Notes under the pieces: generated by a model
Databases searched by the model: none
The model's input: only the letters and a program-made list of their open reading frames with translations
Told to the model about the DNA's origin: nothing
Source: Nematostella vectensis
Taxonomy: Eukaryota
Assembly (NCBI RefSeq): GCF_932526225.1
Contig: NC_064037.1
Location: 3,248,996-3,312,995 of the forward strand
Direction: 5' to 3'
DNA length: 64,000 nucleotides
Made by a program: the position numbers and the translations under genes
Part shown: piece after piece, positions 1-64,000 of the stretch
Numbering within the stretch: the stretch's first letter is position 1
Layout: each line of letters starts with the position of its first letter

Positions 1-3000
1 GGGGGACAAAGGAGGCTCTGAAATCTGATTTTCCTATACCACCAAAAGTTGAGCAGAAGCATAATTTCTTTCTTATTCCAGAGTTGGTAAAAAATAAATA
101 CACCCGAAAAAAATATATCATGGAAAGTTTTCAACGAAAACAGATACTAAGAACGAAAAACTCAATTCACCCAAAAATACATCGAACGCTATATCGTCAT
201 CTTTATATCTAAGTTACCTTTTGGAGATATTGACCCATGAGTAGGTTGGGTGTGGTTATCAGAACATATAGTGATTGTGGTGATATGGACAAAAACTCGA
301 TGCTATAACTTGATCCAATCATGGAGGATGAATAATCTCGCATTATCTTCATTGATAGTAATAGGATTGGATTATCCTAAGGTAATACCGATCGTATTAT
401 ACCCACACGAAGCCCTGAATAAATCCAAATGATTTGACAAAATATTAATTTAATAAGTAGTATTACAAGTTTTCTCTTTCAAACATGGTCTTTCTCAACC
501 TTCAATTTTCATTTTAGTAGCAAACATGTAATTGATGAGACATTGAACCGTGCAATTTTTCGTTCCAAGCGTTTAGCCCAAGCTCTCGTCACGACCTCCT
601 TCTCACTAATGCGTCTGCGGTCTGTTGGTCAGCTGTCTTGAAATATGTCACTCTCGATATCTCCTGGCTGTTTATTGGCTGAGCGCACCACAGGGCACCC
701 CATGAGTCCAGTTTCGCAATACTGGGCTGCAGCAGCGCAAAGGTTACGCACTCTTCTCGCCTAAACATCAACAACACAAACTGGCTTAAATAAGTCGTGG
801 TAGCGTTCATGCTTTTTTATTCATCTGGGGTCCATCCTGTCCCGGGGGTGGGGGGGGGGGGGGGGTCTTCCCATGTCGACCTAGGGTCAAAATCGGGCCT
901 CAGGTATTTTTTAGAGGGTATCCAAGAAAAAATTGGCTTTTCTCTTAGAAATGGTACTTTTTAGGGCTTACGAGGTATTTTTAGGGTAGCAATTTTGGGT
1001 CGTGCAGGTATTTTTTAGGGTTATTTTTCGAATTTCCCGGGCAGACTCTGCCTCGAAGAAGTTTTATTAAAAACGGCAGCGTCGAATTCCAGTTATTGGT
1101 ATATTGTATTCATTCTTCTGGTTCACGAGCACGACTATTTGGGCTTGTTGTAGCTTTCAACGGGAAACAGATAATAGATTTCATGGTCATACCTATATGA
1201 CTTATAGGGTATAAATAAATAAGCTACATGCGGCTGGACGAGGAATGAATTGTAAACTGGATGGGTTAATATGGGTGTGGTTACAAAAGGGAAATATAAA
1301 TATAATAAATATAAGATCCTGTGACAGAAATAGTAAAAAACTGCATGCGACCGGGAGAGGGATGAAAACTGCGTGGGTTTATATGGGTGTGGTTACAAAA
1401 GGGAGATGTACGACTAGACAAAGTTCTGTGTTACCAGGGTATTGCTGGTGACAGACAGCTCTGATCGCTGGCCAAGCATACCGCAGGTGCAAAGCTCGGG
1501 TTTATTAGAAACCTAGTAAGCCACACCTGTTATGTCTTTCTTTCAACTTTTTCGACGAAAATCTTGTGAAAATTGGAAATAACCATTTAAAAAAGTTTCA
1601 TACTTCATTTACTAGATAAACTCTAAATTATTGTAATAGCTCCCTCAAATCAGCCGATGAAAATGGGTTATTTCCCACACTTGGTATTTTGCTAGGATGT
1701 GAAAATGGCGGCTTATTCATCAGTCTCTTTTAAAATGTTTTATACCCTACAACGGCTGCGCCTTGCCTTTCCACATGACGCGCTCTCATTTGAGCCCTTC
1801 TATATAACCAATGACCGAATGTCTGAAAAATGCTCTACCTCTCACCTGTACAGTTTCTGTGCGTTTGCCAATATTTCCTCCGCCGGTAGCTGTAAAACCT
1901 TCCGTCGTGGATAAGACAAGAAGAAACACAAGAGCGCACGCAACTGAGATCTTCATATTGTGCTAGGTGTATTCCTGACTTGCTGAATGCTAACTGTGAC
2001 TAAAGCGAGCTACACGATGTCTTTTTATATCTCCAAGAAGCTTTGTAATCGTACGTTTGCCTATCGTGTTCAAGTGAGATACACCACTCACTTGTGGGAT
2101 TTCCAAAAGTCTTGCACAGTCCTCTAGAACATGATAAACTGAGATAATTGTCTTAGTCGGGTTCATCCTAAGCCATCATGATCGAAACGCAATTTACGTT
2201 TGAGTTATTTTTAAACGAATTAATTTGAGCTTTAATAAAAGGCGGGATCCGGAATTAAACATCAATGAATAGGAATTGAATTCTGGAGTCTTAGATAAAC
2301 GCCTTTACGAAAACCCGAACATTCTATAATTGAACATGAGCGAGCCTGTGACTCATCCTCTACGGAACCGTTTATCGACATGGCTGTTCTAACATAAGAA
2401 AGATATAAAGATATTGTACACTGTTTTTGTTATATAAGAACCTTTTTATAAGAACGTCCAGCCTGAGATGTCACCAAGTTTTAAGAACATTCTAAGAACG
2501 TGTCGAGGCTCAGATAGCAGCAAAATATTGTTTTGTTAGTGGGATGTGTTCTGAAATGCAGAATCAAATTGTGTTAAAAATAACAACCTTAGAAATTATA
2601 TTATTGCTATTAAACATTTTTTCAATTCCCTTTCTAATAATTCATTGGGTATTTTTATTTTATATACATTTAAATTAAAGAGCCGTTAAGAGAATTTTTA
2701 GCCTTAAAATGCTAAAAAACAACCTCTACTGAAATTTAGACGGTTTTTTCTAGTTTTCTTTTTAGTCTAACGTTTCTCAAGCGCAAGTCATTTATTTTTT
2801 ATTTTTTAGCATTTCCATTATAAACACACAAACAACAATTTATTAATACAGCATCATCGAAAACTTGGAAATTAGTTTATTTTTTGTTCGTGATACGAAC
2901 GTGACAGTGGAGTTTGCATAGAAATGTGCCCAACATCGCCTTGTATACCAATTAAAACACAGACACAGATCTTGGAGTTCCTGGTGTGTATGAGATGGTC

Positions 3001-3654
3001 TTGTCGACTTCCTTTGAACCCTAAAAATTAAAGTTTCCACGGGATTTCACGTATTTATTTATATTTTGATCCTCGACCCCAAAGTATTAGCGATTTTTCT
3101 TGGTCGAGTCATCGGGATGTGCACTGGTACATTCCTGTAGGTTCTGTCACGTTTTAGTGCGTTTTTAGCCCAGTGATCAGGGACACTCGGATGTGGTGAC
3201 CTAAGCTTCAACGTGGTACGATTATAAAAAGCATCAAATAACCAAAAATTTGGCATTAGAGGAATTTAAGGTATAATACCAGAAGTGGATTTGCTGACGA
3301 CATTATTACTCATCTCCGCCGCTCCCGATTAGACTCTTCCGCCTTCCCTTCACCCACCTCCCCCTTCTCTCTCTTGGCTGACGTATGATCGTTATTGCTA
3401 ACAAGCTATTAAGTTATATGGCATGACTATAAAAAATTACAGGCAAGTTGTAGTGGTCTGCATAGGCTTGATATAGTCAGGGCAATAAAATAAAAAAATC
3501 TTTTCCACGCCTCTGTGAGACTAGTTTCGCTGACCGAGCGTTAGCTCTTTGTTTAAGCAAAACTAAGCTTTTGTAAGAATTTTGTAGATTAACAATACTG
3601 TATGTGCGAGAATTTCTACAAACAGGCGGAGCTTTTATTTTTCTCGCTTTTTAA

Positions 3655-3950
3655 AACCTCGAACACCACTTTATCTTTAAACCCATTTCTTTTTTTGCCC
3701 TCTAAAACTCTAACTCCACTCTATCTTTGAATCCATTTCTTTTTTCGCCCTCTAAAACTTTAACTCCACTCTATCTTTGAACCCATTTCTTTCTGATATG
3801 TCCAATGCAAAAAGAAAAACAGGAGATGAAAACCCATTTCTTTTTTATTTTTTCGCCCTCTAAAACTCTAACTCCACTCTATCTTTGAACCCATTTCTTT
3901 CTAATATGTTCAATGCAAGAAGAAAAACACGAGATGAAAATTTTCTTAGC
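3655..3950. repeat. About 55-110-bp tandem repeats upstream of BCS1L
   Basis: Repeated ctctaaaactctaactccactctatctttgaacccatttctttttt and the duplicated segment ctgatatgtccaatgcaaaaagaaaaacaggagatgaaaa. Confidence 0.7.
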
Positions 3951-4251
3951 AAAGGAAAAAAGTGAAGTTTATTTAAGTCATTTCTGACCATACCGTTTAG
4001 CTTATTTAAAGGTCCCTATCTAAAATTGATAATAAACGAGTACAAAGGGTATTCTAGGCCAACTGGCAGACTGGTAATCATTCCCGACCTTCGGTTCTAA
4101 AGTGCTGTGCATCATGGTAACCCTGTGTGTAATGACAACCTCTGACTTTTTCGGATGCGGGCTCGTCCAAAAGCAATATGGCGGACGGGATTGAGCTTTT
4201 TCTGTAAAACCAGCAATTTCATATGTATTTTCCCCGCCTTTAGTCTAGAGA

Positions 4252-6554
<2,303 letters not shown>

Positions 6555-6601
6555 CACTCATATAATGGAAATTAAATTTGTCTGTTGTGATAGAATGAGA
6601 A

Positions 6602-6607
6602 AATAAA
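6602..6607 (+). promoter_or_regulatory. BCS1L: Polyadenylation signal AATAAA for BCS1L
   Basis: AATAAA lies 48 nt downstream of the stop codon. Confidence 0.6.
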
Positions 6608-6795
6608 CAAATACTTTGTCAAAATCTACCTTGTAATGATGCCAATTATCACCTGTGTGTCTCATTTAGCTTTAGCATTTGTGAACATGGGCTTCTACTA
6701 AAAGATTTGTATTGTTGGAGTGAATGAGATAATTTTTTTAGTTGGAAATTTTAATTTCAATTAGAAAATTACAGGTAGCTAGCAGACTTGATGTT

Positions 6796-7053
6796 TCAAA
6801 CAGCTTGGGGATAGCAAGACCCTATGTATTTTCCCCCATGAAATGTGTGAATTTTGATAATCACATCATAATCTTCCATATCCAAGTGAACGTCATGACC
6901 ACCACCAGCAAGGAAGCAGACGGTGTAGAGAGCCATCTCAAATTCTGGGCTGGTACCAATGAAGGAGCTGCCAATAGGCTTCACACCACTTTTCCAGCTG
7001 AATTGAATGGTAACCAACTGGCACTCTTTCATGGCATCTGTTGACATTCGTTT
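6796..7053 (-). CDS. ENDOU: ENDOU last coding exon (to stop)
   Basis: Minus-strand acceptor ttatgcag|AAACGA. Peptide [39 protein letters not shown]...*. The ENDOU stop (6796) is only 242 bp from the BCS1L stop (6554); the two genes are convergent. Confidence 0.85.
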   Translation of the reverse strand, partial: KRMSTDAMKECQLVTIQFSWKSGVKPIGSSFIGTSPEFEMALYTVCFLAGGGHDVHLDMEDYDVIIKIHTFHGGKYIGSCYPQAV

Positions 7054-9045
7054 CTGCATAACAGGAGTTATGTTAAAGCTCTTGTTAAAAAAGTATCATT
7101 GCTAACAGTAAAAGGCAAACAAGGCACTCTGTCATTTAAGTATTTTAATACTTCAAGGAAAATATTTTAAAAACATTTATCAAAATATTTTATCTACACA
7201 TCTGTTAAAACTTCTTTTTGACATCAATTAACCTAATTATGATTAAGTAGTATTTTTAACATCATACTTTTCTATTAAATGTCCATTCTTAAAACCCAGA
7301 TAGTGGCTTATTAGAGTTATCTAAATGCAGCATTTTAGTAAAAAACAAGTACTTGGACTTTACACTGGCTGTTTAAGCAAGGTTGGATACCTAAAAAAGG
7401 TGTACATTGTTTGATAGGAGAATTTATTAGTGGCTACAGGCCAGACAAATAGAAAATGGTTATAGCTAACTGTCCCAAATATTGCAAAAGTAAATTTAAA
7501 TAGTTTGCATAACTTACATTTCTATTTGGAAAGAATCCCTTGTAGTCCACGACTCCTGCTTTTTCCTGGAGATAAAATTGAATCCAGTTATGGAAACCAA
7601 TGACTTCTTCTTTTCCTCGAGTCTCACCTACAAATACATGCTCAAACCCAGATGAGTCCTTTACACGGCACCTGTAAGCAACAGAAAATAATATTTGACC
7701 TCCTTATAACATTCTCATCTGAGAAGACAAGAGATTTATAGTCATCAATGACGCTGAATATTATGAATCCAGTAACAGTTCCGGCAGGTGTTTGTTGAAT
7801 GTCATAACAATTGAAGGGGGATACACATTCCCAGCAACCCAGTTAGTAAAGCAGGCCATTATGCAATAAAGATGTATATATTTTCAGGTCCGTACCCAGG
7901 ATTTTTTTTGGGGGGGGGGGGGGGGGTGCATAATCCAAAGTTTAAGAATAAGTTCTCTGATAAAAATCTGACCATCCCCGAAAGAACAAAAAGGGTTTTT
8001 TATGCCTTTGCAGTCTCTCCATGGGACGTTTATTGTTGGATTTGGCTACGTACCAAAGTGATCTAGCTTATGCTTTATAGTTTTGTCTACAAATAAAACT
8101 TCCATTTGGAACCGAAAGTGGACCTTCGGCCGTTGTGGGGGGTGTGTTCACAGCCTCCTGGATACGGGCCTGATTTTGAATATAAAATATACTTATATTT
8201 AGTCATCACTCAGAGCAGAGAGCTTGATGAAGATTAGCCTTACCCTCTTGTACGTTGGTACAACTCAAACCACATCTGGTACAACTTTTTCTTGAATCCT
8301 GGCCTGTCACTAGGAACCAGGCCCTTCCCAGCAAGGAACTTATGAGCTATTTCCATGGGGCCAGTGTCATAAATTCTATCTATGAATACTCGGTTCTCAT
8401 TTATCTCCTCCTGATTGACCACTTCAGGCTTGCCAGTCTCAGAAGCATAATTGTCCAAAAGTTTGACAAAAGCTACAAGAAACAATGAATAAATCGGATA
8501 TTAAATAAAAATGAAAGGTTAGTGCGGGGCTAGTTGGGATCAAAAGGGGCACAGAGGAGATAGCAAGGGACAAAAGGGTCAGAAGGGCTAGTCGGGGGAA
8601 GAAAGAGAGCTAGTAGGGCTCAAAGAGGGCTTAGGGTCATAAATTGGCATAGGGTCACAAATTGGCTGGGTATGGGGTGGGCACAGAGTGGGCTAGATAG
8701 AAACAAAAAGTCACAAGCGGCTTATGGGAAATTAGAGAGACAGAGGCTAGTGGGGGAAAGAACACCACAAGAGGGTGTAGGGGCAAGTGGGGAAAAAAGG
8801 GCACAGGTGGCTAGTGGGGGTCAAGAGGGGGATAATGGGGGTACCTACCATCATATGTTGGCTTACGCAGTGCCTCTGGGTTGACCCAGGTGAAAAGAGG
8901 GTCGCTGGCCTGGTCAGACCTAGAGTGAAACCTAGTCTTTCCTTGAGGGTCGATAGCATAGTCAACTTCAGGGACTAACCGGTTGCTATCAGCTTTCCAC
9001 ATCTGGTCACAAACATGTGACAACTCCATGTTTGGCGAGAATGCG
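6796..9045 (-). CDS. ENDOU: Poly(U)-specific endoribonuclease (XendoU/ENDOU family); partial gene span, 3' four coding exons resolved, 5' exons not located
   Basis: Minus-strand exons give ...[19 protein letters not shown]|[14 protein letters not shown]...[18 protein letters not shown]|[51 protein letters not shown]|[47 protein letters not shown]...*. This carries the XendoU catalytic-domain signature motifs (FEHVF, GFHNW, FSW...GSSFIG.SPEFE.ALYT.CF). Phases are consistent across the four exons. Confidence 0.85.
7518..7671 (-). CDS. ENDOU: ENDOU exon (catalytic core FEHVF/GFHNW)
   Basis: Acceptor ttgcttacag|GTGCCG, donor AAT|gtaagtt. Peptide (G)[51 protein letters not shown]. Length 154 nt matches the translation. 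Confidence 0.85.
8244..8472 (-). CDS. ENDOU: ENDOU exon
   Basis: Acceptor ttcttgtag|CT, donor AGAGG|gtaagg. Peptide (A)[75 protein letters not shown]. Confidence 0.8.
8849..9045 (-). CDS. ENDOU: ENDOU exon (most 5' exon found)
   Basis: Acceptor tattttag|C, donor GATG|gtaggt. Peptide ...[66 protein letters not shown]. No upstream ATG or signal-peptide exon was found before the satellite block at 9340-10900. Confidence 0.7.
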
Positions 9046-9339
9046 CTAAAATACAAGAAAATTGGCAGAGCAAATTATTAAATGGGTGACTGAAAATGGC
9101 CAAGTTATGCTCCTGCCAATGTACATTATGCCAATACAAGAACACAAAGCAACACTTAAACAGTTTCTGTCAACCACTGTAAGCGGCTTAGGGGTCCCGT
9201 AGGTCGATTGACCCCTTGTTAGGCCGCATTGCATAACAATAGTGAGGACGGTTTTCCAACTAGAATCAACGAACGATCGATACTGCGGTATGCGAGGCTT
9301 TGATGGCAATTATTCTTTATTCGCTGATTACGTAAAAAC

Positions 9340-10900
9340 TGATTTTTTCAGACACAAAGTACCATGTTATGAAGTACAAACTTAAATATTTTATGCAATA
9401 GACAAAACCTGAAATGATTTGCGCATTCGGTAAATCGCAAGATTTTTTTTAGACACAAAGTACCATGTTATGAAGCACAAAGTTAAATATTTAATGCACA
9501 GACAAAAACTGGAATGATCTGCGCATTCGGCAAATCGCGATATTTTTTTAGACACAAAGTTGAATATTTGATGCAATAGACAAAAACTGAAATGTTTTGA
9601 AGCAAATTGTCTCATGTCGTGACGCCAAGAGTCAGATGTTGTTGGCGATTTGCATAATGTGCCATGATGCAAGCCTAAACATCCAATCGTGTGTGACAAA
9701 TAGTCACATGTCGTTGTGCAAAAAGTCCAATGTCTTAACGCAAAAAGTGCAATCTCGTGAAGCACAAAGTGCGTTTGCAAAAAGTGAATTTTTTCTACAT
9801 AGACCAGCATGCTTTGCGAATACACTAGAAACGTAATTGCAAAATCCTGAGCTTAAATTGAGATATATAAGTAAATATAAATATTAAATCAAGATTATAA
9901 GCCATAAGGCTCAGTGAAATAAATAGCATTGTTGATAAGACAAAGTAAAAAATTCAGCATTGCGACCCATTGTGAGTCGTATTATGGAATGCTGTAAATG
10001 ATTGTAAAAAAAGTTAGATATTATTAGTATTAATGCGATGAGCCGCCTAAGTTATAAACAAAGTCAAATGCCATGATTTATCGTTTGGAGGAAAGGCTTC
10101 CGATGTAGAGTTATCATTGGGGCCGTAGTCCCGCAAGGCAATCTAGAGGTACCTGCATCTGTAGAACACTGAATAAAGCTCAAGCGAGCTCTCAACCAGT
10201 TCAGCCTTTGATCCTGTATCGCTAAGGCTTCTTTTCCTAGGCCTATCCTGAAGTTCTGTTTAGTTTTTAGTCCTTGTAGGGAGCTCACAGGTCATTCGTA
10301 TAGAATCCAGTTATTTGAAAATTCTCTTCAAATTTGTGAAATGAAGTTCTAAAGCACAAAGTTAAATATTTTATGCATAGACAAAAACTGAAATTATTTG
10401 GCCATTCGACAAATCACGATATTTTTAAGACACGAAGTACCATGTTATAAAGCACAAAGTTAAATATTTTATGCAATAGACAAAACCTGAAATGATTTGC
10501 GCATTCGGTAAATCGCGAGATTTTTTTAAGACACAAAGTACCATGTTATGAAGCACAAAGTTAAATATTTTATGCAATAGACAAAACCTGAAATGATTTG
10601 TGCATTCGGCAAATCGCGAGATTTTTTAAGACACAAAGTCCCATGTTATGAAGCACAAAGTTAAATATTTAATGCACAGACAAAAACTGGAATGATCTGC
10701 GCATTCGGCAAATCGCGAGATTTTTTTAGACACAAAGTTGAATATTATATGCAATAGACAAAACCTGAAATGATTTGCGCATTCGGCAAATCGCGAGATT
10801 TTTTAAGACACAAAGTCCCATGTTATAAAGCACAAAGTCAAATATTTTATGCAATAGACAAATAGTGCTATGCCATAAGCAAAGGCAAAATGATGAGTTT
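9340..10900. repeat. Satellite-like tandem repeat (unit about 100-118 bp) in two blocks, 9340-9600 and 10330-10900, upstream of / within the 5' part of ENDOU
   Basis: Unit ...gacacaaagtaccatgttatgaagcacaaagttaaatattttatgcaatagacaaaacctgaaatgatttgcgcattcggcaaatcgcgagattttttaa. Confidence 0.8.
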
Positions 10901-12214
10901 TTAAGACACAAAGTGCGATGTTTTGAGACACAAAGTGCGATATGGTGAACTAAACCTGCAATGTTTTAAGCGATAATCAAATAGTGCTTTGTCGTGACAC
11001 TCAAAGTGAGTTGTCGTGACACAAATTGTTCAAAGTCGTGACCGAAAGGTGAGATGTTGTTAACGAAAACCTTAAGTGGCCCTCATGGGCTTCTGTACCT
11101 CTGTCCTCTGTTGATTGACGATGCGATATGAGCAAAAAAAAAATTAACTAAGGGTAATTATTTACAACCACTGTATTTTGTCCTCCTAGCAAAGTGTAAA
11201 AAATCATCCATTTCCATTGGCTGATTTGCGTGGTGGTACTAACAATCACAATCTATATAACGCCTATGCAGACCCAGCTATACTTGATAGATACGTTACG
11301 AGAACTTGATCAACTGATTTATTAAAAGTTTTGCTATAACGGTTGGTTCATTCCATACGTTTGTTGTGAAATAAGTTAAGTATAAGTAGTTTTTTCTCGC
11401 GTCTATGATATGATTTACAACATTAACGATCAAATATTCCATGGTGACAAAAGCTAAAAGACAATTCTTTTTCTATGAAAAGCATTACGTTAATTGATAG
11501 ATCAAGAATTTTTTTGTAAGAGCATGACTTTTTAACTTCTTGACTTTCTTATTTTAATCAGTTTTATCCGTAATATACATCGTTCTATTCGTAACATCGT
11601 TTTGGGAAGGAACGTTTACCGTAGCTACAGATTTTGAATGAAAGAAGACATGTTGCTAGTAGCAGGAAATTTAGTTAGGCTCCATTACTTACTTTCTCTC
11701 CATAATCCTGAATGATCACCTCTGTTCAAACGCTTCGGGAAAGTTCGAGGCCGGCATATAAGGAAATGCAAGCTGGCGAGTCCTACTCAGTGAACCGAAG
11801 CCATGTTATATGTTATTTCCACGAGCCCCTCGACCCAGACTCCTGTACACAGGATACCCGTAAGAACTGGGTACTTTAGTAGTGGTTCACCAAGGAGGGT
11901 TGAATCCTTGGTGGTTTACGTTACGTTGTGTGTGTCATGATTTACATTGAAAATATGAAATTGAAATAAGCCGTTCACTTTACTACGAAAGAAAATCGTA
12001 AAGCTCTAAAAAATATTCTGACCTAATATGGTCTAGGTGAAGTTTCAAGCCATTAGAGCCGGCATTCCGAGAGTTCTTCTGTTCCCCCTTGTACATATAA
12101 GAGAGAAAGGTAGCACGCGCTGCCGTTAAAACTGAAGAAGTTCCCTTCTAGCTCGCTCGGAATTCAATTTAGGGTTTGGACTTAGCAGGGGGCGTAAATT
12201 CGGGGATGGATCTT

Positions 12215-12320
12215 TGCCCGCATGCTCGCGCAATTTTTTCCGCCGTGCTCACATGCTCGCGCAATTTTTTCCGCCGTGCTCGCATGCTCGCGCAGCTTTC
12301 TCCGCCTAAAAATGCTCGGT
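12215..12320. repeat. About 31-bp tandem repeat x3
   Basis: Unit ccgccgtgctc(a/g)catgctcgcgcaatttttt. Confidence 0.7.
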
Positions 12321-13131
12321 CTCGCATAAAAAACGGGGTTCTCGCCGCAAAAGACCATTGGGGGGCCCTAAGGGAAAGTCTATTTATTATCCAAAGGGGG
12401 AGGCGTGAGATTTTTTATAAAAGGGATAAAATTAGTTGACCCAGGAAGAACAAAATTTTCCATGCCCCCCCTTACGCTTCCCCCATATTTTTGGTGCCCC
12501 CCCTCCCGAAAATCGAAGAAAGAAGGAGCAAAGAAAGGAACGGCAATGACAATGTTAAAGGAACGCGATGAAGAGATTAGCTGCAAGCTGGACAGAGAGT
12601 GGAGGGGAAAAAATTGGCTGAAAACATTTATTCAGAAAAATTGAAGGCACTCAATTTCTTAAAGATGCGACTAACTCCAGGTTGCAACCTGATAATGGTT
12701 GATGCTATAGATGACGTAAAAGAAGGCTTTTCGATCTTCTCCTTGCAAGAAAAGCGCAGCATGAAAAAAGAGAAAAGAAAAAGAGCGAGGAAGACAGATA
12801 AAAAGATATGAACGAGGATTTTGATGATGGAGAATAGGCGCTTATAGCATTAAACTGTTAAAATGTTTTGTTTATATTTTAGATATTGAACATAAGCACT
12901 TTATAATATTATATAGCGGAAACCATAAAAAGATGTATTTAGGGTGTATACAGGTTTGCATTGCATAGATAAAATGTGGCTTAATACGTATCCTGGACCT
13001 GGATTGTGCATGCCAAATAACTGCCCCCAAACCGAGACAAGTCTGATTAGACACTCCGTCAAATCTTATAGAAGGAACAGCACCCAAAGGAATCAGTGAC
13101 CCCCCTTTTTAAATCCAAACACTTTGACACC

Positions 13132-13162
<31 letters not shown>

Positions 13163-14221
13163 ACTTTAGACCTGAAAAATTTATCGAGGCCCCCAACAGT
13201 ATACCCCCTCCTCGGGATAATAAATGGACTTTCCCTAAACAATCAGATTTGCGAGCAATGGTGAGTAGCGGTCAAAAATCTTGATACCAAGGAAGGAATT
13301 CTATGCATATTTCTTTATTGTTTTAGTTAACTTTTTTAACATTATAGAATATAGAATATGTAACGCCTGAATATTTCAATTAAATGTAAAATGAGGACAT
13401 GAACTTTCATTAGATCGCGCACATTTCTGCATAGTTCAGTTTACTTTTCTTTTCATGTTCCAGAGCACTAGTTCGCTAGATAGCGGTGCTGGAGCCAAAA
13501 TCTCCAGCCTAGCCGTAAAGCTTTATTATGCTGCCATACGGTGATTCAGCGTATGTCTGGAGGTATGGTTTATTTTTTTTCTTTTGTATCATCAGATCTG
13601 AGGAGGTTCGATCCTCGGGCAATTGGCTCTGCCTTTTTTCTATGTCTTATCACCTCTTACGCCCACCACTACGCGACTGGTTAATTCTTTTGAAGCAATG
13701 CGTGTTTTTAAAGCAATCAAAACAATCCTTAGTTTCACCTGAAATCATTGAACCTGCCACTGGCGCCCTCCCCTCCCCTTCTCTTGAAAATGTACATATG
13801 ATAATCTTATAGTCTATGAGAAAGTCTGTTGGGATAAACTGACATACATGTGCAGGAGATATTTGGTAATCTATGGAGCAGTCATTATTTATCGGGAGTG
13901 AGGGCTACTAAGTTGATTTGTTTTTCGGTTCAGATATTTCGACCGTCCCCTAATCTATAGTACAAAAAATCCCCCCGAAAGGAGTACCCACAGGACAAAA
14001 AAATTCAATCCCAAAAAATTCAGGACAAAAAAATTAAATGGTTACATATGTAACAATTCAGAGATATTTGTTAGTTTGTTGAAATTATATTTAGTCGTGA
14101 AATGCCCTTCAAAAGTACCGTACATTCCTTCAGGAGCATCAACATTTTAAAAACTATATGAGCACTCTTGCAACGGGACAAAAAAAAAAAGTAAAAAGTA
14201 AAGAAAAGTCAACCGGGATAT

Positions 14222-14310
14222 GGTCGCTGTTTTCAGCATCATTAATGGGTACGGAGGGGGTACGGAGGGGGTACGGAGGGGGGTACGGAGGGGGTACGGT
14301 GGGGGTACGG
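14222..14310. repeat. 11-mer microsatellite (GGGGGTACGGA)n x about 7
   Basis: Directly visible in the sequence. Confidence 0.9.
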
Positions 14311-14793
14311 AGGGGGAGTAGGGTCGGCAGAGCCTATAGTCACCATAGTCAGGAGCAGTGTTAATTTCAACCCATATTTCAGGCGTGTAAAGAGCATTTT
14401 TTAAAAAGGTGGAGAGGGTGCAGGGGAATGCTCCCCCGTAAAAAATGTCTTGTCAACGCCAGTCAAATGAAATTCATGAAAGTGATAAGAAGACGGATTA
14501 CATTTGTGTTCTTAATATGGAAGGTTCCAGAATTCTAGACGATCAGAATATCTGTTAAAAACATAAGACCCTCCCTCTAAACCCTGGATTAAAATTTGAG
14601 GTCCTCCATCCCCCCCCCTCCTAAAAAAGGAAACATGGTAGCCCTCCCCCTCCCCCCCGCTAAATATTGATTCTCCCTAAGTCTTCATTCGTGAAGCTCG
14701 TGAATAAACGGAATAAGATCAGGGATTTTTCTGACTTAAAAGCAACATGCAAGCAGTATCACCATTGCTGTCAAATGAGTCTGAGCACGAAAG

Positions 14794-14943
14794 CTTCCTG
14801 GCGCTGTTTGCATACCATGTTGGGAATTGCTTCAGACTGTTGGCTTCCTGGCGCTGTTTGCATACCATGTTGGGAATTGCTTTAGACTGTTGGCTTCCTG
14901 GCGCTGTTTGCATACCATGTTGGGAATTGCTTCAGACTGTTGG
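14794..14943. repeat. 50-bp tandem repeat x3
   Basis: Unit cttcctggcgctgtttgcataccatgttgggaattgcttcagactgttgg. Confidence 0.85.
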
Positions 14944-16924
14944 AATATTTCATTAGCATTTTCTTTTTCGAGCGCGCGGGTGCCAGTGAGGCTTACTGAT
15001 GTTGGCGCTGTTGGCGGGTTTAAGACTACTTGTTCATTCTTATTACATCTTTAACATCAGATTATTGCGTGATGGGGAATAAGCCCCATTATGTGAAGAT
15101 CAAACTCCTAATTTGGTGTGCCGCCTTTCGTATTTATGCACACCAATTATCTCCGACAGCTTCCGCTCGTGAGACCCTACTTTGCGGTTCTGCGCCATTA
15201 GTGCCGACAAAACACATACTTCCTTGAGTCACTTACGATAAGTACGAGAAGCCAGGTAAGAAACAATAGCCCTGTGAGTGAAGGTTCATATCTATTTGAC
15301 CTTGATACCGCTACACACACATCTTATCACTTCAATTTATTGACGCACAAGGAACTTAATTCTTGTTTAATTGACCTTTTTGTGCGAGTATTAGGCGCCA
15401 CGCTAAACCTCGAAATAATCATAATAAGAATTTTGAGGATTCTATTAGGAATGTAAAGGCATCAGTTAGCAAGAATTCTATGCACTCTATTCGGGTAGTA
15501 TAGATTTTAAAGTTTTCAAATGAGAATGTTTTGGTGAACAGCGCCATTTTGTTTATAGATCGCGTGACCGGTGAACTGAGATATCATGAGCACATTTTAA
15601 TGCAAACACCATAACAATAAAACAGGCAATAAAGAATTTACTATCTCTAAACATAAATCCTATTCTTTTTCTTGACTTATACCTCCTGGTCGGTGTCGTA
15701 GCTTTTTCGGACCACCGTCTTCTCATGTTTGCTGATCGAAACGAGCAATATGCCGAGCATTTGTTCCCGCTGTTCGTGATAAAATGATAGTGTTACAGTC
15801 TTCGCTGAAGCAGGGTGGTTAAAAACGTCTCCTAAAAGCACCCAAGAGATGTTCAAAGCTCCAAGGGTTTAAACATGCAATCCTGCTTTGGAATAATCAA
15901 GGTACAACCCTAGAAAGTTGACAAAATCATATTTTTATACGCGCATAGTAGGAACATTTACAATTGATTAGTTTTATTTCGCGTTATCAAATACTTGTGC
16001 GACTACAACGATGGATTAGGTTTGTTTTTGTGAATTAAAAAACCTTAGAAATAAACAGTTTAATATGTTTGGTTTAGTTTCATATATATTTGAATAAATG
16101 TTTTTCAAAAGCTGTTCGCGTGGAAGAAATAGAACTCAAATTTGCAGTGTAGGTTCGCCAACAGGGTCGAATCGCATAAAAACACAGAAATATGCAAAAT
16201 TCGGTGGATCCGGTTTCGTACCGGTAAAAGGGGTTACAACCTCTGGGCCATAGAACTTACTATAGTTTCCACAGAGGCAATTGCCAATTTTTTTGCCTGG
16301 CCCCATTGTGGATCGTGTTATCCGAATAACAGCAAAATTTTTGAAGTTGCAATGTGTTCCATTGCTACCACTGCAGTACTGTACTGTACCTGAATACCTT
16401 GTTACAAAAAATACTTGGGTCACTTTAATATCGCGATACTCGAAATGTCGAAAAGAGCGCAAAAGGAAAACGTTCGACTCGAAAACTCGCAAGTCTATAT
16501 ATCCAAACCAGGAGCGTAGCTCCTAGTACGCCAAAACGCACGTGCGTATTTATACACGAAAAAAACACTCACTACACAGTAAACAAATTACCAAAAAGCA
16601 AGAGAGCATATGCTCTCTTGCAAAAAGATACTTTTTCCCCATTTGCTATTTATCTCATTAGCGGACGTGTTTTGTAAACCAAAGTCAGTAAATCAAATGG
16701 TAAATTAAGATTCGAGGTGCGCGATTATGCCCTCCTTTAAATTTAGACACAGCACAGCTTGAATTGTGCGCAGGAATTAGTATTATTAGGAGGGGTAGAC
16801 AGCTGCCCAAATAAAAGTATCACAAAAGAATTTAAATCTGGCATAAAACTTTTTGGTTTTACCCTATCTGGTGTAAGCGCACTGGTTTGGTCGACACACA
16901 AATTCCTCCAAATACCATCATCAA

Positions 16925-17140
16925 TTTCAAACAGAAAACATCATCATCATTATCATCATCACTTAACACAGCAACTTCACTTTTCACCCATACCACCATC
17001 ACATGGTCACACCATTATCATCATCATCATCATCATCATCGTCGTCGTCGTCGTCGTCATCATCATCATCATCACAAACACAGCAACATCGCCATTCACC
17101 CATACCACCATCACATGGTCACACCATTATCATAATCATT

Positions 17141-17171
<31 letters not shown>

Positions 17172-17760
17172 CTTAACACAGCAACTTTATTTTTTACCCA
17201 TATCACCATCACATGTTCACACCATTATCATCATCATTATCATCATCATCATCGTCGTCGTCGTCATCATCATCACAAACACAGCAACATCACCATTCAC
17301 CCATACCACCATCACATGGTCACACCATTATCATCATCATTATCATCATCATCACTTAACACAGCAACTTCACTTTTCACCCATACCACCATCACATGGT
17401 CACACCATTATCATCATCATTATCATCATCATCGTCGTCGTCGTCATCATCATCACAAACACAGCAACATCACCATTCACCCATACCACCATCACATGGT
17501 CACACCATTATCATCATCATCATCATCACTTAACACAGCAACTTCACTTTTCACCCATACCACCATCACATGGTCACACCATTATCATCATCATTATCAT
17601 CATCATCATCATCATCATCGTCGTCGTCGTCGTCATCATCATCATCATCATCACAAACACGGCAACATCACCATTCACCCATACCACCATCACAGTCACA
17701 CTATCATCATCATCAGCAGCAGCAGCAGCAACAACAACAAAATTATCATATAGCAAAAAT
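16925..17760. repeat. Compound trinucleotide minisatellite ((CAT)n/(CGT)n/(CAG)n embedded in an about 140-bp higher-order repeat x6)
   Basis: Unit cacttaacacagcaacttcacttttcacccataccaccatcacatggtcacaccattatcatcatcat...cgtcgtcgtcgtcatcatcatcacaaacacagcaacatcaccattcacc. It is the source of the His/Ile-rich spurious ORF 16759..17829. Confidence 0.9.
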
Positions 17761-18106
17761 AACACACTCTTCATTATCATTAGCATCATATCATCGGAAA
17801 TAGCCGGAAGAATTTATCGTATCTTATAGAAAAAACTGTATTTAATTAAATGTATTTTCTCTATTATAGAAGCTCCGCGATTGGATAACGGAGTTGATAA
17901 CATAAGTATTCCACACAGATTTGCGCAGCTAAGATCCTATCATTGTGGAAATTCTAGATCTGCTAACGAATGATGATAAAGTCATTCCACAGCCCCTAGT
18001 CAGGCGAAATCGTCGCAAACAACCACAGAGGCTCTCGCTCGCTTGCGATTCTAGCGATGAGGCGTAACTCGCTCAGTTTTATCCAATCCTTCTTCGAAAG
18101 CCACCA

Positions 18107-18148
18107 TGTTCAGACGCAAGAGACGCGCAAGCACTCTCCCTCCAAAGT
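18107..18148 (+). other. Candidate alternative 5' coding exon of MYO18 (MFRRKRRASTLPPK, 14 codons) with a Kozak-like ATG and a consensus donor
   Basis: gccaccATGttc... AAG|gtaaggct is phase 0. The acceptor-like tttcctttaag|AAAAAG inside exon 1 (19537/19538) is in frame with it and would join MFRRKRRASTLPPK to KKDKDKAGE.... No transcript evidence. Confidence 0.25.
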
Positions 18149-19521
18149 AAGGCTTTTTGAATAAGTATTTTGTAATTATTGGGCTAAGTAGAGATGGCTG
18201 GTGATAATGGTTCTCTATGATGGCAAGGCTGCGAGGCTGCCACGGTTTTAATGGCTTTTTTGTAAAACCTTGCGCGTCGAAGGCATGGTTTTTTGGAAGT
18301 GCATATTTTCTTATTTCAATATTTGAGTCATTATATGGCTATTTAGTGGACTCTTTTTGTAGTTAAGCTATCTTTTCATCAGTCGATAACTTAGACTAGT
18401 TGGACTAGCACAGCGCTCGTAACACCATTTTCAAATTATTATTTGTCAACTTTTAAGCCGTGCGTGCGTGTGTAGCTTTAGATAAAGGTCTTTGTATGCA
18501 GTTTTTACAATATAATCAATTATAAACCGTATCAAAATGAATAACGAACAGAAGCGTCTACGACGTGTGCCGCAGAAATAGCTTGAAAAAGTTGTGCGCA
18601 GCATGTAGGAATGTGCCGTTACCCTCTCTTGCGTGATCTTTTGCGTGACAAGTACGTGACGTATTTTCTCGATTCACGTTTCGTTTATCTGTTTATTCTG
18701 TTCAACGTGGCTGCTCCTGAGGCATGCATGGTTCTTTACGTCTGTGACCTGTTACTTGAACATGTTGTTCATATTTCATTAGACTTAAACAAACGAACCC
18801 GACTTGCTTTGGATTACCGTACTTTGTTTTTTCTTATTCCGCAAACAGGCTGCTTAGCTTCTGTCAAATTTATCTCACACGTATACTTGTCTGCTTAAAA
18901 CCTTGTTTTTACAGGATATATATCCATATGCACATTTTCTTTTTGAAAGTTTTGCCAAAGATATATTAAAGCTGTTTGGGATAAAATGAGAATTTGTACG
19001 AGATTGCGTTACACATTCGCACCGCCCTGACGATGTATCACATAAAATAATTTGACGTGTCAATAATCTTGTTTAGTACTGATGCTATTCTAGGTTGCAC
19101 GTATGCAGTTAGAAAATCTGCATGAAAAAGTATGTCATTCTTGTGTCTTAAATGTGACAAAAATCATGACAAGTTGGGGTCACACTATGGCCGGGTCGAT
19201 TGGTTCGGCTTGTTTGCATTCGGTGCTTGCTTACTCTTTTGTTCGGCGCCATATCGCTAAGCACTACTACTCCTGCATCGCTCGCACAACAGGCTCCCGT
19301 AGAGAGCGCCTTTTCATCCAAAATGCCGCTGTCTTTTCTGCCCAAAAAGAAGGTAAATGAGCCAGAGAACCCCTGGATACCCCCCGTGGGGAGCGAGAGT
19401 ATCACGTGATACCAATATTTTCCAATCCCTTGATTCATGAATTAAAAATTTGGCGGCCATTTATGTTGTAGTCGTGAGGGTAAACTACTCCGCATCTTGG
19501 CGTGTTTAGGAATCTAACAAT

Positions 19522-20928
19522 ATGTTTTCCTTTAAGAAAAAGGACAAGGACAAGGCCGGAGAAACCAAGGAAGAGAGAAGAGAAAGGAGACGAAGGGAGA
19601 AGGCTGAGAAAGAAAAGCTGAAGTTGGAGAAACGAGCGCAAGTGATAGCTGCTCAAGAACCGGCCATTTCTGATATCGTTGCAGGTAGTGGGAACGAGGA
19701 GGATAAAAAGGGCGCTGGGAGGTTTAGTTTCCGTAAACGTAAATACGATGTTGATCACGAGGTAGATAGCAACAACCCATCGCCTTCTTTGGAGCGGGCT
19801 GAGTTTTTAAATCGCGAGAGTCGATCGGGTAGTGACTCCGGGAGCATCGGGGCAACACGGTATAGGACAAGTGGGGACAGAGATTCGAGTTTGGACAAAC
19901 TACACGAGAACAACACACACAACGGTGGTTTTGCTGATCATAGGGACGGAGCAGAACCAGTTGCCAAGCCTCGAACACATAGAAAGAGCTCTAAGACATC
20001 AAGTCTTGATATTAAATTGAAAAACGGCAGCCGTGGGAGTGAGAGCGGAGAAGACGGTCAAGATACTATGAGTTATACCTCTGACAGATCTGACAGTGTT
20101 CAGGGTAGAAACAGGGATGATTCCTTCTCGAGGGGACGAAATTTCGAAGGAAGTACAGCTTTTGCTTTATCGGGAACACCCAAGAAGGATAGCATTAAAC
20201 GCGAAGCCCCAGCAAACCCACCTCCGAAACCTCCAAGAGTTGTTCAACCGGATGAGAGTGGAATGGTTGAGCTAAAGTTTATAAATGCCGGTGGATCACG
20301 AAGGACACCCAGACACGAACAGGAAATAAAAGTTTCTAGTTCAGTTAATTCTTACTCTGCACCTCCCCAAGATCTAAGTTTTATGGATACATCGATGGAA
20401 AACAAGCCAATTTACGATGAGAAGGTTTCGCGTGAGTATGCGGACGGTGTGTATTCGCAGCCCGAGGTCCTTGTATCACCAACTGAGAAATCGTTTGAAA
20501 GTCTCGGAGTGGATTTGCAACTACCAGAAGTTGTGCCAGCTAGTCCAGGGGCTCCTAGAATTATTCGAATTAAACGTAGATCCAGCGGTGACTTCGGCTT
20601 TGCTCTGCGAAGGGGTACAACTCCCGGGAGAGGGGACAAAACAGTGCATTTTGTTGAACCAGTTGGTCCAAACACGGTGAAGGGTATTTTACCAGGAGAT
20701 CGACTTATCGAGGTCAATGGCACGAATGTTGAGGACATAGACAGAGAGAAAATCATCGAAATGATCGCCATGTCAGGCGAGGAAGTTGTCATCAAGGTTT
20801 TGCCGGTTTCGGAGCTTTCAGAATTGAGCGTAAGAAGCGGTTTAGATGGTTCTTTTATCCAACTTGATGACTCGAATCTCAAAGCTGGCACGCTACAAAG
20901 AAGTGGCTCCAAGAGAATGAAGAAAAAG
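19522..20928 (+). CDS. MYO18A: MYO18 exon 1: start codon, KE-rich region, Ser-rich linker, PDZ domain (469 codons)
   Basis: ORF 19522..20952. Donor AAG|gtacgt at 20929. PDZ core [10 protein letters not shown]...[13 protein letters not shown]. Confidence 0.9.
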
Positions 20929-23900
20929 GTACGTGTTGAAATCCGCATGTAAACAAAACATTGTTTACGTCCTAGTTGCTGAATTTCTCGTGTGTTAAAC
21001 TCATTTGAACTTGATCGAAAAGTTAATGTCTAAGTACGAATCGATTTCTAGCAGTAAACCTCAAACCGATTATTTATTATTGTAATGAATTTCACAAGTT
21101 TGAAGTGAATTTGACCAGAATGTGTTACTTTACTTATCCAAACAGTGACCCTAAGAATACGGAATGTTATCATTTTGAGGTTTCAGAGTAACCGCAAAAA
21201 TGACTATCGGCTTTTATTGTTTATCGACTTGTATGATAATTTACTTTATGAAAGAATTTATCCTCATACAATGAGTTTCATGCTTTGATGGCTCTGGAAT
21301 GATTCCCTAGGGGTTCCGGAAAGTGTTATTGAAAGGTTTCTCGTGGAATTCAGGAGACAATTACACACACTCTGTTATCTTTATTGATCTTCTTTAGGTT
21401 ATTTAAGCTTTTCCTTGGGAATTTATAATAAATTCTAACTTAGACCAGCTTTGCCTTGTGAATATTACAACATCAAATACAATAAACACATCTTGATAAT
21501 TTATAAAACAATTCCCCATTTCCTTAATATCGTTTTATTGAATTATTATCACACAAAAAATACTGTAAAGCAAAATTATTTTGCTTGTGTTTTTTTTTCC
21601 AGAATTGATTGTCAAATTGATTCCTTAAAGAATGCAGACAAAGTCACCTCCAGATATGAGATTGCCCTTCCCATATTAATTCTAAAGCTAGAACAATTTC
21701 TGATTACATCCATGAGTATACACATTCAATTTTGAAATTCAAGTATAATTATATCATGGACTCATCCACTACATATTTCCTGACCAATATGATACAGTCA
21801 TCTTATTATAATGTCAGATACTGAAATAACTCCACATACATCACTCCCCAAGCTCTTGACCTCTGTATCAGGATTTTCAGAAAGATTAGATGTGATGCTA
21901 ACTTATCTCTGTACTGCTGTGGCAAATGAAGCTCACACTGATAAAATGTCTCCTTTTTACTTGATAAATTGTCTTTTTTTAATACCCTCTTATTTTAGAC
22001 ATCACAATCTTTACATACACTAAGAGATTTAGCTTGAAGAAAGACTTGTTTTGTCTGTTGCAGTTATCAAGTTATGGCTTTAATTCACACATAGATTATT
22101 TGTTTACTGCATAGCATGGCAAAGAATCCTGATTGTTTTTATTGCTGTTTTATGAATTAAAAAATACAACATTTAATCTTTTGTGTGGATCAGTCAATAT
22201 TATTTTGATCTTTACATCTAGTATATTGTATTTATTTTATATGAAAGTCAGCTTTCTGTATTTGGCCATATGAAGCCAATAAGGTTGCAGAGCAACCATG
22301 CAACTGTTTGAGACCCATTTTAAGTGCTGTTGTGGCTGGCTAAGGTTTCAAGTGTTATATATCATGATTATTGGCACACAGTGTTGAATTCATTTTAATG
22401 TCTCTAGAGACATATTGCCTTACAGAACTAACATCTAAAAGATATAACTTTGTATTTTCAGTCAAATCAGAGTCATACCCATAAAAATCATGGATGATTT
22501 TCAATTGGTTGCACATTTACCTTAATTTCCAGCCCTGCCTTATTATTATTGTTTATGATCCAGCTTGTTCACAGGATCAATATAAAGATAACCTTTCATT
22601 TGAAGTGTTTTGCCTTTTCATAGACTTGTTTTTATTATATCCTGGTACTCAACATGTAAAATAACCAAACTTTAATTATCCTGTCTGGATAGGAACACCA
22701 GATTGTATGCAAAATGAATGCTGTCTGGTGGGTTCAGACTTACTTTGTGGCTGAAATAGCTTTGCTCTTAAAGTGAGACATCTAATTGATAAAAGCGAGA
22801 AGTGGAATTTAGATGTTACAAGGAAATAGAATTTTAATTAAAAGCATTACTCTTGTAATAATGCTGCTTACTAAATCGACTGAAAAGAAAAGCATTGAAT
22901 TTTTTTTCAACCCAAAGAAGGACGCCCACCACCTGTTGCAATAGATCTCTAGTGACAACAAATACAAAGGATTTTCTTCTAACTGATAAAACTAATTTCT
23001 AATTAAATCAAGTTATTTTAGAAATTCAAGAAGTGTGTGGCTAAAAATATTGTAACTAAAAAAATTGACACCTGCAACCTTTTTTTTTGGTATACTTTGG
23101 AAGGTTCTTATTAAGGTGAAATGCAATGTTTCTGTAAACTCAGCAATTTATTTTCCTGGATTTCCATCAAGATTGTTAAAAAAGGCACCAGCAGCTTTTT
23201 ACTAATATTCGAAATACACAAAGGTAAATAAAAAGGTTGAACACTTTTTAGTAACAGGATTTTTGGCCGCTGCTTACTTAACCTTATTCAGACTGGGGGG
23301 GGGTCTGTTTAAGCCCCCCCTCCAGGAAAATTGCTTAACTTCTGAACCATAGCAGCTTACAGGCTAAGACTTGGTGACTTTTCCTAAAAATCTATCTGCA
23401 GACGTTTTGATGCCATTGACATGTTGAGGAGACACTCCTTGTTACAATGGCAACCGTTTTTTCACACATAAGTTTCCCAAAAACTGAAAAGTAGTGAATT
23501 TTTCATATTTAGGTCCTGTTTCTCAGATTTAATTGCCTGTTCTGACTTTATAAGTTTGTTAAGGTGACAAGTTTCACAACTGGGCTAGAATTTTTTACCT
23601 TAAATATTTTGGGGGAGGGGTGGGTAAATTTTGCTTTTCAAAGATTTACTAGATGACATTAAAAGGTAATATTATGTATTTATCATTACTAGGAGCAGTA
23701 ATACATGCATGCAAATCCTTTTTTCCAAAATAATGGCAGACCCAAGATGGCAGAAATTCTTACAAAAAATTGATTATAAACGCTTTTATGGCCTTTTTCC
23801 ATTGTAAAGCTGTAAAAAGGTTGATTCTGACATATCTGAACGATGAAAGATGATTTCAACCTGATATCTGATAATTTAAGTATTATTTAAAAGAATAGGT

Positions 23901-26900
23901 AGACATATTTATGACCTCATTGTGACATCATAGTTGATTCAACCACACCCAAAATAGGGCATGACAATTCTTTGCATGCTGGTGATCATTGTCTTTAAGT
24001 TTGATGGTCATAGCCTAAATGGTTCATGAAATACAGAAGGGAGGCTTTTTTAGCTCCCCTCCAGTCACAGACAGCTAAAAAAGCCCAGTCTGAATAGGGT
24101 TAAAAAACAATTTGTTCTACCTTTCTTTATTTTTATTTTCTTTTGATATTAGCTTTATCACTTACTTATACTGTAGTTGTCTTTTTTCCCTTTATTTACA
24201 GTAGAGCCAATTTGTTGATTTATATGTGACCAACCCAATTATTATTGCCCATGAGGTACATTAACTAGGCAACCCAACTGTGTAAAGGTCCACCTTTCAG
24301 GCGTTATCAAGCTAACACAAATATTGGATAGGCCCTTCAAGTAATAGTTAACCCCAAAGTCCTTGAACCCCATAACAGTTTTACTTTGATACACCAACGA
24401 GATAACAGCTTCTTAATCTAAGCATCATGACATTTGTGGCAAAGGTTAACCTAATGAACTGTCAAGCCAATCTATTGTGTTGTACTCGAACCAACAAGTT
24501 TCAGCATGTTAATGAAATAGGTTTATCTGAAGCACTGATGAAAATTCTGGTTTGCAAAAATCACTAAGTTTTGACTTTGAGAATTTGAGACTAGTCACAT
24601 TAACCAATATTCACAAGTAAACTTCAAAAAAATCAGTTTTGCTTTTGATCCTGCTATTATGATTCTTCAGTCTGTGCTAGAAAGCCAGGAGTATTTCAGT
24701 TTTTGTTGACTCTATAATTCTGAAGACTGTAGCTATGCAAGCAACGATTTTCATGACATATTGTGAAAAGGTACTGTACCAAATTCTAAAAATCACTGAG
24801 CACATGTATGCTACATTTATTGATAGCTCATGTTATTGTACCATTGTATTATTACAACAGTGGTTTGTTATTGTGACCTTTAAATATTTTTGAATGTGTT
24901 ATTTAAATGTGTTGGGTTTATGGGTTTAATTTTTGATAACCATGACTTGAGCAGTGATAAAAGCTTCCAAAACATCCTTTAAGGAAATAAAGCATATTAT
25001 GCCAGGTTTTTATTTTCAAATTTTAATTTTACATTGTTGTACTACTTTTGAAAAAGGTTGCCAGAAAAAAAAATGCCTTAAAACTTTTTTGTTTTCAAAA
25101 ATATAGTGTAGTGAATGTCATAAAGTAGCTCAATAATAGCATAGTTTAAGCACTCAGTTAATCAGTTCTACCTATTTACTGTGAACTGCTCCTTTGGGTT
25201 CCTTTTTCTTTCTTTCGAGCCGTTCTACATAGTTCTATTTAAAAAGAGTAGGAGTATGTGTGTGTAGGAATTCATGTTTATAGTATTAATCTTTTTATGT
25301 CAGGTCAAGCAATAGTGTAGACTCCATTAACCCAAAATAAATGAGCATGTCTATTTATTAATCAACTTATCTGTCTGTAAATCACCTAGCCTAGACAAAA
25401 AGCAAAATAAATAAAAAAGAAATATGTTAAGGTTCAGGTAAGCAGTTCTTAGTTAGGAAAAGAATGAAGTTTTTCCTGCAAACCAAAAGACAATAATGAA
25501 TAGGAACTGTTTCAGGAAAAATACTTTGTGTGATGTTTTTATAAATATTACACAAGAAAGCAGAAGTCAATAATTGTAATAGATTGTAGAGTGTAATTTG
25601 TCATTAAAAATACTTAAACATGACTTACTTTTTATCACATTTGAAATTATTCAAAATAGTTAGCGGTCCAAGTCCAAGTTTAGTGGATTATTCTGCAGTA
25701 CCCTTATTCATGTATGAATTATTCAACCACTGAGCAGTAGTAAACTAGTGTCACCTTTAACCAGGGGCTTTCCTGGACCATTTGTGTCACCTTTACCAAG
25801 GGCTTTCCTGGACCACTTGTGTCACCTTTACCAGGGACTTTCCTGGACTATTTGTGTTACCTTTGCCAAGGGCTTTTCCTGGACCACTTGTGTCACCTTT
25901 ACTAGGGACTTTCCTGGACCATTTGTGTCACCTTTACCAGGGGCTTTCCTGGACCATTTGTGTCACCTTTACCAGGGGCTTTTTTAGACCATTTGTGCCA
26001 CCTTTACCAGGGGCTTTCCTAGACCATTTGTGTTACCTTTGCCAGGGGCTTTCCTGGACCATTTGTGTCACCTTTACCAGGGACTTTCCTGGACCATTTG
26101 TGTCACCTTTACCAGGGGCTTTCCTGGACCATTTGTGTCACCTTTGCCAAGGGTTTTCCTGGACCATTTGTGTCACCTTTGCCAAGGACTTTCCTGGACC
26201 ATTTGTGTCACCTTTACCAGGGGCTTTCCTTGACCATTTGTGTCACCTTTGCCAAGGGCTTTCCTGGACCATTTGTGTCACCTTTGCCAAGGGCTTTCCT
26301 GGACCATTTTGAGCTCCAAGCCTGCCATTTAAATTTTTGGTCATTCTGGTGTATTTTGGTATATATATTTTTTTGCCTTTTAAAGAGATTAAAAAAAACT
26401 GGTTATGCCTTGGCTTGTGTATTGAAGGCAGTTAGGCCCGTGGTTTACAACCAACATTTTGTGTTGTGAGATATTTCTGTAAAAATCCCAATGCCCAAAT
26501 GTCTTTGTTTCATCTGTAGCCCAAGTCTGTGGAGGAGGTGGCATCAAACAAGGCGTGGCATGATGCAGAGAAGGTGTGGGTGGTCCACAAGGCAGGGTTC
26601 TCAGGTGGTAGGGTGCTGCGCTTAAAGCCGTCAGAGGGTGCTAATGAGGATGAGATGCCCATGTGCCAAGTCAAGCTGGACCATGGAGGGGAGCTCATTA
26701 CTATTGAGGAGGAGAACATTGAGAAGGTGGGTATAGAAAAAATATAGTTTTTTTAATCTGCTAGATTTTGCGGGCTTTGTGGATTTTGTTGGGGGAAAAA
26801 GCCTGCATACCCAAAATATGAAAGGGGAATACAGAAAAAAGAGCTGGCAAATGCAAGAGAACAGCCGGCTGCTATTTTGAACTCTGTGAGTGTTACCTTT

Positions 26901-29900
26901 TTAAGATTGGTACATAATGGGTGGGGGACAAGAGCGGAGGGGGGGTGTCTTTTCTTTATGACGAAAAAGATGTACACTTTATAAAAACTTGACTGTTCTA
27001 GGGACACTAGTGAGTGATGAAATTGGTTTAATCTCATGCTAAATGCAATGCCACAAATCCTAAAAATCCTACTGATCTTGTGGGTTATCAACCACAATAA
27101 CCATAATCATCAATTTGTTATAGAGATTGCTTTGTTTATATTGTTTTGCATACTGTATGACAATCTTTTAAAATGATTTTGTTTATACATCTTTATTTGA
27201 AGGAAGGTGGTTTTTAGATTTTTATGTATGTGTAAGTGTGCACTTCAACTAAGGCTCAGTGCAATGAAAATTTGAGCTGTGCAAGTTAAATACCAAAACT
27301 GTCTGCACATGTGGCTAGTATAAATCATGAGCTTTGAGCCCTAGGTTGACATCGTTTAACCCTCCTGATGTGACGTGATACCTTGTATTTGCAGGCCAAC
27401 CCTCCTCAGTATGATAGAGCAGAGGACCTTGCCACCCTGCGCTACCTTAACGAGTCCAGCTGCCTTCACACCCTGCGTCAACGATATGGAAGTAACCTCA
27501 TCCACACTTACGCCGGACCCAACATGATTGTCATCAACCCCCAGCAGCAGCTTGCCATCTACACTGATAAGGTAAAGTAGCAACTTGCCATCTACACTGA
27601 TAAGGTAAAGTAGCAACTTGCCATCTACACTGATAAGGTAAAGTTGCAACTTGCCATCTACACTGATAAGGTAAAGTAGCAAACTTGCCATCTTCACTGA
27701 TAAGGTAAAGTAGCAAACTTGCCACCTACACTGATAAGGTAAAGTAGCAAACTTGCCATCAACCCTGATAAGGTAAAGTAGCAACTTGCCATCTACACTG
27801 ATAAGGTAAAGTAGCAAAATTGCCATCTACACTGATAAGGTAAAGTAGCAAACTTGCCATCTACACTAATAAGGTAAAGTAGCAAACTTGCCATCTACAC
27901 TGATAAGGTAAAGTAGCAACTTGCCATCTACACTGATATGGTGAAGTAGCAAACTTGCTATCTACACTTATAAGGTAAAGTAGCAACTTGCCATCTACAC
28001 TGATAATGTAAAGAAGCAAACTGAGCAGCTAGAAGCAATTCCAAGAAGTGCAGCAACTTATTCTATGCAAGATCAAATAAACTAGTTCCCTGGCTATCTT
28101 CTTCCCCAGGAACCAACATCTTACAATAATACCTCGAGTTTTAATAAGTAATAGTTTACCCCACAATGTGTTATTCTCCAAGCATCATGATCCCATTATT
28201 GCTAAGGCCTAATATAAACAGCGTTCTCTTCATGTGCTGTTCCAAGTTAAAGTATATGCAAATGAAGATAAAACAACCAACTTTGTTCATTTGCATGTAT
28301 TTGAATTTGGAAGAGTACGTGAAAAGAATGGTATCTAAACTATGCCTAAGTGTTGTGAAGCTTCCTTAAAACTGTGTTAAGCTCCCTTACAGGTTATCCA
28401 GATGCCCTGATGTCATAATGACATCATATTGTGTTGCTATGGCAACACAATATATCATTTTGTTCCTCTTTGTCAGATAATGATTCTTTGAAAATTTGGT
28501 CATAATTGCTCCAATGGTTCAAAAGTTATGGATGGGGGGGGGGGGGGGGGGGGGAGCGCAAGAGCCCCCCAGTCTGAATAGGGTTAAAACTAACTGTGTT
28601 AAGCTCCCTTACAGGTTATCCAGATGTTCCGTGGATGTAAGCAGGAGGATATGCCACCACACATCTTTGCCACAGCCCAGACGGCCTACCGCAACATGCT
28701 CGCAACCAGGATAGACCAGTCTGTGGTGCTGATGGGGTCTAGTGGATCTGGAAAGACGACTTGCGCAAAGCATATCCTCCACTACCTCTCATCGATAGCT
28801 GGCTCTTCTCACTCCCCTGTCACAGGTAACACTGCTATAATTTGGCACATGTCCCCGTTTATTCCTGCTTATAAATATATACCCTTGTATGCCACACCTC
28901 TCTCTGAGAGTCATGTTGACTTGAATCAATGATATACCACTCCTATCTCCTCCTTCAATGCCCACATTTTCTTATAAACAATTTCTGCTTTTGTCTTTCC
29001 AGATCAAAATTTCGAAGGGATCTTTGCACTGTTAGAGTCATTTGGAAATGTGCAGACCATTTTGAACAGGAATGCCACCAGATTTACACTTCTTGTGAGT
29101 CTAGACTTTGATTCAGCAGGAGGACTGACTTGCGGATCCCTGCAGGTAAGCTTGCTTGTCATGCCTGTGGAAAAAAGAATATGTGGAATTGTTGTGGTAG
29201 TGCTAGGAGAATGGTATTGACAGGTGGTGTGCCACACACCTGGTAACATAAGAGGTATAGCGGTGCTAGGTGTAAATAACTAGGACATGAGTTGGAGGGC
29301 TGGCTTGCACGACCTTTCAGATTAGTCATAGTGCAAAAGGAAATGTGATATGTAAATAACAAATAACATCCTTAAATAAAGGTGCAAGTTATGGTGTATA
29401 CAGATAGAGGCCTAGTACTTATGGACCCTTGGCTTATCTACTTGTTTTTCAGACATTTTTGTTGGAGAAATCACGGGTTGTTCGGCAAAAGGAAGGCGAA
29501 GGGACTTTCAACATATTCTATTATCTGTTGTCTGGCAGCGACCCAAAGCTAAGGTAACTAAATGCACAATAATGTACAGTAAGTACATTTGTGAGCCTTC
29601 TGCATGCCTTGTTGGAATCAGTAAATTTAGGATTTTACCCTTTTTTAAATTTGCATAGTCAGTTTTAGCTTGACATTTTGTGTGGGAAAAGTCTGGTAAT
29701 GGCCTTTAAAATTCTCTTTTTCCCCTCGAATTCTCTAAAACATAGATGCCAACCCCCGAAGTTCCAAATCAGATTTTTTGGAGAGTGGAGTTTTATAGCT
29801 TTTTTTATAGCTTCTATATTTGCAGAAACGCGACAACCAGTTTAAAGATTACCACGCATCTTTAAATTTTTCTGAAAATGCATCAATAGCTACGCATTGT

Positions 29901-32900
29901 TAGCGGCGAAAAATGTAGAAAAGAAAGACCTTTCTACTGTAAGTAGAAAGAACTGACAAAGTTCACGCTGGTATTGAATTGTGAAATTCTGTCTTAAATT
30001 GTTTAGCTGTTCAGTTGTAGGAACCATGCCCTGAGACTCTGTGACCACCATAATAGAACTATGGCTGTTTATGCTCATACTTACCAATTAATTAATTTGT
30101 TCCTTGCTTTTACAGGAAGGAGCTCCTACTTGATGCTGCCCTCAAGGAGCCAAACGATTTCATTTTAGGCTTCGACCCAGCTGTAAGTGGGGCCAGTGAA
30201 TAAACTCTTTTTAATGACCTCACATAAGCAGATTTTGTTCTTTTTTCCATTATTTGCATAGTTTAAAATAGTATATAGATCTTCAAAATGCCATCTTGTA
30301 AATTTTATGGCATTTTTGCCAAAGAATTTACCAAATTTACATTTTTTTCTTTTTTTTTAACCCTATTGAGGAACTGGTCACCTATGTTTTAGCTAACTCG
30401 CTCTAGAAGTTGTAGGCTATTTTCTGTTGCACTGCTCATGGCAGTACAGTGGTTATTGTTTGCATGTTTCCGTCATGCTACGAATATCATTTATATCTCT
30501 TTCAAAGAGTGTGGATAGTGCCAAGTGCTCAGTCAAGTGGACGGAGCTGGAATTTGCGCTCAACATGCTCGGTATCAGTGCAGACGAAGCTAAGGCGATC
30601 TGGTCTACACTGGCCGCCATCTACCACCTTGGATCTGCTGGTGTGACCATAGGTAAGTTGCATTGTTTATACACAATAAAGAAACTTGATCTTTTGTCAA
30701 CTACGTGTTTCCTATTTCCCCTCACCCGCAGGACTGCAATATAGCATCATGAACAACATAGCGACTGATTAGCTAAATTCTAGCAGCCTGCTATTTTAGG
30801 GAGAGAGGCATGACTATATATCACCTCTTTACTGGTATCTGAAATGTCCTTATATTTTCAACGTCTTTTAAACCCTGGGTTCCAGAGTCTGGAGCTTCAT
30901 TTGTTTACTACACGCCCTTTACTGATTACGAGGAGCAGATACTGTACATCTATTTTGTCCAAAGCAGCTTTATTTATGTACAAATAGAAATTCCCTAACT
31001 GATTTAGTATGCTTGGGAACCTGACTACCTGAGACAAAAACATAGGGATAAACAGTTTATGACGTATTTGTTTTTACATCTTTGTGAAGTTTTGTACAAT
31101 GTGGAGTATTTTCAAGTGTTCATTGACCTACTTTAAGGAGCGGATAGCAAGCCATACTTTGCCAACCCTGCCGCCATCCAGCGTGCTGCCACGGTCTTGG
31201 GCACCACGCCCGAAGAACTCTCAGAAATCATCTTTGCTCCGCCTCCCATCAATCAGTTCACCATACGGATGCGCAACAAGGCAGAGTCCCTGAGCACTTC
31301 CCCCTCGCCAACATCCTCTGGAGAGCCATCTCCCGAAAAACAGGCCAGGGGAGCGGCCGCCAATTTTATAGAAGCGCTAGAGGGCTTTGCTATGGGCATG
31401 TACCAGGAGATGTTCAACGCACTCATCAGGCTCATCAACAGGTTAGAAAAGGGGAAACCCAGCGGCTAGTTGGGACAGAGTCTCATTTTTTTGCACTTGT
31501 CTGTTGTAAACTCGCCGACCCCCGCCTTGTCTGGAGCTTGTCAATTACTCTGTGACTTGCAAAAGGGTTCCAGTACAGTGTGCCAGTTTGATGTCTCGTT
31601 TAACTGTTGTTTTCCCTGACAGAGCGTTGCAGTGCAGCGTTCGCAGCGTGACCACCATTCATGTGCTGGACTCGCCTGGCTTCCAGAATGCCATGTCCAT
31701 GGGTCGGGACAGTGGCGCGTCTTTCGAGGACCTCTGTCATAACTACGAGTGTGAGCGGCTGCAGAAGTTTTTCCATCACACTGTTTTCACCCAACAGATG
31801 GAACGATACGGCCAGGTAGGCCAACACACACCGTACACACACACACGCACCGTACACACACACACCGGCTTTTGATAGGCCAGATCAACTGGGGAGCATG
31901 CCCCATGTGTTGCCGTCAGTTGGGATCAGTAAAAGAGGGACTCAAGTAAAAGATGTAGAATGTGTGGGCCATACATCACATACAGTGGAATCAAAATAAC
32001 TCGAGCTACCAAAGAAAACCGAGAGAAAGGGAATCCGTATGAACCAAACCACCGAGGGGAATTGAGAATTGTGTGATACTGATGACTGGAGCCTGGAAAG
32101 AAAAAAATATATTTCGAATTATCTTTCATTTTGCTTCGGGTTAGGGGAGATGGCTTATTTCTTGCTTATACGGTACGGTATCTACACTAGATTTCCGACT
32201 CGTTGCTGCTCAACGAAGTGAACACATTCACATTCACCCCTCTGCCCCCCTCACGAACGCACGCACGCACACACACATCTTTCTAGCTGCTAACTTACTA
32301 CGTATTCGCTGTTTGGTTCACCAGGAGAACATCGAGTGTAGCTACGAGAGTGAATCTATTCCGCCAGACCCCGTGGTTAAGGTGTTTGATCGCGCAGCAC
32401 AAGGAGTGGTAAGATAGAGAGACATTTACAACAATTATTAAAGATAGCCCTGTTATTTCGTTTATTTAACTTCCACCATTGGAGAGGGTAACGCAACTTC
32501 CCACAATAATAGCGTCACGATGTGTCACACTAGCCACGTTACTTCAGTATCATGATACATACGTATAGATTGTTTTGGCGGCAAAAAAATGACTTTTCGT
32601 GTAGAATAATTAAAACTGGACGACTTCACACAACTGCAAAGTAGGAAGACAAGGCAAGAAATAGATTCTTGCTTGTCACGCCTTGAAATTACCACCACAA
32701 CTTCACATTGCTTCCGCAAAGAACGTGCGAATTGAATATATATCCCCACTTACTGAAGCACCCGTCACGACACTTGTGTCACGCTCACCTTGGTGCCCCT
32801 CTCACGCTCTCCTAAACTCTGTGTTCTTGTGCTAGACTCGCGGATCCACGCTGGACTTGAAGAGCGAGCAGAAGGGCTTGCTGTGGATCCTGGATGAGGA

Positions 32901-35900
32901 ATCCATCTTCCCGGGCGCTAATGACAGCAGCTTCTTGGCCAGACTCTACGTACACCACTGCAGCGAAAGTGAGTACTTAAGAAACGGCTCTTTGAATCAG
33001 AGTGAGTACCCAAGAAACGGCACTTTGAATCAGAGTGAGTACCCAAGAAACGGCACTTTGAATCAGAGTTTTACTCAATTGTTTCCAACTTCCCCCCTTC
33101 ACCTCCCCCATACCTCCCAAAAGAGGCCAGATACTTTCATCCTCACAAGGAACCCTCAAAGAAATGACATCCATTGCAAAAATATCTAAATTGTTGTCGA
33201 GCGCCGGTAAAGTAAAGCATAGAAGTGAGCGCGGTGGAAGACTAAGGCTTATCGCAGCAATTGAGAAAATATGTTGTCTGCACATGGCTTTCGTTGGGAA
33301 TCTCGTAATAATACCCCCACACTTCTAAATCAAGATTTTTCTTATCCCGAGTTTAATTTGAAGGGCTGGACACTGAAATTTTAACGGAAACGTTCGAGAA
33401 AGGCCTCTCAACCCTCGGGGATGCTGTTGTGTAATCGAGAGGAGTCCTGGGTAAACCAGGGTATATAACCCTCGGGGTTACTGTTGTGTATTTGTAGAGG
33501 AATCCTGGGTGAAGCAGGGTCCGAAAAAAGACACGTTCTACGTAAATCATTGCCAAGGGACGCTTCCTGTGTTGTATAACGCGCAAGGCTGGCTCAAACT
33601 CGCGAGGGAGAACGCCACCACGAAACAGGCGCGAGGCATCCTCGCGGACTCCACCAAGTGAGTTTCTTTACATTTAGCTTAAGCACCGAAAAATGTAACA
33701 GAAGAGCTGATATATATATATGTTTTGAAAATACCAGGTGGCTTCGTCGGCTTGCTAACTTTTAATGTAAAAAATTGAAAAAAAAAAAAGATGTTTGACG
33801 CTTGCTAACTTCACAAATCAGGGATAAAACCGCTATATGGTCATTTTTTTCTACGATGTTACTAAGTAGAAACCTTGTCGATTAGTTATAGCCTTTCTGG
33901 TAATTTTTGAGCATTTTCTTGTTGGCCACGGTAGCCCGCGGTTTAACCGCCAACTTTTTTGAAAATGTTTTGTTTTCTTATCTTCGTAGGAACTCGGTGA
34001 ACAGTTTATTCTCTCAGCGCAACACCGCTGACAGTATCTCGAGGTCCCGCAGTTTCAAACGCGCCACCATGAGCCCTCCGACCGCCATTAAGAAAAACTC
34101 GCAGTGTCTGCAACTCATCTATCAAGTGGTGAGTTGTACACAACACAACCACGTACTAGCAACACGATCATGTACGGGGGACGACATCGCTCGATACAAC
34201 CACGCACTAGCAACACGATCATGTACGGGGGACCACATCGCTCGACACAACCACGTACTAGCAACACGATCATGTACGGGGGACCACATCGCTCGACACA
34301 ACCACGTACTAGCAACACGATCATGTACGGGGGACCACATCGCTCGACACAACCACGTACTAGCAACACGATCATGTACGGGGGACCACATCGCTCGACA
34401 CAACCACGTACTAGCAACACGATCATGTGCTGGGGACCACATCGCTCGACACAACCACGCACTAGCAGCACGATCATGTACGGGGGACCACATCGCTCGA
34501 CACAACCACGTACTAGCAACACGATCATGTACGGGGGACCACATCGCTCGACACAACCACGCACTAGCAACACGATCATGTACGGGGGACCACATCGCTC
34601 GACACAACCACGCACTAGCAACACGATCATGTACGGGGGACCACATCGCTCGACACAACCACGCACTAGCAACACGATCATGTACGGGGGACCACATCGC
34701 TCGACACAACCATGTACTAGCAACACGATCATGTACGGGGGACCACATCGCTCGACACAACCACGTACTAGCAACACGATCATGTACGGGGGACCACATC
34801 GCTCGACACAACCACGTACTAGCAACACGATCATGTACGGGTGACCACATCGCTCGACACAACCACGTACTAGCAACACGATCATGTACGGGTGACCACA
34901 TCGCTCGACACAACCACGTACTAGCAACACGATCATGTACGGGGGACGACATCGCTCGACACAACCACGTACTAGCTACACGATCATGTACGGGGGACCA
35001 CATCGCTCGACATAACCACGTACTAGCAACACGGTCATGTACGGGGGACCACATCGCTAGACACAACCACGTACTAGCAACACGATCATGTACGGGGGAC
35101 GACATCGCTCGACACAACCACGTACTAGCAACACGATCATGTACGGGGGACCACATCGCTCGACACAACCACGTACTAGCAACACGATCATGTACGGGTG
35201 ACCACATCGCTCGACAATCACGTACACACACAATCCCGTACACGCAACCCTATCACGCACACAGCCAACACGCAACAGCTATCTAAAGATTTGCCCCTTT
35301 CCCATAATCTATAAACATAAAGCTAATTAATCAAGTAGTGATTTGCACGCAACACCTTAAAAAGTGGGCTTAACCAATATGCGCAACACAACCACGTGCG
35401 CACAACCGAAACGCAACAGCCAACCCTCCCATGGTATTTGCTATTGGTGAACGGCAACACCACATTATATGGACAGGCAGTTTGGGGAACTCATTCTAAC
35501 GGCAACCATATGGCGTTTTTTAAACAATCCATCTAAAACCAAGCAAAACAGGGGCTCTCTCGCCCATGAAGTTGTTGTCTATTTGTTTTTGGTCACTATA
35601 TGCTTTTACTGTAATAGCTAAGGATCGAACAAACAAATAAATTGCAAATTGGCAAAGCAATTTTAGGAAATATAGAGAGAGAACTAAGAGATGTGACCAA
35701 GCTCGATTACGATACACGGCCATACGTATGAACACGACCATCAGCCGAACATACACTACACATGCGCAAATGAACCGAACATGCACTACACATGAGCAAA
35801 TGAACCGGACATACACCACACATGCGAAAATGAACCGAACATGCACCACACATGCGCAAATAAACCGAACATGCACCGCACATGCGCAAATGAACCGAAC

Positions 35901-38900
35901 ATGCACCACACATGCGCAAATGAACCGAACATGCACTACACATGCGCAAATGAACCGAACATACACTACACATGCGCAAATGAACCGAACATGCACTACA
36001 CATGAGCAAATGAACCGAACATACACTACACATGCGAAAATGAACCGAACATGCACTACACATGCGCAAATGAACCGAACATACACTACACATGCGCAAA
36101 TGAACCGAACATGCACTACACATGAGCAAATGAACCGAACATACACTACACATGCGAAAATGAACCGAACATGCACCACACATGCGCAAATGAACCGAAC
36201 ATACACTACACATGCGCAAATGAACCGAACATGCACTACACATGAGCAAATGAACCGAACATGCACCACACATGAGCAAATGAACCGAACATACACCACA
36301 CATGCGCAAATGAACCGAACATACACTACACATGAGCAAATGAACCGAACATGCACTACACATGAGCAAATGAACCGAACATACACTACACATGAGCAAA
36401 TGAACCGAACATGCGCTACACATGAGCAAATGAACCGGACATACACCACACATGCGAAAATGAACCGAACATGCACTACACATGAGCAAATGAACCGAAC
36501 ATGCACCGCACATGCGCAAATGAACCGAACATGCACCACACATGCGCAAATGAACCGAACATACACTACACATGCGCAAATGAACCGAACATGCACCACA
36601 CATGCGCAAATGAACCGAACATACACTACACATGCGCAAATGAACCGAACATACACTACACATGCGCAAATGAACCGAACGTGCACCACACATGCAAAAA
36701 TGAACCGAACGTGCACTACACATGCGAAAATAAACCGAACATGCACCACACATGAGCAAATGAACCGAACATACACTACACATGAGCAAATGAACCGAAC
36801 ATGCACTACACATGAGCAAATGAACCGAACATGCACTACACATGAGCAAATGAACCGAACATACACCACACATGCGCAAATGAACCGAACATGCACCACA
36901 CATGAGCAAATGAACCGAACATTACACATGAGCAAATGAACCGAACATGCACTACACATGTGCAAATGAACCGAACATACACTACACATGCGCAAATGAA
37001 CCGAACGTGCACCACACATGCAAAAATGAACCGAACGTGCACTACACATGCGAAAATGAACCGAACATGCACCACACATGAGCAAATGAACCGAACATAC
37101 ACTACACATGAGCAAATGAACCGAACATGCACTACACATGAGCAAATGAACCGAACATGCACTACACATGAGCAAATGAACCGAACATACACCACACATG
37201 CGCAAATGAACCGAACATGCACCACACATGAGCAAATGAACCGAACATTACACATGAGCAAATGAACCGAACATGCACTACACATGAGCAAATGAACCGA
37301 ACATGCACTACACATGCGCAAATGAACCGAACATACACTACACATGCGCAAATGAACCGAACGTGCACCACACATGCAAAAATGAACCGAATGTGCACTA
37401 CACATGCGAAAATGAACCGAACACACATCACACATGAGCAAATGAACCGAACATACACTACACATGAGCAAATGAACCGAACATGCACTACACATGAGCA
37501 AATGAACCGAACATGCACTACACATGAGCAAATGAACCGAACATACACCACACATGCGCAAATGAACCGAACATGCACCACACATGAGCAAATGAACCGA
37601 ACATTACACATGAGCAAATGAACCGAACATGCACTACACATGAGCAAATGAACCGAACATGCACTACACATGAGCAAATGAACCGACCATACACCACACA
37701 TGAGCAAATGAACCGAACATACACTACACATGCGCAAATGAACCGAACATGCACTAAACATGCGAAAATGAACCGAACATGCACTAAACATGCGAAAATG
37801 AACCGAACATGCACCACACATGCGCAAATGAACCGAACATGCACTACACATGCGCAAATGAACCGAACATGCACTAAACATGTGAAAATGAACCGAACAT
37901 GCACCACACATGCGCAAACGAACCGAACATACACTACACATGCGCAAATGAACCGAACATACACTACACATGTGCAAATGAACCGAACATGCACAACACA
38001 TGCGCAAATGAACCGAACATGCACTACACATGCGCAAATGAACCGAACATGCACTACACATGCGCAAATGAACCGAACATGCACTACACATAAGCAAATG
38101 AACCGAACATACACTACACATGCGCAAATGAACCAAACATACACCACACATGCAAAAATGAACCGAACATGCACTACACATCCGCAAATGAAGCGAACAT
38201 GCATTACACATGCGCAAATGAACCGAACATACACTACACATGCGAAAATGAACCGTCCGTGCACTACACATGCGAGAATTAACAGAACGTGCACCACACA
38301 TGCGCAAATGAACCGAACATGCACCACACATGCGAAAATGAACCGAACATGCACCACACATGCGCAAATGAACCGAACATACACCACACATGCGCAAATG
38401 AACCGAACATACACTACACATGCGCAAATGAACTGAACATGCACTAAACATGCGAAAATGAACCGAACATGCACCACACTTGCGCAAATGAACCGAACAT
38501 GCACTACACATGCGCAAATGAACCGAACATGCACTAAACATGTAAAAATGAACCGAACATGCACCACACATGCGCAAATGAACCGAACATACACTACACA
38601 TGCGCAAATAAACCGAACATACACTACACATGTGCAAATGAACCGAACATGCACTACACATGCGCAAATGAACCGAACATGCACTACACATGCGCAAATA
38701 AACCGAACATGCACTACACATGCGCAAATGAACCGAACATGCACTACACATGCGCAAATGAACCGAACATACACTACACATGCGCAAATGAACCCAACAT
38801 GCACTACACATGGGCAAATGAACCGAACGTACACCACACATTCGCAAATGAACCGAACATACACTACACATGCGCAAATGAACCGAACATACACTACACA

Positions 38901-41900
38901 TGGGCAAATGAACCGAACGTACACTACACATGCGCAAATGAACCGAACATACACTACACATGCGAAAATGAACTGAACATACACTACACATGCGAAAATG
39001 AACCGAACGTACACTACACATGCGCAAATGAACCAAACATACACTACACATGCGAAAATGAACTGAACATACACTACACATGCGCAAATGAACCGAACGT
39101 ACACTACACATGGGAAAATGAACCAAACATGCACTACACCTGCGCAAATGAACCGAACATACACTACACATGCGAAAATAAAACGACGTGCACCACACAT
39201 GCGAAAATGAAACGACGTGCACCACACATGAGCAAATGAACCGAACATGCACTAAACATGCGAAAATGAGCCGAACATGCACTAAACATGCGAAAATGAA
39301 CCGAACGTGCACCACACATGCAAAAATGAACCGAACGTGCACTACACATGCGAAAATGAACCGAACATACACTACACATGCGCAAATGAACCGAACATCC
39401 ACTACACATGCGAAAATGAACCGAACGTGCACCACACATGCAAAAATGAACCGAACATACACCACACATGAGCAAATGAACCGAACATGCACTACACATG
39501 CGAAAATGAACCGAACATGCACTACACATGCGCAAATGAACCGAACATACACCACACATGCGCAAATGAACCGAACATGCACTACACATACGCAAATGAA
39601 CCGAACATGCATTACACATGCGCAAATGAACCGAACATACACTACACATGCGAAAATGAACCGTGCGTGCACTACACATGCGAGAATTAACCGAACGTGC
39701 ACCACACATGCGCAAATGAACCGAACATGCACTACACATGCGAAAAATGAATCTTTTGTTTGCTATTTTAGGACACTCTCCTCGACGCTATCCGTAAAAC
39801 CAAAGTGAACTTTGTGCGCACAATACTGCCTGTATCAACCGCTGGCCAGACTGACATCACGGATCCCATCACTAAGGCCAAGGTCTCCAAGGAGATGGCT
39901 ACCCTTGACGTGCCCATGGTGCGGCAACAACTGCGGTCAGCGGAGATGCTCGATGCTGTCAGGATACACCGTCAAGGTAAGTATTGTGTGGGGGTGGGGT
40001 GGGGGGAGGGGGGGAGGAATGACACAGGTGTGCTTCTTATGGTGTATGTTGCGAGGCAGGGCCTGATTGATGGTAAGCTGGGGGCTTGATACCCTTGGTA
40101 CCAGAGCCTCCAGACTTCTCGCACCCAGTGGCGCTCTCGCATTTTGGCTAAGCGTCACTGGACGAGAGAAGTATGGAGGCTGTGGTACCCAGGGTAGGGA
40201 ATTGATTGGTAGATGGAGGTTGATTTGTAGGTATAACCTGTGTCATGGTTGGATGAAAATGTCAAAAATATAAAAAAAACCTGGGTGATAGATATGAATC
40301 CTTCTCCTTTGTTCTAGTAGAACAACTGTAAGGTTTTATTTCGATGTCTGAAACCCCTAACTGTTTAAAACGCATGATATGACATGAAAATACTATAAAG
40401 CTAATTGCGTTTATGCTGTTATAAATGACTAAAAATCACGCTTATGTTTGACAATGGGAGATGGATTGTAGCGCGGCGCTAAGAACTGACACCCAGTCCT
40501 TCCCGGTCTTAAAACAACTCGTAGCAAAGACAAGGTGAATGCAAGGTCACGCTAGTGCGAGCTAGCATTTCAGCACCTGAGCACCAACATAGATATTACA
40601 AACATGGCATGACCATCTAGCCAAGGCTTGTCGAGCATGGGGGCTCCTCGGTATGACTGCGATCAGCTATCATGTGCAATCGAACCTCGCAAGCCGTAGA
40701 CGCAGCGTCAAAGGCTTTCCAGGTACCCTCGCCCTGCCGTACTTATAAACTTCCTAGAATTATGTCTAAGAGCAATGACCATGAATAGCGTTCTAAGAAG
40801 ACTAAATAGCAGATCTCACATCAACGTAGAGATGTTTCTATTCTCAAGTGTTTGTAAACATAATAGTATTTCTCCAATTAACAAGTGGTTCTACGTGGCC
40901 GGTATTACTGTTACCAAGGTGTTATCAAAGGGTCATGGGAATGTATTTGTCTCACGCAAACTGTACGATTTGAGTTAGACATTCGTCTTTTGTAGATCCT
41001 ACCAAACCATTCTAGCTTTGAGTTAGTTTAGTTTTTATGCATAAAATCAAAGCAAACTAAAACAACGATTGTAATAATCTCTTGGAACAATAGGTATTGT
41101 TCGAAGTAGTAAATGTCGAAGTAGTTTGTTAAGCACTTTAAGATTGGTACTTATCTCTGATTGCCGTCTTTATTGCATGGTGAAACTACTGTATAGTACC
41201 TTAGAGACCGACCAAGCTACAAATATTTCCATTTATTTATCCATAAAAAACACCAAAGATTCCCAAATATCTGTCCGGCCCAAGAAAAAGTTTTCCGCGC
41301 GAAATTTTGTTATGCAAATACAACGTGCGCAAACAACGTGTGTTGTCTTATAATAAAGTTGTGTATCAATTTATATATAGAATTTACTTAGCTGACGATA
41401 TGTGAAAAATTGAAAGTGGCGTTTTGTTTATTATATTTACTGGTACGTAACTAAATGTCATCTTTTGCAGGTGTTATTTTAACTATTAGACTGTTTAGAA
41501 TAGTCCGTACCCCTAAAAGTACCCGTTACTCTCAAATAAAGTAAAACCGCTAACTTTTATGACAAGAAACACTACCTACATCTAGGAGCCTTGTAGGTAA
41601 ACACTCCTTTGTCTCAACACGAAGCACCGCTGATTCCATCGTCTGCAGTCGCAGTCCATTGACTTCAACAGGCTTCATTATTCAGGCGTAAAACTTTGTA
41701 GCCGAGCGCATCAGACTTGTTTGTTTACCTTGCGTATAGCACTGACTGTTTACTCTGGCCTGGGCCCAGAAGTGGTGTGATTGAATCGCCGAGCAAGACG
41801 CAGTGTCCGTTGAAGCCTCGCTACTGTTTCCTTTTTTTGTTGGGGATTTCTACAGTGCGTATCTCAACCCACAGGTGAACCTGGACATGTAGGGAATTTG

Positions 41901-44900
41901 GATTGTGCCTTCAGCTTAAAGTTTTATTCGCAATCTTCGACTCATCGTGGTACAAGCCGACAACAGAGGGCAAAGTTTCCAGAACTAGAGTTCGCTGCAC
42001 GTGGAAACAGTCAGTGGTTATTTGAAGGCTTATGAATGGGGCATGGGTGTACGTAGCGGTGATCTGACAACTACTGAAGATATGAGTTGTAACAATCAGG
42101 GCCTTTTTGGTTGGCGCCATGAAACCCGTGTTTTACTTATTGTGCAAGCGACACAGCTCAAAACATTCCAAGTACCAGGTTCGTGTTCGCGTTAGGGAAG
42201 TTTGAAGTCACAGCAATGGGAAAAAATTATACCGAGCTCAAATTTACTTTGTTTAGGAACTTTTCCTTGCGCGATTAAGAAATACTTACCTAATTGAATT
42301 TGATTAAATTCAACACAATGTCACTCAAAATTATTAAAACGGTTCATTTAAATGTGTCAACCTCTTTTATTCGGAACTGCTAAAGGAATTTTAATGCCAA
42401 GACAAACACTGAAGTCAAAAACAATTTCTTGTGTGTTTTTATCCTACTAAACAGAGGTGTGTAATTCTCGAGAAATACTTGTTATCCTGCAGGTCTTGTT
42501 TTCTTTTCTTAGATTTACGGTCGAGTTGGGTATTTATGGAAGCTAAGTAGGTTCGCAATATTAACCATTTGAGGTATAGATATATCATCAAATGCATGAA
42601 ATTCAAGGAGTATTTGCTAAAGTTCAAGGTCAATTTTAAAGTAATATTTCTACTGAACGCCCGCAAATTGCCACTTGGTTGGTTTTAAAAGGTTTTTAAT
42701 ATTCATTGCTGAACAATAACTGATATTGTACTGTGCTTGACAAGTGCACCAAGAGTTAATGAGGACAACGAGAACAAAAAACTCTCTCTTTGAACAGTTA
42801 ATATCCTTGGTAATATTCATTCTTTATATATATACGAATATATACGAATAAACGAATGTTAATTGATCCATAGCATGACTCGAATGACTCGGTGCTTTTC
42901 GTGTGCGTGACATACCGCCATTCTCACCGATAACTAGACGGTCAGATAACGCGCGCGGTGATGGAATTGTGTATTTTAAGTTATCTTTACATTCGCGCAT
43001 TTTAAATGTATACAAAAAAGCCTAGAAATTCCAACACTCCTGTGGTGAGTAATCATGTGGCGGACTCCCTCTCAGGGTTGGGTTTGCCCTGTCTTATTAT
43101 CTCAGTATGTAAGCTCAGTAAGGATGCAGCAAGGGACGGGAATATTTTTATGGTCTTTTTGGAGAGGGGTTTGTATAGGAAATTGCTTTATGGGGGGGGG
43201 GGGGGAGGATTTGATGAAAAATATCCTTTCCTAATATGTCTTCCTCCCACAGGCTTTCCGGAGCACATGCCGTTTGGGGAGTTTCGGCGAAGGTTCGACG
43301 TGTTGGCGCCTGTGCAGTACAGGACCAGCGCAGGACCCGTGCTGGACGAGAAAAAGGTATCTCCTAGAAAACCTTCAAACTTGATACAGTCGAGAAAAAG
43401 GTATTTCCTAGAAATCCTTCCAAACATTTTACGGTCGTGTTATCCTTTATACAGGAACCAGGTCTGGATAAACTCTAATTTTGCTTAGTTAAACGAAGTA
43501 ATTTTATCGAAACTCAGTATTAACCGTTCAGTGGTAAATACTGCGATTTAGCCATTTATGTAATGTGCTATAAGTCTCTTAGCATTTAGTGGTATTTAAT
43601 TTGCTATTAGACCATTAGCATTCAGTGGTATTATATTCATGTTATGTGTCTCCAGGGCGTGGAGCTGTTGCTGAGCCATCTGGAGTTGGATCAGAGGAGC
43701 TACCGACTTGGACTTAGTCAGGTATTTTAGACGGCTTTTCTTCTGAGAAGATTTTGTTGCTGTGTTTTTTAGCGCTCTTTTGGTATGACTGTTAGCGAAA
43801 AGTAAACAAATAAGGATCCCGTTAAACCGAATCTATGAAGAAAATAGCAATGGTACAATTAGCAAGAAGAGAGAGTTGATTTGGAAAAGGAATCAACTGT
43901 TCAGCAGTCTCTATGTATTCATGAGTTACTCCCTTCGTTCAACCTATGTCAAGCGGCTGTTTATTATTTTCTTGGATTTACTCCTAAGTTTGTATATTTA
44001 TGGCGTGGATCTTGTTTTGGGCTTGTTCTCTGGCTCTAATCATGCGACTTTTATTATTGTCTTTGAATTAATTGATACGTTTGATTCCTGCATTGCGTAG
44101 ATCTTCTTCCGCGCGGGTTCGCTGGCACAGCTCGAGGATGCTCGCGACCAGAAGACGACAGGTACCATCGTCGAGTTGCAAGCTTACTGCCGCGGCTTCT
44201 TGGCCAGAAAACGACTCAAGAAGTTACAGGTAATGTGCAGCTTCCCCCCCATCCTCGATAGTCTCCTACGCAGACGCTCTGCCACGCGAAGTTTTGGGAG
44301 TCTGTGAACTGTACGATTATTCGGAGACGTCGGTGGCAACGCGAACAGAGCGAGGGAGATGGGCTGGGGGAGGGGGATGTCGGGGTAGAAATTCTTCCCT
44401 GTTTCAATCACAAATGTTGTTTATAGTTTGCTAAGAAAGCTAAAGCGCTATTATGTTCTGATTAAAATCTTTTCTCTTTTGTTTCCAGGTTCAGAACAAG
44501 GCCATGATATGTATCCAGAGAAATATTCGTAAGTTCATGGCTGTCAGGAGCTGGTCCTGGTGGAAGCTGTACACAAAGGTTAGTCACACAACCCTTCCCT
44601 CGGACTGATCTCGCTAGGGCCGACCCCAACCCGAGAGCATCTCGTACTGATATCGTTATCGCTGACCCTATCCCGAAAACATCTCGTACAATCTCGTTAT
44701 CGCCGACCCTATCCCGAAAAAAACTCGTATAGATCTCGTTATCGCCGACTCCATCCCGAAAACATCTCGTACTGATCTCGTTATCGCCGACCCCACCCTG
44801 AAAACATTTCGTACAGATCTCGTTATGGCCGACCCCATCCCGAAAACGTCTCGTACAGCCCTCGTTATCGCCGACCCCATCCCGAAAACATCTCGAGGCA

Positions 44901-47900
44901 ACCCCGATCATAGTGTTCGTTCGAATTGCTTGCAGGTTTTGCCTCTCTTGAATGTCCACCGCACCGAGGAAGAGCTCAAGTCTAAGTCAGTAAGTATCGT
45001 ATGACTAGAAAGACGGCAGATACAAATATCTAGTTGGCTTACGTAGGCGTGGTTGAATGGTGGGGAAAAGAAGTTTCAAAGAAATTTCTAACATTAGCCC
45101 TTCACTGGAACAGAGCCGACGAAGGGCTAACGCTCTAAGTGTCTGCGAAACTGCTCTTTTTACAGGAGGCGTTAAACGTACCACTTCAGCCTTGTGTTGA
45201 GCTCTTTCTCTTAGATTGGCTATGTTGATGATAATGAAATAAATCTCAAAACATTTTCACACCAGGCTATTTTTCTCAATAGTTTTCAATTTTCTCGATA
45301 GTTTTCAATTTTCGTGTTAACATCGTTCGGCTATTTTGCTCGATAGTTTTCAATTTTCGTGTTAACAGCGTTCGGCTATTTTGCTCGATAGTTTTCAATT
45401 TTCGTGTTAACAGCGTTCGGCTATTTTGCTCGATAGTTTTCAATTTTCGTGTTAACAGCGTTCGGCTATTTTGCTCGATAGTTTTCAATTTTCGTGTTAA
45501 CAGCGTTCGGCTATTTTGCTCGTTAGTTTTCAATTTTCGTGTTTACAGCGTTCGGCTATTTTGCTCGATAGTTTTCAATTTTCGTGTTAACAGCGTTTGG
45601 CTATTTTGCTCGATAGTTTCCAATTTTCGTGTTAACAGCGTTTGGCTATTTTGCTCGATAGTTTTCAATTTTCGTGTTAACAGCGTTTGGCTATTTTGCT
45701 CGATAGTTTTCAATTTTCGTGTTGACAGCGTTTGGCTATTTTGCTCGATAGTTTTCAATTTTCGTGTTAACAGCGTTCGGCTATTTTGCTCGATAATTTT
45801 CAATTTTCGTGTTAACAGCGTTCGGCTATATTGCTCGATAGTTTTCAATTTTCGTGTTAACAGCGTTCGGCTATTTTGCTCGATAGTTTTCAATTTTCGT
45901 GTTAACAGCGTTCGGCTATATTGCTCGATAGTTTTCAATTTTCGTGTTAACAGCGTTCGGCTATTTTGCTCGATAGTTTTCAATTTTCGTGTTAACAGCG
46001 TTCGGCACTTGATCGTGTCGTTTAAGCACTGTGAAAACATTCCCACCATAGCGCTATTTATCCATTATTTCCACCATAGCGCTATTTATCCATTATTTCC
46101 ACCATAGCGCTATTTATCCATTATTCCCACCATAGCGCTATTTATCCATTATTTCCACCATAGCGCTATTTATCCATTATTTCCACCATAGCGCTATTTA
46201 TCCATTATTTCCACCATAGCGCTATTTATCCATTATTTCCACCATAGCGCTATTTATCCATTATTTCACGTATGCATTGTTGTGTATCTTTGCGCGCGTA
46301 TACTTTAGTTAATTACAATTCACCCTCCCTCCCTTAGGGCGAAGTTGACATCCTGAAGGCGAAGGTCGCGAGGCTGGAAAACGAGAACAAAGAGCTGAAC
46401 GACGAAAACATGAAGCTCGAACAAAAGGTATGGTTTCCATGGAAACTGTTGCTAAGGTAGACAAAATTTGCCTGAAACTCAAATAGTTGCCGGATATCAT
46501 TTTGAAACCAGCTTATACAATGCTATGAAACACAAAGGTGTTTCGCGTTCCGATTTCATTGTTTCCCAATTTGAGTTTGACTCCTACCGAATAGAGCGTC
46601 GACCGTAGGCGAGGTGAAGTCAATTTACTGAGTGACTCCTTTTATCCCTCACTAGTCAAAACAGCGATTGTAAATATGATCAACCAATCAAAAACGTCAC
46701 ACGACTTGGGTACACGGCCAATCAGAGTTTGCGTATTACGGGCTTCCGCTTCCAGTATATGTATATAAATAACACTTCTCAAACAAAACCCGACGCAGAA
46801 TAAAATTTACCCCGCTTTATCTCGAATTTGGCGTTCATAGTAAGGCGACTTTTGAATGGTTTCCCCGGCTTCTGGGCGGTGAGTTTAGAAAATATTACAA
46901 CTAGGTGCAATACAAGGATGAAATCTGACAATGTCAATATGTGAAGACTCTTTATTCTTGGCGTCAATTGCGCTTGTTGGGCCAAATAGTGTGATTTCGT
47001 TGGTATTCTATTATTAATTGGGTTCTTAATTTTGTGGTGGGCTGTTGAGTAAATTTGTTAAAATATATATGTTTTGTAGCGAGGTCTGGAGTAAAGTATT
47101 TGTTTAAGTTGACATTCGTAGCAAAGTTAAGGAAAGTTGCGTTTTTATGTTTTACGAAATCTTTTTCTTTTGACACAGGAACCACAATCATCTGTGCCCC
47201 AAAAAAGAGGGAGTGATCTCTTTTCTGTACATAATTTCTCTTTAGAAATATGGGTTCTCCTTTTCAGCGCAGAAAATATTTTTTTCCAGACGCTTTATTC
47301 CTAAACGTATTTGAATAATGATGTTGGCTAGATTGTCTCTTTTCATGTGATCATTTCACAAACACGTGGCCGCTGCACCTGTGCCTCGCCTGAGTCGTTG
47401 CCTTTTAACAGCGTTTGGTCAGCTGCCATTATAAAAGCCACTCAGTCATATGAAGTATCCAATTGCATCGAGCGATCTGTGAGTTCCGGTGCATCATTAA
47501 TTTTTTTTTTTACCCATAATACCTCCATGATTTTTTGTATCGCTCGCAAATTCTTTTTTCTCTGTTAGAAATACACTTTTTTCCTTGTTAGAGAAACAAA
47601 GTTGTTTTAGAAAAACAAAGTTATTTAGCTTTTTTAGAGCATAGAACAGCACGCTCTCGTAATGAGAATATTAAAATCTTGAGAATCTTGTCCGGTAGGT
47701 GTCCGAATTATCGGTCCAGCTGTCCGAGGATCGCGCCGCCGCCAACCATGCGAGCCAGATGCTGGAACAAGAGACCATGGAGAGGATGAGACTTGAGGTG
47801 CAGCTACAAGAGATACAGGTAAAACCCGATTACCCAGTCAAACTGGTTATGAAATACATATTCCTTATAAGCACCTGTAAGACCTGAGGTGCGGCGTCAA

Positions 47901-50900
47901 GAAATACAGGTAAAACCCGATTACCCAGTCAAACTGGTTATGAAATACATACCCCTTAAAAGCACCCATTACACTCAAAAAGAGAGCTCTCCCATATGTC
48001 AATGTTTTCGTCACTTTTATATGTTATCCTTACTTTGCACTTTTCCCCGCCCTGAGTTAATTTTCTCGAGAAGTCGGAAAAAAACTAAACAGTTATAAGG
48101 TCAGATCTCTTCTCTTTGCTATTACGATACGTTTTGCTGTTACGAAACTATTATGATGCGTTATGCTGTTGTGAGAGTCTCTAGATCAGAAGAACAGATC
48201 CCTCTCCATGTTGCACTGATCCTTTACTATACACATCTATTGCAGGAGTCTCTTGACGAGATCAAGAAGAAGAAAGAACAGCTGGAGGTCGAGCTGCTTG
48301 AGGCCAAAGCGCTCGTGTCCACTTCTGCGCGGCGGGGAGAAGCACGACTACTTCAGGCTGAGAAGAGTGAGAGGTTCGCGGGAGAAGGTGCCTCTGACGA
48401 TGAGGACTTTGAAGAGGAAGGTAAAGGAACGCAGTACTAGGGCATGTACTACATCTTACAATAGGACGACATCCCCTGCGGGCCTCAAGAAGAAGTCTTC
48501 ACGTCTTGCTCAAAAGAAGGAGGATATGAAACTACTGCTGGAAGAGTTATTTACTAAAAATTACCCCAATCCAACGATACATCCCAATATTGTCATATAA
48601 AACAAATTCATCTACCGACTAGGCATTGCGTTCGGCAAGTTAAGAGGGTGTGTTGTTTAAGGTTAATTTTTTTATTGCCTCAAAATTATATCGTAAAACT
48701 GTATCATATTATATGATATTTACAAAGCCCCATGCCATGCGTCATTTTTCTTTAGATTGTGTTACATCCTGTGTTTTGCATAGAGCACTCTTACTGAATT
48801 CCATGAATGAGTGAGGCGTGACAAGGTGTTTGTATTGCGTTACAGAGGAGTACTACCGTGAACGTTACCTCCAGGCGTCACGCGAGCATGAGCAACTGCG
48901 CAAAAAGCTCCAGAGTCAAGCTGAGAAGGAGATGGAGGAGGTCCTTAACCAGAAGAGAATCGTAGAAAGAAAGGTGCGCACAAATCTTAAAATCAATATT
49001 ATTTATTGTATATTGTTGTCGGAATGCAGAATAGCGTTCTTAGTGTTTTGCTAATATTGTATCAGTCTGTTTGTAACCCTTTCATTCCCAAACTTCTTTA
49101 GTTGGCAGAGGAGCAGTCAGAGAATGACGAGCTCCATCGCCAGATGGCGGGCCTCAAGAAGAAGTCCTCACGTCTTGCACAGGAGAAGGAGGATATGAAA
49201 CTACTGCTGGAAGAGGAACAAACCAGAAACACAGACCTCGAGAAGAAACAGAGAAAGTAAGTTAACCCTAACAAAATCTAGTAGGATCTCCTGAGAAGCA
49301 GACGTTTCTATGTTGAGCTACTCCAGAAATCACTGTTTAGGGCACACATTTTTGTTTCTGACCTATAAAACAAACATGTGCTCTAACTATAAATAAGATT
49401 CGTTAATGTTTCTAAGCTCAGCCACCCACGAAAATGTTGTTCGGGACCCAAGAAATGTTTCTGTCCTGTTTCAGAGCCATGGGGCATTCTTGCTTCAACT
49501 TATTCGTCCTCTGACAAAACACTTATAAACGAAATAAACAGATGTAAAGAAAACAAACATCTCAACCTTTTATTTTATTTTAAGGTTTGACATTGAATCG
49601 AATCACATGAAGCAGGAAGTCGAACATGAGCGAATGCTGAAGGATAAGATCAATCGCGAGAAAAAGAAATTCCAGGCAGACAAATACCGTCTTGAGCAGG
49701 AGCTGGATCAAGTCCAGGAAGACCTGGACCGCGCTACCAAGGACAAGCACAAGCTGGAGCAAGACCTGCTGGAGTTTTCCAAGGAACCGGGCGGCGAGGT
49801 TAACGCTGATGTAGGTCTTACCTCCTTCTGTAATTTATATGCGCGCTAGGTTGCACAAAAGGCTGTGACACGGGTGGCCTGCACTGTCCCCTTACGCCTC
49901 CAGATGTTCAAATACTTGCTGAAGTTGAAGTCTTGTGTCTTAAAGCTGCTTTACACTAATCCCAAGCAAGGAATGTAGAAGGAAAATTAGTCGGGGGTTT
50001 GATAAACTCCTGGCAGTTAACACCTTTTATGTCACTGCATATTTACAATATATACATGGGGTACGGTAATTTAAGTTCGTTGTGTTGTGACTTCAGCCTT
50101 GTTGCCTAGGCATATTATTAGAGCTTGCCCACCTTAATCTTGTTCATTATCTTGTCGCAGGCCGTTGCTCTGAAGCGCCAGATCCGCGAGCTCGAACAGA
50201 AGGTACAAGACCAGGAGGAGGAGTTGGACGAACAGGCAGGGCAGATCCAGATACTGGAACAGGTACGTGTTAGACCCAGTAGTATAGAAATAAGGATAGG
50301 TGTGTGTTAGACCCAGTAGTATAGAAATAAGGATAGGTGTGTGTTAGACCCAGTAGTATAGAAATAAGGATAGGTGTGTGTTAGACCCAGTAGTATAGAA
50401 ATAAGGATAGGTGTGTGTTAGACCCAGAAGGGTAGACCCAGAAACAAGAATAGGTGTGTTATACCCAGAAGGGTAGATACGGAAACAAGAATAGGTGTGT
50501 TATACCCAGAAGGGTAGATACAGAAACAAGAATAGGTGTGTTATACCCAAAAGGGTAGACCCAGAAACAAGAATAGGTGTGTTATACCCAGAAGGGTAGA
50601 CCCAGAAACAAGAATAGGTGTGTTATACCCAGAAGGGTAGATACAGAAACAAGAATATGTACTAAGTACGTTTGACCTTTTCTCGCTTTTGTTTTAAACC
50701 TTTTCCAAAACTATCAATCCATAACGATATTGATGAGTAATACAGAAGTTGAGTTGTTTTGTTCACTTGGTGATACCAAACTTTGTACCCTTGAATGGCT
50801 GCGTATTGACTAACACACCGCTTTCCCTTGAATGGCTGGCTCTAATGCCTTGACTTACCCGTTTTCAGACGAAGTTGCGCCTGGAGATGGCTGGCGAGCG

Positions 50901-53900
50901 TGACAAGCAGTTGATCAGTAAGGAGCTTGAGGCCAAGGAAGAGGAACTCGAGGAAGTACGCTATAGCATGCAGAAAAAGGTGAGGCGCTATCGATAGCCG
51001 AAGTGTCAGGCCCGTTTATCCTTCCCTATGAAGTACATAAGGTGAACCAAAAAAAGAAGGCCTGATACAAATACTGTGAAATATTCAGGTTCGGGATCCT
51101 ATTATTGGCTGAAAAGTAAAAGTAGTTGAAAAGCGACGCTCTGGACGTATGGATGCTTTGAAAGCTGCCGTGGTATTACGGACACGAGTCCTTATATTAC
51201 GGTCATGAGTCGTATTTATTAATTTATTAGACAGAACAGAAGGTTGTCCATGTAGAAGACAAATCCTTTTAACTTTTACGCCACACGTGCGTGTTAGAGA
51301 CGTATGGGTTGGGTATTGATTGTATTGTTGTGTCATCAGATCAAGCAGTTAGAGGCACAGCTAGAGGAGGAATACCAAGAGAAGACCTCAGCCATCAAGG
51401 TGAGTGCTAATAGCTGCTAATCACCGCCAGGCATTCAGTCTCTTGCATTCGTTGCCCAAATATTAGTTTCGCGAAAATTTCTGTTATGCAAGACATACGA
51501 CAGCTCGAGATCTGAACATACTTGTTTTGTCTTGGTATAGCGTGTAGAATTGACCGACCTTAATCGACCATCTAAATCAATCAATGACGTTCATGTTTTT
51601 ACTGTCACAGCACGAAAAAGTATTGGTTAATGGCGTGTCACTTTTAAAAACCGATGTAACTTAGCTGTGACTTATTACCTTTTTGTCGCAACATGATGCA
51701 TGAATGAAACCTCCTTTTAGAGGTTTGCTATTTAAAATGTCCCGATGGTCATATGTACCTCACCCTTTAGGCCAAGCGTGACATCGAGCGGCGTATCGAG
51801 GAATTGCGTGACCAATTCGCGCGTGGTGACGCAGAGACTGAGCGGAGGTTGCGCCGCGAGCTGAAGCGAACAAAAGCACTATTGCGTGACGCACAGACCG
51901 TGATTGACACCCAGGAGCAAAAGCTCAAAGACAGGAATCAAATGAAGGCGCTCAAGGACAGACTCGAGGACCTGGAGCTTGAGGCCCACAACGCCAATAA
52001 GTCCAAGAAGAAGGTGGAGGTGGAGCTAGCAGAGGTTCAGGCCCAGTTGGATCTAACCACAAAGGGAAAGATTGAGGTATGACCTGATACCTGGATATCT
52101 GAAAAACATAGATCTTATTTTCCATAGAGAGAGGGGTGGGAGTAGGGTGGGGATGGGCTTGCTGGAGGATTTAGCGGCTCTTCTGCGGTAGTGACCTTTG
52201 GGAGCGCCCACAAAGTACGCTGGATCCTCGAGCATGGGGGGATGATGGGTAGAGCTTTTGTACATCGAAGGGCAAAAATCTATCCACTGAGGTAGGAATT
52301 AGGTATGATTCTAAAGTGTTATCGCTAAAGCTTTACACTCATTGTAAGAACAAATATTTTGCTCCTTTTGTATCCCTACAACTTATTATTTTGGATTTTT
52401 AAAGTTTGAGAATAAATACTTCGCCGTGATGAAAGAAAACACAGAGCTACAAAGCCGTGTGGACGAAGACGAGGAAGACATTGAGAATTTGGAGACCAAG
52501 AACAGGCAACTTCTAAAAGAGGTTAGGGCAAATATATAACTCATTATTTGCATTAATAATCTTCATCATCGTCAACAACATCATCATCACCATATCTAAG
52601 TCATCGTCATAAAAACCACCATCAGCGAGATTAACCTGTCCATCATCCTTATTATGAACATACCAGCAACTTCTAACATCTTCTAACTCGTAATCGTCCC
52701 TTGCAGTTGTCGTTGTCGAAGGACATGCTTCGTGAGCACCAGCATCAGCTACAAGACCTGACCATAGAGAAGGAAGAGCTGGAGGCGAAAGTGATGCACA
52801 TGGCGTCACGTCTAGCTTACCTGGAAGAGTCCACGGTGGATAAGACTAAGCTCAGTACCATGGACAGCAAGGTAACCCACCCTACAATGCACCTACCAGC
52901 CCCACCCTACCTACACCTACACCTACCACCCTCACCCTACCCTACAATACATCTACTAACCCCACCCTACCCTATAATACACCTACCAACCCCACCCTAC
53001 CCTAAAATACACCTACCAACCCAACCCTACCCTATAATACACCTACCAACCCAACCCTACCCTATAATGCACCTACCAACCCCACCCTACCCTATAATAC
53101 ACCTACCAGCCCCACCCTACCCTATAATACACCTACCAACCCCACCCTACCCTATAATGCACCTACCAACCCTACCCTACCCTATAATACACCTACCAAC
53201 CCAACCCTACCCTATAATGCACCTACCAACCCCACCCTACCCTATAATACACCTACCAACCCAACCCTACCCCTACATACACTTACCAACCCCGCCCTAC
53301 CCTATAATACACCTACCAACCCAACCCTACCCCTACCTACACTTACCAACCCCGCCCTACCCTATAATACACCTACCAACCCAACCCTACCCCTACCTCT
53401 ACTTACCAACCCCGCCCTACCCTATAATACTCCTACCAACCCAACCCTACCCCTACCTACACTTACCAACCCCGCCCTACCCTATAATACACCTACCAAC
53501 CCAACCCTACCCCTACCTACACTTACTAGCCCCGCCCTACCCCTACACTTACCAAACTTGCCCAAGCGCTACCTACACTTACCAAACCCGCCCTACCCTA
53601 CCCCCATGAACCTAACCCTACTCACCCCTCCCAATCCTGCCTTACCCACTCCCCGCCTACCAACCCTACCCCATCACCCTACATCAAATCATTACTTTCC
53701 CTCTCTCCCCTACGTGGACTCACTTTTCCCTGCCCCGCTCTTATTCGATTGGGCCATGCATCCGTTTCACATACCGGAAACTCTTATGTTATGTTCGCAT
53801 GATCTCTTGTCTATATTTCTCTTCTCGAAAGTTCTCTTTTTTTCTCTTTCTTTCTCTCAGGCACGATATATTTTTTTCTCAACTTTAAGTAGTTCCCATT

Positions 53901-56900
53901 GTTTTATATCTAGATGAAAGAACTCGAGACGAAACTGGACTTCGAAGGATCCTTCAAGAAACGGCAAGATGTAAGAAGCATCAGCAAGACTTCTTTACAA
54001 AAGAGTGTCGATCAACAGCACCTTTATTATTGTTTACAATTGACAATACATTGGTTTATTTGCATGAAAACTTCAAAATGTCCAGTTAAGATTAAAGTTG
54101 CTTAAACTAGCCGATAGAAATGAATTATTTCGGTGTGTCGGTATTGTGCTGGTGGGAGTGTAAAATGGTGACGTGATTGGTCTTTTTTAAACTCGAAGAG
54201 CTCATCGGGTGTGGACGCAATCTAAGGGGTAATTTTTGGTTCGAGTGGAGCGACGGTTGACGTTATCTGATCTTGTCTTAAGACGCAAGTAGCGCATTAT
54301 CTGATCTTGTCTTAAGACGCAAGTGACGCATCATCTGATCTTGTCTTAAGACGCAAGTAGCGCATTATCTGATCTTGTCTTAAGACGCAAGTAACGCATT
54401 ATCTGATCTTGTCTTAAGATGCAAGTAACGCATTATCTGATCTTGTCTTAAGACGCAAGTAACGCATCATCTGATCTTGTCTTAAGACGCAAGTAACGCA
54501 TTATCTGATCTTGTCTTAAGACGCAAGTGACGCATTATCTGATCTTGTCTTAAGACGCAAGTAACGCATTATCTGATCTTGTCTTAAGACGCAAGTAACG
54601 CATTATCTGATCTTGTCTTAAGACGCAAGTAACGCATTATCTGATCTTGTCTTAAGATGCAAGTAACGCATTATCTGATCTTGTCTTAAGACGCAAGTGA
54701 CGCATTATCTGATCTTGTCTTAAGACGCAAGTAACGCATTATCTGATCTTGTCTTAAGACGCAAGTAACGCATTATCTGATCTTGTCTTAAGACGCAAGT
54801 AACGCAATATCTCATTTTGTCCTAAGATGCAAGTAACGCATTATCTGATCTTGTCTTAAGGCGCAAGTAACGCAATATCTCATTTTGTCCTAAGATGCAA
54901 GTGACGCATTATCTGATCTTGTCTTAAGACGCAAGTATCGCATTATCTGATCTTGTCTTAAGACGCAAGTAACGCATTATCTGATCTTGTCTTAAGACGC
55001 AAGTAACGCATCATCTGATCTTGTCTTAAGACGCAAGTAACGCATTATCTGATCTTGTCTTAAGACGCAAGTGACGCATTATCTGATCTTGTCTTAAGAC
55101 GCAAGTAACGCATTATCTGATCTTGTCTTAAGACGCAAGTAACGCAATATCTCATTTTGTCCTAAGATGCAAGTAACGCATTACCTGATCTTGTCTTTAG
55201 ATGCAAGTAACGCATTATCTGATGTTGTTTTTAGATGCAAGTGACGCGGTTAAAGGAGCAAGTTCAGAGATTGCAAGACGAACGAGATGATGGTCAGCTA
55301 CGAGAAACCAAACTTCAGCAAGAAAATACGAGGTAGTTACTCTGGTACTAGGTACAAAACCCAACACATTACAAAACATGACTAAGGCTAGATATGTAAG
55401 AAGGTGATGAGGACCAGCTTACGAGAAACCGAACGACAGCAAAAAAATAACAGTGGGTTACCGTAGTGGTTACACACTTAGGACACCTTGAAAAAAACAC
55501 ACACACACAACACAAAACTAAGCTAGATCTAGAGCGTAAAAGAAAAAAGGGAAGCCGTCCAGTTACAGAGATACTAGGCTATTAGCGCTATGCAAGGCGA
55601 GTATTTATGAGAAGGGAAGCCGTCCAGTTACATAGATACTAGGCTATTAGCGCTATGCAAGGCGAGTATTTATGAGAAGGGAAGCCGTCCAGTTACAGAG
55701 ATACTAGGCTATTAGCGCTATGCAAGGCGAGTATCTATGAGAGAGGGATGAACCGGCAAGCACGACACTACGCAAGTCTCTGTTTTGTTATAGCGTCACA
55801 AGTGTGAATGTATGTGCGTATTGTTTGACAAATCAGGACTGAGTTATGCTGTCTTGTAGATACGAGCGCCAGATGCGTGAGATGCGTGAAGAGATGAGCG
55901 CCTTGGAGAAACGCGAGGAGGACATGAGGAAGAGAAAATCGGAAGTGGTGAGTAAAAAACCTTGTTATCGCTAAAATCACCATAAGGTTCACAATTATAA
56001 ACAACATGACCGTCTTTACCAGGGTAATCACCAGCATCGTCATTTTGAACATTTCTGTCATCGTCAACAGTATCGGCATAATTATTACAACTCATGCCTC
56101 GTCATCACCTTCTTCCGGCAAATGTGGAATTATCTGTTGGCAAATTTGGAATCATCTGTGGGCAAATGTGGGATCATCTGTCGGCAAATGTGGAATCATC
56201 TGTCGGCAAATGTGGAATCATCTGTGTTCTATCCTTCCACAACAAGAATTGAACGATATGGAAATGCTAAAGTCCAAATCCCGTAACTTGTTTTCTTCGC
56301 GTGTTTCTAGGAGGGTGAGATTGAGAACCTGGAAGCCCAGTTATCCCTGTCCAAACAAGAGCTCAACCTGAGTAAAAAACGCGTGGCGGAGCTTCAGCGA
56401 GCCTTAGAAGACGACATGCTCGACTCAGATGGCATCGACGACTCCGACCTCAGCGATGGCGACCTCGATATAACGCTAGAAACAGCCTCCCGCGGTCCGT
56501 CTGAGCCGCGCTCATACCGGTCACTGGAGGACTTGGACGACGATAGTGATCTGCAGGTGAATTCCAGAGACGCGCAACTATTTTATGTGTAAATTCATCT
56601 CTACTGCTAATAATAGTTATCTCTTCTAATTATAATTCAATTAATATATATTACATGAGCGTGAATAACCGCGAATAATTAGGGAAAGGAACTAATTAAG
56701 CGGACAATTGAATTATTCGCACGAAAATTTAATAAGTATGTTCGCTAGGAGAAGTATATGTGCATATGACCAAGTTTGGGAGACAAGAAGGACAATAACC
56801 TGTTCATGTATGAAATGTATACGACATGACTCAAGTCACACTAGTGGTCTATCATCAATGCTGCATTCTGATTGGCTGACCTACTTATGGCTATAAGTTA

Positions 56901-57276
56901 AACGTTGTCAGTGCAAATGGCATCTAAAACCAGTCGCTGTTTCTAGTTGTAATTATCCCTAGGAATAAACAGGTTGGGCTTGCTAAAATATGTGTTATTT
57001 ACTCCGTAGAACAAACTCAAAAGCCGCCTGACAGACCTCGCGGACGGTCGCGACGAACGAAGCAGCGGACTAGATAGTCCGCGATCACTTAACTCACCGG
57101 ACAGCGTGACTAGCCCTGATGGCACGCGCGACGAAGGCAAGCCGAAAAAAAGCGCCGCAAAGAAAGAACACAGCCGAAGCCGTGAAGAGAGACGGAAAAA
57201 AAGCATCGAAAAACGCAAAAGCCAGGAGAAAATGAATCGAAGGGCCAAGCCCGCTCCTGGGTCATTTGATATTTAG
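19522..57276 (+). CDS. MYO18A: Class XVIII unconventional myosin (MYO18A-like: KE-rich N-terminus, PDZ domain, myosin motor with GSSGSGKT P-loop, IQ motif, long coiled-coil tail, Ser/Lys-rich C-terminus); gene span, 37 coding exons, 2209 aa
   Basis: All 37 exons are joined by canonical GT-AG sites with consistent phases; total 6630 nt = 2209 aa plus stop. Diagnostic strings, matching MYO18A as I recall it: [11 protein letters not shown]...; [17 protein letters not shown]...[26 protein letters not shown]...[13 protein letters not shown]; motor [42 protein letters not shown]...[29 protein letters not shown]...[11 protein letters not shown]...LLESFGN...[11 protein letters not shown]...TFLLEKSRV...[10 protein letters not shown]...[18 protein letters not shown]; tail ...[21 protein letters not shown]...[18 protein letters not shown].... 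Confidence 0.95.
23278..24093. mobile_element. piggyBac-like non-autonomous DNA transposon (MITE, about 810 bp) with TTAA target-site duplication
   Basis: Left end TTAA|CCTTATTCAGACTGGG... (23278). Right end ...CCCAGTCTGAATAGGG|TTAA (24090-24093). The two ends are inverted repeats, CCYTATTCAGACTGGG, about 17 bp, with poly-G/poly-C subterminal tracts. The interior has no ORF. It lies in MYO18 intron 1. Confidence 0.7.
25749..26312. repeat. 36-bp minisatellite x about 16 in MYO18 intron 1
   Basis: Unit ccaggggctttcctggaccatttgtgtcacctttac. It underlies spurious ORFs 25748-26469. Confidence 0.9.
26520..26726 (+). CDS. MYO18A: MYO18 exon 2 (myosin N-terminal SH3-like)
   Basis: Acceptor catctgtag|CCC, donor AAG|gtgggt. 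Peptide [36 protein letters not shown]...[19 protein letters not shown]. Confidence 0.9.
27395..27571 (+). CDS. MYO18A: MYO18 exon 3 (motor start)
   Basis: Acceptor tatttgcag|GCC, donor AAG|gtaaag. Peptide [59 protein letters not shown]. Confidence 0.95.
27572..28018 (+). repeat. 33-bp tandem array x13; each unit is a copy of the last 24 nt of MYO18 exon 3 plus its 5' splice site (…cttgccatctacactgataag|gtaaagtag)
   Basis: The array begins exactly at the exon 3 donor. Every unit retains AAG|GTAAAG. The in-frame TAG is immediately 3' of each donor. Confidence 0.9.
28405..28587. mobile_element. Truncated copy of the same MITE family (right end only), inserted directly upstream of the MYO18 exon 4 acceptor
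   Basis: Ends ...GGATGG(G)23AGCGCAAGAGCCCCCCAGTCTGAATAGGGTTAA (28584-28587). The internal ggtcata...atggttca segment matches copy 1. It is flanked by a duplicated 37-bp host segment: 28368-28404 and 28588-28624, the latter containing the real acceptor. Confidence 0.55.
28615..28825 (+). CDS. MYO18A: MYO18 exon 4 (P-loop GSSGSGKT)
   Basis: Acceptor cccttacag|GTT, donor ACAG|gtaaca (phase 1). Peptide [70 protein letters not shown]. Confidence 0.95.
29003..29145 (+). CDS. MYO18A: MYO18 exon 5
   Basis: Acceptor gtctttccag|AT, donor CAG|gtaagc. Peptide (G)[48 protein letters not shown]. Confidence 0.9.
29453..29553 (+). CDS. MYO18A: MYO18 exon 6
   Basis: Acceptor tgtttttcag|ACA, donor CTAAG|gtaact (phase 2). 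Peptide [33 protein letters not shown](R). Confidence 0.9.
30116..30182 (+). CDS. MYO18A: MYO18 exon 7
   Basis: Acceptor gcttttacag|G, donor GCT|gtaagt. Peptide (R)[22 protein letters not shown]. Confidence 0.85.
30508..30652 (+). CDS. MYO18A: MYO18 exon 8
   Basis: Acceptor ctttcaaag|AGT, donor ATAG|gtaagt (phase 1). Peptide [48 protein letters not shown](G). Confidence 0.85.
31138..31441 (+). CDS. MYO18A: MYO18 exon 9
   Basis: Acceptor ctactttaag|GA, donor AACAG|gttaga (phase 2). Peptide (G)[100 protein letters not shown](R). Confidence 0.85.
31623..31815 (+). CDS. MYO18A: MYO18 exon 10 (switch-II-like VLDSPGFQ)
   Basis: Acceptor ttccctgacag|A, donor CAG|gtaggc. Peptide (R)[64 protein letters not shown]. 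Confidence 0.9.
32325..32408 (+). CDS. MYO18A: MYO18 exon 11
   Basis: Acceptor ggttcaccag|GAG, donor GTG|gtaaga. Peptide [28 protein letters not shown]. Confidence 0.85.
32836..32968 (+). CDS. MYO18A: MYO18 exon 12
   Basis: Acceptor tcttgtgctag|ACT, donor GAAA|gtgagt (phase 1). Peptide [44 protein letters not shown]. The donor is followed by three tandem copies of a 35-bp donor-containing unit. Confidence 0.85.
32966..33068 (+). repeat. 35-bp unit x3 containing the MYO18 exon 12 donor (a|gtgagtac...)
   Basis: agtgagtac(t/c)(t/c)aagaaacggc(t/a)ctttgaatcag repeated three times, starting at the donor. Confidence 0.85.
33400..33512 (+). repeat. Tandem duplication (about 55 bp x2) of the MYO18 exon 13 acceptor plus exon start
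   Basis: accctcggggatgctgttgtgtaatcgagaggagtcctgggtaaaccagggt // accctcggggttactgttgtgtatttgtag|AGGAATCCTGGGTGAAGCAGGGT. Confidence 0.8.
33498..33657 (+). CDS. MYO18A: MYO18 exon 13
   Basis: Acceptor tatttgtag|AG, donor CCAA|gtgagt (phase 2). Peptide (K)[52 protein letters not shown](K). The acceptor plus exon start is tandemly duplicated immediately upstream. Confidence 0.8.
33990..34128 (+). CDS. MYO18A: MYO18 exon 14
   Basis: Acceptor atcttcgtag|G, donor GTG|gtgagt. Peptide (K)[46 protein letters not shown]. The ORF-track extension into 34129-35286 is the intronic 51-bp array, not coding sequence. Confidence 0.85.
34129..35225. repeat. 51-bp minisatellite x about 21 in MYO18 intron 14, abutting the exon 14 donor
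   Basis: Unit acaaccacgtactagcaacacgatcatgtacgggggaccacatcgctcgac. The period is a multiple of 3 and lacks stop codons, which creates the spurious 246-459 aa ORFs on both strands. Confidence 0.9.
35730..39750. repeat. 30-bp satellite x about 134 (about 4 kb) in MYO18 intron 14, ending about 25 bp before the exon 15 acceptor
   Basis: Unit catgcgcaaatgaaccgaacatacactaca with systematic variants (atac/atgc, cgca/agca/cgaa). It generates the spurious ORFs of up to 856 aa (37162..39732, minus strand). Confidence 0.95.
39772..39976 (+). CDS. MYO18A: MYO18 exon 15
   Basis: Acceptor tgctattttag|GAC, donor CAAG|gtaagt (phase 1). Peptide [68 protein letters not shown]. Confidence 0.9.
43253..43356 (+). 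CDS. MYO18A: MYO18 exon 16
   Basis: Acceptor cctcccacag|GC, donor AAG|gtatct. Peptide (G)[34 protein letters not shown]. The donor region is tandemly duplicated at 43391-43432. Confidence 0.9.
43343..43432 (+). repeat. About 45-bp tandem duplication of the MYO18 exon 16 donor region
   Basis: gagaaaaag|gtatctcctagaaaaccttcaaac ... gagaaaaaggtatttcctagaaatccttccaaac. Confidence 0.8.
43656..43721 (+). CDS. MYO18A: MYO18 exon 17
   Basis: Acceptor tgtgtctccag|GGC, donor CAG|gtattt. Peptide [22 protein letters not shown]. Confidence 0.85.
44101..44229 (+). CDS. MYO18A: MYO18 exon 18 (converter end / IQ motif)
   Basis: Acceptor cattgcgtag|ATC, donor CAG|gtaatg. Peptide [43 protein letters not shown]. 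Confidence 0.9.
44489..44578 (+). CDS. MYO18A: MYO18 exon 19
   Basis: Acceptor tttgtttccag|GTT, donor AAG|gttagt. Peptide [30 protein letters not shown]. Confidence 0.9.
44590..44900. repeat. About 42-bp array x7 in MYO18 intron 19
   Basis: Unit cgttatcgccgaccctatcccgaaaacatctcgtacagatct. Confidence 0.8.
44936..44989 (+). CDS. MYO18A: MYO18 exon 20
   Basis: Acceptor attgcttgcag|GTT, donor TCA|gtaagt. Peptide [18 protein letters not shown]. Confidence 0.8.
45270..46010. repeat. 45-bp array x about 16 in MYO18 intron 20
   Basis: Unit cgatagttttcaattttcgtgttaacagcgttcggctattttgct. Confidence 0.9.
46040..46268. repeat. 28-bp array x8 in MYO18 intron 20
   Basis: Unit ccaccatagcgctatttatccattattt. 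Confidence 0.85.
46338..46427 (+). CDS. MYO18A: MYO18 exon 21 (coiled coil)
   Basis: Acceptor ctcccttag|GGC, donor AAG|gtatgg. Peptide [30 protein letters not shown]. Confidence 0.8.
47699..47818 (+). CDS. MYO18A: MYO18 exon 22 (coiled coil)
   Basis: Acceptor tccggtag|GTG, donor CAG|gtaaaa. Peptide [40 protein letters not shown]. The exon end plus donor is duplicated about 88 bp downstream. Confidence 0.8.
47792..47952 (+). repeat. About 88-bp tandem duplication covering the last 27 nt of MYO18 exon 22 plus the donor and 50 nt of intron
   Basis: cttgaggtgcagctacaagagatacag|gtaaaacccgattacccagtcaaactggttatgaaatacata // cctgaggtgcggcgtcaagaaatacaggtaaaacccgattacccagtcaaactggttatgaaatacata. 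Confidence 0.85.
48246..48420 (+). CDS. MYO18A: MYO18 exon 23 (coiled coil)
   Basis: Acceptor tctattgcag|GAG, donor GAAG|gtaaag (phase 1). Peptide [58 protein letters not shown]. Confidence 0.8.
48470..48545 (+). pseudogene. Diverged intronic copy (pseudo-exon) of part of MYO18 exon 25
   Basis: gggcctcaagaagaagtcttcacgtcttgctcaaaagaaggaggatatgaaactactgctggaagag is about 93% identical to exon 25 (49145-49213). It lies in intron 23 with no flanking consensus splice sites. Confidence 0.6.
48846..48973 (+). CDS. MYO18A: MYO18 exon 24 (coiled coil)
   Basis: Acceptor gcgttacag|AG, donor AAG|gtgcgc. Peptide (E)[42 protein letters not shown]. Confidence 0.8.
49102..49256 (+). CDS. MYO18A: MYO18 exon 25 (coiled coil)
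   Basis: Acceptor cttctttag|TTG, donor GAAA|gtaagt (phase 2). Peptide [51 protein letters not shown](K). Confidence 0.8.
49585..49810 (+). CDS. MYO18A: MYO18 exon 26 (coiled coil)
   Basis: Acceptor ttattttaag|G, donor GAT|gtaggt. Peptide (K)[75 protein letters not shown]. Confidence 0.8.
50161..50262 (+). CDS. MYO18A: MYO18 exon 27 (coiled coil)
   Basis: Acceptor cttgtcgcag|GCC, donor CAG|gtacgt. Peptide [34 protein letters not shown]. Confidence 0.85.
50263..50660 (+). repeat. 37-bp array x about 10 starting exactly at the MYO18 exon 27 donor (first unit is the donor: gtacgtgttagacccag...)
   Basis: Unit gtgtgttagacccagtagtatagaaataaggataggt. Later units degenerate to ...ccagaagggtagacccagaaacaagaataggtgtgttata. 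Confidence 0.85.
50869..50979 (+). CDS. MYO18A: MYO18 exon 28 (coiled coil)
   Basis: Acceptor ccgttttcag|ACG, donor AAG|gtgagg. Peptide [37 protein letters not shown]. Confidence 0.85.
51340..51399 (+). CDS. MYO18A: MYO18 exon 29 (coiled coil)
   Basis: Acceptor gtgtcatcag|ATC, donor AAG|gtgagt. Peptide [20 protein letters not shown]. Confidence 0.8.
51771..52076 (+). CDS. MYO18A: MYO18 exon 30 (coiled coil)
   Basis: Acceptor caccctttag|GCC, donor GAG|gtatga. Peptide [102 protein letters not shown]. Confidence 0.85.
52405..52521 (+). CDS. MYO18A: MYO18 exon 31 (coiled coil)
   Basis: Acceptor gatttttaaag|TTT, donor GAG|gttagg. Peptide [39 protein letters not shown]. Confidence 0.8.
52707..52871 (+). 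CDS. MYO18A: MYO18 exon 32 (coiled coil)
   Basis: Acceptor tcccttgcag|TTG, donor AAG|gtaacc. Peptide [55 protein letters not shown]. The donor is followed immediately by a 30-bp array. Confidence 0.8.
52872..53560 (+). repeat. 30-bp array x about 22 beginning 4 nt after the MYO18 exon 32 donor
   Basis: Unit cacctaccaaccccaccctaccctataata. It creates the spurious Pro-rich ORF 52701..53609. Confidence 0.9.
53914..53970 (+). CDS. MYO18A: MYO18 exon 33 (coiled coil)
   Basis: Acceptor tttatatctag|ATG, donor GAT|gtaaga. Peptide [19 protein letters not shown], matching the MYO18A tail segment ...IRELETRLEFE.... Confidence 0.7.
54262..55234 (+). repeat. 34-bp array x about 28 ending exactly at the MYO18 exon 34 acceptor; the unit resembles the acceptor plus exon start
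   Basis: Unit tcttaagacgcaagtaacgcattatctgatcttg, versus the junction tttttag|ATGCAAGTGACGCGGTTA. Confidence 0.85.
55235..55332 (+). CDS. MYO18A: MYO18 exon 34 (coiled coil)
   Basis: Acceptor ttgtttttag|ATG, donor ACGAG|gtagtt (phase 2). Peptide [32 protein letters not shown](R). The preceding 34-bp array consists of copies of the acceptor plus exon start. Confidence 0.75.
55860..55947 (+). CDS. MYO18A: MYO18 exon 35 (coiled coil)
   Basis: Acceptor gtcttgtag|A, donor GTG|gtgagt. Peptide (R)[29 protein letters not shown]. Confidence 0.8.
56311..56556 (+). CDS. MYO18A: MYO18 exon 36 (coiled-coil end, acidic Ser/Asp-rich segment)
   Basis: Acceptor gtgtttctag|GAG, donor CAG|gtgaat. Peptide [82 protein letters not shown]. 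Confidence 0.85.
57010..57276 (+). CDS. MYO18A: MYO18 exon 37 (C-terminal Ser/Lys-rich tail to stop TAG)
   Basis: Acceptor tactccgtag|AAC. Peptide [94 protein letters not shown] at 57899-57904. Confidence 0.85.
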   Translation, partial: NKLKSRLTDLADGRDERSSGLDSPRSLNSPDSVTSPDGTRDEGKPKKSAAKKEHSRSREERRKKSIEKRKSQEKMNRRAKPAPGSFDI

Positions 57277-57898
57277 ACATTTTAAAATTATTAATTCAAA
57301 GTTATTAATCCAAGGAGCTGGGTCAGATGAAATATCGGCCGTGATATAGTAAGGCACAAGGTAATGACTCGGGTTTCCTGTGGGGCCGGGGTTATCCACC
57401 TATTCTAAATAAGTCTTCACTGTGAGAAACCGTACGAACCTGTGCGCTGCGTTGTGGGTAATGACACAAAATCTTGGTCTATAGAAACCCGTGCTGGCGC
57501 TGATATGGTAAGAGGTTTTCAAACTGTAGTCTTTTTATTGCATTTAGCTCCTCATTTGTGAAATACCTATGAGGCAGCGAGGATATCACGGTGGCTCGCG
57601 ATGCAGCCGTTTGTAGCAGGCGTGTGTATTTTTTAGCTCGAGTCAGAGCAGGGTTAAAATGAACTTGGGTGTCTAGTGGAGTGTGATAAAAAGCTGTTTT
57701 CCCAGTGTTTGGTTACTTGTTTAAAATTATCTTCAAATGTCGTGAACGTGGACGGTATTTTCACTATCAAGGCGATCCCTTTAGACCGGATGCAGTAGTG
57801 TCCAAATCCGAACCGTGTCGGAAAAGGGCTTCGAAATATTCAGCTGGCACAGACTTATTCCTTTTATTCCAATCTAACGCAGTTTAATTTTTACTTGT

Positions 57899-57904
57899 AA
57901 TAAA
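57899..57904 (+). promoter_or_regulatory. MYO18A: Candidate polyadenylation signal for MYO18
   Basis: First AATAAA downstream of the stop codon, implying a 3'UTR of about 620 nt. Confidence 0.4.
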
Positions 57905-60058
57905 AGGAAGCGATAGCAGACAGCAAGGTCCACCAACAGCACAACCTTTGTTACATCTATAAAAACGTGTTTTGGGAGAAGAGAGGACAGGAAACGCAAT
58001 TGAATCACTTCAAACGCATTTCGCGTAAAGCAAATCCGTTATTTTCCTATCCGGAATTCTTCGTCTTTTTGTGCGTTTCGGAAATGCGTTTTTCCCGCGT
58101 GTTCATTGTTAACCAACATTTGAAAACTCCCATCTTCAAATTTGTATCCAAGTCCTGACATTGGTAATTGAATTTAAAAACAAAAGAAAAATCCCACCTT
58201 CCTGTTATGTATTATTCACACGCCTGAGCTAGTCTCGAATAATGCGAAATCTAAGTAATAATAGGGAACGGTATTTCGAATTAATAGTATAGAGATGGTA
58301 TTTTTGTACAATTTCGTCTTTTAACTAGAATTGATCACAATTCATTGAAATATGCATGCCACTTGTTAAATTGAACTCGATGTAAATTTATGTGGTATTT
58401 AAACAAGTTGATAAAAATATCTAAAAATTAATGCGTTGTTTGTCACGTCGGTTTCGTGTGGTTTTTCCACTGGTGCAAAGTTTAGTATTCAAGTTAGTAC
58501 AAAAGAGCAGGAGGTTCGGCAAGGGGTGAGGTTTATTGAACAGTTTAACTGGCCCGTAGGTAGGGATTTTGACGTTCATGTTCATCCCGTGGATGAGGTT
58601 TATTGAACAGTTAAACTGGCCCGTAGGTAGGGATGTTGACGTTCATGTTCATCCCGTGGGTGAAGTTTATTTAACTTATCATTTCCCAGGGTAGGGATCT
58701 ATTGATCCTGCCGTACGCCCTTGGCAGAGGATATTTGATCAAAATAATATAGCCCGGGGTAAGAATATTTCCCAAGATTGGCTCCAAAATTTGGCCCAAG
58801 GGTAGGGAATTTGACTAAAAAAATGTTAAATCCTCACGCCTTGTCGCAAACCCCCCCACCGGTTCAACATTGATAGGTGCATGAAGCACTGATCAACCAA
58901 AAAGCAAAGTTGCTCCTCTAGTTCTCGGCAAGACAATGTTTGAAATACAAAAAAACTGCAGTGGCGGATCACCATTTGCTTGCCGCCGAAAAAGGAGAAT
59001 CACAAAATTCCACGGCTATCTAGCACCAGGGGGGGTGGCCTAGGGGTAACGTGCCCTCCCCCCTTTTAGCAGCCAAAAATAAAGTTATTGTATGAGACAT
59101 TACCTAAAATACAGGGAAAAATGCCTTGAAAGTCCTTTTCGGGCCCCCTCCTTTAAAATCTTGGCCACGCCGCCGAGCACCATTAATAGTATCTTCTAAA
59201 ACTAGACGAGTCATTTCACGGGACACATCACAAGTCAAGATATATTACTTTACCATTTTCTTAATGAAAGGACAATTCGACTTGGCTCTTAGCCTGCACA
59301 CTGATACAACATTATACATTACAGTTTCATAGGTACGCCATTAGATAATTTACATAATGAATTTTGGCTGTAAAACCATGTTGAAAATATTACGCAAAAC
59401 CCTATAAAACATAACTATTGTAAGAAAATATCCCATTCACATAAATACAAATTTGAATCCAGATACTCGGTTTGGTGGTGGAGGAAATAGTTTAAACTAT
59501 CAAGGGTAAAAATAGTTACAGTTAACTAAAAAGTACCACTGAAGGGAGACAAATCACTTCGGGTTAGCGGATTCTGGTCCCATTTACGAGAAAATGAATC
59601 AAAAACGTTCGTTGGCGGATATCATCCTTGATCTTGTAGGGCTTCCAGTAACCAGTGTTCGTTTGTTCATAAATGCACCAGTCACACAACCAACCCTAGT
59701 AAACCCACCAAGACATGCCCTCGTTTGCTTATTCTTCTTTTAGCACGTTCTGCGGGCTTTTTATTCTAGGATTCCATGTAGGCCTCGGTTTACGATAGAC
59801 ATTCCACGTACTACCCTTGTTTCCCAGAAAGATACAGAATATGTTTACATACCTTCGAAACATTTTGTGAGTAAATATTAGAGTTTCTGGCACCGCCAAA
59901 TAGGACGTTTTTTAGATAATGGGGATCTTGGGGTAATTGAGAGCAAAAGTAAGACTTTGCCATTTGGGATTTTGTTTGCTCGTTTCACTGGTGTTTGAGA
60001 GGGGCAACTATATTCTGGTAATGAAGGTTATATCGTTACTATGCTATCTGATGGCTCA

Positions 60059-64000
<3,942 letters not shown>

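Follow-up and report, generated by a model that had tools for sequence, protein, structure and literature searches.

The locus examined here poses a question of identity: is a non-coding segment bounded by TTAA and by short inverted repeats a transposon, to which superfamily does it belong, and has its family been described before? The segment, here called copy 1, is located, in sense orientation, within the intron that separates the PDZ exon from the SH3 exon of a myosin-XVIII gene of a coral-like (anthozoan) animal, inside a 64-kb window (the whole stretch of DNA that was analyzed). It is very probably (probability ca. 0.9, judged from sequence comparison) a non-autonomous piggyBac member, an internal-deletion derivative of a ~3.3-kb autonomous piggyBac-like transposon that was pieced together from two metagenome contigs (L030 and L079). 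At most, its family is new within a kind of element already known.

Boundaries and internal organization of copy 1

Copy 1 measures 818 bp from one terminal inverted repeat to the other (23282-24099), or 826 bp when both TTAAs are counted (Table 1). It is bounded by two 20-mers, TTAA plus CCTTATTCAGACTGGG (23278-23297) and CCCAGTCTGAATAGGG plus TTAA (24084-24103); the arms match at 15 of 16 positions (19 of 20 with TTAA included). The 16-bp repeats, given as CCTTATTCAGACTGGG and CCCTATTCAGACTGGG, start with CC[C/T]T and fall within the 12–19 bp by which piggyBac termini are defined (PMC2872659, PMC5381638). An earlier note on this DNA had claimed TTAA duplications, terminal repeats initiated by CC[C/T]T, and the lack of an open reading frame, and all three were borne out; TTAA flanks both sides, and the longest internal ORF was 56 aa. 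The span that it had proposed, 23278-24093, was correct at its left edge but stopped 10 nt short on the right, where the TTAA ends at 24103.

The window was searched for inverted repeats ≥20 nt long that have no more than one mismatch and arms within 2 kb. Three distinct ones were found, copy 1 among them; the same search of 20 mononucleotide-shuffled windows yielded none in 19 and two in the remaining one. An Rfam search returned zero matches inside copy 1. Sub-threshold, miRNA-like Rfam matches at 28206-28346 fall in a hairpin repeat distinct from it.

Table 1. Coordinates of copy 1, copy 2 and their associated features in the window
Feature	Position	Strand	Remarks
Left TTAA target-site duplication, copy 1	23278..23281	.	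Read directly; matches TTAA at 24100-24103
Left 16-bp terminal inverted repeat	23282..23297	+	CCTTATTCAGACTGGG; G-run/“A” end, a type assigned by family comparison; 1 mismatch to right repeat
5' arm	23282..23635	+	Homologous to first ~354 bp of L030/L079 composite; 72%, 361 columns, colinear
Subterminal G9...C7 hairpin-forming tract	23293..23325	+	Overlaps end of terminal repeat
Conserved subterminal block TTGGTGACTTTTCCTAAAAATCTATCTG	23369..23398	+	93% identical to 579-bp MITE subfamily consensus
Internal region	23636..23967	+	Replaces ~2.8 kb of autonomous element, with the transposase ORF in its entirety
CCAAGATGGC block, YY1-like motif	23733..23751	+	Common to 5' UTR of autonomous element and 579-bp MITE consensus
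Decayed TGACGTCA-type palindromes	23912..23932	+	TGACCTCA..TGACATCA
3' arm, “B” end	23968..24099	+	Homologous to last ~136 bp of autonomous element, 3' of transposase stop
Right 16-bp terminal inverted repeat	24084..24099	+	CCCAGTCTGAATAGGG
Right TTAA target-site duplication, copy 1	24100..24103	.	Read directly
35-nt direct repeat, upstream copy	28370..28404	+	100% identity; duplicate intron 3' splice site and first 12 exon nt
Copy 2	28405..28583	.	179 bp from the end of a family member; other end missing
TTAA abutting surviving end of copy 2	28584..28587	.	
35-nt direct repeat, downstream copy	28592..28626	+	Genuine acceptor cag at 28612-28614; myosin-XVIII motor exon from 28615

The two arms of copy 1 are its recognizable parts. 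The 5' arm is also ~73% identical to L090 and L065, and the 3' arm matches the end of L079 at 74% over 137 columns. In the internal region, no homology was detectable except for the short CCAAGATGGC block, and tblastn detected no remnant of a transposase. This YY1-like block may have a functional meaning. The DNA around the TTGGTGACTTTTCCTAAAAATCTATCTG block is ~70% identical to the consensus of a 579-bp MITE subfamily (see below), and the block itself is a candidate transposase-binding or cis-acting site. Across the family, palindromes of the TGACGTCA type are situated ~170–190 bp away from the B end; intact copies occur in L079 and in the MITE consensus.

Homopolymer runs just inside the terminus had also been reported for this element and for a second copy in the window. 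They are real in both and are a family-level trait, but the right end of copy 1 differs, with CTTTTTT and then a G-rich stretch instead of a G-run and C-run. At the left end, the runs are G9 (23295-23303) and C7 (23314-23320), and the tract that contains them has a DNA folding energy of -13 kcal/mol (z = -2.3).

The family and its autonomous relative

The 20-mer terminus was present in 89 metagenome contigs in an exact scan. It occurred once in 596 Gb of prokaryotic genomes, and this one hit, on a contig that carries a bacterial-MAG label, is a genuine member of the family. In host-associated metagenomes, the family is frequent enough to mark host DNA. Twenty-three complete elements were recovered. 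At those second termini that were not forced by the search pattern (n = 20), the flanking tetranucleotide was TTAA in 12 and TCAA, TTAC or TTAG in 8; the background frequency of TTAA is 0.009 per position. The “A” end, 5' of the transposase start, consists of the terminal repeat followed by the G-run/C-run hairpin, and the “B” end, 3' of the stop codon, consists of the terminal repeat, CTTTTTT, and a G-rich stretch. One end of each type was found in 20/23 complete elements, and two ends of the same type in 0/23; copy 1, with one A and one B end, is like its complete relatives. The G-run/loop/C-run motif was detected in 36 of 107 family termini, compared to 1% of random 60-mers. The 579-bp MITE subfamily, which has the same terminal repeat, resides in a related host; its 16 copies are homogeneous in size and 76–95% identical to the consensus. 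The same ordered conserved blocks are found in this subfamily and in parallel deletion derivatives of ~950 bp.

A nearly complete autonomous relative was reconstructed from public metagenome contigs. The contigs L030 and L079 overlap and together contain a ~3.3-kb element that is bracketed by the family's terminal repeat and subterminal sequence. L030 carries the A end followed by the N-terminus of the transposase, and it overlaps L079 at 80.5% identity over 293 bp. L079 carries the identical terminal repeat and TTAA; ca. 400 bp inside is the 3' end of the transposase ORF, which matches Pfam DDE_Tnp_1_7 (E=2.7e-31). The 3,288-bp reference element is a composite of these two contigs, which are 80% identical to each other, and copy 1 is colinear with composite positions 5-358 (72%) and 3149-3284 (74%). 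The conceptual transposase was aligned to that of piggyBac from the moth Trichoplusia ni (PDB 6X67; E=5.4e-36). D268, D346, and D447, the three catalytic aspartates of piggyBac, each have a D opposite them in the alignment, which also covers the C-terminal Cys-rich motif. The closest named relatives are the “piggyBac transposable element-derived protein 3” of Exaiptasia diaphana (70% identity) and Branchiostoma PGBD4 (51%). The L079 transposase contains frameshifts and one in-frame stop, and that particular copy is therefore inactive; an intact 710-aa homologue (P0122) is located on a 2.9-kb contig that has neither terminus. An autonomous partner encoding a DDD piggyBac transposase, for which the earlier note had suggested searching, is found in L030/L079; it derives from contigs of a different, related host, not from the source genome, and is ~72% identical to the window copy. 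Within the 64-kb window, tblastn with seven piggyBac transposases and pieces of L079 detected no transposase (E≤1e-3).

The colinear alignment of copy 1 to both ends of the autonomous element identifies it as an internal-deletion derivative. Copy 1 has kept ~350 bp of the 5' end and ~135–200 bp of the 3' end and lost the transposase gene. If the mechanism established for piggyBac applies, the transposase would come in trans from an autonomous relative and bind the 16-bp terminal repeats and subterminal sites, excision would proceed via hairpin intermediates, and reinsertion would take place at a TTAA, which would thereby be duplicated. The flanks of all termini among the 89 loci were searched; only filled orthologous sites and no TTAA-only site were obtained, so the argument for mobility is a structural one. 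L022 and L053 were compared as a potential empty site, but the right side diverges and the site is not a clean one.

The earlier description of copy 1 as a non-autonomous piggyBac derivative is thus upheld by ends homologous to an element encoding DDE_Tnp_1_7, by the TTAAs, and by the CCYT repeats. Strictly defined MITEs are usually under 500–600 bp, homogeneous in size, and high in copy number; copy 1 is non-coding, but its 818 bp are more than classical MITEs have, and “non-autonomous element with an internal deletion” is the better term for it.

Copy 2 and a duplicated splice acceptor

A second, truncated copy had been proposed to end at 28587, and this was confirmed: a terminal repeat of identical sequence occupies 28568-28583 (28568-28587 with its TTAA). 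Copy 2 contains G21 (28534-28554), C6 (28565-28570), a GAACCAT block and a TGATGTCATAATGACATCA palindrome. It was compared by eye and by BLAST with the right end of copy 1 and with L079, and the ordered blocks GAACCAT, ATGACC and a TGAYGTCA palindrome are common to copy 2 and the family end. When both copies were compared with the whole window using BLAST, just three termini and no further internal homology were found. Short matches between the sequences 3' of copy 1 and 5' of copy 2 (D8/D11), considered as a shared repeat, were not colinear and were treated as chance.

Copy 2 (28405-28587) is the one remaining end of another insertion, made at a TTAA located 31 nt 5' of the splice acceptor of the myosin-XVIII motor exon (ORF 28624-28932; 71% identical to its orthologue in L002). 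In place of its missing end stands a 35-nt copy of the flanking sequence from the downstream side; a second TTAA (28366-28369) precedes this upstream copy. The likeliest cause would be faulty repair of a double-strand break left by one-ended cleavage or excision, possibly by short synthesis from an empty homologue and subsequent end joining. Copy 2 and the duplicated acceptor would then illustrate, on a small scale, how break repair associated with a transposon can remodel the boundary between an intron and an exon. If the upstream duplicate acceptor were used, a premature stop (VIQMP*) would result in myosin-XVIII. A BCS1 exon that is 76% identical to Acropora marks the host as an anthozoan. 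The myosin PDZ exon has no protein match above 55% identity, and minisatellites are numerous in the window.

It is conceivable, though unlikely, that the conserved blocks are functional cis-elements rather than neutral remnants and that copy 2, by duplicating a functional 3' splice site, has created a decoy acceptor in myosin-XVIII. The blocks concerned are the G-run/C-run hairpin adjoining the terminal repeat, the GGTGACTTTTCCTAAAA block, the tandem CCAAGATGGCGG (YY1-like) motifs, and the TGACGTCA (CRE-like) palindromes. Such blocks could be required for transposition, or they could form a compact promoter scattered through anthozoan genes. For annotation, the region should be masked as a relic of a piggyBac-type DNA transposon and not as regulatory or structured RNA.

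Alternative explanations and comparison with known elements

The possibility that copy 1 derives from a family already catalogued in a coral or anemone repeat library deserves nearly even odds. Many anthozoan genomes have been repeat-annotated since 2010, and copies of this family abound in several public metagenomes. For Acropora, piggyBac/TTAA MITEs together with six piggyBac-like transposons were described in 2010 (PMC2872659), but none of the terminal repeats of CMITE families I–VI and AmiPB1-5 reported there matches CCCTATTCAGACTGGG, and a literature text search for the terminal-repeat string returned only two bacterial papers, neither of them relevant.

It is very improbable that copy 1 is instead a MITE of another TTAA-duplicating superfamily, mobilized by the transposase of that superfamily. 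Kolobok, which has been reported in cnidarians, also makes TTAA-specific 4-bp duplications (PMC9587614), and TTAA alone is therefore no proof of piggyBac. Kolobok MITEs share this duplication with copy 1, but their termini are 5'-RR...YY-3' (PMC9587614), as opposed to 5'-CC...GG-3' in copy 1, and their transposase is unrelated. In L030/L079, it is a piggyBac transposase, of the DDE_Tnp_1_7 type, that is enclosed by the terminal repeat of copy 1 together with homologous subterminal DNA (~350 + 135 bp). On this sequence evidence, L079 effectively refutes a Kolobok origin. Sola, another TTAA-type candidate, was ruled out on the transposase evidence alone. The probability is negligible that copy 1 is no transposon but an inverted repeat arisen by chance, or that its terminal match stems from an unrelated repeat: although copies 1 and 2 share just ~23 nt at the BLAST level within a window rich in minisatellites, comparable inverted repeats are essentially absent from shuffled windows, the 89 contigs with the 20-mer have homologous internal sequence and paired termini, and copy 2 has the ordered blocks of the family end.

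With copy 1 read as an internal-deletion piggyBac derivative, the anthozoan piggyBac repertoire gains a family whose terminal repeat is defined (CCCTATTCAGACYGGG) and whose ends are asymmetric; the understanding of piggyBac biology is unchanged. Human MER85/MER75 and the TxpB-type elements of Xenopus are likewise short non-autonomous piggyBac derivatives that comprise ends only and need a related transposase. These families are linked to domesticated PGBD genes; no domesticated partner is known for the family of copy 1. They also differ from it in host and are unrelated in sequence. MER85 is mentioned in PMC5381638.

The type element, T. ni piggyBac (IFP2; PDB 6X67/6X68), resembles copy 1 in its TTAA target, in terminal repeats that start with CCC/CCY, and in asymmetric left and right ends that carry subterminal repeats. 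It shares the DDD triad and the C-terminal Cys-rich domain with the related autonomous element L079. It differs in its 13-bp terminal and 19-bp subterminal repeats, which are unrelated in sequence; its transposase is only distantly related, and the window copy has none. No description of piggyBac is known to include a G-run/C-run hairpin beside the terminal repeat.

Nearest in host are the CMITEs and the AmiPB1-6 piggyBac-like transposons of Acropora millepora and A. palmata (Wang, Zhang, Meyer & Matz 2010, PMC2872659). The CMITEs are ~100 bp long, with 13–14-bp terminal repeats (CCCTTTCCC..., CCCTTTAAGCCCTA, CCCCTCAGTGTCCG and others) and a 75-nt conserved core. Copy 1, in contrast, has 818 bp, a different 16-bp repeat, and the form of a plain internal-deletion derivative with arms that align to an autonomous element; membership in CMITE families I–VI was rejected, as its length and terminal repeat differ from those of every family in Table 1 of that study (PMC2872659). 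Copy 1 and the CMITE/AmiPB elements are nevertheless alike in their anthozoan hosts, TTAA duplications, repeats starting with CC[C/T]T, non-coding nature, and intronic location, in being derived from piggyBac-like autonomous elements or dependent on them, and in conserved internal blocks that are common to subfamilies.

Copy 1 and its repeat family

Copy 1 is an 818-bp element in a myosin-XVIII intron, and its boundaries read cTTAA/CCTTATTCAGACTGGGGGGGGGTCTGTTTAAGCCCCCCCTCCAGG ... GCTAAAAAAGCCCAGTCTGAATAGGG/TTAAaaa (slashes mark the element ends). Its longest ORF is 56 aa, an Rfam search of it returned no match, and inverted repeats of this quality were almost absent from shuffled windows. The description of this stretch in the earlier note (23278-24093) as a TTAA-flanked inverted-repeat element without a sizeable ORF was borne out, except that its end coordinate (24093) is 10 nt too short. 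The second copy with an identical terminus that it had reported was also located. No transposase remnant was found within the window.

Positions of genes, repeats and candidate elements in the window
Feature	Position	Strand	Remark
BCS1-like gene	~4.2-6.6 kb
Candidate inverted-repeat element	12371-13237
Myosin-XVIII gene	from 19522	+
Myosin-XVIII PDZ exon	19522-~20940	+
Copy 1, 16-nt terminal repeat arms	23282-23297 and 24084-24099		1 mismatch between arms; TTAA beside each
Copy 1, YY1-like motif	23733-23751
Copy 1, CRE-like palindrome	23912-23932		CpG-decayed
Myosin-XVIII SH3 exon	~26523-26729	+
Hairpin inverted repeat	28202-28350
TTAA before upstream copy of direct repeat	28366-28369
Direct repeat around copy 2	28370-28404 and 28592-28626		35 nt, perfect
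Copy 2	28405-28583
Copy 2 terminus followed by TTAA	28568-28587
TTAA after copy 2	28584-28587
Myosin-XVIII motor exons	from 28615	+
T-rich inverted repeat	62475-63167
Minisatellite arrays in and around myosin-XVIII	16.9-17.8, 25.7-26.3, 27.5-28.0, 34.1-39.8, 45.3-46.3, 52.9-53.5, 54.3-55.2, 61.0-61.5 kb

JGI/ENA metagenome contigs were scanned for exact TTAACCYTATTCAGACTGGG, which was present in 89 contigs, most of them from JGI sample Ga0126336 and others from a few ENA assemblies. The same pattern had a single match in 596 Gb of prokaryotic genomes; because that match, located on a contig labelled "MAG: bacterium", is a true member of the family, the chance background is approximately zero. 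On contig L094 (CBDDTI010000487.1, "MAG: bacterium"), positions 4909-5728 hold a genuine copy that is 91% identical to those on metagenome contigs L076 and L062; this contig probably comes from the animal host and was mis-binned. Both termini were identified for 23 elements in the metagenome loci, and 16 of these align to one 579-bp consensus. Within each pair of termini, the second was free of the search pattern. These unforced termini lay beside TTAA in 12 of 20 cases and beside TCAA, TTAC or TTAG in 8, against a TTAA background of 0.009 per position, as is expected for TTAA duplications with some mutational decay.

The family termini fall into two classes. At the A end, a G-run comes directly after the terminal repeat and is joined by a short loop to a C-run; at the B end, the terminal repeat is followed by CTTTTTT..., then by GACTGGGGG and a G-rich/C-rich stretch. 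One end of each class was present in 20 of the 23 complete elements, and same-type pairs did not occur (0/23). Copy 1 conforms to this arrangement: its left end belongs to class A and its right end to class B. A strict motif (at least four G, a loop, at least four C) was found in 36 of 107 termini, compared with 1% of random 60-mers, and the tracts formed modest DNA hairpins on folding. Since the termini of relatives carry this G-run/C-run class, the subterminal tracts that had been remarked upon in the window are a feature of the family. The length of the G-run ranges from 4 to >16 among copies and is 21 in copy 2, a spread that is typical of homopolymer instability.

An autonomous relative and the origin of copy 1

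The B end of metagenome contig L079 reads TTAA/CCCTATTCAGACTGGG. A reading frame heads toward this terminus, with its stop codon ~400 bp inside, and its Pfam match is to DDE_Tnp_1_7 (E=2.7e-31), the family of piggyBac transposases. On contig L030, an A end is followed, ~750 bp on, by the acidic N-terminus of the same protein. The two contigs overlap by 293 bp at 80.5% identity, and joining them gave a TTAA-bounded composite of 3,288 bp. To obtain a conceptual 714-aa transposase, three frameshifts and one stop had to be bridged, so the L079 copy is itself dead. When compared to T. ni piggyBac (PDB 6X67; E=5e-36), D268, D346 and D447 each aligned to an aspartate, and the C-terminal Cys-rich motif aligned as well. 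The closest named relatives of the protein are "piggyBac transposable element-derived protein 3" of Exaiptasia diaphana (70% identity) and Branchiostoma PGBD4 (51%). With such a transposase lying between family ends, the piggyBac affiliation proposed in the earlier note is correct.

Copy 1 is colinear with composite positions 5-358 (72%) and 3149-3284 (74%), and a further short match is found at the CCAAGATGGC block. The colinear match to both composite ends makes copy 1 an internal-deletion derivative from which ~2.8 kb has been lost, the whole transposase included. Two parallel groups of derivatives were found in the metagenome host, namely a ~950-bp group (contigs L094, L076, L062 and L067, mutually 91% identical) and the 579-bp MITE subfamily. 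The block order is the same in both: the terminal repeat and hairpin, GGTGACTTTTCCTAAAATTTATCTGG (93% conserved to copy 1), CCATGGCAACC, tandem CCAAGATGGCGG, TGACGTCA palindromes and the B end. The window versions of family motifs are CpG-decayed (TGACATCA, TGATGTCA), and the terminal-repeat variants GACCGGG and GACTGGG constitute a CpG/TpG pair; these features suggest that the insertion of copy 1 is old and probably methylated.

YY1-like motifs, CCAAGATGGC(G/A)G, were observed in L030, L079, the 579-bp consensus, the intact distant homologue on contig L093 and copy 1, and CRE-like TGACGTCA palindromes were observed in family members. These motifs could act as the promoter of the transposase, as sites bound by the transposase, or in both roles.

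Copy 2 and the myosin-XVIII gene

As a 179-bp end fragment, copy 2 preserves, in family order, the terminal repeat, the G-run/C-run, a GAACCAT block and the TGAYGTCA palindrome, and then breaks off. The direct repeat that encloses it contains the myosin-XVIII 3' splice site plus 12 nt from the start of the motor exon, so that both are present twice; its downstream copy is separated from the TTAA by an extra AACT. If spliced, the upstream pseudo-acceptor at 28392/28393 would open the frame VIQMP-stop. In the simplest history that we infer, a family member would have inserted at the TTAA that lies 31 nt ahead of the splice acceptor, and a break would have followed at or within the other end of the inserted element. 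Repair would then have used either an empty homologue or the downstream flank as the template for a 35-nt stretch, thereby duplicating the acceptor and exon start, and been completed by end joining.

The hairpin inverted repeat directly upstream of copy 2 has 65-nt arms (75% complementary) and a 19-nt loop. It had only far-sub-threshold matches in Rfam (plant miRNA precursor families) and none in the metagenome loci; it could represent a further small MITE. Elsewhere in the window, a candidate element has 22-nt terminal inverted repeats, AGGGAAAGTC(T/C)ATTTATTATCC, that are ~845 bp apart and are followed by G-rich subterminal tracts; its flanks are not TTAA. A 20-nt T-rich inverted repeat (TTACCTTTTTTGTCTTGTTT vs. 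its complement, 1 mismatch, arms ~670 bp apart) may represent either a MITE or a coincidence of low-complexity sequence.

The window is eukaryotic genomic DNA. Its BCS1 exon is 76% identical to that of Acropora cervicornis and ~62% identical to those of vertebrates; the myosin-XVIII PDZ exon had no match above 55% identity in the protein collection searched. These comparisons mark the source as an anthozoan. The myosin-XVIII introns are dense with 30-50-bp minisatellites. One array has 134 repeats of a 30-bp unit across 4 kb, and another has 21 of a 51-bp unit; strand composition is strongly skewed in the arrays, which give rise to long spurious ORFs in both directions. The same PDZ exon occurs on contigs L003 (1-9078) and L002 (ENA ERZ25073755), and only in L003 is it directly preceded by Polinton/Maverick-like genes (type-B DNA polymerase, rve integrase, Pox_A32-type ATPase), which points either to an insertion polymorphism or to paralogous loci that differ.

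Comparison with known TTAA elements

Three features define piggyBac elements, namely TTAA duplications, terminal repeats of 12-19 bp that begin with CC[C/T]T, and a DDD transposase (PMC2872659, PMC5381638); every one of these features that was testable is present in the family. Kolobok elements, which are present in cnidarians, also duplicate TTAA (PMC9587614); membership in that group was rejected, as its RR...YY termini do not fit the copy 1 family. The terminal-repeat string was found in no relevant paper among those searchable. Copy 1 amounts to routine transposable-element annotation. Mildly unusual points are limited to the subterminal hairpin and internal motif blocks, which are conserved, and to the duplicated splice acceptor beside copy 2. 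CMITE families (piggyBac/TTAA MITEs) have been known from Acropora since 2010, together with six piggyBac-like transposons (PMC2872659); they differ from the copy 1 family both in terminal repeats and in size. The copy 1 family is new at most as a family: its kind is well known, and elements of that kind are already documented in this host group.

Follow-up and report, generated by a model that had tools for sequence, protein, structure and literature searches.

What becomes of an exon whose donor splice site is repeated, copy after copy, at the start of its own intron? The question is raised by a 64-kb window (the whole stretch of DNA analysed here), in which the end of a myosin exon runs directly into a tandem array of copies of its own exon-intron junction. 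The original prediction had described the array as a uniform amplification in which every copy supplies a donor in phase with the exon and is followed by a stop codon. In order to judge what such an arrangement would do to the gene, we established the identity and exon boundaries of the gene, the anatomy and relatedness of the repeats, and the occurrence of comparable duplications elsewhere in the window.

By its sequence, the gene is a class XVIII myosin, as had been proposed (MYO18), because it presents in order a PDZ domain, an SH3-like domain, a myosin motor (Myosin_head) and a coiled-coil tail, and is collinear with L010, a 1475-aa transcript-like homologue with Pfam PDZ, SH3-like and motor domains followed by a long C-terminal region. 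Collinearity with L010 extends on the + strand from the PDZ exon (20506-20841; Pfam PDZ, 40.6 bits) to 49257, and the open reading frames of the coiled-coil tail continue to a stop near 57273. The motor domain matched Pfam Myosin_head at 216 bits, while the match of the SH3-like exon (26520-26726) to SH3_Myosin-XVIIIa was weak, at 21.3 bits under a 27-bit cut-off. Among the myosin motif patterns, the P-loop was the sole match. About 210 N-terminal residues of L010, and residues 321-357, found no match in the window; the exon that had been numbered 3 is the third recognisable there, but because these N-terminal parts are unmapped the true number is probably higher than 3. All mapped exons are intact. 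Exon B of the gene shares 93-95% protein identity with its relatives despite only ~81% DNA identity; this, together with the open exons, indicates that the gene is under purifying selection.

For exon mapping we used L005 and L010, two transcript-like contigs. The exon that precedes the array is flanked by the acceptor tttgcag/GCC and the donor AAG/GTAAAG (here and below a slash marks a splice boundary), so that the exon-intron junction lies at 27571/27572. In all 20 orthologous loci, recovered from environmental assemblies at 69-95% protein identity, the exon ends at the same codon; the predicted end, GATAAG/GTAAAG, is thus the real one and the exon does not end elsewhere. The acceptor that had been placed at 28615 was also borne out, since the spliced contigs of relatives, L005 and L010, both join TDK straight to VIQMFRGC, equivalent to 27571/28615. 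The features are collected in Table 1.

Table 1. Positions of the array, its neighbouring exons and the other duplicated splice junctions of the gene, numbered from the first base of the window.
Feature	Position	Strand	Remarks and basis
Authentic exon of 59 codons (177 nt), in phase 0 at either end	27395-27571	+	Start of the myosin motor domain; tblastn/blastn to 20 orthologous loci
Array monomer 1	27551-27583	+	Last 21 nt of exon and first 12 nt of intron; holds the authentic donor
Array-bearing intron, 1043 nt	27572-28614	+	451 nt of array, then unique sequence, decoy acceptor copy and 187-nt insert
First in-frame stop, TAG	27578-27580	+	Translation; read-through product ...IYTDKVK-stop
Thirteen extra monomers, 33 or 34 bp	27584-28022	+	TRF, per-copy listing, pattern search
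Donors of the extra copies	27605, 27638, 27671, 27705, 27739, 27773, 27806, 27840, 27874, 27908, 27941, 27975, 28008	+	
Exact 35-nt acceptor copy	28370-28404	+	23 nt of intron and GTTATCCAGATG of exon; blastn 100% to 28592-28626
Next exon, with P-loop GSSGSGKT, ends SPVT	28615-28825	+	Homology and spliced contigs L005, L010; P-loop motif
Donor, repeated twice	32969; copies at 33002 and 33035	+	33-bp array; copies in phase, without stop
Acceptor (x2)	33498	+	85%-identical copy 58 nt upstream
Donor (x2)	43357; second copy at 43401		
Donor (x2)	47819; second copy at 47910		91-bp duplication
Acceptor array, 34-bp unit, 29 copies	54263-55247		Last copy is the working acceptor, 55235

The region 27551-28022 is a head-to-tail tandem array, which TRF fitted with a period of 34 (14.1 copies, 92% matches, score 811). 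The 27-mer GCCATCTACACTGATAAGGTAAAGTAG occurs 14 times with up to two mismatches, as compared with none expected in 100 shuffles, and within the 64-kb window it is confined to the array. Both TRF and the 27-mer search thus confirmed that the donor has been amplified in tandem, with 13 further copies after copy 1. Monomer 1 consists of CTTGCCATCTACACTGATAAG from the exon and GTAAAGTAGCAA from the intron, and each unit copies 21 nt of exon end and 12-13 nt of intron start. The 33-bp monomers of the original prediction exist, but 34-bp monomers are mixed in, the difference being GCAA versus GCAAA; successive donors are spaced by 33, 33, 33, 34, 34, 34, 33, 34, 34, 34, 33, 34 and 33 nt. Likewise, the 33-mer said to be reproduced 13 times is exact in only 4 of the 13 extra copies, the other monomers carrying one or two substitutions. 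The 9-mer AAG/GTAAAG is retained in 11 of the 13, so that the supposed thirteen near-consensus donors include two degenerate ones, in copy 12 (ATG/GTGAAG) and copy 14 (AAT/GTAAAG). The stop codon does not follow every GTAAAG: TAG is kept in 11 of the 13 extra copies and has become TTG in copy 3 and AAG in copy 14. Against their consensus the extra monomers show 17 differences in 429 positions, 3 of which fall within the donor 9-mer, as compared with 4.6 expected. Substitutions spread in this way point neither to conservation of the pseudo-donors nor to their targeted inactivation.

Two other origins or roles of the repeat were considered and rejected. A coding or small-RNA role finds no footing, as the minus-strand open reading frames are repeat artefacts, no Rfam family matched anywhere in the 64-kb window, and the predicted folding of the array RNA is not unusual against shuffled controls (MFE z = +0.52). 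A transposon-borne satellite that happens to resemble the exon is excluded by the restriction of the unit to this one site, and by its exonic half, which consists of the conserved LAIYTDK codons found once in each relative.

Because the units mix 33 and 34 bp, the donors of the array are only partly in phase with the exon: copies 1-4, 7, 8, 11 and 12 are in phase, amounting to 7 of the 13 extra copies rather than all of them. The outcome of using any of them is nevertheless uniform. The TAG of copy 1 is in frame and upstream of all the other array donors, so that any mRNA not spliced at the first donor would encode ...TDKVK-stop. Read-through would indeed truncate the protein after K-V-K, as had been foreseen, whereas the proposed insertion of 11-aa repeats by use of a downstream donor could not occur, since that product too would always end at the first stop. 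With the stop two codons past the exon, no protein isoform can arise from a pseudo-site. The strength of the donor was measured by U1 duplex energies: the predicted pairing of AAG/GTAAAG with the U1 5' end is -7.9 kcal/mol, in the middle of the range of four other donors of the gene (-6.5 to -11.8 kcal/mol). Scores based on the site itself, including the MaxEntScan scores that had been suggested as a check, cannot separate the 12 intact donors, because these share the same 9-mer and a 33-nt context.

The array has no counterpart at the orthologous loci. All 20 have a single donor without any repeat, and their intron starts are unrelated; this confines the array to the lineage or individual behind the window. 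The exact array unit also had no match in the JGI metagenome contigs. As judged from these sequences, the array is recent and not conserved. Its extra monomers have diverged by ~4% and have been reorganised in blocks. Two consecutive rounds of the spacing 33, 34, 34, 34 are seen, and TRF also fitted a period of 135, slightly better than the period of 34, which suggests that the array grew by unequal exchange of four-monomer (135-bp) blocks. The borders of the unit, GCAG/CTTGCC upstream and GCAAA/CTGAGC downstream, share a short microhomology that is compatible with an origin by replication slippage.

Nor is the array alone in the gene. The original prediction implied a singular structure, but its layout had already been described in human genes (PMC1557585), and at least five further duplications in the same gene span a splice junction. 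The exact acceptor copy within the array-bearing intron lies 222 nt upstream of the real acceptor, and its use would give VIQMP-stop. The acceptor array at 54263-55247 repeats a unit that takes 21 nt from the end of the intron and 13 nt from the start of the exon, and the preceding exon reads on in frame through its working acceptor (...KKRQD/MQVTRLKEQ).

In the window as a whole, self-blastn revealed 25 local direct-repeat clusters and TRF returned 34 rows with scores of 150 or more; arrays make up 27% of the bases of the gene from 20.5 to 49.3 kb. The same method found 2 clusters in 61 kb of orthologous DNA of relatives, a figure obtained from short-read contigs, in which arrays are under-represented. 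We consider that this genome is best seen as minisatellite-prone, with a very high rate. An array of 134 copies is present in the 20-50 kb region, several more arrays start or stop 4-40 nt from a splice site, and two dozen other arrays of the window show internal variation like that of the donor array.

Self-comparison of the gene gave 16 clusters of local duplication, 6 (perhaps 7) of which contain a functional donor or acceptor. With random placement and one founding unit per cluster, 1.28 junction-containing clusters would be expected as compared with the 6 seen (P ~6e-4); the excess persisted when the donor array itself was set aside (P ~4e-3), and was also found for arrays of at least three copies (3 versus 0.73 expected, P = 0.03). 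The test was made after the pattern had been seen, and selection preserving the native copy also favours such an excess; for these reasons the excess is only suggestive, and it is unexplained. It is nevertheless the sole unusual point, apparently not accounted for by pure neutrality. That tandem duplications and minisatellites are preferentially seeded or retained at splice junctions in this genome is a tentative idea, which we think unlikely. If it were true genome-wide, it would imply either that some mutational process is tied to exon-intron junctions or that selection anchors such arrays and lets them persist, and splice-site choice could then be tested on dozens of naturally reiterated donors and acceptors.

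Taken together, we favour the view, with a probability of about 75%, that the array is an intronic minisatellite spanning the exon-intron boundary, that its first donor is used almost exclusively, and that a minisatellite-prone genome has produced it as a by-product that is nearly neutral or slightly harmful. It would have begun as a short tandem duplication of 21 nt of exon end and 12-13 nt of intron start, probably through replication slippage at the GCA(G/A)..CT microhomology, and unequal exchange would then have carried it to 14 monomers, partly by blocks of four monomers (135 bp). Since the exon is continuous with monomer 1 only, use of the most upstream donor would leave the coding sequence unchanged, and the downstream donors, 11 of them identical and 2 degenerate, would be pseudo-sites inside the intron. 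By analogy with intron 7 of human F7 (IVS7), nearly all transcripts would be spliced at the first donor. A minor fraction may use the closest pseudo-sites, as the use of such sites in IFI6 and CBS makes plausible (PMC1557585); this leak, like intron retention, would yield ...TDKVK-stop, and the mRNA would probably be cleared by nonsense-mediated decay. The array is probably harmless, because the same layout is known from several human genes and in F7 the first splice site alone is used. It is not a device specific to the exon that it adjoins.

A rival view, that the array is a regulatory decoy, would have U1 snRNP recruited to the reiterated donors, so that some transcripts are spliced unproductively or undergo intron detention and the level of myosin-18 is tuned by way of the TAG and nonsense-mediated decay. 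Twelve identical 9-mers with mid-range predicted U1 pairing (-7.9 kcal/mol), a TAG in frame straight after the first donor, a decoy acceptor in the same intron and the constitutive use of pseudo-sites in IFI6 and CBS (PMC1557585) are all in keeping with such a role. However, the array is missing from 20 of 20 orthologous loci; the stop-introducing alternative site that conserved unproductive splicing (AS-NMD) would share among relatives is thus absent from them, and the pseudo-sites bear no sign of selection. The TAG itself is part of the ancestral intron start and was copied along with the donor. Furthermore, similar duplications affect many junctions without a common logic, one being in frame without a stop and others shifting the frame. 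We therefore regard regulation by the array as very unlikely.

The array might instead mark a hypomorphic or null haplotype, in which downstream donors outcompete the first, so that the stop ends up in most transcripts, while another haplotype or a paralogue supplies myosin-18. The authentic donor does have eleven exact competitors no more than 403 nt away, and when two identical strong donors were offered in HeLa nuclear extract, nearly all splicing took place at the downstream, intron-proximal site (Hodson et al., 2012, NAR 40:6850, PMC3413131); if this intron-proximal rule applied to the myosin gene, the bulk of its transcripts would be unproductive. The closest precedent runs the other way: F7 minigenes in vivo chose the most upstream site (PMC1557585). 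Moreover, enough time has passed for the copies to diverge by ~4% and to be reorganised in blocks, yet all mapped exons remain intact, and each of the five or more further junction duplications of the gene would also have to be tolerated. Normal splicing from the first donor fits these intact exons and tolerated duplications better than a null allele does, which we hold to be highly improbable.

Least probable of all is that the array or its monomer number was made or inflated by the assembler, or that homopolymer errors lie behind the 33/34-bp difference: the sole length variation is indeed AA versus AAA, and a second assembly was not found in JGI metagenome contigs or by exact look-ups of open reading frames (two of the window, in the array exon and the next exon, had no exact record in the assembly/transcript collection, and homology search gave no 100% match), but 9 of the 13 extra monomers carry substitutions of their own, the 33, 34, 34, 34 pattern recurs as regularly as block duplication predicts, and the two dozen other arrays of the window vary internally in the same way.

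The locus is thus an invertebrate-type example of a small class, the boundary-spanning minisatellites, that has already been described. What goes beyond the descriptions that we found is the density of junction duplications in one gene, including the large acceptor array. The latter, with its 29 copies, offers for acceptors the mirror image of the test that the donor array offers for donors. There is also a warning for annotation, since a gene predictor faced with identical copies in a minisatellite-rich genome may settle on the wrong donor or acceptor.

Known systems with reiterated splice sites resemble the array to different degrees. The constructs used in HeLa extract (PMC3413131) share with it identical donors that compete for one acceptor, but they were artificial two-site pre-mRNAs, and their outcome is the opposite of what a functional myosin gene needs. 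In the model of intron gain and extension by tandem duplication of a sequence containing AG/GT, the redundant copy is spliced out and the mRNA is unchanged (Rogers, 1989; Hellsten et al., 2011, Nat Commun 2:454, PMC3265369). The likeness lies in the redundant AG/GT copy that would be removed with the intron to leave the mRNA unchanged; that model creates a new intron within an exon, whereas here an existing intron has been lengthened by its own 5' end.

Closer to the array are the minisatellites of human IFI6 (6-16) intron 2, CBS IVS13, LMNB2 and PDGF intron 4, which also start on an exon-intron boundary (PMC1557585) and reiterate the donor 10-25 times, a range of copy numbers like that seen here. 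Constitutive use of the two closest pseudo-sites of IFI6 and CBS yields in-frame isoforms (PMC1557585), whereas in the myosin gene a stop follows after two codons.

The closest likeness is to the 37-bp VNTR of human F7 IVS7, a minisatellite whose first monomer lies across the exon-intron boundary (Borensztajn et al., 2006, PLoS Genet 2:e138, PMC1557585). The myosin array has the same structure, with tandem units in the 10-100 bp range, the junction in the first monomer and the donor reiterated: in both, an authentic donor of moderate strength is followed by identical pseudo-sites, in units of 37 bp in F7 and 33/34 bp here. The F7 unit consists of 4 nt of exon and 33 nt of intron in 5-9 monomers, as compared with 21 and 12-13 nt in 14 monomers in the myosin gene, and the host is human in one case and another metazoan in the other. 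The five identical pseudo-sites of F7 can function but remain silent, and minigenes always chose the most upstream available donor in three cell types, even when the downstream sites had been improved (PMC1557585). Use of the first site only is thus an experimental result for F7, in which the array is known to be polymorphic, and a prediction for the myosin gene. The myosin array exceeds F7 in the number of exact pseudo-donors (11), and its built-in stop makes any mis-choice easy to score; it therefore constitutes a natural test, outside mammals, of the rule drawn from mammalian cells that the most upstream donor wins.

The 33-bp array at window 32968–33069 repeats the donor A/GTGAGTAC (slash, splice site) at 32969, 33002 and 33035. 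All three are in phase, and the reading frame is open throughout; splicing at 33002 or 33035 would add 11 or 22 extra residues to the motor domain without introducing a stop. Coordinates of this and the other repeats and duplications are collected in the table.

Repeats and duplications in the window and in a related contig (L016)
Feature	Position	Detail
Long CAT/CATCAC-rich compound repeat	16939–17715	180-bp higher-order units
Exact 35-nt acceptor copy	28370–28404 vs 28592–28626	222 nt upstream of original
33-bp array, 3.1 copies	32968–33069	donors at 32969, 33002, 33035
Two-copy, junction-spanning	33410–33520	acceptor 33498, copy 58 nt upstream
51 bp x21 minisatellite	34143–35216	starts 9 nt past donor
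30 bp x134 minisatellite	35745–39751	ends 20 nt ahead of acceptor
Two-copy, junction-spanning	43347–43420	donor 43357, copy at 43401
Two-copy, junction-spanning	47789–47966	donor 47819, copy at 47910
69-nt internal piece of coiled-coil exon 49102–49257	48478–48546 vs 49147–49215	94% identity
Two arrays	50267–50657 and 52875–53542	each starts 4–5 nt inside its intron
34-bp acceptor minisatellite, 29 copies	54263–55247	exon start 55235
179-bp tandem duplication over part of SH3-like exon	L016:1–264	distant relative

Other arrays lie close to splice sites. The 51-bp and 30-bp minisatellites together make up nearly all of one intron of ∼5.6 kb. At 50267, the donor itself may be part of the 37-bp unit; the native donor reads ACAG/GTACGTGTTAGA and the unit ATAG/GTGTGTGTTAGA. 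The compound repeat, which shows a strong GC skew, is positioned upstream of the mapped myosin exons.

Duplication across splice junctions also occurs in two copies. The 35-nt sequence at 28370–28404 duplicates the acceptor of the exon that follows the one ending in the donor array, and the 187 nt separating the two copies, with a run of 25 Gs and a short palindrome among them, look like an insertion with a long duplication on its flanks. The three two-copy duplications further downstream are all in the same myosin gene.

Pieces of exon are duplicated as well. The 48478–48546 copy, which could be a decayed exon duplicate, sits in the intron upstream of its exon, 669 nt from the matching segment. 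The SH3-like duplication in L016 is matched twice by window segment 26536–26600.

In each unit of the 54263–55247 array, 21 nt of intron end, comprising the pyrimidine tract and AG, precede 13 nt from the start of the exon; the final copy, TTGTTTTTAG/ATGCAAGTGACGC, serves a coiled-coil exon as its functional acceptor. This acceptor array mirrors the donor array at 27551–28022 in the same gene.

Follow-up and report, generated by a model that had tools for sequence, protein, structure and literature searches.

The window analysed here, i.e., the whole stretch of 64,000 nt, carries on its forward strand a gene of which five exons were modelled, open segments being joined by hand at GT/AG boundaries (Table 1). 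The predicted product combines a K/E-rich N-terminus, a PDZ domain, a weak SH3_Myosin-XVIIIa match and a Myosin_head domain (E = 2.5e-44, Pfam), and the domain order of this gene model is that of class-XVIII myosins. The spliced product is colinear with the myosin motor, and the junction between exons 3 and 4 (…LAIYTDK/…) is gapless against myosin-II motors, e.g., PDB 8syf. Orthologous exons, present as single-exon ORFs on metagenome-borne eukaryotic contigs, have the same first residue, preceded by CAG (Q/), and the closest orthologous locus, L001, reads ttcttcag/GTGATTCAAATG, with a normal single acceptor and an intron that is not alignable to the present one. Because the orthologous exons and L001 start at the same place, the position of this acceptor must be regarded as old and conserved. 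On these comparative grounds, the functional acceptor of the fourth coding exon is the AG at 28613-28614, located in the downstream copy of the repeat described below. A preliminary description of this DNA had named the exon as MYO18 exon 4, in agreement with its rank in our model and with the conservation of its acceptor in orthologues. A new intron, or an introner-type insertion, was ruled out, as the intron position is common to distant orthologues. A protein search with exons 4-5, aimed at the same species, reached 87% identity at best, all matches being single-exon fragments, and neither an exact-ORF search nor a scan of metagenome contigs for an exact 29-nt match returned anything; in these collections, no protein, contig or transcript of the species itself was recovered.

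Table 1. Positions, in the window, of the exons, repeats and transposon-derived segments discussed in the text.
Feature	Position	Strand	Basis and remarks
Exon 1	19522-20928	+	GT/AG assembly
Full-length related MITE in intron 1, TTAA-CCTTATTCAGACTGG…CCAGTCTGAATAGGG-TTAA	23278-24103	+	Repeat and terminus search, alignment
Exon 2	26520-26726	+	GT/AG assembly
Exon 3 of the myosin-XVIII-like gene	27395-27571	+	Splice model, translation; donor AAG/GTAAAG at 27571/27572
34-nt minisatellite, 14.1 copies	27551-28022	+	TRF; first unit across the exon 3/intron 3 boundary
Imperfect hairpin of ~149 nt, 65-nt arms, 75% complementary	28202-28350		Repeat search; just upstream of the left copy
TTAA, presumed MITE target site, 26-23 nt upstream of the left-copy AG	28366-28369	+	Sequence; TTAA+AACT matches the right junction
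Left copy of the 35-nt repeat, orphan 3' splice site	28370-28404	+	AG at 28391-28392, then 12 exon-like nt, GTTATCCAGATG
CCC, non-canonical left junction	28405-28407	+	Filler, or retained 5'-terminal CCC of the element
Remnant of the piggyBac-type MITE, conserved 3' module only	28408-28583	+	Alignment to full copy and relatives, terminus search
TTAA of the right, canonical element junction	28584-28587	+	Sequence, terminus search
Extra AACT, missing from the left copy	28588-28591	+	Sequence
Right copy of the 35-nt repeat, functional 3' splice site	28592-28626	+	AG at 28613-28614, then initial 12 nt of exon 4
Exon 4, …GSSGSGKT…SPVT, P-loop region of the myosin motor	28615-28825	+	Splice model, translation, motor alignment
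Exon 5	29003-29094	+	GT/AG assembly

The acceptor of exon 4 is doubled. The 35-mer AACTGTGTTAAGCTCCCTTACAGGTTATCCAGATG, composed of the last 23 nt of the intron, AG included, and of the initial 12 nt of the exon, occurs exactly twice in the window (28370-28404 and 28592-28626, 222 nt from start to start). No third occurrence was found anywhere in the window, even with up to three mismatches allowed, and 100 dinucleotide-preserving shuffles yielded 0 occurrences. When a 4-nt indel (AACT) is permitted, the repeat grows leftward through TTAA (28366-28369 and 28584-28587) to a repeated flank of 39 nt, the left flank reading CC-TTAA-AACTGTG… and the right one GGG-TTAA-AACT-AACTGTG…. Between the two 35-mers lie 187 nt (28405-28591), namely CCC, about 176 nt of MITE sequence, TTAA and AACT. 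The flank duplication beside a MITE fragment reported in the preliminary description is thus a real and exact repeat, but its length is 35 nt and not 37, and its second copy stands at 28592-28626 instead of 28588-28624. The 183-bp spacer given there counts up to and including TTAA and reaches 187 nt with AACT, and the upstream acceptor copy, which does exist, has its AG (28391-28392) 222 nt rather than 220 bp before the real one (28613-28614). The G run, described as 23 nt long and closing the element, comprises 21 nt (28534-28554) and is set back from the element end by about 30 nt. As had been noted, the downstream copy alone runs on into the exon.

Both acceptors are identical from -23 to +12, and any score limited to -20..+3 is equal for the two. 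Translation confirmed that use of the upstream AG at 28391-28392 would give …AIYTDKVIQMP-stop, as previously proposed, with 222 nt added and a stop after five codons. At the real site, a yTnAy motif (CTAAC, branch A at -22) is created by the extra AACT together with the next AAC, and no yTnAy motif was found between -70 and -10 upstream of the decoy AG; the difference is suggestive but not decisive, since a strict yTnAy is missing from intron 1 as well and the consensus is thus not obligatory. The putative exon extension that follows the decoy begins with two stable hairpins and contains the G21 run, and G runs tend to mark intronic sequence. Since CTAAC is present at the real site only, and since the hairpins and the G21 run follow the decoy, the downstream acceptor is expected to be dominant, and the upstream copy would act as a weaker, NMD-targeted competitor; we infer this splicing behaviour of the acceptor pair from sequence context. 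The usual rule for 3' sites is that the first AG after the branch point is preferred (PMC9984181), a rule which is not decisive for a pair 222 nt apart because each site may own its branch point. Recursive re-splicing from the AAG/GTTATC regenerated after decoy use was also considered, by inspection, and is not relied upon, this being a poor donor (+3 T, +5 T). The doubled segment ttacAG/GTtatc, with its two equivalent serial signals, recalls the creation of introns or of competing splice sites when a segment with AG/GT is duplicated (Hellsten et al., 2011; PMC3265369; PMC4974935). By contrast with that system, no intron was gained here, the position is ancient and the copy lies within an existing intron; moreover, the two copies are separated by a transposon remnant.

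The sequence between the two acceptors belongs to a family which could be characterised from a full copy located 4.5 kb upstream (23278-24103), taken as reference for the family ends and for the 4-bp TSD, and to the 3' ~190 nt of which the insert aligns. This full copy, 826 bp long including TSDs, has TTAA on both sides (23278-23281 and 24100-24103), TIRs of about 15 bp (CCTTATTCAGACTGG / CCAGTCTGAATAGGG) that show the terminal motif CC[C/T]T, and no coding capacity, its longest open frame having at most 48 codons. A TTAA TSD, TIRs of ~12-19 bp and a CC[C/T]T terminal motif are the hallmarks of piggyBac (PMC2872659), and these sequence features fit a piggyBac-type, i.e., TTAA-specific, MITE family; no transposase gene was found in the window. 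The full copy resembles the coral CMITEs (Wang et al., 2010; PMC2872659) in its TTAA TSDs, CC[C/T]T motif and ~15-bp TIRs, in being non-coding and shorter than 1 kb, and in an internal or subterminal module conserved across diverged relatives, the likeness being one of hallmarks only, as the MITEs of the window are not CMITE sequences (PMC2872659). Differently from CMITEs, the remnant next to exon 4 is single-ended, its left junction offering a 35-nt copy of the right flank in place of TTAA.

At its start, the remnant forms two perfect hairpins (28408-28426 and 28426-28453; DNA fold z = -3.1). Further on come G21 (28534-28554), a spacer and C6, and the terminal sequence is CAGTCTGAATAGGG. Its 3' TIR is identical to that of the full copy (18/18), the last 18 nt before AACT (CAGTCTGAATAGGGTTAA) being found exactly at 24086-24103 and, inverted with one mismatch, at 23278-23295. 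Three termini of the family are present in the window, and the exact 18-nt terminus was retrieved from 106 metagenome contigs, in elements whose bodies are ~70-75% identical to the full copy. In six related contig elements, the palindrome TGA(T/C)GTCAT(T/A)ATGAC(G/A)TCA stands 176-196 nt from the end, where it is internal, and opens a conserved module which also carries the G-run/spacer/C-run just inside the TIR. These six relatives extend upstream of the palindrome and the insert begins 3 nt before it; the insert is therefore a 5'-truncated copy. The truncated MITE of the preliminary description is thus upheld, with TTAA specificity and a terminus identical to that of the full copy.

The presence of the G-run/spacer/C-run architecture in relatives on independent contigs also bears on the reliability of the assembly. 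A homopolymer of 21 nt is error-prone on most sequencing platforms, and a chimeric join or a mis-resolved heterozygous insertion near the poly-G tract could in principle have produced two 35-mers from a single true one. The conservation of this architecture in the family led us to reject the poly-G tract as an assembly ghost or as the cause of the duplication. Such an artefact is in our view very unlikely, given also that the junction GATG/CCCTGATG has no long k-mer common to either allele type, which assemblers would hardly invent, and that an intact gene runs colinearly through the two flanks; doubt may be cast, at most, on how many G the run exactly counts.

The two ends of the remnant differ in kind. 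The right junction, GGG/TTAA/AACT, is canonical, and the 8 nt which follow the GGG of the element, TTAAAACT, are the same as the 8 nt across the start of the left copy, an agreement with a chance of ~4e-5 for an imported fragment. Because of this agreement, the element end can be considered native to the TTAA located 26-23 nt upstream of the acceptor AG. This speaks against the capture of a foreign MITE piece or its retroposition with a long, LINE-type target-site duplication, as the flank matches the local site (p ~4e-5) and the fragment was thus not imported. In favour of such a process, endonuclease/TPRT-type insertions typically have variable TSDs exceeding 10 nt. Nevertheless, no poly-A or other 3' tail was seen on either strand, and the fragment corresponds to no tRNA and to no known RNA family (Rfam). 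A SINE-like or retroposed fragment was consequently rejected, and we regard capture as extremely improbable.

At the left junction (…CCAGATG/CCC/TGATGTCAT…), by contrast, there is neither TTAA nor TIR; it is no product of the transposase and is therefore read as a repair junction. Relatives show A/T-rich sequence before the palindrome, and never CCC. The behaviour of the family as a whole was evaluated at 112 termini with enough flank, i.e., the three of the window and, for the rest, those of metagenome contigs. Among the 112, 1 terminus, the remnant's own, has 14 nt or more of its right flank repeated in the 3 kb upstream, so that the flank repeat does not belong to the transposition reaction as such and reflects a one-off event. 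A long TSD as a property of the family was accordingly rejected, the family TSD being 4 bp. The earlier remark that the repeated flank is much longer than a TTAA TSD holds with this value. The copy itself is perfect (35/35 nt), its template stands directly after the right TTAA, and the left copy likewise stands directly after a TTAA.

From a mechanistic point of view, we lean, with some reservation, towards the insertion of a MITE at an intronic TTAA followed by a break-repair or template-switch event that copied 35 nt of the right flank. A piggyBac-type MITE would have integrated, in an ancient intron, at the TTAA found 26-23 nt before the acceptor, and a DNA break would later have struck the integrated element in or at its 5' part. 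Such a break may have come from a one-ended cut by transposase, or from the stalling of a fork at the pair of perfect hairpins that starts 3 nt from the junction. The end of the left flank could then have primed at the TTAA and right flank of the sister chromatid, of an element-free homologue or of the same molecule, and 35 nt would have been copied before end-joining to the remnant, with loss of the element except for its last ~176 nt. The outcome, a 39-nt pseudo-TSD, would be that of a templated insertion during abortive gap repair. The preliminary description had suggested a repair or duplication event tied to the element, and this is still the best explanation of a canonical and native right junction, a non-canonical left one and a flank copy at a single terminus out of 112. 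We infer the repair mechanism and the order of events, as well as the earlier residence of a complete MITE at the TTAA, from these junctions. Two details do not follow from break repair: no simple one-step version of it yields the extra AACT of the right copy, and the CCC of the left junction is unexplained by it.

Repair of transposon-induced breaks by alternative end joining often leaves insertions templated from flanking sequence, some of them longer than 20 nt (Chan, Yu, and McVey, 2010; PMC2895639). The present locus resembles these Pol-theta T-nucleotides in that the insertion sits in a repair junction at one end of a transposon and has its template in the adjoining DNA, in that priming by short microhomology, here TTAA, is possible, and in that the short repeat AACT AACT is of the type produced by iterative synthesis (PMC2895639). 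It differs from them in its length, 35 nt being near the long end of the reported insertions, and in the partial retention of the element, which was not excised (PMC2895639).

The CCC triplet may be read otherwise. In an aberrant, non-concerted integration (one-ended or with a wide stagger) of an element that was already internally deleted, the right end would attack TTAA, the defective left end, reduced to CCC, would join 35 nt downstream, and gap filling would give a 39-nt target duplication (TTAA + 35 nt). This scenario predicts the exact order observed, [TTAA+35]-CCC…GGG-[TTAA+35], and the canonical right junction, with CCC as the 5' terminal triplet of a piggyBac-type element (CC[C/T]T motif, PMC2872659). 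We nevertheless consider it rather unlikely. An element without its 5' TIR is a poor substrate for transposase, 446 kb of related sequence contained no other copy starting with TTAA-CCCTGATG, and no other terminus among the 112 has a long flank repeat. CCC is expected by chance at ~1/64, which makes it no strong evidence, and the extra AACT is still unaccounted for.

The surroundings of the repeat should also be considered. Intron 3 (1043 nt) is almost wholly repeat-derived: the intronic copies of the 34-nt minisatellite make up 43% of it, the ~149-nt hairpin 14%, and the decoy with the MITE remnant 22%. The hairpin is probably an older hairpin-type repeat, for which Rfam gave only sub-threshold, miRNA-precursor-like matches. 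The minisatellite contains 12 intact AAG/GTAAAG donors, with an in-frame TAG after each. In the gene as a whole, seven minisatellites (the 34-nt array and six others) have their start in the interval from -30 to +20 nt around donors, and the end of one array lies 20 nt ahead of an acceptor. All are tandem repeats of the plain kind, and their units are unrelated.

Such a landscape suggests another order of events, in which the acceptor junction was first doubled in tandem (unit of at least 39 nt), the MITE then entered the downstream TTAA canonically, and the left TTAA and the element's 5' part were afterwards lost by deletion. Tandem duplications across junctions are indeed frequent here, as seen in the 14 repetitions of the exon 3 donor unit, in a 91-nt unit present twice at 47789-47966 and in a 33-nt unit present three times at 32968-33069, and the canonical right junction is in line with such a history. 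However, three independent events would be needed, yet both 35-mers are 100% identical, and the deletion would have to take TTAA and nearly the whole 5' half of the element while stopping precisely on the boundary of the unit (GATG). Neither CCC nor AACT would be accounted for, and TRF detected no residual tandem structure at the repeat. This order of events is therefore, to our judgement, unlikely. A simple tandem duplication was rejected, TRF on 27300-28700 reporting the donor array only and the 35-mers being dispersed, with a foreign spacer. Other short-range exact repeats of the window (14793-14943, 46039-46267 and 55547-55748) are plain tandem arrays, not duplications flanking transposable elements.

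A theme of duplication at splice junctions had been proposed for this DNA. It is real, as the donor of intron 3 is repeated 14 times and other donors are also repeated, but it offers no explanation of the acceptor pair, because the donor arrays are plain minisatellites and stem from a different process than the dispersed, MITE-linked repeat. What donor arrays and acceptor pair have in common is only a tolerance of junction duplicates. The donor side of intron 3, with a 34-nt unit across the boundary and 12 identical donors, has a parallel in the 37-bp VNTR of intron 7 (IVS7) of human F7, whose first unit lies across the exon 7/intron boundary and whose pseudo-sites are functional but silent, the most upstream donor being chosen (Borensztajn et al., 2006; PMC1557585). 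The F7 case concerns 5' sites multiplied by tandem repetition, as opposed to the transposon-linked pair of 3' sites described here (PMC1557585). That the acceptor doubling should be one case of a gene- or genome-wide local duplication at splice junctions, due to a break/duplication process or to selection, seems to us quite improbable. The process could be one of breaks and duplications close to junctions, coupled for example to transcription or splicing, and selection could act on redundant or regulatory sites, the orphan acceptor serving as an NMD-coupled regulator of myosin-XVIII output.

Taken together, these observations make the locus, in all likelihood, a commonplace scar from faulty repair of DNA, which left a spare and probably weak acceptor. 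The processes involved, namely insertion of a TTAA transposon, error-prone break repair with templated insertion and creation of a cryptic splice site, are known ones, and neither a new class of element nor a new mechanism is added by this work. The presence of an identical upstream acceptor entails a risk for annotation, as gene predictors could pick it and report a truncated protein. The locus offers a clean natural example of a DNA transposon which, beside a splice site, was reshaped by host repair: the gene retains an intact acceptor, gains a consensus branch-point motif, and holds an exact spare acceptor 222 nt upstream, in an intron which also holds 12 identical donors. If the spare site is used, the pair would constitute a natural experiment on identical 3' sites that differ only in their branch point and downstream context.

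The 34-nt minisatellite of intron 3, whose first unit lies across the boundary with exon 3 of the myosin-XVIII-like gene, contains 12 intact AAG/GTAAAG donor copies, and an in-frame TAG comes after every one of them. The same architecture is found in the human F7 IVS7 VNTR (PMC1557585). Six further tandem arrays of the same gene begin between -30 and +20 nt relative to a donor site. The start of the 33-nt array at 32968 coincides exactly with A/GTGAGTAC, and the array keeps the reading frame open, each unit amounting to 11 aa. The 91-nt unit at 47789 contains about 30 nt of exon together with the donor. The units of these six arrays have no kinship with each other. By rough arithmetic, such array starts would be extremely unlikely under uniform placement (~1e-7). 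They could be explained by short ancestral introns, or by a donor-proximal duplication process.

Feature coordinates in the window
Feature	Position	Unit or size	Remarks
Second gene	4249-6551		+ strand; upstream of the myosin-XVIII-like gene; translations read by eye
Minisatellite	27551-28022	34-nt unit, 14.1 copies	Unit 1 straddles the exon 3/intron 3 boundary
Imperfect hairpin	28202-28350	~149 nt, 65-nt arms	Arms 75% complementary; directly upstream of the orphan acceptor
Donor-proximal array	32968-33069	33-nt unit	
Donor-proximal array	34143-35216	51-nt unit	
Minisatellite	35745-39751	30-nt unit, 134 copies (4 kb)	
Donor-proximal array	44599-44895		
Donor-proximal array	47789-47966	91-nt unit	
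Direct repeat	48478-48546 and 49147-49215	69 nt	94% identity; 669 nt apart
Donor-proximal array	50267-50657		
Donor-proximal array	52875-53542		

Tandem repetition also accounts for nearly all of one 5.6-kb intron, which is made up of the 51-nt array and the 30-nt minisatellite, the latter stopping 20 nt short of the acceptor for the exon that starts at 39772. In the tail region, the 69-nt direct repeat covers coiled-coil coding sequence (…KKKSSRLAQ(K/E)…) and may represent a duplicated exon fragment or a pseudo-exon. Outside this gene, the upstream exons were identified, from a reading of their translations by eye, as putatively encoding a BCS1-like AAA ATPase (including …LLEDIDAAF…).

The hairpin next to the orphan acceptor, the upstream copy of the repeated acceptor segment before exon 4, is probably an old hairpin repeat. 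All of its Rfam matches fell below threshold; they were to miRNA-precursor families of plants and animals, and the best of them scored 38.9 bits, for a cut-off of 100 bits. Regarding the piggyBac-type MITE whose remnant follows this acceptor, its exact 18-nt 3' terminus was plentiful in a few host-associated-looking metagenome assemblies (contigs L003-L108, many from Ga0126336), and three contigs (L045, L054 and L076) carried complete elements of ~520-590 bp. These occurrences hint that the window derives from a relative of the eukaryote sampled in those assemblies. Other long homopolymers of G or C, 14-19 nt in length, were found at 850-865, 7910-7926, 13130-13148 and 43192-43205, and these may mark additional members of repeat families that carry G runs, as this MITE does.

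What the first reader, a model, noticed from the sequence alone, without database searches (positions are those of the whole stretch)
34129..39771. A single 5.6-kb MYO18 intron is about 90% satellite DNA: a 51-bp x21 array at the donor and a 30-bp x134 array reaching to 25 bp of the acceptor
Intron 14 lies between motor-domain exons ...CLQLIYQV and [11 protein letters not shown].... It contains two unrelated high-copy arrays with unit lengths that are multiples of 3 and stop-free frames. These give the longest ORFs in the window (up to 856 aa), all spurious. The 30-bp array shows ordered variant positions suggestive of higher-order structure. Arrays this large directly flanking both splice sites of a conserved motor-domain intron are unusual. 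They are likely hypervariable in length and may affect splicing kinetics.
Basis: seen in the sequence. Interest (0 to 1): 0.6.

Follow-up and report, generated by a model that had tools for sequence, protein, structure and literature searches.

The report
Minisatellite-filled intron in a myosin-18 gene
One intron of a coral-like animal's myosin-18 gene has been inflated about ten-fold (to 5.6 kb) by two unrelated short tandem-repeat arrays; this is real but an ordinary kind of non-coding repeat expansion, one of many in the same gene.

Summary
A GT-AG intron (34129-39771, 5643 bp) separates two myosin motor exons. It holds a 51-bp x21 array (34143-35216) starting 14 nt after the donor, and a 30-bp x134 array (35745-39751) ending 20 nt before the acceptor. 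Together they make up 90% of the intron.

The gene is a class XVIII myosin (KE-rich N-terminus, PDZ, motor, IQ, coiled coil). The neighbouring BCS1 gene points to an anthozoan-like cnidarian.

The same intron is 120-1124 bp and free of minisatellites in seven orthologous loci. The arrays are therefore lineage-specific expansions of a roughly 0.1-0.6 kb intron. The two units are unrelated. The 30-bp array contains a 326-bp (11-unit) higher-order block present three times (99% identity). The long ORFs are by-products: four of six frames are stop-free in each unit.

The arrays carry almost no splice-like signals, which probably explains why they are tolerated. The arrangement is not exceptional here: 20% of the window is tandem repeat, and several other introns of this gene hold arrays touching splice sites. 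Human analogues exist (ABCA7, F7, CACNA1C VNTRs).

Verdict: a real, ordinary intronic minisatellite. One side lead deserves follow-up: repeats in this gene start at 5' splice sites far more often than chance predicts.

The parts
33990..34128 (+). Motor-domain exon ('exon 14'), ending ...[14 protein letters not shown]. Its last codon ends at the exon boundary.
   Evidence: Translation. tblastn finds the orthologous exon in all seven loci L001-L007.
34129..34142 (+). 5' splice site plus 14 nt of unique intron (GTGAGTTGTACACA).
   Evidence: Sequence. It is the only GTRAG in the whole intron.
34143..35216 (+). 51-bp minisatellite, 21 copies, consensus ACACAACCACGTACTAGCAACACGATCATGTACGGGGGACCACATCGCTCG.
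   Evidence: TRF: 96% matches. 21 hits with up to 3 mismatches. Longest perfect tract 223 bp.
35217..35285 (+). Decayed copies of the 51-bp unit at the 3' edge of that array.
   Evidence: Alignment score 42 against a shuffled null of 20.7 +/- 4.5; 0 of 300 shuffles reach it. CACGCAACAGC-type motifs recur further on to about 35421.
35286..35744 (+). Non-repetitive spacer, probably a remnant of the pre-expansion intron.
   Evidence: Unique in the window apart from one 14-nt match to the start of the 51-bp array. No Rfam family and no tRNA.
35745..39751 (+). 30-bp minisatellite, 134 units, consensus CCGAACATGCACTACACATGCGCAAATGAA. The sense strand is 72% A+C.
   Evidence: TRF: 90% matches. Unit parse: 128 units of 30 bp, four of 26 bp and two of 29 bp; 58 unit variants; variable positions 7, 9, 13, 21 and 23. 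Base composition.
36615..37622 (+). Higher-order repeat inside the 30-bp array. Three blocks of 11, 11 and 12 units (326, 326 and 356 bp), each ending in a diagnostic 26-bp unit.
   Evidence: Blocks 1 and 2 match at 323/326 = 99.1%. Block 3 is the same block plus one extra unit. Base identity at lag 326 is 0.93 against 0.87 at lag 30.
39752..39771 (+). Polypyrimidine tract and 3' splice site (TCTTTTGTTTGCTATTTTAG).
   Evidence: Sequence. The nearest upstream AG is 87 nt away, so the branch point probably lies in the last repeat units (inference).
39772..39978 (+). Motor-domain exon ('exon 15'), [15 protein letters not shown]...DAVRIHRQG.
   Evidence: Translation. 68-70% identical to the orthologous exon in the loci.

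Best explanation
These are two independent, locally generated minisatellites. They expanded inside what was a short intron (about 0.1-0.6 kb) of a cnidarian MYO18 gene, and they now ride along as tolerated, non-coding passengers.

Inferred steps:
- Each array began as a local tandem duplication.
- Each grew by replication slippage and unequal exchange.
- The 30-bp array grew most recently by duplication of 11-unit blocks.

Shown: the arrays leave untouched the 14 nt at the donor and the 20-nt polypyrimidine-AG at the acceptor. They are also nearly free of splice-like signals. The pre-mRNA therefore gains about 5 kb of A/C-rich, unstructured spacer with essentially no decoy splice sites, and splicing still joins exon 14 to exon 15.

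Inferred: the last 30-bp units probably supply the branch point.

No dedicated function is required to explain the arrays. The main consequence is a ten-fold longer intron and, possibly, allele length variation.
For: - The arrays are real and confined to this intron.
- The orthologous intron is 120, 120, 121, 136, 410, 980 and 1124 bp in seven loci and holds no minisatellite. Neither unit occurs in those loci.
- The intron minus its arrays is 562 bp. Array-free introns of this gene are 153-559 bp for most, with a few of 1.3-3.3 kb.
- Decayed 51-bp copies flank that array, as expected for growth in place.
- The block structure points to unequal exchange: 326-bp blocks at 99.1% identity against about 87-90% between adjacent units.
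- The arrays contain 0 GTRAG and 0 polypyrimidine-AG motifs. GT density in the 30-bp array is 0.65%, against 6.9% in a control intron.
- The sense RNA is unstructured (z = +0.3 and -0.9). No Rfam family is hit.
- The ORFs are by-products.
- The same process is visible throughout the gene and window: 20.5% of the window is tandem repeat, and introns 3, 19 and 20 are 43-85% array.
- Annotated MYO18 proteins are contiguous across this junction.
Against: - There are no reads, no population data and no RNA data, so length polymorphism, correct assembly and actual splicing are all unverified.
- The donor-adjacent position of the 51-bp array fits a statistically strong gene-wide bias: 7 of 15 repeats start within 20 nt of a donor, against 1.13 expected. 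A purely random, neutral placement model does not explain that.
- ACAC/CACA motifs are extremely dense: 440 in this intron against 17 in a 3.3-kb control intron. This could in principle bind CA-rich-element splicing factors.
Confidence: 0.75

Rival explanations
1. The arrays act in cis on splicing. The A/C-rich repeats next to both splice sites would bind CA-rich-element RNA-binding proteins (hnRNP L-like). Alternatively they would slow intron removal in proportion to length, tuning MYO18 output or exon choice, as reported for the human ABCA7 intron 18 VNTR.
For: - The arrays lie 14 nt from the donor and 20 nt from the acceptor.
- There are 440 ACAC/CACA motifs in the intron against 17 in a control intron.
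- The sense RNA is single-stranded and so accessible.
- ABCA7 VNTR length correlates with skipping of the downstream exon (PMC5954066).
- Many human tandem repeats are associated with splicing variation (PMC10078293, abstract).
Against: - The arrays are absent from all seven orthologous introns, so any such role would be lineage-specific.
- Other arrays in the same gene have quite different compositions: A+C ranges from 0.35 to 0.81.
- Exons 14 and 15 encode contiguous, conserved motor sequence, so skipping either should be deleterious.
- There is no RNA evidence either way.
Confidence: 0.12
2. The arrays exist, but their assembled length or internal order is an assembly artefact (collapse or over-expansion).
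For: Tandem arrays are a classic source of assembly error, and no read data are available. The near-identical 326-bp blocks are the type of structure that can be mis-copied.
Against: - The array is highly heterogeneous: 58 unit variants among 134 units, with diagnostic 26-bp and 29-bp units.
- Perfect tracts are short at 96 and 223 bp, which makes it easy to span and order with long reads.
- Block 3 differs from blocks 1 and 2 by a whole extra unit plus substitutions, so it is not a verbatim copy.
- Many other arrays in the window are assembled through, with unique flanks.
Confidence: 0.08
3. The arrays belong to a dispersed, transposon-borne satellite family (for example internal repeats of a Helitron-like or MITE-like element) that inserted into the intron, rather than arising locally.
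For: Invertebrate genomes do carry such families. One orthologous locus (L006) has a 106-bp repeat at several separate places, which looks dispersed. The 459-bp spacer has no recognisable origin.
Against: - Neither unit occurs elsewhere in the 64-kb window, in the seven loci, or in the metagenome and viral collections.
- The spacer is unique and has no terminal inverted repeats.
- Decayed copies at the edge of the 51-bp array indicate growth in place.
- Other arrays in this gene are demonstrably local, being built from the gene's own exon ends and splice sites.
Confidence: 0.05
4. The repeats are coding: an alternative or retained exon encoding 17-aa or 10-aa repeats.
For: The reading frame of exon 14 stays open through the entire 51-bp array as far as 35286 (noted). 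Both unit lengths are multiples of three.
Against: - Four of six frames are open in each unit on both strands, so this is a property of composition rather than of coding.
- Units of 26 and 29 bp shift the frame in the 30-bp array.
- Variable positions show no third-codon-position bias.
- No Pfam domain scores above cut-off.
- Orthologous proteins have no insertion at this junction.
- Canonical strong splice sites are present.
Confidence: 0.01

Closest known systems
Human ABCA7 intron 18 VNTR (25-bp unit, 0.3-10.7 kb; PMC5954066)
   Same: A minisatellite of kilobase size, inside an intron of a conserved gene, lying directly against the upstream exon's donor site. It has a multi-kb length range and slightly varying units.
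   Different: - The ABCA7 unit includes the donor GT itself, whereas the 51-bp array here starts 14 nt downstream.
- ABCA7 length variation and its link to exon 19 skipping are measured; nothing of that kind is known here.
- Here a second, unrelated array also reaches the acceptor.
Human CACNA1C 'TRACT' 30-bp intronic VNTR (3-30+ kb; PMC13131567, bioRxiv 10.1101/311795)
   Same: A 30-bp unit in a kilobase-scale, lineage-specific intronic array made of many unit variants arranged in ordered patterns. The array is interrupted rather than perfect.
   Different: TRACT lies deep inside a very large intron, far from splice sites. Its sequence is unrelated. Its allele structure and disease associations are documented, whereas this array is known from one assembly only.
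Human F7 intron 7 37-bp minisatellite spanning the exon 7 donor (PMC1557585)
   Same: It shows that arrays at 5' splice sites are tolerated because the most upstream donor is selected. It is the direct analogue of the donor-spanning arrays seen elsewhere in this gene (27551-28022, 32968-33069, 47789-47966).
   Different: The arrays of the finding itself do not duplicate a splice site. F7 has only a handful of copies.
Higher-order repeats of satellite DNA (alpha-satellite type)
   Same: Multi-unit blocks (11 units, 326 bp) are much more similar to each other (99%) than adjacent units are (about 87-90%).
   Different: There are only three block copies inside a 4-kb euchromatic, intronic array. 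It is not a megabase centromeric array and is not homogenised across the whole array.

Membership tests
Minisatellite / VNTR | Unit of about 10-100 bp repeated head to tail | tested here: met
   51-bp and 30-bp units in tandem (96% and 90% matches; TRF reports no indels, though a unit-by-unit parse finds six off-length units in the 30-bp array)
Minisatellite / VNTR | Array length of about 0.5-30 kb at a defined euchromatic locus | tested here: met
   1074 bp and 4007 bp inside a gene intron with unique flanks
Minisatellite / VNTR | Copy number varies between individuals | not testable with these tools
   Only one assembly is available. The window's own ORFs are not in the public collections searched.
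Minisatellite / VNTR | Locus-specific rather than dispersed | tested here: inconclusive
   Absent from the rest of the window, from seven orthologous loci and from the metagenome and viral collections. The source genome itself could not be searched.
Classical satellite DNA | Very long arrays (tens of kb to Mb), usually heterochromatic and at many loci | tested here: not met
   The arrays are 1.1 and 4.0 kb, bounded by unique sequence and exons.
Higher-order repeat organisation | Multi-unit blocks more similar to each other than neighbouring units are | tested here: met
   Met for three blocks only. 326-bp blocks are 99.1% identical, and identity at lag 326 is 0.93 against 0.87 at lag 30.
U2-type GT-AG spliceosomal intron | GT...AG boundaries with a consensus donor and a polypyrimidine tract | tested here: met
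   GTGAGT donor and TCTTTTGTTTGCTATTTTAG acceptor
U2-type GT-AG spliceosomal intron | Removal restores a contiguous conserved protein, and the position is shared with orthologues | tested here: met
   The junction QV|D is contiguous in annotated MYO18 proteins. An intron sits at the same position in L001-L007.
U2-type GT-AG spliceosomal intron | Spliced junction observed in RNA | not testable with these tools
   No transcript data for this organism
Class XVIII myosin gene | Myosin motor domain | tested here: met
   Pfam Myosin_head E = 6.7e-110, covering profile positions 2-679 of 679
Class XVIII myosin gene | N-terminal KE-rich extension and PDZ domain upstream of the motor | tested here: met
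   [11 protein letters not shown]...[12 protein letters not shown] at the N-terminus. PDZ E = 2.7e-9, above cut-off. The SH3_Myosin-XVIIIa match is weak and below cut-off.
Class XVIII myosin gene | IQ motif and coiled-coil tail; closest named relatives are class XVIII | tested here: met
   IQ E = 2.6e-6. Tail exons align to MYO18 tails. The top named hits are almost all 'unconventional myosin-XVIIIa' or 'myosin-18' (one is annotated non-muscle myosin heavy chain, and MYO18B appears lower down).
Transposon-borne satellite | Arrays flanked by transposon sequence or terminal repeats, with copies at other loci | tested here: inconclusive
   No inverted terminal repeats, a unique spacer and no other copies in the data held.
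Splicing-regulatory intronic VNTR (ABCA7 type) | Array abuts a splice site | tested here: met
   14 nt from the donor and 20 nt from the acceptor
Splicing-regulatory intronic VNTR (ABCA7 type) | Array length changes splicing or expression | not testable with these tools
   Needs RNA-seq from individuals with different alleles, or minigenes

The most novel reading that the evidence does not exclude
In this genome, or at least in this gene, tandem duplications may arise preferentially at 5' splice sites. The intron-14 51-bp array, 14 nt from its donor, would be one product of that bias.

Of 15 tandem repeats in MYO18 introns, 5 start within 5 nt of a donor (0.32 expected) and 7 within 20 nt (1.13 expected). 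Several are built from the exon end plus the donor itself, so up to 12 exact donor copies sit in tandem. A bias like this would point to a boundary-linked mutational mechanism (for example transcription- or splicing-coupled breakage, or slippage at exon ends). It would also provide a natural series of competing-splice-site arrays.
Probability: 0.25. Interest if true: 0.6.

Novelty: new member of a known kind. Interest (0 to 1): 0.3.

Why it matters
On its own this is a catalogue entry: a large, lineage-specific intronic minisatellite pair. It has three practical uses.

- It shows how a short, conserved intron can grow ten-fold without disturbing its splice signals.
- It warns annotators that the longest ORFs in such regions are artefacts.
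- It offers a candidate length-polymorphic marker.

More interesting is the context. A gene in which a fifth of the sequence is minisatellite, and in which repeats cluster at donor sites, could be a natural system for studying how splice-site choice copes with tandem decoys. It could also help explain how such repeats originate, if the bias holds genome-wide.

Tried and rejected
- **Finding the source genome or other copies of the repeats.** Exact look-ups of the 856-aa array ORF and of ten window ORFs found nothing. The question of dispersed versus locus-specific therefore stays open for the genome as a whole.
- **A known RNA gene in the intron.** There are no Rfam matches at gathering threshold and no tRNAs in the whole window. 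Sense-strand folds are no better than shuffles. The antisense 30-mer gives z = -2.4, which was not pursued because it is the expected self-pairing of a repeat.
- **Relationship between the two units.** None was found beyond their shared composition.
- **Transposon origin.** The spacer is unique and has no terminal inverted repeats.
- **Coding repeats.** Rejected.
- **A misreading of my own.** I first took the 33-bp x3 repeat at 32968-33069 for an in-frame coding repeat. Comparison with orthologues showed that the exon ends before it and that it duplicates the intron-12 donor.
- **Strand-composition bias across arrays.** No consistent A+C bias was found; values range from 0.35 to 0.81.
- **Literature on intronic minisatellites in coral genomes.** Nothing specific turned up.
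Full report
**What is in the sequence**

Tandem Repeats Finder reports two arrays between 34129 and 39771. One has a 51-bp unit x21.1 at 34143-35216 (96% matches). The other has a 30-bp unit x134.0 at 35745-39751 (90% matches). Searching each consensus with up to three mismatches gives 21 and 113 hits, against none in shuffled sequence. Every hit lies in this interval and on the + strand.

The interval is bounded by CAAGTG|GTGAGT at 34128/34129 and TATTTTAG|GACACT at 39771/39772. The flanking reading frames give ...[14 protein letters not shown] and [15 protein letters not shown]...DAVRIHRQG. The arrays make up 5081 of 5643 bp, or 90%. The 51-bp array starts 14 nt into the intron. The 30-bp array ends 20 nt before the intron's last base, not 25.

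**The gene and the organism**

I mapped conserved exons by tblastn of + strand open segments against orthologous loci and against annotated proteins. This gives a collinear series of about 34 coding exons from an ATG at 19522 to about 56568.

- The first exon encodes a KE-rich N-terminus ([11 protein letters not shown]...) and a PDZ domain (E = 2.7e-9).
- The concatenated exons give a full-length Myosin_head match (369 bits) and an IQ motif, with a weak SH3_Myosin-XVIIIa match.
- Downstream exons align to coiled-coil tails.
- The best named homologues are almost all 'unconventional myosin-XVIIIa' or 'myosin-18', at 37-45% identity across bilaterians, a hydrozoan and a placozoan; a few lower hits carry other labels.
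- An orthologous locus carries PDZ, SH3_Myosin-XVIIIa and Myosin_head in the same order.

The MYO18 assignment is sound. Counting from the ATG exon, the exon ending at 34128 is the fourteenth, so 'intron 14' is reasonable though provisional.

The neighbouring gene at 4252-4917 is BCS1 (Pfam E = 8.8e-45). Its best named relative is from the coral Acropora cervicornis at 76%, with other animals at 64% or less. The nearest MYO18 exon matches come from coral-reef metagenome and holobiont assemblies. The window is therefore most likely from an anthozoan-like cnidarian. The species itself is not in the collections searched.

**It is an intron, and it used to be short**

Annotated MYO18 proteins are contiguous across this point: octopus ...CLQVKLQV|DSIIETLRRTK, amphioxus ...CMQVKYQV|DGIMDTIKRTR. 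Seven orthologous loci have an intron at exactly this position. Its lengths are 121, 120, 120, 136, 410, 1124 and 980 bp. None contains a minisatellite, and the only repeat is a 7-bp microsatellite in L006. Neither unit occurs in those loci.

In the window, most array-free introns of the gene are 153-559 bp, with a few of 1.3-3.3 kb. Intron 14 minus its arrays is 562 bp. The arrays are thus lineage-specific additions that lengthened the intron about ten-fold.

**Anatomy of the arrays**

The two units are not detectably related: local alignment score 13 against 12.6 +/- 2.4 for shuffles. Both are A/C-rich on the sense strand, with A+C of 0.64 and 0.72.

The 51-bp array is followed by decayed copies of its own unit at 35217-35285 (score 42 against 20.7 +/- 4.5). 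A weaker vestige lies near 35372-35410. This is the signature of an array that grew in place and is older at its edge. The remaining spacer is unique.

A unit-by-unit parse of the 30-bp array gives the following:

- 128 units of 30 bp, four of 26 bp and two of 29 bp
- 58 distinct unit variants
- five main variable positions (7, 9, 13, 21, 23) with no three-base periodicity

Three identical 26-bp units (CCGAACATTACACATGAGCAAATGAA) at 36915, 37241 and 37597 mark the ends of three blocks of 326, 326 and 356 bp. Blocks 1 and 2 are 323/326 identical (99.1%). Block 3 is the same block with one extra unit. Base identity at lag 326 is 0.93, against 0.87 at lag 30. Shorter recurring unit strings occur elsewhere in the array.

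The longest perfectly periodic tracts are only 96 bp (30-mer) and 223 bp (51-mer).

**The ORFs**

The window's longest ORFs are in the arrays: 856, 576 and 571 aa. Each unit is stop-free in four of six frames, on both strands. The ORF products are decapeptide or 17-residue repeats with no Pfam match above cut-off. The off-length units break the frames. They are by-products of 3n periodicity and composition. The exon-14 frame does stay open through the whole 51-bp array to 35286, so a retained intron would give a truncated protein, not an alternative domain.

**Why it is tolerated, and what it might do**

Inside the arrays there is no GTRAG and no polypyrimidine-AG motif. The intron's single GTRAG is the real donor. 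Of its two polypyrimidine-AG matches, neither is in an array: one is in the spacer and the other is evidently the real acceptor. GT occurs at 0.65% of positions in the 30-bp array, against 6.9% in the neighbouring 3.3-kb intron. The nearest AG upstream of the acceptor is 87 nt away. The branch point probably lies in the last repeat units (for example the AUGAA 21 nt upstream), but this is inference.

The sense RNA folds no better than shuffles, and no Rfam family or tRNA is present. The simplest reading is a neutral passenger: about 5 kb of splice-inert spacer.

A regulatory reading is not excluded. ACAC/CACA motifs number 440 in this intron against 17 in the control intron. In humans, an intronic VNTR abutting a donor (ABCA7 intron 18, 25-bp unit, 0.3-10.7 kb) correlates with skipping of the next exon (PMC5954066). 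Nothing here tests that.

The claim of hypervariability is also untested. The closest human analogue by unit size, the 30-bp CACNA1C TRACT array (3-30+ kb), is reported to be relatively length-stable once interrupted by variants (PMC13131567). Both arrays here are interrupted.

**Is it unusual?**

Not in this sequence. Tandem repeats of period 10 or more cover 20.5% of the window, against 0-0.7% in four orthologous loci and 11-31% in two others. One of those two (L004) carries a 68-bp array of at least 90 copies inside its MYO18 gene.

In this gene, intron 3 is 43% array, intron 19 is 85% and intron 20 is 70%. The intron-19 array starts 17 nt from its donor and ends 37 nt from its acceptor. 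Intron 14 is simply the largest example.

**A pattern seen while checking context**

Several repeats in this gene are built from the splice sites themselves.

- The 34-bp x14 array at 27551-28022 consists of the last 21 nt of the exon plus the donor, with 12 exact AAG|GTAAAG copies.
- The 33-bp x3 repeat at 32968-33069 triplicates the intron-12 donor, AGTGAGTAC.
- A 91-bp duplication at 47789-47966 copies the exon end plus the donor.
- Arrays at 50267 and 52875 start 4 and 2 nt into their introns.
- The 34-bp x29 array at 54263-55247 spans an acceptor and the first 13 nt of the exon.

I placed each of the 15 intronic repeats at random in its array-free intron. Five start within 5 nt of a donor (0.32 expected; none of 200,000 simulations reached five). 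Seven start within 20 nt (1.13 expected; P = 2.5e-5). The acceptor side shows no excess: 2 observed against 1.13 expected, P = 0.31.

The thresholds were chosen after seeing the data, some exon ends are approximate, and this is one gene. Still, the 51-bp array's position next to the donor fits a real local bias, whereas the 30-bp array's position next to the acceptor is compatible with chance. Individual cases of donor-spanning minisatellites are known, and in those the first donor is used: human F7 intron 7 (PMC1557585) and ABCA7. A concentration like this in one gene I have not seen described, but I did not search for it exhaustively.

**Verdict**

The finding is accurate and its structural interpretation is largely right. 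The feature is a pair of ordinary, lineage-specific intronic minisatellites in a minisatellite-rich cnidarian-type genome: a new member of a well-known kind. Its functional claims are untested, and its 'unusual' label does not survive comparison with the rest of the gene. Interest is low to moderate. The donor-proximal bias is the only lead that might repay genome-wide follow-up.

Noticed in passing
window 27551-28022: A 34-bp x14 array whose unit is the last 21 nt of the motor exon (…LAIYTDK) plus the 5' splice site. There are 12 exact AAG|GTAAAG copies spaced 33/34 nt apart. Use of any downstream copy would add an in-frame TAG. It resembles the human F7 intron 7 and ABCA7 intron 18 VNTRs.
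   Followed up: partly
window 32968-33069: A 33-bp x3.1 repeat that triplicates the donor of intron 12 (AGTGAGTAC at 32968, 33001 and 33034). I first misread it as an in-frame coding repeat. Orthologues end the exon at HHCNES, just before it.
   Followed up: partly
window 47789-47966: A 91-bp tandem duplication covering the last ~30 nt of a coiled-coil exon, its donor (ACAG|GTAAAAC) and ~60 nt of intron. A 46-nt stretch is exactly duplicated 91 nt apart.
   Followed up: partly
window 50267-50657 and 52875-53542: Two arrays start 4 nt and 2 nt into their introns: 37/41-bp units carrying AG|GTGTGT, and a 30-bp C-rich unit x22.
   Followed up: partly
window 54263-55247: A 34-bp x29 array that spans a 3' splice site and the first 13 nt of the next exon. 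There are about 25 copies of a polypyrimidine-YAG plus exon-start motif upstream of the real acceptor at 55234/55235.
   Followed up: partly
window 20930-56310 (all MYO18 introns): Of 15 intronic tandem repeats, 5 start within 5 nt of a donor (0.32 expected) and 7 within 20 nt (1.13 expected, P = 2.5e-5 by simulation). There is no excess at acceptors. The thresholds are post hoc and this is one gene only.
   Followed up: partly
window 44599-44895; 45289-46267: A 42-bp x7 array fills 85% of the 351-bp intron 19. Arrays of 45 bp x16 and 28 bp x8 fill 70% of intron 20.
   Followed up: yes
whole window; loci L001-L007: Tandem repeats of period 10 or more cover 20.5% of the window. In the orthologous loci the figures are 0-0.7% in four, 11% in L006 and 31% in L004.
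   Followed up: yes
L004 14194-20306: Another species' MYO18 orthologue carries a 68-bp array of at least 90 copies (97% matches) that runs off the end of the fetched locus. It starts ~130 nt after a likely donor.
   Followed up: partly
L006 1898-2375, 4474-4780, 10880-11210, 16802-17389: A 106-bp repeat occurs as short arrays at several separate places in one orthologous locus. It looks like a dispersed (transposon-type) tandem-repeat family, unlike the locus-specific arrays of the window.
   Followed up: no
window 4252-4917: A single open exon encoding the N-terminal domain of the mitochondrial chaperone BCS1 (Pfam E = 8.8e-45). Its best named relative is from Acropora cervicornis (76%), which is the basis for calling the source an anthozoan-like cnidarian.
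   Followed up: partly
window 17013-17715: A complex CAT/CAC-rich repeat (periods 3, 74-80 and 174-180) lies about 1.8 kb upstream of the MYO18 start codon. It creates a 356-aa ORF (16759-17829) and has a strong C-over-G skew.
   Followed up: no
window 33907-35286: The exon-14 reading frame remains open through the entire 51-bp array. Intron retention would therefore append ~385 residues of 17-aa repeats before a stop.
   Followed up: yes
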